A stretch of 64,000 nucleotides of DNA, from the NCBI RefSeq assembly GCF_030013205.1, contig NZ_CP122648.1; one strand, 5' to 3'. Under the pieces are notes generated by a model. That model made no database searches and had not been told where the DNA came from. It was given only the letters and a program-made list of their open reading frames with translations. Position 1 is the first letter of the stretch; every line of letters begins with the position of its first letter. The translations under genes and the position numbers were made by a program. This DNA is from Escherichia coli (GTDB lineage Bacteria; Pseudomonadota; Gammaproteobacteria; Enterobacterales; Enterobacteriaceae). Below, one piece after another: positions 1 to 64,000 of the stretch.

Positions 1-19
1 CCGGCCTACGATGCATTAA

Positions 20-3000
20 TTAGTCAAACGGCGGTGGGGCCAGCACTTCACGATTACCGTTGTGCCCCTGTTCGCTGACAATCCCCTGCGCTTCCATCTG
101 TTCGATAATACGCGCTGCACGGTTATAACCAATGCGGAACTGACGCTGTACGCCAGAAATTGATGCTTTGCGTTTTTCAGTGACAAACTGCACCGCCTGA
201 TCGAACAACGGATCCAGCTCTTCAGCGCCATCGAAACCGCCCGCGCCACCTTCGCTTTCGCTGTCGGAGGTGATGCCATCAACATACTGTGGGCGACCAC
301 GCGCTTTCCAGTCCTGCACCACGGCATGAACTTCCTGATCGCGAACAAAAGCACCATGGACACGTACCGGCAACGTGGAGTTCGGCCCAGAGTAGAGCAT
401 ATCCCCCATACCCAGCAGTGATTCCGCACCAGCCTGATCAAGAATGGTACGTGAGTCAATCTTACTGGATACGGTAAAGGCGATACGGGTCGGAATATTC
501 GCTTTAATCAGACCAGTAATAACATCAACCGATGGACGCTGAGTTGCCAGTACGAGGTGGATACCCGCGGCACGGGCTTTTTGCGCCAGACGTGCTATCA
601 GCTCTTCCACTTTTTTACCTACGGTCATCATCAGGTCGGCAAATTCGTCCACCAAAACCACAATGTATGGTTCTTTTTTCAGCACCGGATGCTGGACGTC
701 CATACTGTCACCCGGCTTCCAGTACGGGTCTGGAATCGGACGCATCATGCGATCGGCTTCAGCAATTTTTTCGTTATAACCCGCCAGATTACGCACACCT
801 AGGGCGGACATCAGCTTATAACGACGTTCCATTTCATTTACGCACCAGCGCAAAGCGTTGGCAGCATCTTTCATGTCGGTAACGACTTCCGTTAACAGAT
901 GCGGAATGCCTTCATAAACCGAAAGCTCCAGCATTTTCGGGTCGATCATGATGAAACGCACATCTTCTGGCTGTGCTTTATAAAGCATGCTCAGGATCAT
1001 CGCGTTCACACCGACAGACTTACCGGAACCGGTAGTCCCCGCAACCAACAAGTGCGGCATTTTCGCCAGATCGGCAACCACCGGCTCACCGGCGATATCT
1101 TTACCCAGTACCACGGTTAATGGCGACGGATTATCGCGGAATTTGGCGTTATCCAAAACTTCGCGCAGATATACGGTTTGTCGTTTTTTATTCGGTAACT
1201 CCAGACCTACATAGGGTTTGCCAGGAATAACTTCAACGACACGCACCGCCACCGTCGAAAGTGAACGGGCAAGGTCACGTGACAAGTTAGAAATACGCGC
1301 CGCTTTTACGCCCGGTGCCAGGTTCAATTCAAAGCGAGTGATAACCGGCCCCGGAGAATAATTGACGACATCGGCTTTAATACGGAAATCAGCCAGACGC
1401 GCTTCCACCAGACGCGCCATTTGTTCAAGCGCAAAGGTATCTACCGGCTCCACTTCGCTCGGCGGAGGTGTCAACAAATCCAAAGAAGGCAGCGGCGTCG
1501 TCGGTTTATGCAACGGACGGCTGTCGCCATTACGCATCAACAGCGGATGAAGCAGGGTATCCTGCGGCTGTGGCGCAACTGGCTGTTGTGGCTGCTGATA
1601 CTGCGGCTGCGGTGCAACCGGTTGTTGTGGCTGCTGATACTGCTGCTGCGGCGCAACCGGTTGTTGTGGCTGCTGATACTGCGGCTGCGGTGCAACCGGT
1701 TGTTGCGGCTGCTGATATTGTGGCTGCGGCGCAACCTGCTGTTGTGGCTGCTGATACTGCTGCTGCGGTGCAACCGGTTGTTGCGGCTGCTGTACAGGTT
1801 CAACAATTGGCGTAAACAACGGTTCGTGTGGACCATCATCCAGCAACGCTTTCATTGGCGAAAATTCAAAATCATCCAGCGAGAACGGATTCGCCCCAGC
1901 CGGTTGTTCGCCGGAATAACGTTGTTGTTGAGTTTGCGCAAACTGACGAGCCAGTTCAGCCTCTGCCGCAGCATCTGCATCTTCTGCGTTTACGGGCACA
2001 TCATGTTGATACTGTTCGCCATAGCGTTGCTGCTGTGTCTGGGCGAACTGACGTGCCAGTTCATCCTGCTGCATCGCATCGATTTCATCATCGTTGTACT
2101 GATCGCCAGAATCGTACTGATTGCGCTGGGCTTCACGGGCTTTTTCTTCTGCCGCACGCTGTGAGGGCAGCTTAATACCGTAAGACGCCAATTCACGACG
2201 AGTTGGCACGCGGATACGTTTCGGTCGTGGCAACTGCGGGCCAATCCCCTCTTTGACCTGCGGACGCGGTCCACCGCTATTTGCCAGACTGAAGACTGGC
2301 GCGGCAACGGTTGCGGCAGCCCCCGTCGCCAGTGTCGCTTTTTTCACGCCAGATGCCAGCGGAGAAACAGCGGCAGCGGCTTCTACTGGAGGTACTGCTG
2401 CAACAGAAGGTGCTTTCAGCGAAGATTTGATCGGTTCTGGTTCTTTAACCGGTTCAGGAATCGGTTGATACCAGGCCGCAAGTTGTTCACGTTCACGGGC
2501 ACGCTTCTCTTCCACTTCTTCAAAATAGTAAAGCGGCGGACGCGCGGGTTTTGTCTCTTCTACAACGGGCTCAGGCTCCACAACAGGGTGCTGTTCAACG
2601 GGTTGCGGCTGTTGGTACAACGGCTCCTGAGCGGCTGGCTGCTGATAAGTTTGCTCAGTCTGGTATGTAGACTGTGGAGCAAAAGTGGATTGCTGCTCTT
2701 CGGCTTGCCAGGCGTTACCTGCCGCCGTTTGTTCTGGCGCAGGGGCGTAATACGGCTGTTGCGCAGACTGTTCCGCCGCAGTTGCATAATACGGCTGCTG
2801 AACAGGTTGTTCCGCCGCAGGAGCGTAGTGAGGTTGTTGCACAGGTTGTTCCGCTGCTGGCGCATAATACGGCGGCTGTGGCTGTACAGGTTGTTGCAGC
2901 GGCTCATTATATTGCACTGCAGGCTGCGCATATTGTGGCTGCTGTGGGTAACCTTCCGGTGCCGGAGCAATCACCGGCTCTCCCGTTTGTGGACCCGGTA

Positions 3001-4087
3001 CAGGCTGCCAGGCTACTGTAGGTTGCGAAGGTGGAACATCAACAGAGGCAACAGGCGGCGTCTGAGTCACAGGTTCAACCGGCGCAGCCCAGCTTTGTGT
3101 CGCCGTGGTAGCAGCAGCTGCTACAGCAACAGGTTCGGTAATTGGCGCACCATTTAATAATGGATCGTATTCGTCATATTCTGGCTGCGTTGCACGATTG
3201 CCCGAAAAGAGGACGTCGTCAGGGTCGGCAGCCACACCGCGTGCAGTGTAGGTAATCTCTTCGTCATCATCCATCCGCTTACCGGAGAACAACGCAGCGT
3301 CTGTTTGCCGCCCCATCGGATTAATGAATTTTTCCGCCAACCGTTTACGACGCGCTAACGCGCCGCGAAGAATACGGGCACGGCGTGATTCATGCTGTTT
3401 GCCGTGATTTTCATCTTCATACTCTTCGTCATCTTCATACTCATCTTCATCGACCCAGGTATCATCGCGACGGGTACGATTACTGGCGAAGGTGAGAATG
3501 TTTAAAATCCAGCCGCCGAGTTTTTCAGCAATGGTCACCCATGACCAACCGGTGAACAGCGTCAGACCCGCAGCCCAAACGCAGAGCAGCGCAATAGTTC
3601 CCCCGCTACTGTGTAGCAGTGGTTGTAGCGTAGTGCTTAGTAAGCTGCCAATGACGCCACCGGAGGCAAAATACCAGATATCGTCAGCGTTGATTGCCGC
3701 CAGACCACAGGAGGTAAGGATGAGCGCCAAAACGCCAATGATGCGTAGCGAAACGGCAAAATAATCAATGTATTCGTCGCTGGACTGATGACGCCAGGCA
3801 AACCAACAACCGCCGACAATAATGACGGGAATGGTGTAAGCCATCACGCCAAAAATAAAGAACAGCGTATCTGCCAGCCACGCACCGGGCATCCCACCTA
3901 AATTATGGATAGGTTCATGCCAGGCCGTTTGCGACCAGCTGGGGTCCGAAGGGTTAAAGCTTAGTAAGGCAGCCATCAACCAGACGGCAAACAGGACAAT
4001 AAGGATCAGCAACGCCTCCAGAAGGCGGCGGCCGCTACTTAACTTTGTCAATGTGACTTCTTTGTCTTCAGTGTATTCCTGGCTCAA
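20..4087 (-). CDS. ftsK: DNA translocase FtsK (1355 aa)
   Basis: Full-length ORF. It has N-terminal membrane helices, a long PQ-rich linker, a C-terminal motor with Walker A GTTGSGKS, and a gamma domain. I recognise it as E. coli FtsK. Confidence 0.97.
1557..1800. repeat. Six tandem 39-bp units encoding [10 protein letters not shown](P/Q)QY in the FtsK linker
   Basis: The period is visible in the DNA (ctgctgatactgcggctgcggtgcaaccggttgttgtgg...) and in the protein. Confidence 0.9.
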
Positions 4088-4221
4088 GAAAGGCTCTCCA
4101 GGTTACAGGCTTTTCCTGCCCGATGCTAAAACGGACAACAGTACCAGGTTACCCCAGTACTGTTGCTGTATGGATTAACAGGAGTGTAATCAAAATACGC
4201 CGATTTTGCACCTGTTCCGTG

Positions 4222-4716
4222 TTAGCGCGTCTTAATAACCAGACGATTACTCTGCTTGACTTCTTCCATAACAACGTATGTCCGTGTGTCATTGACGCCA
4301 GGCAGACGCAGCAGGGTTTCCCCCAGCAACTTACGGTAAGCTGACATATCCGGCACGCGTGTTTTCAACAGGTAGTCGAAATCACCGGATACTAAATGAC
4401 ACTCCTGAATTTCTTCAAGTTTTTGTACAGCGGTATTGAATTGTTCAAACACATCCGGTGCGCCACGATTCAGAGTAATCTCAACGAATACCAGAAGTGA
4501 TGCATCCAGATAATGAGGGTTCAGCAGCGCCGTATAGCCCTGAATAAACCCTTGTCTTTCCAGCCGACGCACACGCTCAAGGCACGGCGTTGGGGAAAGT
4601 CCCACACGTTTAGAAAGCTCGACGTTAGAAATACGCCCATCCTTTTGCAACTCATTAAGAATGTTACGATCGATACGGTCGAGATCTTTGCCTGGGCGCT
4701 TCTTGCTATCTACCAT
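4222..4716 (-). CDS. lrp: Leucine-responsive regulatory protein Lrp (164 aa)
   Basis: The ORF-track product contains MVDSKKRPGKDLDRIDRNILNEL... I trimmed the start to the known Met, which is residue 19 of the track ORF. Confidence 0.96.
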   Translation of the reverse strand: MVDSKKRPGKDLDRIDRNILNELQKDGRISNVELSKRVGLSPTPCLERVRRLERQGFIQGYTALLNPHYLDASLLVFVEITLNRGAPDVFEQFNTAVQKLEEIQECHLVSGDFDYLLKTRVPDMSAYRKLLGETLLRLPGVNDTRTYVVMEEVKQSNRLVIKTR

Positions 4717-5142
4717 TATTATTGTCTCTCTGTATTCCTTCCCTACTCCTGTCTGACCCTGAAACATCACTGTTCAGAGTCGCTACCCGTCACGATAGAC
4801 CGAAATCATGAAGATTCACGGCGCGCAATGCCTGGGTCTACGGTGAGAAGACCGTTGCCTTGTGGCAGCTATCGACATCACGAATGGCGTCTGTCCACGC
4901 CATACGTAGATTTCACTAGCACGGTAAACATGGTATTTACATGCATGGTTATGCGCATATAAGAATACTGTTTTTTTCTTCCTCGAATGTTTTCGCAAAA
5001 CACCAGGGGATTGTCAAAGCAAAACATCGATTTTTAGTACAACATGCCAGATATTCATTACCAGGGGCGTTTATTCATCATTTAATCGGCTTATAAAGCG
5101 GGAAATTTAAGTAGCAGAGGTGATAATGACGGGAGAATTTGA

Positions 5143-6225
<1,083 letters not shown>

Positions 6226-6252
6226 TTTTACAAATCAGTAACAAAAGTAAAG

Positions 6253-6291
6253 AAGGCGACACCATGCGACTATGGGTCGCCTTTATTTTTT
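6253..6291 (+). terminator. Rho-independent terminator after trxB
   Basis: Stem aaggcgac/gtcgcctt followed by tatttttt. Confidence 0.7.
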
Positions 6292-6347
6292 CCTCGTTGT
6301 AACATTGCTCTGCAAATAATTCTGATAACTCACCTGCTAAGCGTGCA

Positions 6348-8114
6348 ATGAATAAATCCCGTCAAAAAGAGTTAACCCGCTGGTTAAAACAGCAAAGCGT
6401 CATCTCCCAACGTTGGCTGAATATTTCTCGTCTGCTGGGCTTTGTGAGCGGCATATTGATCATTGCCCAAGCCTGGTTCATGGCGCGAATTCTGCAACAT
6501 ATGATTATGGAGAATATTCCCCGTGAAGCCCTGCTGCTTCCCTTTACGTTACTGGTTCTGACCTTTGTACTGCGCGCATGGGTGGTCTGGTTACGCGAAC
6601 GGGTGGGTTATCACGCCGGGCAGCATATCCGCTTTGCCATCCGCCGTCAGGTTCTCGACCGTCTGCAACAAGCAGGGCCAGCGTGGATTCAGGGTAAACC
6701 GGCGGGGAGCTGGGCGACGCTGGTACTCGAGCAAATTGACGATATGCATGATTACTATGCACGCTACCTGCCGCAAATGGCGCTGGCAGTGTCGGTGCCG
6801 TTGCTGATTGTGGTGGCTATCTTCCCCTCTAACTGGGCTGCGGCGCTCATTCTGCTGGGCACTGCTCCGTTAATTCCGTTGTTTATGGCGCTGGTTGGAA
6901 TGGGGGCTGCCGATGCTAACCGACGTAACTTTCTCGCTCTTGCTCGCTTAAGTGGGCATTTTCTCGATCGCCTGCGCGGCATGGAAACATTGCGTATTTT
7001 TGGTCGTGGTGAAGCTGAAATTGAAAGTATTCGTTCTGCTTCGGAAGATTTCCGCCAACGGACAATGGAAGTGCTACGGCTGGCGTTTTTATCCTCCGGC
7101 ATTCTCGAATTTTTTACCTCGCTGTCAATTGCTCTGGTGGCGGTCTACTTTGGTTTTTCCTATCTCGGCGAGCTGGATTTTGGTCACTATGATACTGGCG
7201 TGACGCTGGCTGCGGGTTTTCTGGCCCTGATCCTTGCGCCGGAGTTTTTCCAGCCATTACGCGATCTCGGTACGTTTTATCATGCTAAAGCCCAGGCTGT
7301 TGGCGCAGCTGACAGTCTGAAAACGTTTATGGAAACCCCGCTCGCCCATCCGCAACGTGGTGAGGCGGAATTAGCATCAACCGATCCGGTGACCATTGAA
7401 GCCGAGGATCTGTTTATTACATCACCAGAAGGTAAAACGCTGGCTGGACCGCTGAACTTTACTTTGCCAGCAGGCCAACGTGCAGTGTTGGTTGGTCGCA
7501 GCGGTTCAGGTAAAAGCTCACTGCTGAACGCGCTTTCTGGTTTTCTCTCATATCAGGGATCGCTACGAATCAACGGGATAGAATTACGCGATTTATCACC
7601 GGAATCATGGCGTAAACATCTCTCCTGGGTTGGGCAAAACCCACAATTACCGGCAGCAACACTACGGGATAACGTACTACTGGCACGACCTGATGCCAGC
7701 GAACACGAGTTACAAACAGCGCTGGATAACGCCTGGGTCAGTGAGTTTCTACCGCTCCTGCCACAAGGCGTTGATACGCCTGTTGGCGACCAGGCTGCCC
7801 GCCTTTCCGTGGGGCAGGCACAGCGCGTGGCGGTGGCCCGAGCATTACTAAATCCCTGTTCGCTATTACTGTTGGATGAACCCGCTGCCAGCCTTGATGC
7901 TCACAGTGAACAGCGCGTAATGGAGGCGCTTAATGCCGCCTCTCTGCGCCAGACAACGTTAATGGTCACCCACCAGTTAGAAGATCTTGCTGACTGGGAT
8001 GTCATTTGGGTAATGCAGGATGGTCAGATTATTGAGCAAGGACGTTACGCGGAATTAAGTGTGGCTGGTGGCCCATTCGCCACATTACTGGCCCATCGTC
8101 AGGAGGAGATTTAA
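6348..8114 (+). CDS. cydD: Glutathione/cysteine ABC exporter subunit CydD (588 aa)
   Basis: ABC transmembrane domain plus an NBD (GRSGSGKSS, LSVGQAQR). The stop abuts the cydC start. Confidence 0.95.
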   Translation: MNKSRQKELTRWLKQQSVISQRWLNISRLLGFVSGILIIAQAWFMARILQHMIMENIPREALLLPFTLLVLTFVLRAWVVWLRERVGYHAGQHIRFAIRRQVLDRLQQAGPAWIQGKPAGSWATLVLEQIDDMHDYYARYLPQMALAVSVPLLIVVAIFPSNWAAALILLGTAPLIPLFMALVGMGAADANRRNFLALARLSGHFLDRLRGMETLRIFGRGEAEIESIRSASEDFRQRTMEVLRLAFLSSGILEFFTSLSIALVAVYFGFSYLGELDFGHYDTGVTLAAGFLALILAPEFFQPLRDLGTFYHAKAQAVGAADSLKTFMETPLAHPQRGEAELASTDPVTIEAEDLFITSPEGKTLAGPLNFTLPAGQRAVLVGRSGSGKSSLLNALSGFLSYQGSLRINGIELRDLSPESWRKHLSWVGQNPQLPAATLRDNVLLARPDASEHELQTALDNAWVSEFLPLLPQGVDTPVGDQAARLSVGQAQRVAVARALLNPCSLLLLDEPAASLDAHSEQRVMEALNAASLRQTTLMVTHQLEDLADWDVIWVMQDGQIIEQGRYAELSVAGGPFATLLAHRQEEI

Positions 8115-9836
8115 ATGCGCGCTTTGCTACCCTATCTGGCACTGTATAAACGTCATAAATGGATGTTAAGTCTTGGTATTGTGCTGGCAATTGTCACGCT
8201 GCTCGCCAGTATCGGTCTGTTGACACTTTCCGGCTGGTTCCTCTCGGCCTCAGCGGTAGCGGGGGTTGCCGGACTGTACAGCTTCAACTATATGCTACCC
8301 GCTGCGGGCGTGCGTGGTGCAGCAATCACCCGTACTGCCGGGCGCTATTTTGAACGTCTGGTAAGTCACGACGCGACTTTCCGCGTGTTGCAGCATCTGC
8401 GCATTTATACCTTCAGCAAATTGCTGCCCCTCTCCCCTGCAGGACTGGCGCGCTATCGTCAGGGCGAATTGCTCAACCGCGTGGTGGCGGATGTTGATAC
8501 GCTCGATCATCTTTACCTGCGCGTTATCTCGCCGCTGGTGGGCGCTTTTGTGGTGATTATGGTGGTGACAATCGGGTTAAGTTTCCTTGATTTCACCCTC
8601 GCCTTTACGCTGGGCGGCATTATGTTACTGACGCTTTTCCTGATGCCACCACTGTTTTATCGTGCGGGGAAAAGCACCGGGCAAAATCTGACTCATCTTC
8701 GCGGGCAGTATCGCCAACAACTGACGGCCTGGCTGCAAGGGCAAGCTGAGCTGACCATTTTTGGTGCCAGCGATCGTTATCGCACGCAGTTAGAGAATAC
8801 CGAAATTCAGTGGCTGGAAGCGCAACGTCGTCAATCTGAACTCACCGCATTATCGCAAGCGATAATGCTGCTCATTGGCGCGTTAGCGGTGATCCTGATG
8901 CTGTGGATGGCGTCTGGCGGCGTTGGCGGCAATGCTCAACCCGGCGCGTTAATTGCCCTGTTTGTCTTCTGCGCGTTAGCCGCGTTTGAAGCACTGGCAC
9001 CAGTAACGGGTGCATTTCAGCATCTGGGGCAAGTCATTGCCTCTGCCGTACGGATCACTGACTTAACGGTTCAAAAACCGGAAGTCACCTTCCCTGATAC
9101 CCAAACTCGTGTTGCCGATCGCGTTTCGCTGACGTTACGGGATGTTCAATTCACTTATCCGGAGCAATCCCAACAGGCACTTAAAGGGATTTCTCTTCAG
9201 GTAAACGCCGGGGAACATATAGCGATTCTCGGGCGAACCGGATGCGGCAAATCAACACTGTTACAACTGCTGACCCGCGCATGGGACCCGCAACAAGGCA
9301 AGATTTTGCTTAACGATAGCCCCATAGCCAGCCTGAATGAAGCGGCTCTACGACAGACCATCAGCGTTGTTCCTCAGCGAGTGCATCTGTTTAGCGCCAC
9401 GCTGCGTGATAATCTGTTACTCGCCTCACCTGGCAGTAGTGATGAGGCTCTGGCGGAGATCTTGCGTCGCGTTGGTCTGGAGAAGCTGCTCGAGGATGCA
9501 GGTCTCAACAGTTGGTTGGGTGAAGGCGGACGCCAGCTCTCCGGTGGTGAACTGCGCCGTCTGGCTATCGCCCGTGCGCTGTTACATGATGCGCCGCTGG
9601 TATTGCTGGATGAACCTACAGAAGGCTTAGATGCCACAACCGAAAGTCAGATCCTTGAATTGCTTGCAGAAATGATGCGTGAGAAAACGGTGTTAATGGT
9701 CACCCATCGACTTCGCGGACTCTCTCGTTTCCAACAAATAATAGTGATGGACAACGGGCAAATTATTGAGCAAGGTACTCACGCAGAACTGCTTGCCAGA
9801 CAGGGGCGTTATTACCAGTTCAAGCAGGGTTTGTAA
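8115..9836 (+). CDS. cydC: Glutathione/cysteine ABC exporter subunit CydC (573 aa)
   Basis: ABC transmembrane domain plus an NBD (GRTGCGKST, LSGGELRR). The ATG follows the cydD TAA directly. Confidence 0.95.
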   Translation: MRALLPYLALYKRHKWMLSLGIVLAIVTLLASIGLLTLSGWFLSASAVAGVAGLYSFNYMLPAAGVRGAAITRTAGRYFERLVSHDATFRVLQHLRIYTFSKLLPLSPAGLARYRQGELLNRVVADVDTLDHLYLRVISPLVGAFVVIMVVTIGLSFLDFTLAFTLGGIMLLTLFLMPPLFYRAGKSTGQNLTHLRGQYRQQLTAWLQGQAELTIFGASDRYRTQLENTEIQWLEAQRRQSELTALSQAIMLLIGALAVILMLWMASGGVGGNAQPGALIALFVFCALAAFEALAPVTGAFQHLGQVIASAVRITDLTVQKPEVTFPDTQTRVADRVSLTLRDVQFTYPEQSQQALKGISLQVNAGEHIAILGRTGCGKSTLLQLLTRAWDPQQGKILLNDSPIASLNEAALRQTISVVPQRVHLFSATLRDNLLLASPGSSDEALAEILRRVGLEKLLEDAGLNSWLGEGGRQLSGGELRRLAIARALLHDAPLVLLDEPTEGLDATTESQILELLAEMMREKTVLMVTHRLRGLSRFQQIIVMDNGQIIEQGTHAELLARQGRYYQFKQGL

Positions 9837-9877
9837 GCTATTATTGAACGATCCGACTAGCGTGGAGTTTTGCGGTC

Positions 9878-10582
9878 ATGCGCCTGGTTCAGCTTTCTCG
9901 CCATTCAATAGCCTTCCCTTCCCCGGAAGGCGCATTACGTGAGCCTAACGGCCTGCTGGCACTGGGGGGCGATCTTAGCCCTGCGCGCCTGTTAATGGCT
10001 TACCAGCGTGGTATTTTTCCGTGGTTTTCTCCAGGTGACCCCATCCTCTGGTGGTCGCCCGATCCTCGCGCGGTGCTTTGGCCTGAATCACTGCATATCA
10101 GCCGTAGTATGAAGCGATTTCATAAACGCTCGCCCTATCGTGTCACGATGAATTACGCTTTTGGTCAGGTCATTGAAGGCTGTGCCAGCGATCGCGAAGA
10201 AGGAACCTGGATCACGCGTGGCGTGGTCGAAGCCTACCATCGCCTTCACGAACTCGGTCATGCCCACTCTATTGAAGTCTGGCGTGAAGATGAGCTTGTC
10301 GGCGGTATGTACGGCGTGGCCCAGGGAACGCTATTTTGTGGCGAGTCCATGTTCAGCCGGATGGAAAATGCGTCTAAAACGGCGCTTCTGGTATTCTGTG
10401 AGGAATTTATTGGTCATGGCGGTAAACTTATCGACTGCCAGGTCCTTAACGATCACACAGCGTCGCTTGGTGCCTGCGAAATTCCCCGCCGGGATTACCT
10501 CAATTATCTCAATCAAATGCGCCTCGGACGATTGCCGAATAATTTCTGGGTACCACGGTGCTTGTTTTCACCACAAGAATGA
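9878..10582 (+). CDS. aat: Leucyl/phenylalanyl-tRNA--protein transferase (234 aa)
   Basis: I recognise the sequence ([35 protein letters not shown]...), and it sits in the conserved cydC-aat-infA context. Confidence 0.95.
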
Positions 10583-10863
10583 ATGTTTTCGGCACATTTC
10601 TCCCCAGAGTGTTATAATTGCGGTCGCAGAGTTGGTTACGCTCATTACCCCGCTGCCGATAAGGAATTTTTCGCGTCAGGTAACGCCCATCGTTTATCTC
10701 ACCGCTCCCTTATACGTTGCGCTTTTGGTGCGGCTTAGCCGTGTGTTTTCGGAGTAATGTGCCGAACCTGTTTGTTGCGATTTAGCGCGCAAATCTTTAC
10801 TTATTTACAGAACTTCGGCATTATCTTGCCGGTTCAAATTACGGTAGTGATACCCCAGAGGAT

Positions 10864-11085
<222 letters not shown>

Positions 11086-11125
11086 TTGTTTTACCGCCTG
11101 ATGGGCGAAGAGAAAGAACGAGTAA

Positions 11126-11154
11126 AAGGTCGGTTTAACCGGCCTTTTTATTTT
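11126..11154 (+). terminator. Rho-independent terminator after infA
   Basis: Hairpin aaggtcggtttaaccggcctt followed by tttatttt. Confidence 0.65.
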
Positions 11155-11338
11155 GTGATATGTATGAAGTACTTTGGAAGTATAAGTCCATAACTTGTCT
11201 CGATGTAGATATACTGCACAACTTGTTTACAGTATGAGCAAACAATAATTATCATTAAAATTCTTCTTGACCGTTTTACTCCAACTCCCTATAGTAGCGC
11301 CCCGTTGCCACCCATGAGGTTTGGTAGCAAAACAATTT

Positions 11339-11426
11339 GGTGAGGTGTCCGAGTGGCTGAAGGAGCACGCCTGGAAAGTGTGTATACGGCAACGTATCGG
11401 GGGTTCGAATCCCCCCCTCACCGCCA
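11339..11426 (+). tRNA. serW: tRNA-Ser (anticodon GGA), 88 nt
   Basis: GGTGAGGTGTCCGAGTGGCTGAAGGAGCACGCCTGGAAAGTGTGTATACGGCAACGTATCGGGGGTTCGAATCCCCCCCTCACCGCCA. It has a long variable arm, a GGA anticodon loop and a 3' CCA. Confidence 0.95.
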
Positions 11427-11587
11427 TATTCAAAGAAGAGCTCGTACGAAAGTAGGGGCTTTTTTTTCGCATATTGCACACACCGGGGGGATGAGAAGCC
11501 CCGACCGGGGTTCGACAACTGGCGCAGCCAGTTGGACAGACCACGAACACAGTGAGTGGGCTGCCCGCAGGGCGAGCGAAGCGAGTC

Positions 11588-11650
11588 AATCCCCCCCTCA
11601 CCGCCATATTTAAAGAAAAACTCGTACGAAAGTACGAGTTTTTTTTCGCA
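11588..11650 (+). repeat. Duplicate of the serW 3' end plus its downstream terminator (att-like scar)
   Basis: aatccccccctcaccgccatatttaaagaaaaactcgtacgaaagtacgagttttttttcgcat matches 11408-11472 with a few mismatches. The two copies are 180 bp apart. Confidence 0.85.
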
Positions 11651-11889
11651 TTTTATCTGCCTGTACGGCAGTGAACTCAAATACTACACGTTTAGTCCGT
11701 TATTAATAAAGCAAAACCATCTCATTTTCCTGCTACCACCCTTTTTTATCCTTACCTTCCCGCAGCACTAATTATCAACAACTTACCATCATCATCAAAA
11801 AAAGGGTCTGAACCTCCTCCACCCCATAAACAAAAAGTCCGTAACCTCTTTCGAGATTACGGACTTCACCAACCTACCTGACAATTAGA

Positions 11890-14166
11890 TTAATGCGCTG
11901 CTTCCGCCTTGTGCTTTTGTGCACTCTGGAATCCGTAAGTCAGCTCATTTTTCTCTTTATCCAGCGCGACGGTGACCTGACCGCCGTCCACCAGCGAACC
12001 AAACAACAGTTCGTTGGCGAGCGGTTTTTTCAGGTTGTCCTGGATGACACGCGCCATCGGACGTGCGCCCATTGCCCGGTCGTAACCTTTCTCGGCTAGC
12101 CAGTTACGCGCTTCCTGGCTCACTTCCAGAGAAACACCTTTCTGATCCAACTGAACCTGCAACTCGACGATGAATTTATCCACTACCTGATGGATCACGT
12201 CGGTTGACAGATGATCGAACCAGATAATGTTGTCGAGACGGTTACGAAACTCCGGCGTAAAGATCTTCTTGATCTCTTCCATCGCATCGGTGCTGTTGTC
12301 CTGGTGGATAAGACCAATCGATTTACGCTCAGTTTCTCGTACCCCAGCGTTGGTGGTCATCACCAATACCACGTTACGGAAGTCCGCTTTGCGTCCGTTG
12401 TTATCGGTCAGCGTACCGTTGTCCATCACCTGCAACAGAATATTGAACACGTCCGGGTGCGCTTTCTCGATTTCGTCCAGCAGCAGCACCGCATGTGGAT
12501 GCTTGATGACCGCATCAGTCAGCAAACCGCCCTGATCAAAACCAACGTATCCCGGAGGCGCACCAATCAGACGGCTGACGGTATGGCGTTCCATATACTC
12601 GGACATATCAAAGCGCAGAAGCTCAATGCCCAAAGCTTTCGAAAGCTGTAGCGTCACCTCTGTTTTCCCGACCCCGGTAGGGCCGGCAAACAGGAACGAA
12701 CCGACCGGTTTATGTTCGTGACCTAAACCTGCACGCGCCATCTTAATGGCTTCAGTCAGCGCCTCGATGGCTTTATCCTGACCGAAGACCAGCATTTTCA
12801 GGCGATCGCCGAGGTTTTTCAGGGTATCGCGGTCACTCTGAGAAACACTCTTCTCTGGAATGCGCGCAATACGGGCCACCACGGACTCAATATCCGCCAC
12901 ATTAACGGTTTTCTTGCGTTTGCTTACCGGCATCAGGCGTGCGCGAGCGCCCGCTTCGTCGATAACGTCAATGGCTTTATCCGGCAGATGACGATCGTTA
13001 ATGTATTTCACCGCCAGCTCTACCGCTGCACGCACCGCTTTTGCGGTATAACGCACGTCGTGGTGCGCTTCATACTTCGGTTTCAGGCCATTGATGATTT
13101 GAACAGTTTCTTCGATCGACGGTTCAGTAATATCAATTTTCTGGAAGCGACGCGCCAGAGCACGGTCTTTCTCGAAAATGTTGCTGAACTCCTGATAGGT
13201 TGTCGAACCAATTACGCGAATTTTACCGCTGGAGAGCAACGGTTTGATTAGGTTAGCCGCATCGACCTGACCACCAGACGCTGCACCCGCACCGATAATG
13301 GTGTGGATCTCATCAATAAACAGGATGCTGTTAGTGTCCTGCTCCAGCTGCTTGAGCAACGCTTTAAAACGTTTTTCAAAGTCGCCGCGATATTTTGTGC
13401 CCGCTAACAGAGAACCGATATCGAGAGAGTAAATCGTACAGTCAGCCATCACTTCCGGCACATCGCCCTGAACAATTCGCCAGGCAAGACCTTCTGCAAT
13501 CGCGGTTTTACCGACACCAGATTCCCCCACCAGCAGCGGGTTGTTTTTACGGCGACGGCAGAGAACCTGAATAGCACGCTCCAGCTCCTTCTCACGACCA
13601 ATCAGTGGGTCGATTCCGCCCACGCGCGCAAGCTGATTCAGGTTCGTCGTGAAATTCTCCATACGTTCCTCCCCACCAGCTTGTTCTTCGCTGTTTGGCT
13701 GGCTGCCAGGATCAGAAGACTGTGTCGGCTCGTCTTTACGCGTGCCATGAGAGATAAAGTTCACCACATCGAGACGGCTGACTTCATGTTTACGCAACAG
13801 ATATGCCGCCTGCGACTCCTGTTCGCTAAAGATAGCGACCAGAACGTTTGCACCGGTAACCTCATTGCGACCGGAGGACTGGACATGGAAGACCGCACGT
13901 TGCAGTACACGCTGAAAACTCAGCGTCGGCTGTGTGTCGCGCTCCTCTTCACTGGCAGGCAGAACAGGTGTGGTTTGTTCAATAAAGGCTTCCAGTTCCT
14001 GACGGAGCGCAACCAAATCCACAGAACACGCTTCCAGCGCCTCCCGGGCAGATGGGTTACTGAGCAGCGCCAGTAACAAGTGCTCGACGGTCATAAACTC
14101 ATGACGGTGCTCGCGCGCTCTGGCGAAAGCCATATTTAAACTGAGTTCCAGTTCTTGATTGAGCAT
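11890..14166 (-). CDS. clpA: ATP-dependent Clp protease ATPase subunit ClpA (758 aa)
   Basis: [35 protein letters not shown]... with two AAA+ modules ([16 protein letters not shown]). I trimmed the start to the known Met at 14166. Confidence 0.97.
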
Positions 14167-14196
14167 AGGCACCTCCCCCAATTTTTATGCCTGCAT

Positions 14197-14517
14197 TCAG
14201 GCTTTTTCTAGCGTACACAGCAATGGATGCTCATTCTCCCTCGCGTACTTGTTCACCATCGCCACTTTGGTTTCTGCAACCTCGGCGGTAAAGACTCCGC
14301 AAATGGCCTTCCCCTGGTAGTGAACAGCGAGCATCAATTGCGTTGCACGTTCTACATCATAAGAAAAGAATTTTTGTAACACGTCAATAACAAACTCCAT
14401 CGGAGTGTAATCATCATTGACTAATATCACTTTATACATAGATGGCGGTTTTAGCGCGTCGCGAACTTTTTCTTCCGCCAGTTGATCAAAGTCCAGCCAG
14501 TCGTTCGTTTTACCCAT
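14197..14517 (-). CDS. clpS: ClpA adaptor / N-degron recognin ClpS (106 aa)
   Basis: [43 protein letters not shown]... Confidence 0.97.
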
Positions 14518-14602
14518 TGTCAGTTATCATCTTCGGTTACGGTTATCGGCAGAACGCCCTGCCGCTGACAAGAGCTTATTTGCCTGACCAATCTACTCCA
14601 CA

Positions 14603-14619
14603 TGATAGATAACTATCAT
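14603..14619 (+). repeat. Island junction core (int-distal att)
   Basis: tgatagataactatcat matches 25212-25228 (tgataaataactatcat) at 16 of 17 positions. Confidence 0.7.
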
Positions 14620-14690
14620 TTATATCATTTAGTTAATTAGTCTTTATTTTTCATTATGTTGCAAATAACAACCCCGTCAAAAACAGTGAT

Positions 14691-14747
14691 ATTAACTACA
14701 CCATTAACTACACCGCTTCACGAACAATATCGAACAACCGCGAACAA
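14691..14747 (+). promoter_or_regulatory. Arm-type repeat array: 2x ATTAACTACACC followed by 3x CGAACAA at 10-bp spacing
   Basis: The same motif series, in the same orientation, occurs at 25068-25207 beside int. The two arrays would flank the core in a circularised attP. Confidence 0.6.
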
Positions 14748-15004
14748 AGATCAACACGCTTTAATCATTATCATTTTCCGGCTATCCGTCATGAAGCTGG
14801 TGGATGATCTGCGTGGTGATTTCCACCATTCAGAGCAGGGGCGGTCATCATGACCATGCCATAACAAAAACCCCATATTCGTGGTTTTTCTGTGTCGGGG
14901 CTATTCTGCTGTTGCCGTGCTGGTGGATATTCTCCGGTATGCGGCTCCCCATATCGGCATCAGGCCCACCAGCGTGAAGCGTTTTTCATTTTTCGCGGGT
15001 ATAA

Positions 15005-15062
15005 AAAATCGATGGGGCGGGCAGTCCTGAAGACGTCAGGGTACGGAGATTTGACCCGCCCC
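15005..15062 (-). terminator. Long-stem terminator closing the island's leftward operon
   Basis: On the minus strand, GGGGCGGG ... CCCGCCCC encloses an inner cctga/tcagg hairpin and is followed by atcgaTTTTTT. Confidence 0.5.
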
Positions 15063-15303
15063 TCCCTGTGCATGAGCACAATAAGTAACCGAAGGCGGAA
15101 TTCCGCCCTCGGTACTTACATATGAGAAACGATATTTCTTCCACCGATACCCTTTATTTGGGTATTGCGAGTAAGCCCCAAAATCTGGGTGTTACTCTTA
15201 CTACCCAAACTACGGGTAGTTTCCGTAGTTTCATGGTCGAGTTGCAAATCTGCAACTCACCCACCAGCCAACGCAATTTTGCGTTATCGGGAATATCAGC
15301 AAG

Positions 15304-15591
15304 TTACCGCCGCAGTCGTTCCGGCTTCTTCCACTGGTAAGTATTTTTCGCGCTCTCCCTCCGTTGTTGAGAACGGCGACGGTATGCCAGCAACTCAAGG
15401 ACTCTGGTTCGTATGTTGCGCATATCCACGCCGTTAAGCTCAATACCATCACGGCGCATCACCTCAGCAACAACACGCGCGTAATTTTCAGCGGTGACTG
15501 TATCCGGCTGCGCGGCCTGTTCGTCAGCCAACTGGCTGATTCCACCAGCACAGCGGATTAATCGCAGTATTTCAGATTCGGTCATTATCAT
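15304..15591 (-). CDS. Hypothetical protein (95 aa), last gene of the island operon
   Basis: Its start overlaps the upstream stop in an ATGA coupling. The C-terminus is basic. I recognise no family. Confidence 0.55.
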   Translation of the reverse strand: MIMTESEILRLIRCAGGISQLADEQAAQPDTVTAENYARVVAEVMRRDGIELNGVDMRNIRTRVLELLAYRRRSQQRRESAKNTYQWKKPERLRR

Positions 15592-16073
15592 GCCTGTTTT
15601 GCGACCTCATTCACTACGTCATTTTTTACCATCCGGCTGATAATCTGATTACACAAATCGTCAATAATTGACTGCACTCTGTTTACTGCCATCGGTTTAA
15701 GCCCGGCATCACGTGCCAGAATATTGGGGAGTTTTGCCAGTTCCTCGCTTACGATTTCCCCCCATATAGCCATCTCTTTTCGCACATCATCGGCGGGTAT
15801 GAGTTGCGCCGTTTCCTGTTCGAACTTGAGGCGTTCACGTTCGGACTGATACCAGGCCTTACGGTCTTGTGGCTCCATTTCTTCCAGTGATGCCGGAACG
15901 GGAAGATCAAGAAAACAGGTCAGAATGTCAGTCACCCGATAGAGTTTCAGCTTGTCATGCCCTCCGGCTGGCTGGATGTTTTTCAGCCTTGCCGCCGCAG
16001 TCTGACGACATATTCCCGCTATCGCCGCCAGTTGATTAATGTTCAGCATCAGATTTTTCAGTTCTCGATCCAT
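15588..16073 (-). CDS. Small terminase-like protein, lambda Nu1-type (161 aa); possible packaging-redirection factor
   Basis: I trimmed the start to MDRELKNLMLNINQLAAIAGICRQTAAARLKN..., which has the SD ggagcggg. The N-terminal winged HTH followed by a helical region has the same layout as lambda Nu1 (MEVNKKQLADIFGASIRTIQNW...). Confidence 0.65.
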   Translation of the reverse strand: MDRELKNLMLNINQLAAIAGICRQTAAARLKNIQPAGGHDKLKLYRVTDILTCFLDLPVPASLEEMEPQDRKAWYQSERERLKFEQETAQLIPADDVRKEMAIWGEIVSEELAKLPNILARDAGLKPMAVNRVQSIIDDLCNQIISRMVKNDVVNEVAKQA

Positions 16074-16226
16074 ACCCGCTCCAGAATGTTTTAAACATGC
16101 ATCTTGCGAACAACTTTCAGAAGAGGTCAAAAAATGCGCTATATGTTGAGCATAAAACAAGCAAAATTAACATGCCAAAAATAAAAATACTTAAAATTCA
16201 ATACAATATGAAGATGATGATGACGA

Positions 16227-16307
16227 ATGAAAATGCAAAAACTAGCCTTTTTCCGCGCCGCTCCCGCCCCGTGGCAGACCACTCCACCGGGAGGACCCGT
16301 AAAAAAG
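16227..16307. repeat. Copy A of an ~80-bp intra-island repeat
   Basis: atgaaaatgcaaaaactagcctttttccgcgccgctcccgccccgtggcagaccactccaccgggaggacccgtaaaaaag matches 18761-18841 with about 6 mismatches. Confidence 0.9.
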
Positions 16308-16322
16308 GCGGCTGTCGCCGCC
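16301..16322 (-). terminator. Hairpin terminator just after the capsid-fusion gene
   Basis: Minus strand: ggcggc-gaca-gccgcc followed by tttttt. Confidence 0.6.
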
Positions 16323-16329
16323 CTTGTTG

Positions 16330-18243
16330 TCATGCTCCACTCGATTTCAGTAATCCGCGATAATCGAGGGCCGCGACACCTGCATCTATGCGCACTTTCC
16401 AGGCGACACCATCAACAGTAAAGCCCACCTGCTCCTCAAGATATGGCGTATCCATACCATCAAGATAAGCGACTTCTATTGTGTCCATCCCCTTAGCTGC
16501 GGCTACATACCATTCCTTGCTATTGGCCTTATCAAGACGTGGCTCAACAATTACTTCTGCCATATCTTTCACCACGTTAATGATGCCGGGGTTCTGATTG
16601 ATAGTGCTCTCATCACCAACCGGAAAGACTGATGACGATGACAGAATGGCGCGACGCGCGGCAGATTCCAGCGCGGCAGGGACCAGAACAAAAGCAGGGG
16701 TAATATTCAGTGAGTCGCCGTTAGCATCCTCCTGGAGGCGCATCAGCTTACGGGCTTCATCAAGCCCCACCATGTCCATATCCTTCGCAATAAGATTTTT
16801 ATGATCGGCATGGAATAACGCTTTACCATCCGTAAATTTGCCGTTGCTGGTTAACAGAAGATAAACCAGATTACCTACTGTTCTGGCGGCCGCACGCCCC
16901 ATCGCCATGGGGATTGTAGTTAACTGGGTCAGGTCATCGTTGATAATGGCCTGACGGGTAACAGAAAAAATATTACCGTATGTGGCCAGCGCAATAGGTA
17001 CACCTTTATCGCTGGTGGTGATGTATTTATATTCCGCACCTTCCGGTACTTTATCCAGCTTTGAAAAACCATTCAGACCAACGCGCTTTGCTTCATGAAA
17101 GTTTGAAAGCGATCCGGTACGCGTCCATTTCTGGAACGTTTCGCCGCTGTCCTGCCAGCCTTTCAGCACTGATTTTTCAGCACCACCAGCCAGAATATGA
17201 GAAAAATCGCTGCTGCTGTGTGTGAAAGCTGCATTAACGACCTGCGAGCGATTTAAAAAACTGCCAACACTGATACCACGATCAGTTAGTGATGCCTGGG
17301 CCATTTCAAAAAGGCTCATCATCGCGTAAGGATTTCCCCGCTCTGGGCGTTCATACCCAAGACGAGAATAAAGCCCCTGACGAATTGCATCGCCTGTTAT
17401 GTTCCCGTTACCGGCATAAATATGAGTCGGGATATTTTTATTGGATGGCGTGGACTCGCGCCCCAGCTCGTTCAACAACTTTTCACGGGCCATCTCCGGT
17501 GTACATGATGCATCCTCCAGGCACGCCATTTTGATCCCGTCGTAACGACTGCCGAACAGGCTAAACACTTCACTTATTCCGTTGATGCGCTTCTGTTCAT
17601 TACCAGCAATATTGGCTGCTCCCTGTGGCGGGGTAATCATTCCTTTAATGGTTTCAGGCATGTGTGAAAAATCTCCTGTGCGTTTCGATTCAATTCGCGC
17701 CATTGCTGTGACAGATGGCAACAATTCATCAGCAAAACCGTGCTTAAGGCATTCTTTCCCGTCCATCCAGGTTTCATCTTCCAGCATGGCGGTAATTTCC
17801 TGTGCTGATTTGCCCGTTTTTCTGGCATAAGCAGGGACTAACACGGTTTCCACCTTATCCAGCAAATCAGCATAATCACGCATATCACCAGCATTTCCGC
17901 CAGAGATACCCCACGGCTTATGTATCATCATCATGGCGTTTTCCGGCATCACAACACGATCGCCAGCCATTGCGACAACCGAAGCCATTGAAGCCGCAAC
18001 ACCATCGATATAAACCGTAATTTCTGCCGGATGATTCCGTAACAGGTTATAGATGGCGATGCCTTCAAACACGTCACCACCTGGCGAATGGATCCGCAGG
18101 TCGATATGTGAGACATCGCCCAGGGCTTTCAGGTCTTCCGCAAACTGCTTCGCGGTAATACCGAAGCCGCCAATTTCTTCATAGATGGATATTTCTGCCG
18201 CTCCGCGAACACCCAGCGCCTTAATGGTGTACCAGTGATTCAT
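16330..18243 (-). CDS. Prohead serine protease (ClpP/S49-like) fused to a major-capsid-like domain (637 aa)
   Basis: The N-terminal ~180 aa carry GVAASMASVVAMAGD and MMIHKPW (Ser/His protease motifs). The C-terminal ~400 aa resemble phage major head proteins. The start is ATGA-coupled to the upstream ORF. Confidence 0.8.
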   Translation of the reverse strand: MNHWYTIKALGVRGAAEISIYEEIGGFGITAKQFAEDLKALGDVSHIDLRIHSPGGDVFEGIAIYNLLRNHPAEITVYIDGVAASMASVVAMAGDRVVMPENAMMMIHKPWGISGGNAGDMRDYADLLDKVETVLVPAYARKTGKSAQEITAMLEDETWMDGKECLKHGFADELLPSVTAMARIESKRTGDFSHMPETIKGMITPPQGAANIAGNEQKRINGISEVFSLFGSRYDGIKMACLEDASCTPEMAREKLLNELGRESTPSNKNIPTHIYAGNGNITGDAIRQGLYSRLGYERPERGNPYAMMSLFEMAQASLTDRGISVGSFLNRSQVVNAAFTHSSSDFSHILAGGAEKSVLKGWQDSGETFQKWTRTGSLSNFHEAKRVGLNGFSKLDKVPEGAEYKYITTSDKGVPIALATYGNIFSVTRQAIINDDLTQLTTIPMAMGRAAARTVGNLVYLLLTSNGKFTDGKALFHADHKNLIAKDMDMVGLDEARKLMRLQEDANGDSLNITPAFVLVPAALESAARRAILSSSSVFPVGDESTINQNPGIINVVKDMAEVIVEPRLDKANSKEWYVAAAKGMDTIEVAYLDGMDTPYLEEQVGFTVDGVAWKVRIDAGVAALDYRGLLKSSGA

Positions 18244-18449
18244 TGCTCCCCCCCAGATGCAAAACCATTCTTATCAAGCCACGCGTTAACCGCGTGTCTG
18301 ACAATCTGCGCCGCACCTGGTAATGGTTGGTCAGGATGATGATTTATGTGGTCGATCCTGTACTGCTTAAGGCGCATAACGGTCTGCGCATCCAGATGAA
18401 CGGAACCACCTTTTACCTCGCCTGTGTTCAGGTCGTTAATACAATTCAC
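18240..18449 (-). CDS. Hypothetical small protein (69 aa), possible ribbon-helix-helix
   Basis: GTG start with the SD aagagga. It is translationally coupled to the protease::capsid gene. Confidence 0.5.
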   Translation of the reverse strand: MNCINDLNTGEVKGGSVHLDAQTVMRLKQYRIDHINHHPDQPLPGAAQIVRHAVNAWLDKNGFASGGEQ

Positions 18450-18551
18450 AGTAACTTCCTCTTACTGACTAAACTGCGCGCATTATTGATCGATAAAAGT
18501 GGTAGATAAACATATTTCTATCATAAAAATAGATTAATCAGATTCAGACAC

Positions 18552-18574
18552 AAAAAAGCCGGAGAGAATCCGGC
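18552..18574 (-). terminator. Rho-independent terminator inside the ssb / 69-aa-ORF spacer
   Basis: Minus strand: gccgga-ttctc-tccggc followed by tttttt. Confidence 0.65.
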
Positions 18575-18760
18575 ATAAATATCCCGCCATCTGAACACGT
18601 TTTGCACAGGCAACTCCATCTGGCAGGTGAAAAACAAATTTATTTATATATTTCAATTAATTGCAAACTGGTCTAATGACAGGGAGAAAAAAATATTGTA
18701 CAGGTGAAAACAGAAATAACTTTTAATTATCAATAAATTACTACACATGCTGCCGCCGCC

Positions 18761-18841
18761 ATGAAAATGCAAAAACCAGCCTTTTTCCGCGACGCTCCCG
18801 CCCCGTGGCAGGTCACTACACCGGGAGGACCCATAAAAAAG
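18761..18841. repeat. Copy B of the ~80-bp intra-island repeat
   Basis: atgaaaatgcaaaaaccagcctttttccgcgacgctcccgccccgtggcaggtcactacaccgggaggacccataaaaaag. Confidence 0.9.
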
Positions 18842-18856
18842 CCGGATTGCTCCGGC
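18835..18856 (-). terminator. Hairpin terminator just after ssb
   Basis: Minus strand: gccgga-gcaa-tccggc followed by tttttt. Confidence 0.6.
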
Positions 18857-18872
18857 TTCTGTTACTCGTTGC

Positions 18873-19295
18873 TTAAAACGGTATGTTATCCCCGTACGGA
18901 TCATCATTTCCCGCCTGTTGTTTTGCTCTGCTCAGTGCATCAGTAGCCTGCCCCTGTTGGCCTTTTTTGCCGCCCGGTCGCGCCGTTCTCGCACTGATTA
19001 CGCTGTCTGCGATAACCTGCCAGCCCTGCCGCGTCTCCCCGTTCTGTCCGGTCCACTGGCTCACCTGCATGTTACCCGCCACGCTCAGGAGTTCACCCTT
19101 GCGGTGCTTTGCCAGTGCTTCGGCCTGTCTGCCAAACGCCAGGACGGATAACCACATCGTCGCCGTTCCGTCATCTGCCTGGCTGCACGGAAGTGGGACC
19201 GCCATACTCGCCATCGTCATTTGTGTACCCTTGCTGGTGGTCTTTAACTGCGGGTCAGCCACCAGCCGCCCGTAAGCCGCTATCTGTGCTGTCAT
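18873..19295 (-). CDS. ssb: Single-stranded DNA-binding protein (140 aa)
   Basis: OB-fold-like N-terminus (AAYGRLVADPQLKTTSKGTQMT...), a Gly/Gln-rich tail, and an acidic tip ending in DNIPF (host SSB ends in DDDIPF). Confidence 0.75.
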   Translation of the reverse strand: MTAQIAAYGRLVADPQLKTTSKGTQMTMASMAVPLPCSQADDGTATMWLSVLAFGRQAEALAKHRKGELLSVAGNMQVSQWTGQNGETRQGWQVIADSVISARTARPGGKKGQQGQATDALSRAKQQAGNDDPYGDNIPF

Positions 19296-19537
19296 GCTGT
19301 CTGCTCTCCGGTTTTAACGTTGATGGTTGTCACCTGTTCCGCTTCGGCAATCTCCCGTTCTGTCAGCGTGGCAAAGTTTGCAGCTGCCGTTGTCATGAAT
19401 GAGCTAATCAGTTCGGGATGTGCTTTCGCATATCCTTCCCCGGCGTTGCGGTCGATGATTTTTATCGACACCCTTAACCAGTGTTCCGTCAAATCAAGGG
19501 CGTGCGATTGTGATTTTTTTGTGTGCTTCGCTGTCAT
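19292..19537 (-). CDS. Hypothetical protein (81 aa)
   Basis: The ORF is in operon register and its stop overlaps the ssb start. I recognise no family. Confidence 0.5.
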   Translation of the reverse strand: MTAKHTKKSQSHALDLTEHWLRVSIKIIDRNAGEGYAKAHPELISSFMTTAAANFATLTEREIAEAEQVTTINVKTGEQTA

Positions 19538-19587
19538 AGGCTTTATCTCACAGCAGTAAATTAAAATTTTTGCGTTTTAACCCTTCA

Positions 19588-19812
19588 CCTGTTCACCTTT
19601 TGATATTTTATCTTTTAATTCATAATGTTAAGGGGTGAACAGTTTCACAAAAACTATTCACCAACTGTTCACCACTGTTCACCCTTGAAGCTCAATAAAC
19701 AATCAAAAAGGTGAACAGTGAATAGTTTGGTGAACAGTTCATAAATAACTGTTCACCCTATAACATACTGATACAAAAGATATTTATGACAGGGTGAACA
19801 GTGGTGAACAGT
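19588..19812. repeat. Iteron array: at least 10 copies of GGTGAACAG(T) in both orientations (putative satellite origin)
   Basis: Copies begin at about 19588, 19634, 19653 (variant), 19663, 19673, 19710, 19719 (variant), 19729, 19748, 19793 and 19803. The array is AT-rich and lies immediately downstream of the primase-helicase gene. Confidence 0.8.
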
Positions 19813-19824
19813 TATTCCATAAGT

Positions 19825-21642
19825 TTAATTTTTGCTATCGTCATTAGTGACCGATACACATGATGGCATCCAGTCTTCTGATTCCTCCGTCAGTGTCACG
19901 TTTGAACGCAAACCGTGCTTCGTTTTCCGTTTCATATACTCCCTGCCATATTCCGCCATTGCCCCCGGCATATCTTTACCGAAGCGCGTCAGTGTTACAG
20001 GTTTACCAAACCCATGTGCCCTCATATAAGCCAGATAGGCATGATAGAGATACCTGCGTGGGCTGAATGGCACAATTTCAGCATTACCCACTAACAGGCC
20101 ATCACACATTACCGACGCCATGAGATAGCCGCAGAAGTCCACCAGCGAATCCCCCTCTCGCTTTATCGCCAGTGCTTCTTCAGATTTCTGCTGCTCATAT
20201 AACAGGCGTCTGGCTTCGTCCTGGTCAGCAAACCGTGTAAGCAGATGGCGAATCACTACCGCCAGCTCACCTTCTATTTTTTCCGCCAGCATTGGATCGC
20301 GTTCGTTCTCCGGTACAACTTCCGAAAAATTGAATATCACCCGACGACGTGAGATCCCCCCGCTGCGGTCACTGAATGACATGGCGTTATTGTTAACCGC
20401 CAGCACTACTGCCGGAATACGCGTTGAGTAGGGGGCTTTGTGTTTCGGGTCAATTGCCACCTTGTCACCGCCTGTAATGGCCTTAATTCCTGCCCCATCA
20501 CCAGCGTAGCGGGTCATATCCGGCATGATAATCAGCGAAAAGCCAACCACTAACGCGCGTTCCCTTGCATCTTCCAGCGCCTTCATGCTTGCCGATACTG
20601 TGTTGGCCTTACCCGCCAGCATGGTGCAAATCTCCGCCATCACGCTTTTACCACTTCCCCCTGGACCTGTTACCTCAATGAATAACTGCCAGTCGTACCG
20701 GTTCGCCAGCACCATGAATAATGCAGCCAGTACGCGATCCGCCTTGCGGTCATTCTCAGCCACCGAACGGCGTAACCACTTCCAGAAATTCGGCGCATGT
20801 GTTGCCAGCGTTTCCCCCTCTGCTGGTGGGCTGAAAGGTAATTCACTGGCAATTAACAACCAGTCGTTTTTGTTATGCTCCCGAAAATTACCTGTTCTGG
20901 TATCAAATACCCCGTTACTGAATCCAATCAGGTTACGGGCTGTATTCCCCATAACAGGCAAACTTAACTTCATGGTATCGACCGCCGATTTAATGGCGTT
21001 CTGCGAATAGCTGATCTCCGCATCAATGAAAATCTGTGCCATAGCTCGCTGTAATTCTTTATCCTGTACTGGCTCCCATACAACGCCGTTGTAATGGTGA
21101 ACAGTGTCAGAGTCAGCATGAATCGCCAGTTCACCGCCATAATGTGCCAGGAGAACTTCGCCGCGTTGACTTGCTCCCATCTGGTTAAGCGCCAGTGATG
21201 AAGCGTTATCGTCTTTTACCCGCTCTTTTTTCTTTACAGGCAGTTCAACTACCTTTTTCTTTTCCGCCTGCTCTGCCCGTTCACGTTCCAGATATTCGCG
21301 CCAGTTCTCCCGTTTCTGGCTGTGCATTCCTTCAGGGTAATAATCAGCATCCCTGACACCTGCCGCTGCCAGTTTCTGCCCGATGGTATTAACAAGCCCC
21401 GGACGCAATAACCCCGCCTGGTAGAGACGCACGCGATAGCGTCCGTCCGGTACGATTTGCAGGTTGTCCAGTTCGGCAAGTTGTTGCTCTCCAAGCCAGA
21501 CAGGTGGCACGTTATCGCCAGCCAGTCGCCCGTCCTGTTCCTGCCACTGCTTCGCATGTGCCCACGCATCACTACCCGCAAAAATGATGACTTCCGTCAT
21601 TTTGTCACGCGGCTGGTGTTTTAAATTTGGCGCTTTTTTCAT
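19825..21642 (-). CDS. P4-alpha-type primase/helicase (about 605 aa)
   Basis: Walker A VTGPGGSGKS, with a D5-N/P4-family C-terminal helicase layout. I chose the MKKAPNLK start because it is ATGA-coupled to the upstream stop; the track ORF starts 15 nt earlier. Confidence 0.8.
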   Translation of the reverse strand: MKKAPNLKHQPRDKMTEVIIFAGSDAWAHAKQWQEQDGRLAGDNVPPVWLGEQQLAELDNLQIVPDGRYRVRLYQAGLLRPGLVNTIGQKLAAAGVRDADYYPEGMHSQKRENWREYLERERAEQAEKKKVVELPVKKKERVKDDNASSLALNQMGASQRGEVLLAHYGGELAIHADSDTVHHYNGVVWEPVQDKELQRAMAQIFIDAEISYSQNAIKSAVDTMKLSLPVMGNTARNLIGFSNGVFDTRTGNFREHNKNDWLLIASELPFSPPAEGETLATHAPNFWKWLRRSVAENDRKADRVLAALFMVLANRYDWQLFIEVTGPGGSGKSVMAEICTMLAGKANTVSASMKALEDARERALVVGFSLIIMPDMTRYAGDGAGIKAITGGDKVAIDPKHKAPYSTRIPAVVLAVNNNAMSFSDRSGGISRRRVIFNFSEVVPENERDPMLAEKIEGELAVVIRHLLTRFADQDEARRLLYEQQKSEEALAIKREGDSLVDFCGYLMASVMCDGLLVGNAEIVPFSPRRYLYHAYLAYMRAHGFGKPVTLTRFGKDMPGAMAEYGREYMKRKTKHGLRSNVTLTEESEDWMPSCVSVTNDDSKN

Positions 21643-21938
21643 TTCGGCTCTCTCCACGCGGCAATCATGTTTTTCAGTTCCTGCAGTTTTTTATCCACAT
21701 CCACACGTGACACATGGTTATTTCTGGAAGTCGGGATTTCCCGCCGGAATCTGCTAATAAAGATCTCCACGTTCAGCGAACTATGAAATGAATAGCCATC
21801 ACGAATAAAATACACACGGTCAAACATCAGTTCTTTTACCGTTACTCTGTTACCGTTCTTATCCAGATAAATAGCGCCGGGGATAATTTTGGGGTGTGCA
21901 TAACCGCTGGCAGTCAAGCCAGATAAATATGTTCTCAT
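21639..21938 (-). CDS. Hypothetical protein (99 aa)
   Basis: The ORF is in operon register and is coupled to the primase gene. I assign no family. Confidence 0.55.
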   Translation of the reverse strand: MRTYLSGLTASGYAHPKIIPGAIYLDKNGNRVTVKELMFDRVYFIRDGYSFHSSLNVEIFISRFRREIPTSRNNHVSRVDVDKKLQELKNMIAAWREPK

Positions 21939-21944
21939 GATTAT

Positions 21945-22265
21945 TTATCCCCGATTTGAATCAGTATTCGCTTTCTTTATGGCATTTAATGCATCTGTGG
22001 CATTTTCAATGGTGCACCGTAACGAAATATCAAACTGCCCAAGCATTGCCAGTAACAAACCGATATTACCCATATCAATGCGCATGGCCTTTTCGTCATA
22101 GTCCTCATTTTCTGACGCATGCCACATCAGGCTACCAATTGACGCAACAGCCATTGATATATTGTCAGTAGCCCCATCAGCAGCGGAATAAACCTTTTTA
22201 GCAATATCATGCTCACAGTTAAAATGCGGATTAATCAGGTACTGGTAATTTGACATATCAGGCAT
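21945..22265 (-). CDS. Hypothetical protein (106 aa)
   Basis: The ORF is in operon register and overlaps the icd-like stop by 8 nt. I assign no family. Confidence 0.55.
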   Translation of the reverse strand: MPDMSNYQYLINPHFNCEHDIAKKVYSAADGATDNISMAVASIGSLMWHASENEDYDEKAMRIDMGNIGLLLAMLGQFDISLRCTIENATDALNAIKKANTDSNRG

Positions 22266-22461
22266 GGCACACCCCCTGACGAATACGGGCGGCGAATACC
22301 ATCACGTAGCCAGCCGGGGATTGCTGGCGTGCTTCCTGTTCACTGGTGGCCTCAATGGTAATCACGCGCGGTTGTGCCGTGCTCAGGGCGATAAAACGCC
22401 AGATGTATTTATTCAGGTTGTACGAGTCCCGCCCTTGCGGGTGTCTGGTATAATTTCTCAT
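22258..22461 (-). CDS. Icd-like (P4 cell-division-inhibitor-like) small protein (67 aa)
   Basis: This is the C-terminal part of the 302-aa track ORF: MRNYTRHPQGRDSYNLNKYIWRFIALSTAQPRVITIEATSEQEARQQSPAGYVMVFAARI... The YIWRF...AR pattern recalls Icd-like proteins of P4-type elements. The SD gagg precedes the ATG at 22461. Confidence 0.55.
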   Translation of the reverse strand: MRNYTRHPQGRDSYNLNKYIWRFIALSTAQPRVITIEATSEQEARQQSPAGYVMVFAARIRQGVCHA

Positions 22462-22575
22462 AGCTGCCTCGATACTGTTGCTATCGTTGGTGGTTAGACG
22501 CCCTGCATGTGTGCCACCACTGCGGGGCGTTGTTGCTTGGTGCATCGCACCATTCGTTTTTAACCTATCAGCAAG

Positions 22576-22630
22576 TGAATCGCACTTCAAGCCTTTCTCT
22601 GAAATTTTTTTTGTGTATACTGAATCGCAC
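22576..22630 (+). promoter_or_regulatory. Two direct TGAATCGCAC repeats, 45 bp apart, in the divergent control region (candidate operators)
   Basis: The 10-mer occurs at 22576-22585 and 22621-22630. The second copy lies between a TATACT -10-like hexamer and the SD of the RHH gene. Confidence 0.45.
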
Positions 22631-22651
22631 CAACTTAGAGAGGATTCAGTA

Positions 22652-22831
22652 ATGGCAACAGGTTCAACAAATAATAAGTCGCAACAGTTAAATGCCAGAT
22701 TCCCGCATGATGTTGTTGCAGACTTAGAAAAAAATTTAGATGAAGGTGAAAGCAAGGCGCAATTTATAGTTACTGCCGTTAAAGGCGAGATCAAACGCCG
22801 CCAGCGCCGCAAGGCCAAAGAGCAGGAGTAA
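22652..22831 (+). CDS. Ribbon-helix-helix (Arc/CopG-like) DNA-binding protein (59 aa); candidate island repressor
   Basis: MATGSTNNKSQQLNARFPHDVVADLEKNLDEGESKAQFIVTAVKGEIKRRQ... shows a beta-alpha-alpha pattern. The SD gagagga lies upstream of the ATG at 22652. Confidence 0.6.
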   Translation: MATGSTNNKSQQLNARFPHDVVADLEKNLDEGESKAQFIVTAVKGEIKRRQRRKAKEQE

Positions 22832-22873
22832 CCATCACCAGCGCCGTGGTGTGAGTAACTACGGCGCATTGCT

Positions 22874-23062
22874 ATGCAGGACAACACAATGACCGATAAA
22901 GAATTGACCAAAACATTATCACCGGCACGGAAAAGACGGCGCAGAAAGATAGAGCATGAATCAGAAAGATTCGCGCCATGTGCTTTTGCTCTTGAGAAAT
23001 TCCTTAAAGAGCACAGGAAAAAGCTCTCGTTGCAAACCTTGGAACGAACCAAATCTGACTGA
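22874..23062 (+). CDS. Hypothetical basic small protein (62 aa)
   Basis: It is co-directional with the RHH gene and followed by a strong terminator. Confidence 0.45.
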   Translation: MQDNTMTDKELTKTLSPARKRRRRKIEHESERFAPCAFALEKFLKEHRKKLSLQTLERTKSD

Positions 23063-23129
23063 TCACATTGCCCACCAGCCGCAAATGTGGCATTGTTGGT
23101 GATGCGTTCAAGTTTAGTGTGTATCCATT

Positions 23130-23158
23130 GGCGACCGCCCCCGGTCGCCTTTGTTTTA
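23130..23158 (+). terminator. Rho-independent terminator of the rightward two-gene unit
   Basis: ggcgaccg-cccc-cggtcgcc followed by tttgtttta. Confidence 0.75.
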
Positions 23159-23176
23159 TATGTCATATGCTCCCCT

Positions 23177-23386
23177 TTACGCTGCCTTGCCTGAATTAAT
23201 GCGATCCCGGCTTTTAACCCATTCCATAACCTCGGACAGCAGCCAACCTACAGAACGACCGCCCAGATTACGGCGTGACGGGAAATTCCCTTTTTTCTCC
23301 AGTTCATAGCGTGTAGTGCGACACACTCCAGTTAACTTACGACATTCATCCTCACGGATTACGCGATCTTCATTTATTTCACGCAT
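23177..23386 (-). CDS. alpA: AlpA-family transcriptional regulator / excision activator (69 aa)
   Basis: The HTH ...CRKLTGVCRTTRYELEKKGNFPSRRNLGGRSVGWLLSEVMEWV is typical of the AlpA family. It lies downstream of int on the same strand. Confidence 0.85.
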   Translation of the reverse strand: MREINEDRVIREDECRKLTGVCRTTRYELEKKGNFPSRRNLGGRSVGWLLSEVMEWVKSRDRINSGKAA

Positions 23387-23805
23387 ACAAAAACCTACAT
23401 AAAAAATTACGTATATAAACTTTTCTCTTAGCTGTAGATATATGAGATCGGATATTACTTAGATTCTTTTTTCACCTCTTAAATTAAAAACACAACCTTG
23501 CTAAAGGCTTTGTTCGCTAAGGTTCGTAGAAGCTCGTTAGTGTTTAAAATCGTGTCACGAGTTTTTAAGCGATGCAACAAAAAATGTCGTTACTTGGCAT
23601 TACGCTTGAATTATCTCATTAAAAACAAATAGATAAACCATCAAGTGTTGGAACAATCAAGAAACAGAGAATAAAAGTTCAGAAGAAGACATTCCAATTT
23701 TTTGATGGTTGACATATATAAAGCGAAGATATTTGCAGATATTTTCCGATATTCTACGATTTATTCACGGCTGTAATCTCTTAAAGAAAAAACAGCCGTA
23801 ATTTG

Positions 23806-25053
23806 TCAAGAATTTTGGGGGTAAATTCGCGGGGTCATAACAACGATTTTTTCATCATTGTTCTGGAGAAGCTCGAGACGGTCTACCCATAGATTAAGAG
23901 CATCACGTTTTGCATCAAGATAACGGGAGTGGTTATAGACTCGTTGCATCCCCGGCATCTGGTGGGCGGTAAGCTGCTCGACAATATGCGGATCCACGCC
24001 TAAATCGTTCAGCATGGTTGTAAATGTGTGCCGGATGTCATGCAACGACCAGGGGGCTTGATTAATGCGTCTGTGTGCCGTTCTTCCGTACTCTGCTACG
24101 GATGATTGCCCTTTCAGTTCTCCAAGCAATAAGCCCGTGTGCCTGTTCTTCTCCACCAGCTTCATGACAAACGGCAAGATCGCTTCCGGTATTGGCCTGA
24201 ATATTGCTACCTTCGTTTTGCTGTGTTCTTTCGGCACAGTCCAGAGCATTTCTTTAAAATCCCATTCCTGAACCTCGGAGCGTCTTAGCTCAGTGGTACG
24301 GCATCCAAAGACAATCAGAAGGCGAATTAAGGCGCTGTAGTACGGCGGGAAAATTTTTTCATCCAGTGCGCGGAGTAGCTCGCCAAGCTCCTTGTTTGTT
24401 AGCACTCGCTCGCTTATTTCTGCTTTTTTTCCCACATCACCTACGACCATATCATCAAGAACGTTACTGACGGCGTAGCGACGTTTACGGCAGTACTTAA
24501 GCGCCTGCTTGCATACCTGCAACAAAAAGCCGGCTGATACCGGATTACGCTTAGCAAGCTGGTCAAAACAGGCCAGCCAGTGGCGTAACTCGCATTTATC
24601 CAGCGGCATAGCACCAATCTGGCTGATTATGTGCTTATTGATCCGGCTTTTCAGTGATTCGTGGTCAGTGCGCTTTTCCTTCGCGTATGACTCAAGCCAG
24701 TAAGTGATCGCGTCCTTAACCGTTACAGGTGCTAACGCTTCCTGCACTGTGTGATTAAGCTCATGGCGTGGATTTTTCCCCTCCGCCAGCCAGGCGCGAC
24801 ACTGTGCCGCTTTTTCTCTGGCTGCTTTCAGGCTCAGATCGGGATAGTTGCCCAGTCTCAGGCGTTCCGGTGATACCTGCCTGCCAGTTCCGGCCCTGTA
24901 AGTGAAATACCAGGTTAACAGGCCATTGGTTGAATGCCTTACGCTAAGGTTGCCACCATCATTAAAAAAGGTGTTTTTTGTGGTTGGTGATCCGCTTAAT
25001 TTTCGTAAAAGAGTGTCGCTAAGTCTATGAATTGCCCTGCTCATGTTTCGCAT
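23806..25053 (-). CDS. int: P4-type tyrosine integrase (415 aa)
   Basis: The catalytic motifs are present (...LHDIRHTF..., ...VYNHSRY...), with a DUF4102-like N-terminus. An alternative start (MSRAIH) lies at 25044. Confidence 0.92.
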   Translation of the reverse strand: MRNMSRAIHRLSDTLLRKLSGSPTTKNTFFNDGGNLSVRHSTNGLLTWYFTYRAGTGRQVSPERLRLGNYPDLSLKAAREKAAQCRAWLAEGKNPRHELNHTVQEALAPVTVKDAITYWLESYAKEKRTDHESLKSRINKHIISQIGAMPLDKCELRHWLACFDQLAKRNPVSAGFLLQVCKQALKYCRKRRYAVSNVLDDMVVGDVGKKAEISERVLTNKELGELLRALDEKIFPPYYSALIRLLIVFGCRTTELRRSEVQEWDFKEMLWTVPKEHSKTKVAIFRPIPEAILPFVMKLVEKNRHTGLLLGELKGQSSVAEYGRTAHRRINQAPWSLHDIRHTFTTMLNDLGVDPHIVEQLTAHQMPGMQRVYNHSRYLDAKRDALNLWVDRLELLQNNDEKIVVMTPRIYPQNS

Positions 25054-25067
25054 TTCCGGTCATCAAA

Positions 25068-25207
25068 ATTAACTACACCATTGACTACACCGTGCATCGT
25101 ACAAGGGCAAACAGCGACGAACAAGGGCGAACAAGAAAAACGAAATTTTCCTTTATAATCATAGCAATAAATGAGATAGATACACCACGACGAACACCCG
25201 CGAACAC
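25068..25207 (+). promoter_or_regulatory. Arm-type repeat array beside int: ATTAACTACACC, ATTGACTACACC, then CGAACAA/CGAACAC copies
   Basis: Same motifs and orientation as 14691-14747. Confidence 0.6.
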
Positions 25208-25211
25208 TAAC

Positions 25212-25228
25212 TGATAAATAACTATCAT
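25212..25228 (+). repeat. Island junction core (int-proximal att)
   Basis: tgataaataactatcat. Confidence 0.7.
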
Positions 25229-25448
25229 CTATCGTTGGCATCAGCGACATCTGTCACATTCCTGTCAATAGCGTTAACTGCTTCAAATTTTTGATTCATA
25301 CCTGCCCCCTGGCCCCTGTCAAATGCTTGACGGCTCGCCCTAATTCTCTAAATTGTATTTCTAGAGTTGACGAGGTTTTGAACAGCCCCCTCTCTGACCC
25401 CGGTTTATTCCATCTTACTTGTATAAGATTTGCGAAGGATGTCGAAGC

Positions 25449-25673
25449 ATGGAAAAGGGTACTGTTAAGTGGTTCAACAATGCCAAAGGGTTTGGTTTCA
25501 TCTGCCCTGAAGGCGGCGGCGAAGATATTTTCGCTCATTATTCCACCATTCAGATGGATGGTTACAGAACGCTAAAAGCTGGACAATCCGTTCAGTTTGA
25601 TGTCCACCAGGGGCCAAAAGGCAATCACGCCAGTGTTATTGTGCCCGTCGAAGTAGAAGCGGCAGTCGCATAG
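25449..25673 (+). CDS. cspD: Stationary-phase cold-shock-like protein / replication inhibitor CspD (74 aa)
   Basis: MEKGTVKWFNNAKGFGFICPEGGGEDIFAHYSTIQMDGYRTLKAGQSVQFDVHQGPKGNHASVIVPVEVEAAVA. Confidence 0.97.
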   Translation: MEKGTVKWFNNAKGFGFICPEGGGEDIFAHYSTIQMDGYRTLKAGQSVQFDVHQGPKGNHASVIVPVEVEAAVA

Positions 25674-25745
25674 CTCTTCTGTCTCATTGTGTACATCCTA
25701 AAGGCAAAATGCCAGCCCGATCGGCTGGCATTTTTATCTCAAAAA

Positions 25746-27692
25746 TTACTCTCGTGCCAGAGCATCTACTGGATCCAGTCGTGCCGCATTTCGTGCGGGT
25801 AACCAGCCAAATAAAATCCCGGTGACCGTCGAGCAGAGAAACGCCAGCAGCAGCGCCAACGGTGAAAAACCAATCTCCCAGCCGGGTAAGAAAAGCTGCA
25901 AGGTGAAAGCAATTAACAGTGACAGTGTTATTCCCAACGCGCCACCGACCAGGCAAACCAGTACGGCTTCGATCAGGAACTGTTGCAAAACATCGCTTGC
26001 TCGCGCACCTACAGCCATGCGAATGCCAATTTCCCGCGTCCGCTCGGTCACTGACACCAGCATAATGTTCATTACACCAATACCGCCCACCACCAGCGAA
26101 ATCACCGCCACCAGCGTCAGAAACAGTTGTAAAGTACGTGTGGTCTTTTCAACGGTTTTCAAGACGCCGTCCATGTTCCAGGTAAAGAAATCCTTCTTTC
26201 CGTGGCGCAGTGAAAGTAAACGCGTGAGTTGCTGTTCCGCCTCGGCGCTGTCAAAGCCTTCTTTCACCCTGACAGTAATGGAGTTAAGCCACGACTGGCC
26301 CATAACTCGCCCGGACATCGTGCTGTAAGGTAGCCAGACACGCAGCACTTTACTGCTACCAAACATCGACTGTTTTTCTTCCGCCACACCAATGACTCTG
26401 GCGGGCATATTGCCGACCAGAATCACCTCGCCAACCACATCTGCTTTATGGGGGAAAAGCTGGCGGCGAGTATTACTGTCGAGAACCACGACCTGCGCAC
26501 GACCGTTCAGCTGCTCCTGATTAAAGGTGTTCCCTTCACTGAAGGTCATGCCATAGACATTAAAATAATCGCCGCTCACGCCATTGGCACTGGCAGCCAC
26601 ATCAACATTGTTATAACGCAGGCGCAGGTTTTGCGAGACGGCAGGTGTGGCTGAGGCGACCCACGGTTGTTTTTGGATGGCGATTAAGTCGTCGTACTTC
26701 AGCGCCTGCTGATATTGCGGATCGTCATCGCCAAAATCTTTCCCGGGATAGACATCAATAGTATTCGTACCAATAGAACGAATATCCGCCAGCACCATTT
26801 GTTTGGCGGCGTCACCCACCACGACAATGGAAACCACCGACGCAATACCGATAATAATCCCCAGCATGGTCAGTAAAGTACGCATTTTATTCGCTGCCAG
26901 CGCCCGCCATGCCATCGTCAGCGCCTCGTTAAAACCACTGACAAACTGCCGCCAGCCAGACGCCGTGTTGACAGCAGGTTCCGTCCCGCCAGCAACATTC
27001 ACTTTTTCAATGGCGGGAGGATTGCGCACAATTTCGCCGTCGCGAATTTCGATCACCCGCTCGGCCTGAGCAGCGACCTGCGGATCGTGGGTAACGATAA
27101 TCACCGTATGCCCGCGATCGCGCAGCTGATGCAGGATCGCCATCACCTCTTCGCCAGAATGGCTGTCCAGTGCGCCGGTCGGTTCATCGGCAAGAATTAC
27201 CTGACCGCCGTTCATCAATGCCCGCGCGATGCTGACGCGCTGTTGCTGACCACCCGAAAGCTGTGCCGGATAATACTCTGTACGGTCTTCCAGCCCCAGT
27301 CGTTGCAGCAACTCCTGGGCGCGAAGCAGCCGCTGTTTCCGCTCAAGACCGGCATAGACGGCGGGTACTTCAACGTTCTGCTCGGCGGTTAAATGCGAAA
27401 GCAAATGGTAACGCTGGAAAATAAAGCCGAAATGCTCGCGGCGCAGTTGCGCCAGCGCATCGGCGTCCAGAGTGGCAACATCCTGACCGGCTACGCGATA
27501 GGTGCCGCTGGTGGCCTTATCCAGGCAGCCGAGAATATTCATCAGGGTCGATTTACCGGAACCCGAAGCGCCGACAATCGCCACCATCTCACCAGCATAA
27601 ATATCGAGGGTGATGCCCTTCAGCACCTCAACCTGCTCATCACCGGCAGGATAGCTGCGACGAATATCCTTTAATTCGAGCAAGGGCGTCAT
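25746..27692 (-). CDS. macB: Macrolide export ABC transporter MacB (648 aa)
   Basis: N-terminal NBD ([17 protein letters not shown]) followed by an FtsX-type permease domain. Confidence 0.96.
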
Positions 27693-28804
27693 TGTGCAGC
27701 TCCTGGTTTGGCCTCACCAATCACCACTTCATCGCCCGCTTCCAGCCCTTTGACAATCTCAACATCGGTATCGTTACGTGCGCCAATCGTCACTTCACGC
27801 TCGCGTGTTTCACCATTACGCAACAATTTGACTTTATAACGATTATCGCCAACCGGATCGCCTAACGCCGACAGAGGGATCGTCAGCACATTTTTCACAT
27901 CGGTGAGCTGAATATGCACTTGCGCGGTCATATCCAGCCGCAGCAAACCATTGGGGTTGGGTACTTCAAAACGGGCGTAATAGAAAATAGCGTCGTTAAC
28001 CTTTTCCGGCGTCGGTAGCACATCCTTGATTTGCCCCTCGTAGCGCGTCAGTGGATCGCCAAGCACCGTAAACCAAGCTTTTTGCCCCGGCTTCAGGTGG
28101 ATTACATCCGCTTCAGAAACCTGCGCTTTTACCAGCATGGTGCTCATATCTGCCAGCGTCAGAATGTTCGGTGCTTGTTGTGCGGCAATCACCGTCTGGC
28201 CTTGCAGAGTGGTTATTTGCGTGACTTCCCCGGCCATCGGGGCAACGATGCGGGTGTAATCGAGATTGGTTTTAGCCGTATCGAGTGAGGCCTGATTGCG
28301 CTTGATTTGCGCGTCAATGGTGCCAATTTGCGCCTGTTTCACAGCCATCTCCGTCGCGGCGGTATCGAGATCCTGCTGTGAAACCGCTTGCGTTTGTGCA
28401 AGACGTTGCTGACGGGAATACGTCACCCGCGCCAGTTTCAGCTCCGCTTCCGCCTGCTGCCGCTGCGCGCGTAGCTCCATCAGCGTTGCTTCCACCTCCT
28501 TAATCTGGTTTTCAGCCTGTTCAGGATCAATAACCCCTAAAAGCTGGTCTTTTTTTACTTTATCGCCAATCGCCACCGACAGCGTTTTCAACTGACCGCT
28601 GACCTGCGCGCCCACATCAACCTTACGCAGCGCGTCCAGCTTTCCGGTCGCCAGCACGCTTTGCTGTAAATCACCGGGGCGCACAATCAGCGTCTGATAA
28701 GTCGGCACGGGTGCGTTAAGAATTCTCCATAACGTAATCAGCCCGGCAATGACTATCACCAGCGCAATAACGTAACGCTTCTTCACGGTTTTCCGCTTTT
28801 TCAT
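27689..28804 (-). CDS. macA: Macrolide export membrane-fusion protein MacA (371 aa)
   Basis: [26 protein letters not shown]... I trimmed the start to the known Met. The gene overlaps the macB start by 4 nt. Confidence 0.95.
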
Positions 28805-28918
28805 AAATATTCTGAATACTCCATATGCCAATCCGGGTCATTAACTTCAACGAAATATCAACAAAACCCTAAAATTTACGTTAGTAATCACACTATTGAT
28901 GTTTGGTTAAGATACGCA

Positions 28919-29911
28919 ATGGTGAAATCGACGTCATGTATAACCATTGATTTCATGAATATGTCGCAGCTAACTGAACGGACCTTTACGCCATCTGAAT
29001 CTCTCAGCAGCCTGTCACTTTTTCTTAGTCTGGCACGTGGACAGTGTCGGCCGGGTAAATTCTGGCATCGCCGTAGTTTTCGCCAGAAATTTTTGCTGCG
29101 CTCGTTGATTATGCCGCGTTTAAGCGTTGAGTGGATGAACGAACTTTCCCACTGGCCTAATCTCAATGTGTTGTTAACGCGCCAGCCGCGACTGCCTGTG
29201 CGTCTGCATCGCCCTTACCTTGCGGCGAATCTTAGCCGTAAGCAATTGCTGGAGGCGTTACGTTACCATTATGCGTTACTCCGCGGATGTATGTCGGCGG
29301 AAGAATTCAGCTTATATTTGAATACCCCCGGGCTGCAACTGGCGAAGCTGGAAGGCAAAAACGGCGAGCAGTTCACACTTGAGCTGACCATGATGATCTC
29401 AATGGATAAAGAAGGTGACAGCACAATCCTGTTCCGCAACAGCGAAGGTATTCCTCTGGCAGAGATCACGTTTACCCTGTGTGAATATCAGGGGGAAAGA
29501 ACAATGTTTATTGGCGGACTGCAAGGCGCAAAATGGGAAATTCCACATCAGGAAATCCAGAATGCGACGAAAGCCTGCCACGGGCTATTTCCCAAACGCC
29601 TTGTGATGGAAGCGGCCTGTCTGTTTGCCCAACGTTTGCAGGTAGAGCAGATCATTGCCGTCAGCAATGAAACACATATTTACCGCAGCCTGCGTTATCG
29701 CGATAAAGAAGGCAAGATCCATGCTGATTACAACGCGTTCTGGGAGTCGGTAGGCGGCGTATGTGATGCTGAACGCCATTACCGCCTTCCGGCACAGATA
29801 GCACGAAAAGAGATTGCCGAAATCGCCAGTAAAAAACGGGCTGAATACCGTCGGCGCTATGAGATGCTCGACGCTATTCAGCCACAAATGGCCACGATGT
29901 TTCGCGGTTAA
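28919..29911 (+). CDS. ybjX: VirK/DUF535-family protein YbjX (330 aa)
   Basis: I recognise the sequence and its context. The exact start is uncertain (MNMSQL... is an alternative). Confidence 0.85.
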   Translation: MVKSTSCITIDFMNMSQLTERTFTPSESLSSLSLFLSLARGQCRPGKFWHRRSFRQKFLLRSLIMPRLSVEWMNELSHWPNLNVLLTRQPRLPVRLHRPYLAANLSRKQLLEALRYHYALLRGCMSAEEFSLYLNTPGLQLAKLEGKNGEQFTLELTMMISMDKEGDSTILFRNSEGIPLAEITFTLCEYQGERTMFIGGLQGAKWEIPHQEIQNATKACHGLFPKRLVMEAACLFAQRLQVEQIIAVSNETHIYRSLRYRDKEGKIHADYNAFWESVGGVCDAERHYRLPAQIARKEIAEIASKKRAEYRRRYEMLDAIQPQMATMFRG

Positions 29912-31566
29912 TCCGCGCGACCGCGCGCCAGCCACAGCACGCGTGAGAACATTTTTTTCAGCAGCGTCGGTACGGAATCCACACCACGACGTCCTGCCTC
30001 CATTGCCACTTCAATGGCAAGATCGGGTTTGGAAGAGCGATGGATCGCTTTCGAGATAATTTTGCGCAGATTCATCGGTACATTTTCCGGGATTTGCGCC
30101 ACGCGGTGGAACACATCGGAAAATCCCTGGCGATACATAAAATGTTCCATATCCAGCGCCGGTAACGCCGTTAAATGTTCTCGTTCGGCTTCCCGATCGT
30201 TATTCAACAGGCTGCGTACCGTAGCGGCATATTTCTTCCCTGCCTCATCGCCATCGACCAGTACATGCCATTCAATCCCCATTCGCCGGGCAAATTTAAC
30301 CAGTGGCTTTAGCCCGGACTGGGCAAACTCAATGACCTTGATCCCTTCGGCATCAAAATGATGTCCGCACTGACGCGCCAGTTCATTGATAACCCAGGTT
30401 TCCGTTTCGCCTTCCACCAGCAGCCAGCAGCGTGCAAACAGCGATGACGGACGATTAAAACGAATGTGGAAAGAGATGCGTCGGCTGTCTTCGGTACTCA
30501 AACCACTCGGCCCCAGACGCCAGGCGGCAACGCGCGAGGACTCACGTACCAGTCGGCAAACATGTTCTACCGGCGTTAACGAAAGCAGCTCGCCAGAGTT
30601 GGTGGTGGCAATGCGCTGCAATGGCAGAAGATTCAACAGATGCCAGGCAACTGAAAGCATAATGGGGTGTAAACGGGTTTCTGGATCTTCGATCAGCAAC
30701 AATGGACGGGCGTCTTTATCCAGTCGCAATGTGCCTTTTGCCTGCAACAAAGTAGCAAACAGGCCGAGCAAAATAACCCGATACGAGCGCCCTCCTGGTC
30801 GGTCAATCATCCGGTTGATGATATCCAGATAGCGCCAGCTTCGTTGCTCATTGCTGGCTCGCCGCCGCATTAAACGATATCGCGCCTGTCCGGCCCCCTG
30901 CTCAGAGAAATAATGCTCAAGCAGCTGTACCATTGCGGAAAGTCCCTGACGAATCTGTCCATCAGAGAGATTTTGCGGATGTGAGGACAACTCACGGGCG
31001 AGGAAATCGAGCTGGCGCGCGGTGACTTCCACATTGGGGACATTTGGCACCGTGCCGTTACGAATACGGCGCATAAAACGGGCATCACGCAAGCGCAGCA
31101 CCGGCATTAAACGCACCAGATGGCGTGCCTGATCGTTAATATCCTCGACATCAATCGGATGTCCGTCTTTATCGAGAAAACTGCGCAGTGTCATCACGCT
31201 GCCGTCTTCCGCACTCTCCCCTTCCAGACGATAAAAAATACGGTGATAGCCATCGGTGCATGGCGTCCAGCACGCTTCCAGCGGCCGATAGCGGCGAACC
31301 CGATGTCGGCCTGGCAGCGATTCGCGGAAGGTCAAAATAATATGCAGATGATGTTCTCGCCCGTTGATATCTCCCGGCGGGAACCAGAAATCGTCGCGCT
31401 CAAAATGGTAGAGATCTAATTCTGGCGATAGCAGCAGGGTTAAGGCGTCCAGCAAGCTGGATTTACCCCACGCGTTCTCCCCAATCAGGACGTTGTTTTG
31501 TTCCAGCATCAACGACAAACGGTTGATACCGCGAAAACCCACAATTTCAACGCGCTCAAGAATCAT
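29908..31566 (-). CDS. ybjD: OLD-family ATP-dependent endonuclease YbjD (552 aa)
   Basis: N-terminal ABC-like ATPase (GENAWGKSSLLDAL) followed by a C-terminal Toprim-like region. It is convergent with ybjX and the two share the palindromic stop TTAA. Confidence 0.93.
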   Translation of the reverse strand: MILERVEIVGFRGINRLSLMLEQNNVLIGENAWGKSSLLDALTLLLSPELDLYHFERDDFWFPPGDINGREHHLHIILTFRESLPGRHRVRRYRPLEACWTPCTDGYHRIFYRLEGESAEDGSVMTLRSFLDKDGHPIDVEDINDQARHLVRLMPVLRLRDARFMRRIRNGTVPNVPNVEVTARQLDFLARELSSHPQNLSDGQIRQGLSAMVQLLEHYFSEQGAGQARYRLMRRRASNEQRSWRYLDIINRMIDRPGGRSYRVILLGLFATLLQAKGTLRLDKDARPLLLIEDPETRLHPIMLSVAWHLLNLLPLQRIATTNSGELLSLTPVEHVCRLVRESSRVAAWRLGPSGLSTEDSRRISFHIRFNRPSSLFARCWLLVEGETETWVINELARQCGHHFDAEGIKVIEFAQSGLKPLVKFARRMGIEWHVLVDGDEAGKKYAATVRSLLNNDREAEREHLTALPALDMEHFMYRQGFSDVFHRVAQIPENVPMNLRKIISKAIHRSSKPDLAIEVAMEAGRRGVDSVPTLLKKMFSRVLWLARGRAD

Positions 31567-31991
31567 ACCCCCTCCAGAAATATGTGACTTATCCTTTACG
31601 CTGGCAGTATAACGGGAAAGGCCTTGCTAATACGTGATGACATCACATTTAAGCATGGCAAATGTCTGAAAAATGAGCGAATAATCGCGTTATACTCCCT
31701 CTTGCTGATAAGCCTGCAAAAACAACAAAATCAAATAATTAGCATGATAAATTATTTTTTATTACGCCTAAAGGATTAAATCTTTCGCTTGCACTACACT
31801 GTCAATCAGACAAATGACTATATGGGGCAACCCGCTGTTGCCCTAAATCAAATTTACTGGATTTATTTATCTGGCGAATGATTTGCCTTCGTTTTTAAAA
31901 TAGCCGCGCATTATTTCCGTCGTCACTTTTTTACGACGACCCTATAAAACGACCATATTTTTCACAGGGTCAATTTTTAATTGAGGTGGAT

Positions 31992-32687
31992 ATGTTCAGA
32001 AAATTAGCAGCTGAATGTTTTGGTACTTTCTGGCTTGTTTTTGGTGGCTGTGGTAGTGCCGTACTGGCCGCAGGCTTCCCGGAATTAGGCATTGGTTTTG
32101 CCGGCGTGGCGCTGGCATTCGGTCTGACCGTTCTGACGATGGCCTTTGCTGTTGGTCATATTTCTGGTGGTCATTTTAACCCGGCGGTCACTATTGGTTT
32201 ATGGGCTGGCGGACGTTTCCCGGCAAAAGAAGTCGTTGGCTACGTAATTGCCCAGGTTGTCGGCGGTATTGTTGCGGCGGCGCTGCTGTATTTAATTGCC
32301 AGTGGTAAAACGGGTTTTGACGCGGCAGCCAGCGGTTTTGCTTCTAACGGTTATGGCGAGCATTCGCCAGGCGGTTATTCCATGCTTTCCGCGCTGGTAG
32401 TTGAACTGGTATTGAGTGCAGGTTTCCTGCTGGTGATCCACGGCGCAACCGAGAAATTCGCTCCTGCTGGTTTTGCGCCGATCGCTATTGGTCTGGCCTT
32501 AACCCTGATTCACTTAATCAGTATTCCGGTGACTAACACTTCTGTTAACCCGGCGCGCAGCACCGCGGTTGCTATCTTCCAGGGCGGCTGGGCATTAGAA
32601 CAACTGTGGTTCTTCTGGGTGGTGCCAATTGTCGGCGGTATTATCGGTGGTCTGATTTACCGGACTCTACTGGAAAAGCGTAATTAA
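31992..32687 (+). CDS. aqpZ: Aquaporin Z (231 aa)
   Basis: [27 protein letters not shown]... with two NPA motifs ([14 protein letters not shown]). Confidence 0.97.
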
Positions 32688-32696
32688 TTAACGCAG

Positions 32697-32726
32697 AAGG
32701 CCTGGCGCAATGTCAGGCCTTTTTTA
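32697..32726 (+). terminator. Rho-independent terminator after aqpZ
   Basis: aaggcctg / caggcctt followed by tttt. Confidence 0.75.
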
Positions 32727-32759
32727 AATATATTGATTCATCTTCCTGTTGCGCTCCTT

Positions 32760-33010
32760 GATGTGTTAAGCCACATATAGTCACTGGCGCAGGGAGCGCG
32801 CAGGGGGCGGCCAATCGCCGCCGCCCCCTGCACCCCCGGGCTCTGGCGAACAAAATCGCCGCTGCGCGGTGCCCTCGACTTATCCCTTACGGCTACCGGG
32901 TCGGGCGCGAGGTAACATCCCTGTAAAACGCGCCCTCAGCCCACATCCATGTGGGCTGCCCCGGCCTTCAGGGAACGCCTCGGCGATTTTGACGCCACCA
33001 ACACCGGTGC
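32760..33010. repeat. GC-rich intergenic block with several strong palindromes
   Basis: cagggggcggccaatcgccgccgccccctg and cagcccacatccatgtgggctg (a perfect 10-bp inverted repeat). The block is much more GC-rich than its flanks. Confidence 0.5.
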
Positions 33011-33170
33011 GGTTTGTAATTAAAACGCAAGAATATCTTTAAATGAAAATGAATACCCTACCGATCCTTATGCATAACATTTCCTTTTAATTGCAACTTT
33101 ACTCGCCCTTCCGCTTTCAGTAGTGTGTCATCGCGCATTTCGACTTCATCTTTGCAAGGACTGGGTTTTC

Positions 33171-34070
33171 ATGTTTTCTGGGCTGTTAATCATTCTGGTT
33201 CCCCTGATTGTGGGTTACCTCATTCCTCTTCGCCAAAAAGCTGCATTAAGAGTTATTAATCAGCTATTAAGCTGGATGGTTTACCTTATTCTCTTTTTTA
33301 TGGGTATCAGTCTGGCGTTTCTCGATAACCTCGCCAGTAACCTGTTGGCGATTCTGCATTATTCTGCTGTCAGTATTACCGTTATTTTACTGTGTAATAT
33401 TGCCGCCCTTATGTGGCTGGAGCGCGGTCTGCCGTGGCGCAACCACCACCAGCAAGAAAAACTCCCGTCGCGTATTGCGATGGCGCTGGAGTCGCTAAAA
33501 CTGTGCGGCGTAGTAGTGATTGGTTTTGCCATTGGCCTGAGTGGACTGGCTTTCTTACAACACGCGACCGAAGCCAGTGAATACACCTTAATTCTGCTAC
33601 TTTTCCTCGTCGGTATTCAGTTGCGCAATAATGGCATGACCTTAAAGCAGATTGTCCTTAATCGCCGGGGAATGATTGTCGCCGTGGTGGTGGTTGCCAG
33701 TTCATTAATTGGTGGTTTAATTAACGCCTTTATTCTTGATCTTCCCATCAATACCGCGCTGGCAATGGCCTCTGGTTTCGGCTGGTATTCTCTTTCCGGT
33801 ATTTTATTGACTGAATCTTTTGGTCCGGTAATCGGGAGCGCGGCGTTTTTTAATGATCTGGCCCGTGAGCTGATTGCAATTATGTTGATCCCTGGGCTGA
33901 TTCGCCGCAGCCGCTCTACCGCACTGGGCTTATGCGGTGCGACGTCGATGGATTTCACCCTGCCCGTTCTTCAACGTACTGGCGGGCTGGATATGGTCCC
34001 GGCGGCAATTGTTCACGGTTTTATTCTTAGCCTGTTAGTGCCGATCCTCATCGCCTTTTTCTCTGCGTAA
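33171..34070 (+). CDS. lysO: Lysine exporter LysO/YbjE (299 aa)
   Basis: MFSGLLIILVPLIVGYLIPLR... I trimmed the start to the known Met. Confidence 0.93.
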   Translation: MFSGLLIILVPLIVGYLIPLRQKAALRVINQLLSWMVYLILFFMGISLAFLDNLASNLLAILHYSAVSITVILLCNIAALMWLERGLPWRNHHQQEKLPSRIAMALESLKLCGVVVIGFAIGLSGLAFLQHATEASEYTLILLLFLVGIQLRNNGMTLKQIVLNRRGMIVAVVVVASSLIGGLINAFILDLPINTALAMASGFGWYSLSGILLTESFGPVIGSAAFFNDLARELIAIMLIPGLIRRSRSTALGLCGATSMDFTLPVLQRTGGLDMVPAAIVHGFILSLLVPILIAFFSA

Positions 34071-34213
34071 TACCTCTCTGGCGGTAGATCCCTGCCGCCA
34101 AAATTGCGCTAAATCAATCTCCCTTAAAGTTGCATGAAAAATCCCTTTTATCCCTGCGTTAAGCGTCTTAACCTTAAACATGTATATTAAATATAACTTT
34201 AAAAGGTGTGATC

Positions 34214-35866
34214 ATGTTTTGTGTGCAATGTGAACAAACTATCCGTACTCCGGCAGGAAACGGCTGCTCATACGCGCAGGGGATGTGTGGTAAAACGGCG
34301 GAAACCTCTGACCTTCAGGATTTACTCATCGCGGCGCTGCAAGGGCTTTCGGCCTGGGCGGTAAAAGCGCGTGAATACGGCATCATCAACCACGATGTAG
34401 ACAGCTTTGCGCCACGCGCATTTTTCTCAACCCTGACCAACGTTAACTTCGATTCTCCGCGTATAGTCGGCTACGCTCGTGAAGCGATTGCCCTGCGCGA
34501 GGCGCTGAAAGCACAATGCCTGGCTGTAGATGCCAACGCCCGCGTCGATAACCCGATGGCTGACCTGCAACTGGTGAGCGATGATCTCGGCGAGCTGCAA
34601 CGTCAGGCAGCAGAATTTACCCCTAACAAAGATAAAGCGGCGATTGGCGAAAACATTCTCGGCCTGCGTCTGCTGTGCCTGTATGGCCTGAAAGGTGCGG
34701 CGGCCTATATGGAACACGCACACGTTCTCGGTCAATACGACAATGATATTTACGCCCAGTACCATAAAATCATGGCGTGGCTGGGGACCTGGCCTGCCGA
34801 TATGAACGCGCTTCTTGAGTGTTCAATGGAAATCGGCCAGATGAACTTCAAAGTGATGAGCATTCTGGATGCAGGCGAAACCGGTAAATACGGTCACCCG
34901 ACGCCAACCCAGGTCAACGTCAAAGCGACGGCGGGTAAATGCATTCTGATTTCCGGTCACGATCTCAAAGATCTCTACAACCTGCTGGAACAGACCGAAG
35001 GCACGGGCGTTAATGTCTACACCCACGGCGAAATGCTGCCTGCGCATGGCTACCCGGAGCTGCGTAAATTCAAGCATCTGGTCGGTAACTACGGCAGCGG
35101 CTGGCAGAATCAGCAAGTGGAGTTCGCTCGTTTCCCTGGCCCCATCGTGATGACCTCGAACTGCATCATCGACCCAACCGTAGGCGCTTATGACGATCGT
35201 ATCTGGACCCGCAGCATCGTTGGCTGGCCGGGTGTGCGTCATCTGGATGGCGAAGATTTCTCTGCGGTCATCGCCCAGGCGCAACAAATGGCGGGCTTCC
35301 CGTACAGCGAAATTCCGCACCTGATCACCGTAGGCTTTGGTCGTCAAACGCTGCTTGGCGCAGCGGATACGCTGATTGATCTGGTAAGCCGTGAAAAACT
35401 GCGTCATATCTTCCTGCTTGGCGGCTGTGACGGCGCACGCGGCGAGCGTCACTACTTCACCGATTTCGCCACCAGCGTGCCGGATGACTGTCTGATCCTG
35501 ACTCTCGCCTGTGGTAAATATCGCTTTAACAAACTCGAGTTTGGCGATATCGAAGGTCTGCCGCGTCTGGTAGATGCTGGTCAGTGTAACGATGCTTACT
35601 CAGCGATTATTCTGGCGGTAACGCTGGCAGAGAAACTGGGCTGCGGAGTCAACGATCTGCCGCTGTCGCTGGTGCTCTCGTGGTTTGAACAGAAAGCGAT
35701 TGTCATTCTGCTGACACTGCTTTCTCTGGGTGTGAAAAATATCGTCACCGGCCCGACTGCACCTGGTTTCCTGACACCAGACCTGCTGGCGGTGCTGAAC
35801 GAGAAATTCGGCCTGCGTTCTATCACCACTGTTGAAGAAGACATGAAGCAACTGTTGAGCGCGTAA
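34214..35866 (+). CDS. hcp: Hybrid-cluster protein / hydroxylamine reductase Hcp (550 aa)
   Basis: [27 protein letters not shown]... (N-terminal Cys cluster). Confidence 0.96.
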
Positions 35867-35877
35867 GGAGTTTGTCG

Positions 35878-36846
35878 ATGACGATGCCAACGAATCAATG
35901 CCCGTGGCGGATGCAGGTTCATCACATTAAGCAAGAAACGCCGGATGTGTGGACGATTTCCCTGATTTGCCACGATTACTACCCATATCGCGCCGGGCAA
36001 TATGCACTGGTCAGCGTGCGTAACTCAGCCGAAACGCTGCGTGCTTACACCATTTCCTCCACGCCAGGCGTGAGTGAATACATCACCCTGACTGTGCGGC
36101 GGATTGATGACGGTGTCGGCTCCCAGTGGCTGACGCGCGATGTAAAACGCGGTGATTATCTCTGGCTTTCGGACGCGATGGGGGAATTTACCTGCGACGA
36201 TAAAGCAGAAGATAAATTCCTGTTGCTGGCGGCAGGCTGCGGCGTCACGCCGATTATGTCGATGCGTCGCTGGCTGGCGAAGAACCGTCTGCAGGCCGAT
36301 GTGCAGGTGATCTACAACGTGCGTTCGCCGCAGGATGTTATTTTCGCCGATGAGTGGCGCAACTATCCGGTGACGCTGGTGGCAGAAAATAACGTTACCG
36401 AAGGCTTTATCGCTGGTCGTCTCACTCGCGAACTGCTGGCAGGTGTCCCTGACTTAGCTTCACGTACCGTGATGACCTGCGGCCCGGCTCCGTATATGGA
36501 TTGGGTAGAGCAGGAAGTGAAAGCGCTCGGCGTGACGCGTTTCTTTAAAGAGAAATTCTTCACCCCAGTAGCGGAAGCGGCGACCAGCGGTCTGAAATTC
36601 ACCAAACTGCAACCGGCACGAGAATTTTACGCCCCGGTTGGCACCACGCTACTGGAGGCGCTGGAAAGCAATAACGTTCCGGTTGTCGCCGCCTGCCGTG
36701 CAGGTGTTTGCGGCTGCTGTAAGACAAAAGTGGTTTCCGGTGAATATACGGTAAGCAGCACAATGACGCTGACCGACGCCGAAATCGCTGAAGGTTACGT
36801 ACTGGCCTGCTCCTGCCATCCGCAGGGAGATTTGGTTCTCGCATAA
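35878..36846 (+). CDS. hcr: NADH oxidoreductase Hcr (322 aa)
   Basis: MTMPTNQCPWRMQVHHI..., with a C-terminal 2Fe-2S motif CRAGVCGCCKTKV. The SD aaggag lies at 35865-35870. Confidence 0.95.
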   Translation: MTMPTNQCPWRMQVHHIKQETPDVWTISLICHDYYPYRAGQYALVSVRNSAETLRAYTISSTPGVSEYITLTVRRIDDGVGSQWLTRDVKRGDYLWLSDAMGEFTCDDKAEDKFLLLAAGCGVTPIMSMRRWLAKNRLQADVQVIYNVRSPQDVIFADEWRNYPVTLVAENNVTEGFIAGRLTRELLAGVPDLASRTVMTCGPAPYMDWVEQEVKALGVTRFFKEKFFTPVAEAATSGLKFTKLQPAREFYAPVGTTLLEALESNNVPVVAACRAGVCGCCKTKVVSGEYTVSSTMTLTDAEIAEGYVLACSCHPQGDLVLA

Positions 36847-36978
36847 TCGCCTTATGCCCGATGATATTCCTTTCATCGGGCTATTTAACCGTTAGTGCCT
36901 CCTTTTTCTCCCATCCCTTCCCCCTCCGTCAGATGAACTAAACTTGTAACCGTTATCACATTCAGGAGATGGAGAACC

Positions 36979-38697
36979 ATGAAACAAACGGTTGCAGCTT
37001 ATATCGCCAAAACACTCGAATCGGCAGGCGTGAAACGCATCTGGGGAGTCACGGGCGACTCTCTGAACGGTCTTAGTGACAGTCTTAATCGCATGGGCAC
37101 CATCGAGTGGATGTCCACCCGCCATGAAGAAGTGGCGGCCTTTGCCGCTGGCGCTGAAGCACAACTTTCAGGAGAACTGGCGGTCTGTGCCGGATCGTGC
37201 GGCCCCGGAAACCTGCACTTAATCAACGGCCTGTTTGATTGCCACCGCAATCACGTTCCGGTACTGGCGATTGCCGCTCATATTCCCTCCAGCGAAATTG
37301 GCAGCGGCTATTTCCAGGAAACCCACCCACAAGAGCTATTCCGCGAATGTAGTCACTATTGCGAGCTGGTTTCCAGCCCGGAGCAGATCCCACAAGTGCT
37401 GGCGATTGCCATGCGCAAAGCGGTGCTTAACCGTGGCGTTTCCGTTGTCGTGTTACCGGGCGACGTGGCGTTAAAACCTGCGCCAGAAGGGGCAACCTCG
37501 CACTGGTATCATGCGCCACAGCCAGTCGTGACGCCGGAAGAAGAAGAGTTACGCAAACTGGCGCAACTGCTGCGTTATTCCAGCAATATCGCCCTGATGT
37601 GTGGCAGCGGCTGCGCGGGGGCGCATAAAGAGTTAGTTGAGTTTGCCGGGAAAATTAAAGCGCCTATTGTTCATGCCCTGCGCGGTAAAGAACATGTCGA
37701 ATACGATAATCCGTATGATGTCGGAATGACGGGATTAATTGGCTTCTCGTCAGGTTTCCATACCATGATGAACGCCGACACGTTAGTGCTACTCGGTACT
37801 CAGTTCCCCTACCGCGCCTTCTACCCGACCGATGCCAAAATCATTCAGATTGATATCAACCCAGCCAGCATCGGCGCTCACAGCAAGGTGGATATGGCAC
37901 TGGTCGGCGATATCAAGTCGACTCTGCGTGCATTGCTGCCATTGGTGGAAGAAAAAGCCGATCGCAAGTTTCTGGATAAAGCGCTGGAAGATTACCGCGA
38001 CGCCCGCAAAGGGCTGGACGATTTAGCTAAACCGAGCGAGAAAGCCATTCACCCGCAATATCTGGCGCAGCAAATTAGTCATTTTGCCGCCGATGACGCC
38101 ATCTTTACCTGTGACGTTGGTACGCCAACGGTGTGGGCGGCACGTTATCTGAAAATGAACGGCAAGCGTCGTCTGTTAGGTTCGTTTAACCACGGTTCGA
38201 TGGCTAACGCCATGCCGCAGGCGTTGGGTGCGCAGGCAACCGAGCCGGAACGTCAGGTGGTCGCCATGTGCGGCGATGGCGGTTTTAGCATGTTGATGGG
38301 CGATTTCCTCTCAGTAGTGCAGATGAAACTGCCGGTGAAAATTATCGTCTTTAATAACAGCGTGCTGGGCTTTGTGGCGATGGAGATGAAAGCCGGAGGC
38401 TACCTGACAGACGGTACTGAGCTGCACGACACCAACTTTGCCCGCATTGCCGAAGCGTGCGGAATTACGGGTATTCGCGTGGAAAAAGCCTCTGAAGTCG
38501 ATGAAGCCCTGCAACGCGCCTTTTCCATCGACGGTCCGGTGCTGGTGGATGTGGTGGTCGCCAAAGAAGAATTAGCCATTCCACCGCAGATCAAACTCGA
38601 ACAGGCCAAAGGTTTCAGCCTGTATATGCTGCGCGCAATCATCAGCGGACGCGGCGATGAAGTGATCGAACTGGCGAAAACAAACTGGCTAAGGTAA
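36979..38697 (+). CDS. poxB: Pyruvate:ubiquinone oxidoreductase PoxB (572 aa)
   Basis: [32 protein letters not shown]..., with a ThDP-binding GDGGFSM motif. Confidence 0.97.
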
Positions 38698-38733
38698 AAA
38701 GGGTGGCATTTCCCGTCATAATAAGGACATGCC

Positions 38734-39735
38734 ATGATTGATTTACGCAGTGATACCGTTACCCGACCGAGCCGCGCCATGCTCGAAGCGATGATGGCCG
38801 CCCCGGTTGGGGACGACGTTTACGGAGACGACCCTACCGTTAATGCTCTGCAGGACTATGCAGCAGAGCTTTCCGGTAAAGAAGCCGCCATTTTTCTGCC
38901 TACCGGCACTCAGGCCAACCTGGTCGCTCTGCTCAGTCACTGTGAACGCGGCGAAGAGTATATTGTCGGTCAGGCCGCGCATAACTATCTGTTTGAAGCC
39001 GGTGGCGCGGCGGTGCTGGGCAGTATTCAACCGCAACCCATCGACGCGGCTGCCGACGGCACGCTACCGCTGGATAAAGTGGCGATGAAGATCAAACCCG
39101 ATGATATCCATTTCGCCCGCACCAAATTACTCAGTCTGGAAAACACCCACAACGGCAAAGTGCTGCCGCGGGAATACCTGAAAGAAGCATGGGAATTTAC
39201 TCGCGAGCGCAATCTGGCGCTGCATGTTGACGGTGCACGCATCTTTAATGCCGTGGTGGCTTACGGCTGCGAACTGAAAGAGATCACGCAATATTGTGAT
39301 TCGTTCACCATTTGCCTGTCGAAAGGTCTTGGGACGCCAGTCGGCTCGTTACTCGCCGGTAATCGTGATTACATTAAACGCGCCATCCGCTGGCGGAAAA
39401 TGACCGGTGGCGGGATGCGCCAGTCCGGCATTCTGGCTGCCGCCGGGATGTATGCCCTGAAAAATAACGTCGCGCGCTTACAGGAAGACCACGACAACGC
39501 CGCCTGGATGGCGGAGCAGTTACGTGAAGCAGGCGCGGATGTGATGCGTCAGGACACCAATATGCTGTTTATTCGCGTCGGGGAAGAAAATGCTGCCGCG
39601 TTAGGCGAATACATGAAAGCGAGAAACGTGCTGATTAACGCCTCGCCGATTGTCCGCCTGGTGCCCCATCTTGACGTCTCGCGCACTCAGCTGGCGGAAG
39701 TCGCCGCCCACTGGCGCGCATTCCTGGCGCGTTAA
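38734..39735 (+). CDS. ltaE: Low-specificity L-threonine aldolase LtaE (333 aa)
   Basis: [40 protein letters not shown]... Confidence 0.96.
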
Positions 39736-39745
39736 GGAGGGAGAC

Positions 39746-41176
39746 GTGCCGCAACGCATTTTAGTTCTCGGTGCCAGTGGCTACATTGGTCAGCATCTGG
39801 TGCGAACTCTCAGCCAGCAAGGGCATCAGATCCTGGCGGCGGCACGTCATGTCGACAGGCTTGCAAAGCTGCAACTGGCAAACGTCAGTTGCCATAAAGT
39901 CGATCTCAGCTGGCCGGATAACCTTCCGGCCCTGTTGCAGGATATCGATACGGTCTATTTTCTGGTGCACAGCATGGGCGAAGGCGGCGATTTTATCGCT
40001 CAGGAGCGCCAGGTGGCTCTCAACGTCCGCGATGCGCTACGTGAAGTCCCAGTTAAGCAATTAATCTTTCTCAGTTCGTTGCAGGCCCCGCCACATGAGC
40101 AGTCGGACCATCTGCGTGCCCGTCAGGCTACGGCGGATATTCTTCGTGAAGCGGGTGTCCCGGTGACCGAATTGCGTGCCGGAATAATCGTTGGTGCAGG
40201 TTCAGCGGCGTTCGAAGTCATGCGCGATATGGTCTACAACCTGCCAGTGTTAACGCCGCCACGCTGGGTTCGTTCACGCACCACGCCCATCGCGCTGGAA
40301 AACTTGCTGCACTATCTGGTGGCGCTGTTAGATCATCCGGCCAGCGAACATCGCATCTTCGAAGCCGCCGGACCAGAAGTGCTCAGTTATCAGCAACAGT
40401 TTGAACATTTTATGGCGGTGAGCGGTAAGCGCCGCTGGTTGATCCCCATCCCCTTTCCGACCCGCTGGATTTCGGTGTGGTTTCTCAATGTGATTACTTC
40501 CGTACCGCCCACCACCGCCAAAGCGTTGATTCAGGGGCTGAAACATGATCTGCTGGCGGATGACACCGCGCTACGTGCACTCATCCCACAACGGCTGATC
40601 GCTTTCGATGACGCGGTACGTCGCACCCTGAAAGAGGAAGAAAAGCTGGTTAACTCCAGCGACTGGGGCTACGACGCTCAGGCCTTTGCCCGCTGGCGAC
40701 CGGAGTACGGTTATTTCGCCAAACAGGCGGGGTTTACCGTTAAAACGTCCGCCAGCCTTGCGGCTTTATGGCAGGTGGTGAATCAAATCGGCGGTAAAGA
40801 GCGTTATTTCTTTGGCAATATTTTGTGGCAAACCCGGGCGTTGATGGACCGCGCGATCGGTCATAAGTTAGCGAAAGGCCGCCCGGAGCGTGAATATTTG
40901 CAGACCGGAGATGCGGTGGATAGCTGGAAAGTGATTGTCGTTGAACCGGAAAAACAACTTACGCTGTTATTTGGCATGAAAGCGCCGGGGCTGGGACGAC
41001 TGTGTTTTACCCTGGAAGATAAAGGTGACTATCGTACTATCGATGTTCGCGCATTCTGGCATCCGCACGGTATGCCGGGGCTGTTTTACTGGTTATTGAT
41101 GATCCCCGCGCATCTGTTTATTTTTCGCGGAATGGCAAAACGAATCGCCAGACTGGCAGAACAAAGCACAGATTAA
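39746..41176 (+). CDS. ybjT: NAD(P)-binding Rossmann / DUF2867 protein YbjT (476 aa)
   Basis: GTG start at 39746 after the SD aaggaggg. (V/M)[18 protein letters not shown]. Confidence 0.9.
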
Positions 41177-52365: not shown

Positions 52366-53211
52366 TCAGCCACGTCTTGCACGCTGGATGTCGCGTATCC
52401 GCTGTTTTTCTGCGCGCGCCATCAGATACCAGGCGATAAATCCGACAATTCCGACCGCACCGAGGATCAATGTTGCCAGGGCGTTGATTTCCGGATTCAC
52501 CCCCATCCGCACGCTGGAAAAGACCAGCATCGGTAACGTGGTGGCTCCCGGCCCGGAAACAAAGCTGGCGATCACCAGATCATCAAGCGACAAAGTAAAA
52601 GCCAGTAACCAACCAGAAATGATCGCGGGCATGATCATCGGTAGCGTAATGACGAAAAACACTTTCAGCGGCGTCGCACCGAGATCCATCGCTGCTTCTT
52701 CTATCGAGCTATCCAGTTCCCGCAGACGCGACGAAATAACGACTGCCACATAAGCCGTACAGAAAGTGACATGCGCCAGCCAGATGGTGAGCATACCGCG
52801 GTCCGCAGGCCAGCCAATGGCATGAGCAAGCGCGACGAATAACAACAATAGCGACAAGCCCGTGATGACATCTGGCATCACCAGCGGCGCGGTGATCATA
52901 AAGGCAAAGCCATTTGATCCGCGAAACCTGCCAAAGCGCACCAGCACGACCGCCGCAATCGTCCCGAGGATCGCCGCCGCCGTCGCCGCACAGGCCGCAA
53001 TTGTCAGGCTTAAACCAACCGCACTCATCATTGCGTCATCGCGCAATAACTCACCATACCAGCGTGTTGACCAGCCGGCCCACACCGTCACCAGCTTCGA
53101 GCTGTTGAATGAATAGATCACCAGCATCAGCATTGGCGCGTAGAGAAAGGTGAAGCCCAGCAGCAAAATCACAATCCGCCAGGGCGAACGAACTACCGGT
53201 AAATTATTCAT
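52366..53211 (-). CDS. potI: Putrescine ABC transporter permease PotI (281 aa)
   Basis: MNNLPVVRSPWRIVILLLGFTFLYAPML... I trimmed the start. The gene overlaps the potH stop. Confidence 0.95.
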   Translation of the reverse strand: MNNLPVVRSPWRIVILLLGFTFLYAPMLMLVIYSFNSSKLVTVWAGWSTRWYGELLRDDAMMSAVGLSLTIAACAATAAAILGTIAAVVLVRFGRFRGSNGFAFMITAPLVMPDVITGLSLLLLFVALAHAIGWPADRGMLTIWLAHVTFCTAYVAVVISSRLRELDSSIEEAAMDLGATPLKVFFVITLPMIMPAIISGWLLAFTLSLDDLVIASFVSGPGATTLPMLVFSSVRMGVNPEINALATLILGAVGIVGFIAWYLMARAEKQRIRDIQRARRG

Positions 53212-54161
53212 CCGTGTTCTCCCACGCTTTTTTGCTGATGCTTGTGGAACCACATTATCGGCACAATTAGCAGCAGCAACATGATGATCGCTACCGCTGA
53301 GGCCACCGGCCAGTCGCGATTGTTAAAGAACTCCTGCCATAGCACGCGCCCGATCATGATGCTGTCCGGGCCACCGAGCAGTTCAGGGATCACAAACTCG
53401 CCCACAGCCGGGATAAACACCAGCATCGATCCGGCAATAATCCCGCCTTTGGTCAGCGGCACGATCACAGTAAAGAACGTTTTCAGCGGTCTTGCACCGA
53501 GATCCAGTGCCGCTTCCACCAGCGAATAATCAATACGAATCAAGGCGGTGTAGATCGGCAGCACCATAAACGGCACGTAGGCATAAACAATGCCGATATA
53601 AACGGCCAGATTGGTACGCAGAATGGTCAGCGGCTGGTCGATAACCCCCAGCCACAGCAGAAAATTATTCAGTACGCCGTTATTTTTTAATATTCCCATC
53701 CAGGCATAAACGCGAATCAGAAACGAGGTCCACGACGGCAGGATCACCAGTAGCAATAAGATATTACGGGTCGAAGGCTTACTGTGCGCCACCGCCCACG
53801 CCAGCGGATAGCCGATCAGTAAACAGCAAATAGTCGAAATCGCCGCCACCTGTAGCGACTGGAGATAAGCATCGAAATAGAGCGGATCGTCGGTCAGTTG
53901 CAGGAAATTACCGAGATTAAGAGTGATGGAAAGTTGCCCGTCAGCCCACTCCATCAGTTCGGTATAAGGTGGAATGGCGCGCGCCATCTCCGCCAGGCTT
54001 ATTTTAAAGACAATCAGAAATGGCAGCAGAAACAGCAGGATTAGCCAGATATACGGCAGCGCAATCACCAGTTTGCGCCCATGCTTCATTTGCAGCTGCG
54101 ACAACCACAGCTTAAATCCGCCCGGCGGTTTCGACTGGGCAGCAGGTTCAAGTGTACTCAT
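53208..54161 (-). CDS. potH: Putrescine ABC transporter permease PotH (317 aa)
   Basis: MSTLEPAAQSKPPGGFKLWLSQLQMKHGRKLV... Confidence 0.95.
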   Translation of the reverse strand: MSTLEPAAQSKPPGGFKLWLSQLQMKHGRKLVIALPYIWLILLFLLPFLIVFKISLAEMARAIPPYTELMEWADGQLSITLNLGNFLQLTDDPLYFDAYLQSLQVAAISTICCLLIGYPLAWAVAHSKPSTRNILLLLVILPSWTSFLIRVYAWMGILKNNGVLNNFLLWLGVIDQPLTILRTNLAVYIGIVYAYVPFMVLPIYTALIRIDYSLVEAALDLGARPLKTFFTVIVPLTKGGIIAGSMLVFIPAVGEFVIPELLGGPDSIMIGRVLWQEFFNNRDWPVASAVAIIMLLLLIVPIMWFHKHQQKSVGEHG

Positions 54162-54170
54162 TTTTGCTCC

Positions 54171-55304
54171 TTAAACCGTCAGCACCACACAGCTGTCCAC
54201 TTCCCAGCACAAACGCACTTCATCGCCCCAGGTCGGTAACCCTTTACGATGACGATGGGCGTTTTGTAGCTGGGCGCTAATCATTTGCCCACTTTTCAGA
54301 CGAACGTGATACACCGAAAGATCGCCGAGATAGGCAATGTGTATCACCTCCCCCACCGCAAAATTGTAGCCGTCAGCAGGCGGTTGATCGCAAAGCATGA
54401 TTTTTTCCGGGCGAAGCGCCACATGCACCGGCACGTTATCGACCACCGAAGCATCTACATCGACTTTCAGTGGATGCACCAGCCCCGGCGAATAAAGCAC
54501 CAGACCATCTTCCTGGCGCTCTTTGAGTACACATTCAAAGACATTAACCGAGCCAATAAATTCAGCGCTATAGCGGGTGGTCGGATGCTCATAGATCTCT
54601 TCCGGTTCGCCAATCTGGACAAATTTCCCACGATTCATAATGGCGATGCGCCCCGCCATGGTCATCGCCTCTTCCTGATCGTGAGTAACCATCACGCAGG
54701 TCACACCGACACGCTCCAGAATATCCACCACTTCAAGCTGCATCCGGTCACGCAGCTTTTTATCCAGCGCGCCCATAGGCTCATCGAGCAGTAATAGTTT
54801 CGGGCGCTTGGCAAGGCTTCGGGCCAGTGCCACACGCTGTCGCTGACCGCCGGAAAGCTGATGCGGTTTGCGTTTGGCGAACTCCTGCATATGCACCAGG
54901 CCGAGCATCTCATTGACCCGGCTGGCAATTTCCGCTTTCGGTAGTTTGTCCTGTTTCAGGCCAAAAGCGATGTTCTGTTCCACGGTCATATGCGGAAACA
55001 GCGCGTAAGACTGAAACATCATATTGATGGGGCGCAGGTAAGGCGGAACCTGTGACAAATCGACGCCATCGAGCATAATCTGCCCGGCAGAAGGTTGTTC
55101 GAAACCTGCCAGCATACGCAGCAGCGTGGACTTGCCACAGCCGGATGCGCCCAGCAGCGCGAAGATTTCGCCTTTATAGATGGTCAGGCTGACATCATCG
55201 ACCGCATGCTGACCATCGTAAGATTTAGTCAGATTACGGATTTCTAATAGCGGCGTCAGCGCCTTACGGGTTTTCGCCTGCGGGCGAGGGATAGCGTCAT
55301 TCAC
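54171..55304 (-). CDS. potG: Putrescine ABC transporter ATPase PotG (377 aa)
   Basis: GTG start at 55304 (SD ggagag). (V/M)NDAIPRPQAKTRKALTPLLEIRNLTKSY..., Walker A GASGCGKST. Confidence 0.93.
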   Translation of the reverse strand: MNDAIPRPQAKTRKALTPLLEIRNLTKSYDGQHAVDDVSLTIYKGEIFALLGASGCGKSTLLRMLAGFEQPSAGQIMLDGVDLSQVPPYLRPINMMFQSYALFPHMTVEQNIAFGLKQDKLPKAEIASRVNEMLGLVHMQEFAKRKPHQLSGGQRQRVALARSLAKRPKLLLLDEPMGALDKKLRDRMQLEVVDILERVGVTCVMVTHDQEEAMTMAGRIAIMNRGKFVQIGEPEEIYEHPTTRYSAEFIGSVNVFECVLKERQEDGLVLYSPGLVHPLKVDVDASVVDNVPVHVALRPEKIMLCDQPPADGYNFAVGEVIHIAYLGDLSVYHVRLKSGQMISAQLQNAHRHRKGLPTWGDEVRLCWEVDSCVVLTV

Positions 55305-55398
55305 GGCTGCTCTCCGGCATTGAATGTGTGCAAGCGCACCATAATGGTGCGAATTGCCGGCGGGTGTGGTGCGCCCGTCCGGCATCTACGACTGCGGA

Positions 55399-56511
55399 TT
55401 ATTTTCCGCTCTTCACTTTGGTCCACGCGCGGGTGCGCACACGGTCTATTTTTGGATCCTGCACTTTCAGAGTGAACAACTTCGCACGAACGTCCGCCGG
55501 AGGATAAATCCCTGGATTATCACGCACTTCCGCGCTTACCAGCGGCGTAGCTTCTTTGTTCGCGTTGGCATAGAACACATGGTCGGAAATATGCGCCACC
55601 ACATCCGGGCGCAGCAGGTAATTCAGGAACTGATAGGCTTCGTCTTTATTTTTGGCATCCGCAGGCATGGCGAAGACATCAAAGAACGCCATCGCCCCTT
55701 CTTTCGGAATCGAGAACGAGACATTAACGCCATTTTTCGCTTCCTTCGCGCGGTTTGACGCCTGCCAGACATCGCCCGCCCAGCCAATAGCGACGCAGAT
55801 ATCGCCGTTTGCCAGGTCGTTAATGTATTGAGATGAATGGAAATAACGAATGTTCGGGCGCAGCTTTAACAGCAGATCGGTTGCCGGTCCGGTGTAATCA
55901 TCTGCTTTAGTGCTGTTGGGATCTTTACCGAGATAATTCAGCACGGTAGCAAACACTTCTTCCGGTGCATCAAGGAAAGAGACGCCGCAGCTTTTCAGTT
56001 TTTCCAGATTTTCAGGCTTGAGGATCAAGTCCCAGCTATCGACGGGCGCGTTTTCGCCCAGCACCGCTTTAACTTTATCAACGTTATAGCCAATCCCGGT
56101 CGTCGCCCACATATAGGGCATAGCAAATTTATTGTCGGGATCGTGTTTGGCAACCAACTTCAGCAGCTCCGGATCGAGATTCTTCCACTCCGGCAATTTG
56201 CTTTTGTCCAGCGGCTGGAAAACTCCCGCAGTCAACTGGCGTTCAAGAAAGCTTGCTGACGGCACCACCAGGTCAAAGCCGGTGCTACCCGCCATTAATT
56301 TGCCTTCCAGTACTTCGTTAGAGTCGAAAACATCGTAGACGACTTTAATACCGGTTTCTTTTTCAAAATTGGCTACCGTGTCCGGGGCGATATAATCAGA
56401 CCAGTTATAAATGTGAAGTGTTTTTTGTTCAGCCGCGAGCGTGCCGACAGAGACGGCCATCAGAGCACCCGTAACCAGACCCGATAGCCATTTTTTATTT
56501 AAGGCGGTCAT
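55399..56511 (-). CDS. potF: Periplasmic putrescine-binding protein PotF (370 aa)
   Basis: MTALNKKWLSGLV...AAEQKTLHIYNWSDYIAPDTV... I trimmed the start to the known Met. Confidence 0.95.
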   Translation of the reverse strand: MTALNKKWLSGLVTGALMAVSVGTLAAEQKTLHIYNWSDYIAPDTVANFEKETGIKVVYDVFDSNEVLEGKLMAGSTGFDLVVPSASFLERQLTAGVFQPLDKSKLPEWKNLDPELLKLVAKHDPDNKFAMPYMWATTGIGYNVDKVKAVLGENAPVDSWDLILKPENLEKLKSCGVSFLDAPEEVFATVLNYLGKDPNSTKADDYTGPATDLLLKLRPNIRYFHSSQYINDLANGDICVAIGWAGDVWQASNRAKEAKNGVNVSFSIPKEGAMAFFDVFAMPADAKNKDEAYQFLNYLLRPDVVAHISDHVFYANANKEATPLVSAEVRDNPGIYPPADVRAKLFTLKVQDPKIDRVRTRAWTKVKSGK

Positions 56512-56861
56512 ATCTCTTTCCTTCTGAAAGTTCGTTAACAAACGAACAAAAGTTGTCACACTGAAAGATATGCAATAAACGTGCATATTTTTTATCGGCG
56601 CGGTGTAAGAAAAGAGAACTCTCTCCCGGCCAGCACTGCTCGCTATATAAAAGCATCGCAAGAATAACTTTAGCCAGGGTTTGAGACTATAGCTCGGATT
56701 AAAAAACGGTATTTAACAAATTTTTATGCGTATTTGCTCTATGTGATAAAGCCAAATCGGCACAAGAGAAGTGAAATAATCTTTAAGAAAAGGTTAAAAA
56801 CAGCAGATAATTTTGCAGCACGCAGTCACTGCGGCAGCGACTGCGTACTCGAAAGGAGTTA

Positions 56862-57338
56862 TCAGTGGAGGAAATAGTTTTCGGTAACGTTGTTTTGCCC
56901 TTCATCGTCAGTCGGTAACAGCAGTTGATGGGCATTAGCTTCAAGAATGACCATCGAAATCTGCTCTTCGCTCTGACGCACGAACCATGCAAACTGCTCA
57001 TAGGTTACGCCATGCATAACGGATAAAGACTGGCAAACCACCAGCTTTGGCAGATTATCATCCTGCATATCAAGAAATGCTTTCACGGTCAGCGAACTGG
57101 CATTGATGGCAGATAAATCTGCCGCCAGGGGCAATACGGCTGAAGGTCGGACTTCCGCCATGGCAGAAAACAGGATCGTGTTATCGATCAGATCGATTTT
57201 GGCATCAAAGACACCGTCGAAATTCTGCATATGGGGCAGATGCAGAGCCTGACAGTTATCACATTCAAAAAAACTCATCCCCAGGTCATCGAGCCATTGA
57301 CGCAGCGTATCCAGACCAGGAACGACCAGCGATGTCAT
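56862..57338 (-). CDS. ybjN: Putative sensory-transduction/chaperone-like protein YbjN (158 aa)
   Basis: MTSLVVPGLDTLRQWLDDLGMSFFECDNCQALHLPHMQNFDG... Confidence 0.94.
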   Translation of the reverse strand: MTSLVVPGLDTLRQWLDDLGMSFFECDNCQALHLPHMQNFDGVFDAKIDLIDNTILFSAMAEVRPSAVLPLAADLSAINASSLTVKAFLDMQDDNLPKLVVCQSLSVMHGVTYEQFAWFVRQSEEQISMVILEANAHQLLLPTDDEGQNNVTENYFLH

Positions 57339-57425
57339 AATTTTGTACAACCTCTTTCGATAAAAAGACCGGCACAGCTTACGCAAAAAGCGCAGGCAAA
57401 ACCATGATCAGTAATGTGATTGCGA

Positions 57426-58328
57426 CTAACCACCCGTTTTCAGGCAATATTCTGTCGTAGCGTGGCGTTCGATCCAGCGGATCATTTTACCCGCGATGTC
57501 GATACCGGTGGTTTTTTCTATTCCTTCCAGCCCCGGCGACGCATTCACTTCCATCACCAACGGCCCGCGATTAGCACGCAAAATATCTACACCAGCAACA
57601 TCCAGCGCCATCGTTCGCGCGGCTTTTATCGCGATTTCACGCTCCTGTGGTGTGATACTGGCGACGCTTGCCGCGCCGCCACGATGCAAATTGGAACGAA
57701 AATCGCCCTCTTTCGCCCGCCGTTCAATCGCAGCGACCACTTCATCGCCAACAACCAGACAGCGGATATCGCACCCTTGCGCCTCTTTGATATATTCCTG
57801 CACCAGAATATGCGCGTTCAGACCGCGGAAAGCGTCAATCACGCTTTCGGCCGCCTGACGCGTCTCCGCCAGCACGACGCCAATTCCCTGCGTGCCTTCA
57901 ACCAACTTGACCACCAGCGGCGCACCACCGACCATGTCGATTAAATCGCTGGTATCATCCGGCGAATGCGCAATGCCCGTGACAGGCAGGTCGATGCCCT
58001 GACGCGCCAGCAGTTGCATGGAACGCAATTTGTCACGCGCCCGGGCAATGGCGACCGACTCATTGAGCGGATAGCTCCCCAGCATTTCGAACTGGCGCAG
58101 TGCCGCCGTCCCATAAAAGGTAATGGCGGTACCAATACGCGGGATCACAGCATCAAAATGGGGTAACTTGCGGCCTTTGTAGTGAATAGAAGACGCCGCA
58201 GGATTTATGTTCATGTAGCAAGAAAGCGGATCAAGAATTTCAACCAGGTGACCACGCTGTATAGCGGCTTCACGCAGCCGCTTACACGAATAGAGCGTTC
58301 CATCCCGGGACAATATGGCAATTTTCAC
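57426..58328 (-). CDS. rimK: Ribosomal protein S6 L-glutamate ligase RimK (300 aa)
   Basis: [41 protein letters not shown]... (ATP-grasp fold). Confidence 0.96.
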
Positions 58329-58388
58329 CCTGCACCTCTCTGTCAGACCTGGTCAAAAGCCCGCGTATCATACATCGGCGTGGCGGTT

Positions 58389-59110
58389 TTAGCGCGTCGC
58401 CCAACCCTGTTTGTGCAAATAATCCAGTATAAATGGGCGGCTTTCTTTAATGATTGTTCGGCGGATATGATCGCTCCAGGTATCCCGGCGATTATTGCTG
58501 CCACGTGTGAGGTAATATTCCGCCAGTTGTTCGTCATACTGCGCCAGTGCGTCTTTATCCAGCGGTTGATAGCTGTTTTCATGCACCAAAATGGAGGACG
58601 GTAAACGCGGCTTAAGATCCGGATTATCCGCAGGCCAGCCAAGGCACAGCCCAAACAGCGGCAGAACATGCTGCGGTAATTTCAGCAGCTCCGTCACCGC
58701 TTCAATATTATTGCGCAGGCCGCCGATATATACCCCGCCCAATCCCAGCGATTCCGCTGCGGTTAATGCATTCTGCGCCATCATTGCCGTATCAACGACA
58801 CCGAGCAACAGTTGTTCCGCCAGGCCAAGTTGTGCATCCGGACAGATCTGTAAATGGCGGTTAAAGTCGGCACAGAACACCCAGAACTCCGCCGCTTGCG
58901 CTACGTGTTTTTGCCCGCCGGTCAGCGTCACCAGTTCATCACGTAACGCTTTGTCGGTAATGCGAATAATGCTACTGCACTGCAAAAACTGGAACTGGAC
59001 GTCGCACGGGCGCTGTTAATAATCGCCTCACGCTGCGCTTCGGAAATGGGTTCATCAGTGAAATGGCGAATGGAGCGATGGCCACAAATAAGTTCAATGG
59101 TTGGCGTCAT
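58389..59110 (-). pseudogene. nfsA: nfsA (oxygen-insensitive NADPH nitroreductase A) disrupted by a -1 frameshift
   Basis: Two track ORFs (59110-58928 and 58985-58389) cover NfsA residues 1-42 and ~43-240 in different frames. The coding-strand run reads agtttttgcag (T5; plus-strand A5 at 58984-58988). Reading ...SSSSFLQCSS... requires T6. The interval is 722 nt, against 723 nt for an intact 240-codon gene plus its stop. Confidence 0.9.
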
Positions 59111-59381
59111 TATCTTTTTCTCTTTCTGAACGTGAATATTGCGGTGGACGGTTCATCAGCTGTGGGGCAAGACGTTTTGCCACCTGAAGAATAACCACCA
59201 CCGCAGCGGGAAGCATGAGCAAAACACCGAGAAAAATCATCAGAATCTGCACTTCTGGCCGAGAAAATGGCTCAGGCAGCGACAGGGAGCCGCTTACCGA
59301 CAGCAGCGCCACCGCCAGCAACATCATTCCGATAAATTCCAGTATCAACACGCTTTTAGGCAATTTACCGATCGCGCGCAT
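59094..59381 (-). CDS. ybjC: Inner-membrane protein YbjC (95 aa)
   Basis: MRAIGKLPKSVLILEFIGMMLLAVALLSV... It lies upstream of nfsA and overlaps it. Confidence 0.93.
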   Translation of the reverse strand: MRAIGKLPKSVLILEFIGMMLLAVALLSVSGSLSLPEPFSRPEVQILMIFLGVLLMLPAAVVVILQVAKRLAPQLMNRPPQYSRSEREKDNDANH

Positions 59382-59540
59382 ACGCTTCCCTCTGCAAAGT
59401 GAGCCTTCAGTCTAAAACTTTTCACTGTATTGTGTTTAACAGTTATAGCTTTTAGCAATTAATGCAACAGGTTAAACCTACTTTCAGCGAATACATTTTA
59501 GCGTGATCATTACAGGCATAAATCTATGAGGAGAGAAATA

Positions 59541-59798
59541 ATGCAAACCGTTATTTTTGGTCGTCCGGGTTGCCCTTACTGTGTGCGTGCAAAAGATCTG
59601 GCTGAGAAATTGAGCAATGAACGCGATGATTTTCAGTATCAGTATGTAGATATTCGTGCGGAAGGGATCACTAAAGAAGATCTACAACAAAAGGCAGGTA
59701 ACCCCGTAGAAACCGTGCCGCAGATTTTTGTCGATCAGCAACATATCGGCGGCTATACCGATTTTGCTGCATGGGTGAAAGAGAATCTGGACGCCTGA
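59541..59798 (+). CDS. grxA: Glutaredoxin 1 (85 aa)
   Basis: MQTVIFGRPGCPYCVRAKDLAEKLSNERDDFQYQYVDIRAEGITKEDLQQKAG... (CPYC active site). Confidence 0.96.
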   Translation: MQTVIFGRPGCPYCVRAKDLAEKLSNERDDFQYQYVDIRAEGITKEDLQQKAGNPVETVPQIFVDQQHIGGYTDFAAWVKENLDA

Positions 59799-59827
59799 TC
59801 GTCTGACAAGCCCTCGCGTTGAGGGCT

Positions 59828-60205
59828 TTATTGATTTTTTCTGTGCTGTGGTTTAAACAAACTACTGATAAATAAGAAACACAGTGCCCCCAGCGCACAC
59901 CAGAACACCGCACTTAATAACCATGCCAGCTCTTGCCAGAATGAGCGCGTCGGTGAAAAAAACAGCCGCATAATAAGCATTGAACAGGGTGCCGCCAGCA
60001 TTGCGCCAAACAGAGGTTTCAGGACTTCTCTACGCTGTGAAAAGAAGCTGGCAACTGCTCCAGGAAGAATGAAAAACAGCAAGCCGATTTCAGGATGCCC
60101 GGCAGCCCGAAAAGCGCCTTTCATGTGCGTCGCCAGAAAAAGGCACACCACAATGAAGAGGACAAAACAGCAGATTGCCCCCGCCCAACGTTGTTTATGT
60201 TTCAC
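59828..60205 (-). CDS. ybjM: Inner-membrane protein YbjM (125 aa)
   Basis: I recognise the sequence and context. The protein has four hydrophobic segments. Confidence 0.9.
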   Translation of the reverse strand: MKHKQRWAGAICCFVLFIVVCLFLATHMKGAFRAAGHPEIGLLFFILPGAVASFFSQRREVLKPLFGAMLAAPCSMLIMRLFFSPTRSFWQELAWLLSAVFWCALGALCFLFISSLFKPQHRKNQ

Positions 60206-60474
60206 TCGTTCCTCCTGACACTGCGTCTATCGAACACATTTTTCGCCAGTGTGGCGTTCAGTAAGATAAAGCCGCTTCGCATTCCATGCTAATATAGGCC
60301 AACGCAATTCATATAGCCGTTGATACCTAATGTGATTACACTAGTAAAATATATTGTTACTTTACTATCGTTTAGGTGCGCTGAATGAATCTGCGCCCTG
60401 AATTCTGGTAAAAAACATTATCGTAAATTACCATTTCTTTCAACAGCTTACTAGTAAACAAGAAGTTAGCCTCC

Positions 60475-62160
60475 GTGAATATAAACGTCGCCGAATTGTT
60501 AAATGGGAATTACATTCTGTTATTATTTGTGGTCCTCGCGCTTGGGCTATGTCTCGGGAAATTACGACTTGGTTCGATCCAACTGGGTAATTCCATTGGC
60601 GTTTTAGTCGTATCGCTGTTATTAGGCCAACAACATTTCAGCATTAACACCGACGCGCTTAATCTTGGCTTTATGCTGTTTATTTTCTGCGTCGGGGTCG
60701 AAGCCGGACCGAACTTTTTTTCCATTTTTTTTCGCGATGGGAAAAATTACCTAATGTTAGCACTGGTGATGGTTGGCAGTGCGCTGGCCATCGCCTTAGG
60801 GTTAGGTAAGCTGTTTGGCTGGGATATTGGCCTGACGGCCGGTATGTTAGCAGGCTCTATGACGTCAACACCGGTTCTGGTCGGTGCTGGCGATACACTG
60901 CGTCATTCCAGCATGGAAAGCAGGCAGCTCTCACTGGCACTGGATAATCTGAGCCTCGGGTATGCCTTAACCTATTTAATCGGTCTGGTGAGTTTGATTG
61001 TTGGTGCGCGTTACTTGCCGAAATTGCAGCATCAGGACTTACAGACCAGCGCCCAGCAAATCGCCCGCGAACGTGGCCTGGACACAGATGCCAACCGTAA
61101 GGTTTATTTGCCGGTGATCCGCGCCTACCGCGTCGGCCCGGAGCTGGTAGCCTGGACCGACGGCAAAAATCTGCGTGAACTGGGTATTTATCGACAAACT
61201 GGCTGTTACATTGAACGTATTCGACGTAACGGGATTCTGGCAAATCCAGACGGTGATGCCGTGCTACAAATGGGCGATGAAATAGCGTTGGTAGGCTATC
61301 CCGACGCCCATGCCCGACTCGATCCCAGCTTCCGTAACGGTAAAGAAGTTTTCGATCGTGACCTTCTCGACATGCGTATCGTCACTGAAGAAGTAGTCGT
61401 TAAAAACCATAACGCTGTTGGCAAACGCCTGGCACAACTGAAGTTGACCGATCACGGTTGCTTCCTTAACCGCGTCATACGTAGCCAGATTGAGATGCCG
61501 ATTGATGACAACGTCGTGCTTAACAAAGGTGACGTTTTACAAGTCAGCGGCGATGCCCGCCGCGTAAAAACCATCGCCGATCGCATCGGCTTTATCTCGA
61601 TTCACAGCCAGGTCACTGACTTGCTGGCATTCTGCGCCTTCTTTGTGATTGGGCTAATGATCGGGATGATCACCTTCCAGTTCAGCACATTCAGTTTCGG
61701 TATGGGGAACGCTGCCGGGTTGTTATTCGCCGGAATTATGCTGGGCTTTATGCGTGCTAACCACCCGACCTTCGGTTACATTCCGCAGGGTGCATTAAGC
61801 ATGGTGAAGGAGTTCGGCTTGATGGTGTTTATGGCAGGCGTTGGTCTGAGCGCTGGTAGCGGTATTAATAACGGCCTGGGCGCGATTGGCGGTCAAATGT
61901 TGATTGCCGGATTGATTGTCAGTCTGGTGCCCGTGGTTATCTGTTTCTTGTTCGGTGCTTATGTATTGCGAATGAACCGCGCACTGTTGTTCGGCGCAAT
62001 GATGGGCGCACGCACCTGCGCGCCGGCAATGGAGATCATCAGTGATACAGCTCGCAGTAACATCCCGGCGCTGGGCTATGCGGGCACCTACGCAATCGCC
62101 AACGTCCTGCTGACGCTGGCAGGGACAATCATCGTCATGGTATGGCCAGGATTAGGATAA
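60475..62160 (+). CDS. ybjL: Putative AAE-family transporter YbjL (561 aa)
   Basis: GTG start. Two transmembrane halves flank tandem TrkA-C domains. Confidence 0.94.
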
Positions 62161-62203
62161 AACTGAAGTTGCCCTGAAAATGAAATTTTTTTGCACAACC
62201 GCA

Positions 62204-62230
62204 GAACTTTTCCGCAGGGCATCAGTCTTA
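62204..62230 (+). promoter_or_regulatory. Sigma-E promoter of rybB
   Basis: GAACTT (62204-62209), 16 nt, TCTTA (62226-62230), with the sRNA 5' end 6 nt downstream. This fits the sigma-E consensus GGAACTT-N16-TCnaA. Confidence 0.8.
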
Positions 62231-62236
62231 ATTAGT

Positions 62237-62315
62237 GCCACTGCTTTTCTTTGATGTCCCCATTTTGTGGAGCCCATCAACCCCGCCATTTCGGTTCAAG
62301 GTTGGTGGGTTTTTT
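62237..62315 (+). ncRNA. rybB: Sigma-E-dependent Hfq-binding sRNA RybB (~79 nt)
   Basis: GCCACTGCTTTTCTTTGATGTCCCCATTTTGTGGAGCCCATCAACCCCGCCATTTCGGTTCAAGGTTGGTGGGTTTTTT. I recognise this as RybB, including its terminator hairpin and U-tail. Confidence 0.93.
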
Positions 62316-62395
62316 GTTGCCTAAAATTTATGCCTTTTAAAATCATGATATTAGAAGCACTGTTTTTTAACGATGGCGACAAAATGGCGGCAGCG

Positions 62396-62614
62396 TCAAA
62401 GAGAGAGCGCCACCTGTCCTGATTTCATTGGATGCGGCTGAACCGGATTTGACTCTTTTGGCGTTGCAATCGAACGAACAAAAGTTTCATGGGTAACAAA
62501 AGTATGGCTGCAGTTAATGTTCTGGCACTGGTTGTAACGCTCTTTGGTCAATGAAGATACCTGAAAACTGCTGCGAGTATGGGCGGCACTTCCACACAGT
62601 GGGCAAATCATCAT
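62396..62614 (-). CDS. ogr: P2 Ogr-type zinc-finger late-gene activator (72 aa)
   Basis: MMICPLCGSAAHTRSSFQVSSLTKERYNQCQNINCSHTFVTHETFVRSI... compares with P2 Ogr MFHCPLCQHAAHARTSRYITDTTKERYHQCQNVNCSATF (CxxC...CxxxxC). I trimmed the start to the Met after the SD ggggaga. Confidence 0.9.
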   Translation of the reverse strand: MMICPLCGSAAHTRSSFQVSSLTKERYNQCQNINCSHTFVTHETFVRSIATPKESNPVQPHPMKSGQVALSL

Positions 62615-62704
62615 TTTTCGAGTTCTCCCCATTTTTGCTAAATTCACAATAATGATACCGCATTATTCCATTTTGCAAACTTAAAAGTTCTCCATTGCGA
62701 AGAA

Positions 62705-64000: not shown

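Follow-up and report, generated by a model that had tools for sequence, protein, structure and literature searches.

The region studied here lies within 64,000 nucleotides of Escherichia coli DNA (the window) and is the regulatory core of a Gram-negative PICI of the EcCICFT073 type, an E. coli phage satellite. On the plus strand ylcI, orf57 and a terminator form one unit, which diverges from the minus-strand icd-like/primase operon across a spacer of 190 bp (icd-like ATG at 22461 to ylcI ATG at 22652) and at which the minus-strand gene alpA points head-on (Table 1). This divergence and convergence had been claimed in the original prediction and are confirmed by the coordinates, and the plus-strand unit indeed ends at a terminator before alpA.

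Table 1. Features of the regulatory region, in window coordinates
Feature	Position	Strand	Description
icd-like	22258..22461	-	67 aa, short nested form with its own SD GAGG; NF033153, 70.1 bits; annotated by PGAP
Long ORF	22258..23166	-	302 aa, in frame with icd-like; covers orf57, ylcI and the operators in antisense
GC-rich hairpin	22498..22530		Separates O1 from the icd-like start; within the 5' UTR of predicted P_L transcripts
Operator O1 (predicted)	22540..22550		GTGCATCGCAC, extended palindrome GGTG..CACC; just downstream of predicted P_L
P_L (predicted)	22562..22590	-	Internal leftward promoter of the icd-like/replication operon, read from the sequence
Operator O2 (predicted)	22575..22585		GTGAATCGCAC, extended palindrome AAGTG..CACTT; in the P_L spacer, adjoining the -35
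P_R -10	22616..22621	+	TATACT; ylcI promoter, weak -35, T-rich spacer; position conserved in nearly all cassettes
Operator O3 (predicted)	22620..22630		CTGAATCGCAC; overlaps the end of the ylcI promoter's -10 and its start region
ylcI	22652..22831	+	59-aa YlcI/YnfO-family ribbon-helix-helix protein, proposed island repressor; SD GAGG 8 nt upstream
orf57	22889..23062	+	Small basic protein, 57 aa (62 aa if started at 22874); co-transcribed with ylcI
Terminator	23130..23158	+	Intrinsic terminator of ylcI-orf57, GGCGACCGCCCCCGGTCGCC plus TTTGTTTT; lies within long-ORF codons 3-13
alpA/long-ORF junction	23164..23179	-	alpA stop TAA (23179..23177), SD-like AGGGGAG (23176..23170), long-ORF ATG (23166..23164); from the sequence
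alpA	23177..23386	-	69 aa; Pfam Phage_AlpA, 2.9e-16; activator of the island cycle

The window holds the PICI layout of int, alpA, replication (primase) and late/packaging genes, co-oriented and of the ~10-15 kb class. The late region of this island carries a prohead protease/capsid fusion and DUF1441, and a sister element is on record as a 10.79-kb circle. In EcCICFT073, AlpA has been shown to be the activator and a reporter fused to ORF3 was alpA-dependent; helper-phage-dependent induction and packaging have been demonstrated for EcCICFT073 only (PMC6092414). The arrangement had been thought unusual for Gram-negative PICIs, but the prototype EcCICFT073 itself has alpA, orf57, ylcI and the icd-like gene in this arrangement, and the region is matched in 2082 of 5426 complete E. 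coli genomes (~38%); Gram-negative PICIs are very common. A further 229 copies are present in IMG/VR. Synteny extends to about 20 further enterobacterial genera (34 loci), the module always lying between alpA and the replication genes. When YlcI and the Icd-like protein were searched by tblastn against 50,697 phage genomes, essentially no matches were found beyond two satellite-sized records, indicating that the family belongs to satellites and not to true phages. The PGAP annotation of the region is often wrong, with "Icd-like pseudogenes" being called and the ORF of an Arc-like repressor in O157 missed.

A second, basic plus-strand ORF had been predicted with 62 aa (22874-23062); the ORF stands, but the start that is conserved, and that PGAP uses, lies at the second Met (22889) and gives 57 aa. 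In 12 E. coli loci the ORF is undisrupted, with 52-100% amino acid identity and indels in multiples of three, and it matches phrog_21027 (1.9e-14). In the orf57 region pN/pS was 0.36 for orf57 itself, 0.49 for the long-ORF frame and ~1 for the remaining frames, values which do not separate the coding strand here, the wobble positions of the first two frames coinciding. The terminator scan returned a stem of eight pairs (seven of them GC) followed by TTTGTTTT, and the same hairpin is kept in two sister loci (L004 and L040). It is predicted to act on the plus strand only, because the minus strand lacks a U-tract. The GC-rich hairpin ahead of the icd-like gene is followed on the plus strand by a T-rich tract, and a similar one is present in locus L002; the minus-strand RNA of 22440-22558 folds with -32.8 kcal/mol (z -2.2).

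The YlcI protein and its predicted operators

A 59-aa ribbon-helix-helix (RHH) protein had been expected on the plus strand, and the 59-aa ORF is confirmed. YlcI matches the NCBIfam YlcI/YnfO family (NF041551) with 63.3 bits against a cutoff of 30 over residues 9-50, Pfam DUF3950 itself being matched only by more distant members, and the AF2 model built from a deeper alignment has a strand-helix-helix fold of ~45 residues with a pLDDT of 90.7. This model superseded one from a shallow alignment of 32 sequences, which had a pLDDT of 69, a helical N-terminus and gave nothing useful from Foldseek. Alignment to Arc with hhalign (P 2e-4) brought the register into line with the base-contacting Q9/N11/R13 of Arc. 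The family-profile hmmsearch against the PDB and the Pfam search gave no significant match; the matches, that to Arc included, were sub-threshold but mutually consistent, the others being ParB of pCXC100 (PDB 3no7, E 0.072) and a CopG-family protein (9kkd, E 1.1), together with CB_ParB_C (0.013), PSK_trans_fac (0.02) and RHH_1 (0.029) of Pfam for some members. A scan also returned a minus-strand promoter-like site within ylcI (22698..22671).

We found no report in the literature on the function of YlcI or on a repressor of a Gram-negative PICI, and in the library searched YlcI/YnfO is entered only as an uncharacterised prophage-associated protein. The founding PICI paper of 2018 states that the repressor was not identified (PMC6092414), and the present data point to YlcI as a candidate for it.

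In the spacer, two direct repeats had been predicted. The pair exists, as TGAATCGCAC at 22576-22585 and 22621-22630, but the count of two does not hold: the repeated unit is an 11-bp GTG-N5-CAC and has a third copy, GTGCATCGCAC, at 22540-22550, so that three sites overlap the predicted back-to-back promoters. Elsewhere in the 64-kb window TGAATCGCAC does not occur above chance, and the count of the exact 10-mer is unremarkable (9 matches with at most one mismatch versus 6.0 expected). The significance of the repeats comes from the conservation of their positions across species and not from their copy number. Among 100 distinct cassettes the spacing of the three sites from TATACT and TTGAAG is constant. 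The -10 of P_R is TATACT, rarely TATATT or TATAGT, and there is no recognisable -35. The predicted P_L consists of TTGAAG (22590..22585), 17 nt and TAGGTT (22567..22562); its -10 is weak in the cassette class of the window (3/6) and the promoter scanner missed it, while calling its equivalent in sister loci (TTGAAG-18-TATACT in L004, TTGAAG-18-TATAGT in L019 and TTGACG-17-TAGTAT in L040). The overlap of O3 with the ylcI promoter suggests autoregulation. A 9-bp inverted repeat, TACTGAATC/GATTCAGTA, flanking the SD of ylcI was rejected as an element of its own, the downstream arm being kept in cassettes with other operators, and the complementarity is probably incidental.

Within each of the 100 cassettes all three sites have one core, which changes in concert with the N-terminal strand motif of YlcI. 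The strand motif QQLNARF goes with GTGAATCGCAC in 45 cassettes from at least six genera, QALKARV, the motif of the EcCICFT073 protein, with GTGTGGCCCAC, KKLEARV with GTGTCAGCCAC, QMTTVRI with GTGAAATACAC and QKMSARV with CTGGCACCCAG. In O157 the slot is occupied by an Arc-like protein, remotely homologous, which has palindromic operators of its own, GGTAATTACC. As ylcI and the operators are only ~100 bp apart, co-inheritance alone would link them, and their pairing rests on the concerted identity of the three sites and on mosaic islands. In one of these (L003) Icd is 97% and orf57 85% identical to those of the window, yet the operators differ; in another (L042) alpA, int, primase and p106 are 99% and orf57 100% identical, while ylcI is only 49% identical and the operators differ. 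These islands rule out the Icd-like protein, AlpA and the orf57 product as the binder of the operators. As far as sequence can tell, the predicted repressor-type switch is borne out, since the repeats behave as operators of divergent promoters throughout the 100 cassettes.

The long antisense frame

As had been proposed, the icd-like gene is made up of the final 67 codons of the 302-aa frame. The rest of the ORF had been dismissed as an artefact, and this is contradicted by the comparative data. Upstream of the icd-like ATG the frame has no stop in 234 codons, while the two other minus frames of the window have 16 and 10 there, and in nine loci it has none versus 10-20 in the others. Under synonymous-codon and shuffle nulls the probability of such an open frame is 8e-4 for the window and 0.0002-0.0035 for 11 loci. 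The median open span in the 100 cassettes is 819 nt compared with 141 nt in controls, with 600 nt reached in 80 of the 100 and in 2.2% of controls, and the long frame is always the one which shares its wobble positions with ylcI. In the Pectobacterium loci the antisense frame is merely ~300-345 nt, and in L004 and L042 the long ORF stops just before icd and is not in frame with it.

The start of the ORF is also conserved. Its SD and ATG follow within 10 nt of the alpA stop, the junction is kept in L004, L039, L042, L045 and L046, and in L019 the start overlaps the alpA stop as GTGA. Among 80 long ORFs, 57 have their first ATG between -45 and +12 nt from the stop codon of a preceding ORF 50 codons or more in length. 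A homologue of window positions 23062-23163 is labelled "ash family protein" in another strain. Judged from these comparisons, selection has kept the frame open even where the repressor cassettes are non-homologous, and translation of the 302-aa ORF is the direction in which the comparative evidence points.

A proposed switch and its alternatives

We read the region as a P4 vis-eta/kil-like organisation in which a protein repressor takes the place of the CI RNA, together with the switch described below, and consider this whole reading probable, if far from certain. In the proposed mechanism ylcI would encode an Arc/CopG-like RHH repressor, the dimers of which use the N-terminal beta-strand (residues 11-17) to read the variable 5-bp core in each of the three operators (GTG-N5-CAC). 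In the quiescent state O2 and O1 would cover the spacer and start region of P_L, and with P_L repressed neither the primase operon nor the icd-like gene, which is potentially toxic, would be expressed while the island is integrated; O3 would let the repressor autoregulate, and the ylcI-orf57 transcript would halt at the one-way terminator short of alpA. On induction the helper phage would activate alpA, whose promoter would drive transcription leftward, with the long ORF as an eta-like translated leader carrying it into the replication operon. Translation of the long ORF may shield the ~900-nt leader from Rho-dependent termination, so that the replication genes would be expressed independently of P_L. 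The same leftward transcription would collide with ylcI and yield antisense RNA to it, tipping the switch. The ylcI gene and its operators would be swapped between islands as a specificity (immunity) cassette. The strongest form of the proposal is that in at least 100 Enterobacterales cassettes the repressor gene, its promoter and its operators lie wholly antisense within a translated leader, that a collision toggle both bypasses and extinguishes the repressor, and that YlcI/YnfO is the master repressor; to this we give slightly less than an even chance.

A simple divergent RHH switch with transcription convergent with alpA, where the 302-aa ORF is a meaningless shadow save for its last 67 codons, seems unlikely to us. 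It agrees with the PGAP annotation of only the 67-aa Icd-like gene here, with the antisense-like, Cys/Ser/Leu-rich composition of the product, and with the Pfam search at E ≤1, in which the 302-aa product had no match, Phage_ASH included, and no domain outside the Icd part; moreover, the frame stays open in 27% of trials when ylcI and orf57 alone are resampled synonymously. However, of the ~5.7 in-frame stops expected in the 351 nt where the plus strand is non-coding, none is present (P 0.002), the frame is also open in non-homologous cassettes and in other genera, and the conserved SD-ATG abutting the alpA stop has its precedent in P4 eta/kil. That the long ORF is instead a sequence-dependent protein of the Eta/Ash/Bro network and not mainly an anti-polarity leader, with ylcI overprinted inside it, is hardly likely either. 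The stretches antisense to different ylcI cassettes are mutually non-homologous, the long ORF is separate from icd in L004 and L042, and the window version begins directly after alpA, without an N-terminal domain or a Pfam match. Such a protein could still be argued for from P4 Eta, which falls in Pfam Phage_ASH (3.8e-23), from the 130-aa N-terminal part of the EcCICFT073 long ORF with its faint Bro-N match (E 0.069), and from the frame relation, which is always the one least constraining both strands.

The plus-strand genes could also be an accessory module, either an RHH-antitoxin/small-toxin pair or a moron, with repeats serving only their own autoregulation and no control of the island cycle. 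This we consider improbable, as orf57 is confined to Escherichia and Shigella and most genera have ylcI by itself, with the same operators, and as the 59-aa YlcI ends in a basic tail only, without a toxin-binding extension; judged as a type II toxin-antitoxin system, YlcI/orf57 thus lacks both the toxin-binding C-terminus and a conserved downstream toxin. In addition, O1 and O2 sit on the conserved leftward promoter ahead of the replication operon, and the constant position of the module between alpA and the replication genes speaks against an accessory role. Short direct repeats are found in satellite replication origins, and C4-type RNAs adjoin icd/kil in P4 and P1 (PMC10111431), which could mean that the repeats bind another factor (AlpA, the primase/initiator with the repeats as iterons, or a helper-phage protein) or that immunity is RNA-based as in P4/P1. 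Islands with AlpA, primase and integrase 97-99% identical nevertheless have different repeats, and these are not above chance elsewhere in the island. No Rfam family, C4 and isrK included, was found in 21800-23900 at E ≤5, and a C4/CI or isrK RNA upstream of icd was rejected on this ground and on the lack of any at the gathering threshold in the window. We hold these possibilities to be very improbable.

If the translated-leader switch is true, the transcription-collision toggle would explain how Gram-negative PICIs, present with this module in so many E. coli genomes, stay silent and then fire. The YlcI/YnfO family would gain a predicted fold, an operator set and a proposed role, and the predicted specificity classes could be usable as orthogonal repressor/operator pairs. 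Among bacterial antisense gene overlaps that are long and have been maintained in evolution, the locus would also rank with the better-supported ones.

Comparison with known systems

In E. coli K-12, YlcI (prophage DLP12) and YnfO (Qin) belong to the same NCBIfam family (DUF3950/NF041551), and YlcI has the same strand-P-helix-loop-helix pattern. However, they are only ~17% identical to the island protein and have no reported function, their genes lie beside nohD/nohA near cos in defective lambdoid prophages, and upstream of K-12 ylcI we saw no array of three operators. The immI region of P1 (c4 RNA - icd - ant) resembles the present one in that a gene of the Icd family is the first translated in the repressed operon, and antirepressor (Bro/AntA) genes occur in sister islands. 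It differs in that the window region has no C4 RNA and its control is proposed to be by a protein, and the ant-like genes of the islands are upstream, not downstream, of the icd-like gene. In immI of P22 (Arc/Mnt, divergent Pant/Pmnt) operators likewise lie over back-to-back promoters, and the island would share with it both autoregulation and the repression of a divergent operon that is potentially harmful. In contrast, P22 has two repressor genes and one 21-bp operator where the island has one gene and three separated 11-bp sites, and the island is a satellite in which the target would be the replication operon, with sequence similarity at the sub-threshold level only.

EcCICFT073 has the same module of int, alpA, orf57, ylcI, icd-like, DUF4222, primase and SSB, with AlpA as activator and induction by a helper phage (PMC6092414). 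Its ylcI cassette is of another specificity, and the protease/capsid fusion and DUF1441 late region of the window island set the two apart.

The closest parallel to the proposed switch is the eta/kil mechanism of P4 (Forti et al. 1999, as summarised in section 20 of PMC10111431), and it would link PICI regulation mechanistically to that paradigm. In both, an AlpA-family gene (vis in P4) is immediately followed by a long ORF, the frame in P4 being open from the vis stop through kil, and an in-frame C-terminal short form is a small cell-toxic protein, Kil corresponding to Icd-like, which aligns weakly to the C-terminus of P4 Kil (BLASTP E 0.057). Both have a promoter internal to the long ORF, the predicted P_L being the analogue of PLE, with replication (primase) genes downstream. 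The systems differ in that the immunity factor of P4 is the CI RNA, whereas here it would be a divergent RHH protein with predicted DNA operators, the gene of which lies antisense within the long ORF, and in that only Eta, and not the long ORF of the window, matches Phage_ASH. By this analogy of position, the long ORF is the counterpart of P4 eta and the icd-like gene that of the nested kil.

Gene order of the island

The control region belongs to a Gram-negative phage-inducible chromosomal island (PICI) of about 10.6 kb, which lies in the E. coli chromosome between clpS and yljB-cspD; a sister element has its own database entry as a circular 'plasmid' of 10,790 bp. The original prediction regarded this architecture as different from the usual Gram-negative PICI layout. 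The comparison speaks against that, as the prototype, EcCICFT073, shares it (besides alpA it has a homologue of orf57 and genes of the YlcI/YnfO and Icd-like types), and the control region is matched in 2082 of 5426 complete E. coli genomes. In EcCICFT073 the YlcI strand motif is QALKARV, the operators are two copies of GTGTGGCCCAC and one of CTGTCCCCCAC, and the long ORF, the minus-strand frame antisense to orf57, ylcI and the operators, has 428 aa and a faint Bro-N N-terminus.

Features of the island and its control region in the window
Feature	Position	Strand	Remark
int	23806-25053	minus	
alpA	23177-23386	minus	
icd-like gene	22258-22461	minus	
106-aa ORF (p106)		minus	
DUF4222 gene		minus	
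primase	19825-21657	minus	
SSB		minus	
prohead-protease/capsid fusion		minus	
DUF1441 gene		minus	
O1	22540-22550		one-mismatch copy
O2	22575-22585		
O3	22620-22630		
ylcI (59-aa ORF)	22652-22831	plus	
second small ORF (orf57)	22874-23062	plus	conserved start at second Met, 22889 (57 aa), as PGAP annotates
intrinsic terminator	23130-23158	plus	

In many sister islands alpA and the long ORF are separated by an antirepressor gene, BRO-N or AntA/AntB (L040 2417-2998, L041 2830-3630, L044 2583-3161, L047 2518-3099), and in L047 a SWIM zinc-finger gene replaces ylcI. In Pectobacterium and Dickeya (L008-L015) the ylcI/icd-like pair with identical GTGAATCGCAC operators is found in another gene order, icd-like gene, int and alpA on the same strand, with a short antisense open frame; such loci may represent a rearranged element or a tandem one. 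Elsewhere in the window, a tRNA-Ser(GGA) gene (11339-11426) is followed by an Rfam match to RtT (11471-11606) just above threshold (47.2 versus 45 bits), an RNA normally tied to the tyrT operon, and a RybB sRNA gene (62240-62318) gives a full-length Rfam match of 104 bits.

The ylcI cassette and its probable operators

Everything located beforehand, namely the 59-aa ORF, the second ORF, the terminator, the 190-bp spacer between the icd-like gene and ylcI and the repeats, was found in place. The two direct repeats are exact copies of TGAATCGCAC, and to them must be added a third copy with one mismatch, which is O1; the actual unit is an 11-bp GTG-N5-CAC element. In the loci compared (34 from other species, 80 from IMG/VR and about 15 from E. 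coli), the layout of the 130 nt upstream of ylcI is constant: rightward, a -10 TATACT is directly followed by O3, and on the leftward strand a -35 TTGAAG or TTGACG, O2 within the spacer and a -10 TAnnnT (often TATAGT or TATACT) are followed by O1 just downstream. This leftward promoter (P_L) was called independently by a promoter scanner in three sister loci (L004, L019 and L040); its -10 in the window, TAGGTT, is weaker than in sister loci.

The region holds further structures. On the plus strand at 22498-22540, two elements immediately left of the operator region resemble rightward terminators: a GC-rich hairpin with TGTTGCTT after it, then the O1 palindrome with TTCGTTTTT after it. Other cassettes have similar arrangements of hairpin and T-run. 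Such elements might insulate the ylcI promoter or play a structural part in the 5' UTR of the icd-like gene. A perfect 9-bp inverted repeat, TACTGAATC/GATTCAGTA, flanks the ylcI SD (22618-22626 and 22643-22651), but the pairing may be incidental because the downstream arm is kept even in cassettes with other operators. Within the ylcI coding region, a leftward sigma-70-like site, CTGGCA-16-TATTAT (22671-22698, minus strand), could be an additional antisense promoter. As to orf57, it is confined to Escherichia and Shigella, is intact in every E. coli variant compared, and has its lowest pN/pS, 0.36, in its own frame.

The 59-aa protein was assigned to the NCBIfam family YlcI/YnfO (63.3 bits), for which the literature searched assigns no function, and has homologues at 60-100% identity in Klebsiella, Salmonella, Enterobacter, Morganella, Proteus, Hafnia, Yersinia, Pectobacterium, Xenorhabdus and Cronobacter. 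By sequence alone its matches to ribbon-helix-helix (RHH) families are all sub-threshold and mutually consistent. An AlphaFold model built on a shallow alignment was poor; once the alignment had been widened with distant representatives, the model had a pLDDT of 90.7 and showed an extended N-terminus followed by two helices. When aligned to Arc, Q12, N14 and R16 of YlcI fall on its base-contacting Q9, N11 and R13. Alleles of 101 aa (L003, L039, L041, L042, L044) have a C-terminal extension of about 40 aa, perhaps an additional domain for oligomerisation or effector binding; one such allele has a faint PSK_trans_fac match.

Site positions are fixed, and the 5-bp cores are common to all three sites within each cassette and vary between cassettes jointly with YlcI residues 11-17. 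There are 26 strand motifs among 100 distinct cassettes, for example QQLNARF with GTGAATCGCAC, QALKARV with GTGTGGCCCAC, KKLEARV with GTGTCAGCCAC, QMTTVRI with GTGAAATACAC and QKLQARA with GGATTCCA. That a neighbouring protein binds the operators is ruled out by mosaic islands: in L003 Icd-like is 97% and orf57 85% identical, yet the operators differ, and in L042 alpA, int, primase and p106 are 99% and orf57 100% identical, whereas YlcI is only 49% identical and the operators differ. We conclude from these sequence comparisons that ylcI and its operators appear to form an exchangeable repressor/operator specificity cassette, with physical linkage as a caveat. The repressor-type switch proposed originally is supported and much strengthened; YlcI very likely binds O1-O3, and it is likely that it represses P_L.

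In E. coli O157 the ylcI slot holds an unannotated 57-aa Arc-like ORF (L002 2320-2493, strain 180-PT54). This ORF is remotely homologous to YlcI (hhalign P 2.6e-5), matches Pfam Arc faintly and has its own pair of palindromic GGTAATTACC sites upstream. The stretch antisense to it is labelled by PGAP 'Icd-like pseudogene, missing C-terminus', and this looks like a systematic mis-annotation of the slot in O157 genomes.

The long frame antisense to ylcI

The 302-aa minus-strand ORF had been dismissed as an artefact apart from its icd-like end, which its stop content, extent and start junction contradict. Read in the icd frame, the 690 nt before the icd-like ATG contain no stops in the window and eight other loci (L002, L003, L020, L039, L040, L041, L043, L045), where the other two minus frames have 10-20 stops each; the icd frame is interrupted in L004, L042, L044 and L018, in which another minus frame has 0-1 stops. 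When synonymous codons of ylcI and orf57 were resampled and the plus-strand non-coding parts shuffled, the probability of no stops was 8e-4 for the window, with most of the signal from 351 nt non-coding on the plus strand, and 0.0002-0.0035 on eleven loci. In the 100 distinct cassettes, the antisense frame sharing third positions with ylcI has a median open span of 819 nt (at least 600 nt in 80), against 126 nt for the remaining antisense frames; for the same antisense frame of ten long window genes the median was 141 nt, and 2.2% reached 600 nt. The ATG lies 10 nt past the alpA stop, with AGGGGAG in front. It is a conserved junction, which in Tenebrionibacter takes the form of a GTGA overlap between start and alpA stop, and 57 of 80 long ORFs have their first ATG within -45 to +12 nt of the stop of an upstream ORF. 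Exceptions are the Pectobacterium loci, with their different gene order and an open span of only about 300-345 nt. The antisense overlap is notable and conserved, and the long ORF is probably translated under induction.

In other strains, 'Icd-like pseudogenes' are a recurrent PGAP annotation for this stretch. In L004 a strong minus-strand intrinsic terminator (2857-2875; AACACGCGCCCTGCGTGTT then TTTTTTG) stands between the long ORF end and the icd-like gene, and could be an attenuator needing antitermination.

Proposed switch and comparison with P4

In the quiescent state, YlcI at O1 and O2 would block P_L and keep the icd-like and replication genes off, YlcI at O3 would limit its own synthesis, and the ylcI-orf57 transcript would end at 23158. 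Upon induction, helper-activated alpA transcription would cross the region, Rho-resistant through translation of the long ORF, so that the replication operon would be expressed independently of P_L and ylcI opposed by collision and antisense pairing. In Pseudomonas, AlpA acts as a processive antiterminator (PMC7969949, PMC9371919). In EcCICFT073 a reporter fused to 'ORF3' is activated by AlpA (PMC6092414), which is compatible with read-through from the alpA promoter into the long ORF. Taken as a whole, we consider the model moderately probable.

A similar organization is found in P4, where the stop of vis, which encodes an AlpA homologue, is followed by a frame that stays open through the old 'cI ORF'. 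Kil is the C-terminal 65 aa of that frame and shows a weak alignment to the Icd-like domain (E 0.057). Eta, the long form, belongs to Pfam Phage_ASH, and a homologue of window 23062-23163 is elsewhere annotated 'ash family protein'. In P4, translation of eta is coupled to that of vis, whose nested partner kil, the short form of eta, is translated from transcripts of PLE, an internal constitutive promoter, and translation of the region prevents premature termination so that late-promoter transcripts reach the replication genes (PMC10111431 section 20, citing Forti et al. 1999). The window shares this skeleton, but the P4 CI RNA is absent and its place is taken by the proposed RHH repressor, which is transcribed divergently and encoded in antisense inside the leader; the system would combine an RHH repressor/operator switch with a P4-type nested leader.

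Follow-up and report, generated by a model that had tools for sequence, protein, structure and literature searches.

A probably genuine frameshift allele of nfsA, predicted to abolish function, in a sub-clade of a porcine Escherichia coli lineage

Nitrofuran resistance in Escherichia coli is acquired stepwise, with nfsA lost first and nfsB second (Whiteway 1998 and Sandegren 2008, as cited in a 2025 preprint), and the preprint itself describes this two-step route for genes lying ~287 kb apart. The usual first-step nfsA lesions are frameshifts, nonsense mutations, IS insertions and deletions (PMC8767348; 2025 preprint), and homopolymeric-tract frameshifts of both nfsA and nfsB are common in mutS mutators (2025 preprint). 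According to Wan et al. (2021, Microb Genom 7:000702; PMC8767348), nfsA loss-of-function single mutants with wild-type NfsB have MICs of mostly 16-64 mg/L and are mostly clinically susceptible, one isolate with an interrupted nfsA had an MIC of 256 mg/L and formed colonies within the zone of inhibition, and double mutants with two known resistance-associated alterations have MICs of at least 256 mg/L. The closest described system is IN08, a human urinary clinical isolate of ST685 and phylogroup A, which combines nfsA 123delT/L43fs with NfsB G153D and has a nitrofurantoin MIC of >512 mg/L (PMC8767348). The same authors found nfsA start-loss alleles in 14 genomes and argue for selection or weak constraint as the explanation for nfsA loss (PMC8767348). 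Here we describe the nfsA locus in a stretch of 64,000 nucleotides of an E. coli genome (contig NZ_CP122648.1), referred to as the window, in which the gene is interrupted by a single-base deletion.

Structure of the nfsA locus

The nfsA pseudogene lies at 58389-59110 on the minus strand and is 722 nt long, compared with 723 nt (240 codons plus stop) for the intact gene. The chromosomal order ybjC-nfsA-rimK-ybjN is conserved around it; upstream, ybjC (59094-59381, minus strand) is intact and overlaps the nfsA start by 17 nt at its 3' end, and downstream, rimK (57426-58328, minus strand) is likewise intact. The 1-nt deletion is located at 58984-58988, where the minus-strand reading is ...GTCCAGTTCCAGTTTTTGCAGTGCAG... 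and the coding strand, ...CCAGTTCCAGTTTTTGCAGTGCAG..., holds five T's (T5), equivalent to A5 on the plus strand. In intact nfsA, a run of six T's (T6) occupies nt 123-128, extending from the third base of codon 41 through codon 42 to the second base of codon 43; the lesion is named nfsA 123delT, L43fs, with the frame broken after codon 42. No other homopolymer in nfsA is as long as this T6 run, which makes it the place where slippage is expected; replication slippage there would have removed one T, converting T6 to T5.

Two residual reading frames, both on the minus strand, are left by the deletion. The N-terminal ORF (58928-59110) encodes 60 aa from the native ATG, consisting of NfsA residues 1-42 and an 18-residue out-of-frame tail, CSAVALFALPTKRYVMNW, followed by a stop. 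Its product, MTPT...SSSSFCSAVALFALPTKRYVMNW, matches the NCBIfam NfsA profile NF008033 over profile positions 1-49 (E=6.8e-16), and this exact 60-aa sequence is indexed in 62 blocks of public assemblies. The C-terminal ORF (58389-58985) encodes 198 aa corresponding to NfsA residues 43-240, starts at a TTG created inside the T-run, and matches positions 43-240 of the same profile (E=1.5e-109). Adding one T to the locus yields a 723-nt ORF of 240 codons, the product of which is identical to the NfsA structure 1F5V at 235/240 residues. The NfsA family requires a single uninterrupted 240-codon ORF, and the broken frame makes the locus a pseudogene rather than a functional member.

These readings bear out the initial annotation, which had identified the gene as nfsA with T5 in place of T6, an assignment borne out by the sequence itself, the NF008033 match and the T6 sister genomes described below. 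Its 60-aa N-terminal ORF and 198-codon remainder both appear in the ORF list, and its comparison of 722 nt with 723 nt agrees with the restoration of the full frame by one T. It had also described ybjC and rimK as intact, as found here, and in the corresponding stretch of the closest relative no gene other than nfsA carries a frameshift annotation.

Translation from the native ATG would stop after 60 residues, and the 198-codon remainder, lacking residues 1-42 and any obvious ribosome-binding site, would not be expected to supply active NfsA. Re-initiation at the TTG to produce an active enzyme was considered and rejected; our own reading of the sequence upstream of the 198-aa ORF revealed no Shine-Dalgarno-like motif, and the missing residues include H11 and S13, which have been named as functionally important (2025 preprint).

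Inheritance of the deletion versus assembly error

The closest relative is ETEC4079 (NZ_CP122643.1; pig faeces, Belgium), whose nfsA locus is nucleotide-identical to that of the window, T5 included, and is recorded in RefSeq as an nfsA pseudogene (QDW55_RS16705, 'nitroreductase NfsA, frameshifted'). Outside a 10.6-kb island (14624-25211), which ETEC4079 does not have, the two sequences are identical over ~53.4 kb, apart from two 'mismatches' that both fall in the island's imperfect flanking repeat. Since the island is present in the window and absent from ETEC4079, at least two assemblies share T5, and the window is, judging by this near-identity, another genome of the ETEC4079 sub-clade. The nfsA genes of ETEC4067, ETEC1748 and K_EC180 differ from that of the window by exactly one base, an extra T. 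Two SNPs, at 25370 (yljB-cspD intergenic region) and 39664 (ltaE, non-synonymous), are carried by the window and ETEC4079 and are absent from these three T6 sisters, indicating that T5 tracks a clade. Just three NCBI contigs are recorded with the LtaE variant (WP_282842951.1); one of them, the draft GCA_030346235.1, differs from the window at 32719 (T6 vs T7).

Public assemblies of other sequencing runs extend this pattern. Window positions 48389-64000, T5 included, are matched at 100% identity by the Logan contig SRR30668465_17. A second Logan contig, ERR8980237_7, matches the SRR30668465 contig both in total length (72,429 nt) and in its offset across nfsA (47137), but differs from it in carrying the ancestral A at 39664 (ltaE) and a private SNP at 52473, and therefore represents another isolate. 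Its total length and offset indicate that this isolate probably carries T5 as well, given that the sister-type contig DRR588672_33 has an offset of 47138, one base more, as expected for T6. T5 is thus stably common to isolates that have since gained SNPs, and the allele would be that of a small sub-clade within a porcine E. coli lineage.

We regard T5 as a genuine, inherited loss-of-function allele of nfsA, a real mutation, with a probability of roughly 0.86. It is unlikely that the missing T is instead a homopolymer-length error of long reads or consensus polishing in a strain that truly carries T6 and a functional nfsA. The initial annotation had raised this caveat, and reasonably so, as the nearest public record is nanopore-only; the ETEC genome series was built from nanopore reads alone with Trycycler and medaka 1.5.0 polishing (PMC10151945). 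In addition, sister records contain private single-base homopolymer indels that frameshift conserved genes, and the T5 call also appears in public contigs with many other indels. However, T5 is not private to one assembly: direct reading shows it in the window, ETEC4079 and SRR30668465, three distinct assemblies, and ERR8980237 probably has it too. The two Logan contigs are k-mer assemblies of other runs and, compared with the window over 15-20 kb, contain no indel. Moreover, ETEC4067, ETEC4069, ETEC4070, ETEC4071 and ETEC1748, which come from the same nanopore/Trycycler/medaka project and have identical flanks, all read T6, which rules out a systematic miscall specific to this site.

The surrounding sequence also argues against an error. 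Among the 93 homopolymers of at least 6 bases in the window, 22 of which are 7-8 bases long, only the nfsA run differs from the sisters; the longer and more error-prone 7- and 8-base runs all match, and a random miscall would have had to strike the very gene of a documented selected mutation. Alignment against three sisters over ~50 kb revealed no other indel. Across ~219 kb of the ETEC4079 annotation, the frameshift flag falls on one conserved core gene only, nfsA; an IS3 fragment, an island DUF1643 gene and a hok-associated hypothetical gene are the other flagged features. Visual inspection of the sequence beside the T-run for methylation motifs (Dam, Dcm or EcoKI), sought as a possible cause of a systematic nanopore miscall, revealed none. 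With recurrence of T5 in a sub-lineage and T6 in same-pipeline sisters, the homopolymer caveat can largely be set aside. Beyond this locus, the case illustrates how doubt over a long-read homopolymer may be judged without the reads, through clade sharing, same-pipeline sisters and independent public assemblies.

Isolated indels do occur in the sister records. ETEC1748 has a private T8 to T7 change at window position 60725 that frameshifts ybjL, and K_EC180 has four private homopolymer indels, at window positions 5196, 11590, 46658 and 49983, and its artJ carries a frameshift annotation; these indels are probably errors left behind by long-read assembly. Project-wide nanopore noise, suspected from the ETEC1748 ybjL frameshift, was set aside in view of the very low indel rate in the ~219 kb of ETEC4079 and in the ~50-kb alignment with three sisters.

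The 10.6-kb island (14624-25211) is inserted into the clpS-cspD interval, at the yljB 3' end; ETEC4067, ETEC1748 and K_EC180 lack it, as does ETEC4079. It is flanked by an imperfect ~21-bp repeat, GATAAATAACTATCAT[T/C]TAT, and encodes a DUF1441 protein (15588-16160), a ClpP-protease/major-capsid fusion (16330-18243), an SSB (18873-19295), a D5-type primase-helicase (19825-21657) and a tyrosine integrase (23806-25053, minus strand), a phage-satellite architecture resembling that of capsid-forming PICIs. Among complete genomes, KGu016 matches best, at 99.1% across the first 25 kb of the window. Elsewhere in the window, at 44210-45448 and 62396-63730, lie a truncated pentapeptide-repeat gene and P2-like prophage remnants adjoining ybjL, the latter including an ogr/Delta-like gene and a partial late-control D gene; these features are common to the sister genomes, where they are annotated as partial pseudogenes.

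Variation of the T-run and recurrent loss of nfsA

Within the species, T6 is the prevailing state, being carried by nearly all of the ~5,400 complete E. coli genomes. A 901-nt query around nfsA matched 5,416 of the 5,426 complete genomes, and among the matches listed ETEC4079 alone aligned over 901 bases at 100%, the other top matches (H2-H40) spanning 902. A 75-nt probe centred on the T-run, which found a match in ~5,384 complete genomes, picked out 11 complete-genome records in which T5 lies between identical flanks; these records come from chicken, duck, cattle, pig and human sources. In the two of these that were inspected, APEC IMT5155 and Res13-Lact-PEA12-26, nfsA is annotated as frameshifted too. 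The T7 (+1) version of the probe was found in 11 other complete genomes (H146-H156), 10 of them from pig, pork or cow. Their genome sizes and coordinates are alike, which points to a single livestock clone for most of them. The T7 alleles affect the same homopolymer and shift the frame at the same codon as the window, but by insertion instead of deletion.

Altogether, 22 complete-genome records have a changed run length, in both directions. T5 also occurs in clean, indel-free contigs of unrelated lineages (L005, L008, L009 and the ENA metagenome contig L014), the name of the last suggesting that it came from a short-read assembler. In the visibly noisy contigs L007, L010 and L013, the T5 call may be an artefact. 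Two-way variation of the T6 run in 22 of ~5,400 complete genomes, often from livestock, is a modest epidemiological point and involves no new mechanism.

Loss of nfsA by other routes was also observed in other public assemblies. In a Logan assembly ~99.9% identical to the window (SRR11215245), T6 is retained, and a ~197-bp deletion between GCCATTT direct repeats, at the equivalent of window positions 59068-59264, removes the 3' end of ybjC together with nfsA codons 1-16. This deletion is a predicted independent knock-out of nfsA in the same clonal group. Another Logan assembly (ERR435530) and 10 similar places have the nfsA start codon changed from ATG to ATA (3G>A), with T6 present and the gene otherwise identical; this start loss is of the same kind as the start-loss alleles of Wan et al. 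Such recurrence suggests that nfsA loss reflects either selection or weak constraint and tolerance.

Predicted phenotype and comparison with known systems

In ETEC4079, nfsB is full-length (217 aa) and lies 315 kb from nfsA, and its product differs from that of K-12/1DS7 by the substitutions M75I, V93A, E137Q and A174E. With nfsB full-length in the closest relative, the window would represent a first-step state with modestly reduced nitrofuran susceptibility, and the prediction is therefore of a first step, not of clinical resistance. The initial annotation had described a nitrofuran-resistance-type lesion; this stands in so far as the same 123delT/L43fs occurs in the resistant isolate IN08, but the lesion alone predicts only reduced susceptibility. 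Both the loss of NfsA activity and its effect on MIC are predictions from sequence, and past nitrofuran selection would plausibly be the reason for the persistence of the T5 allele. Under this reading, the porcine sub-clade is probably a first-step nitrofuran mutant that a single further mutation, in nfsB, would take to high-level nitrofurantoin/furazolidone resistance, a point of relevance to genotype-based resistance prediction.

Two further readings accept the deletion as real and question whether the loss is complete. One, which we consider very improbable, is that the T6 run serves as a low-grade reversible switch, with T5 and T7 being off states under exposure to nitrofurans or nitroaromatic prodrugs in livestock, and with back-slippage or -1 ribosomal slippage restoring function. 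Some reversibility would be in keeping with the natural variation in run length in both directions (T5 and T7 in 11 complete-genome records each) and with the homopolymer-tract frameshifts of mutS mutators noted above. If true, the T5 allele would represent not a dead gene but a standing adaptive state that can be reversed. For phase variation or for transcriptional slippage in E. coli, five or six T's make a short run, which counts against a switch, and T5 has remained stable among isolates with later SNPs, which argues against reversion. Hardly credible is the other, a real yet partial frameshift in which -1 tRNA-Phe slippage on the U-run or frequent T5/T6 reversion keeps some NfsA activity: a one-base backward shift on the U-run (AGU UUU UGC) does give the wild-type F42-L43-Q44 on direct reading of the sequence, but there is neither a canonical X XXY YYZ heptamer nor a recognised downstream stimulator, and the high resistance of IN08, which has the same lesion together with NfsB G153D, argues against substantial residual activity.

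Collectively, the preferred reading, a genuine and inherited loss-of-function allele, places the window close to systems that have already been described. The lesion, the gene and its role in resistance are published, and the pseudogene is already in RefSeq, so nothing is new in mechanism or lesion. The locus resembles known first-step nfsA mutants, in which a disruptive nfsA mutation is accompanied by an intact nfsB; the likeness here is drawn through the nfsB of ETEC4079, and the phenotype is a predicted one. The disruptive mutation is itself documented in a resistant isolate, being the 123delT/L43fs of IN08: there, as in the window, one T is missing from this T6 run, so that the frame shifts at codon 43 and a premature stop follows. 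However, IN08 is a human urinary isolate that additionally carries NfsB G153D, whereas the window belongs to a porcine lineage whose closest relative has a full-length nfsB with four substitutions.
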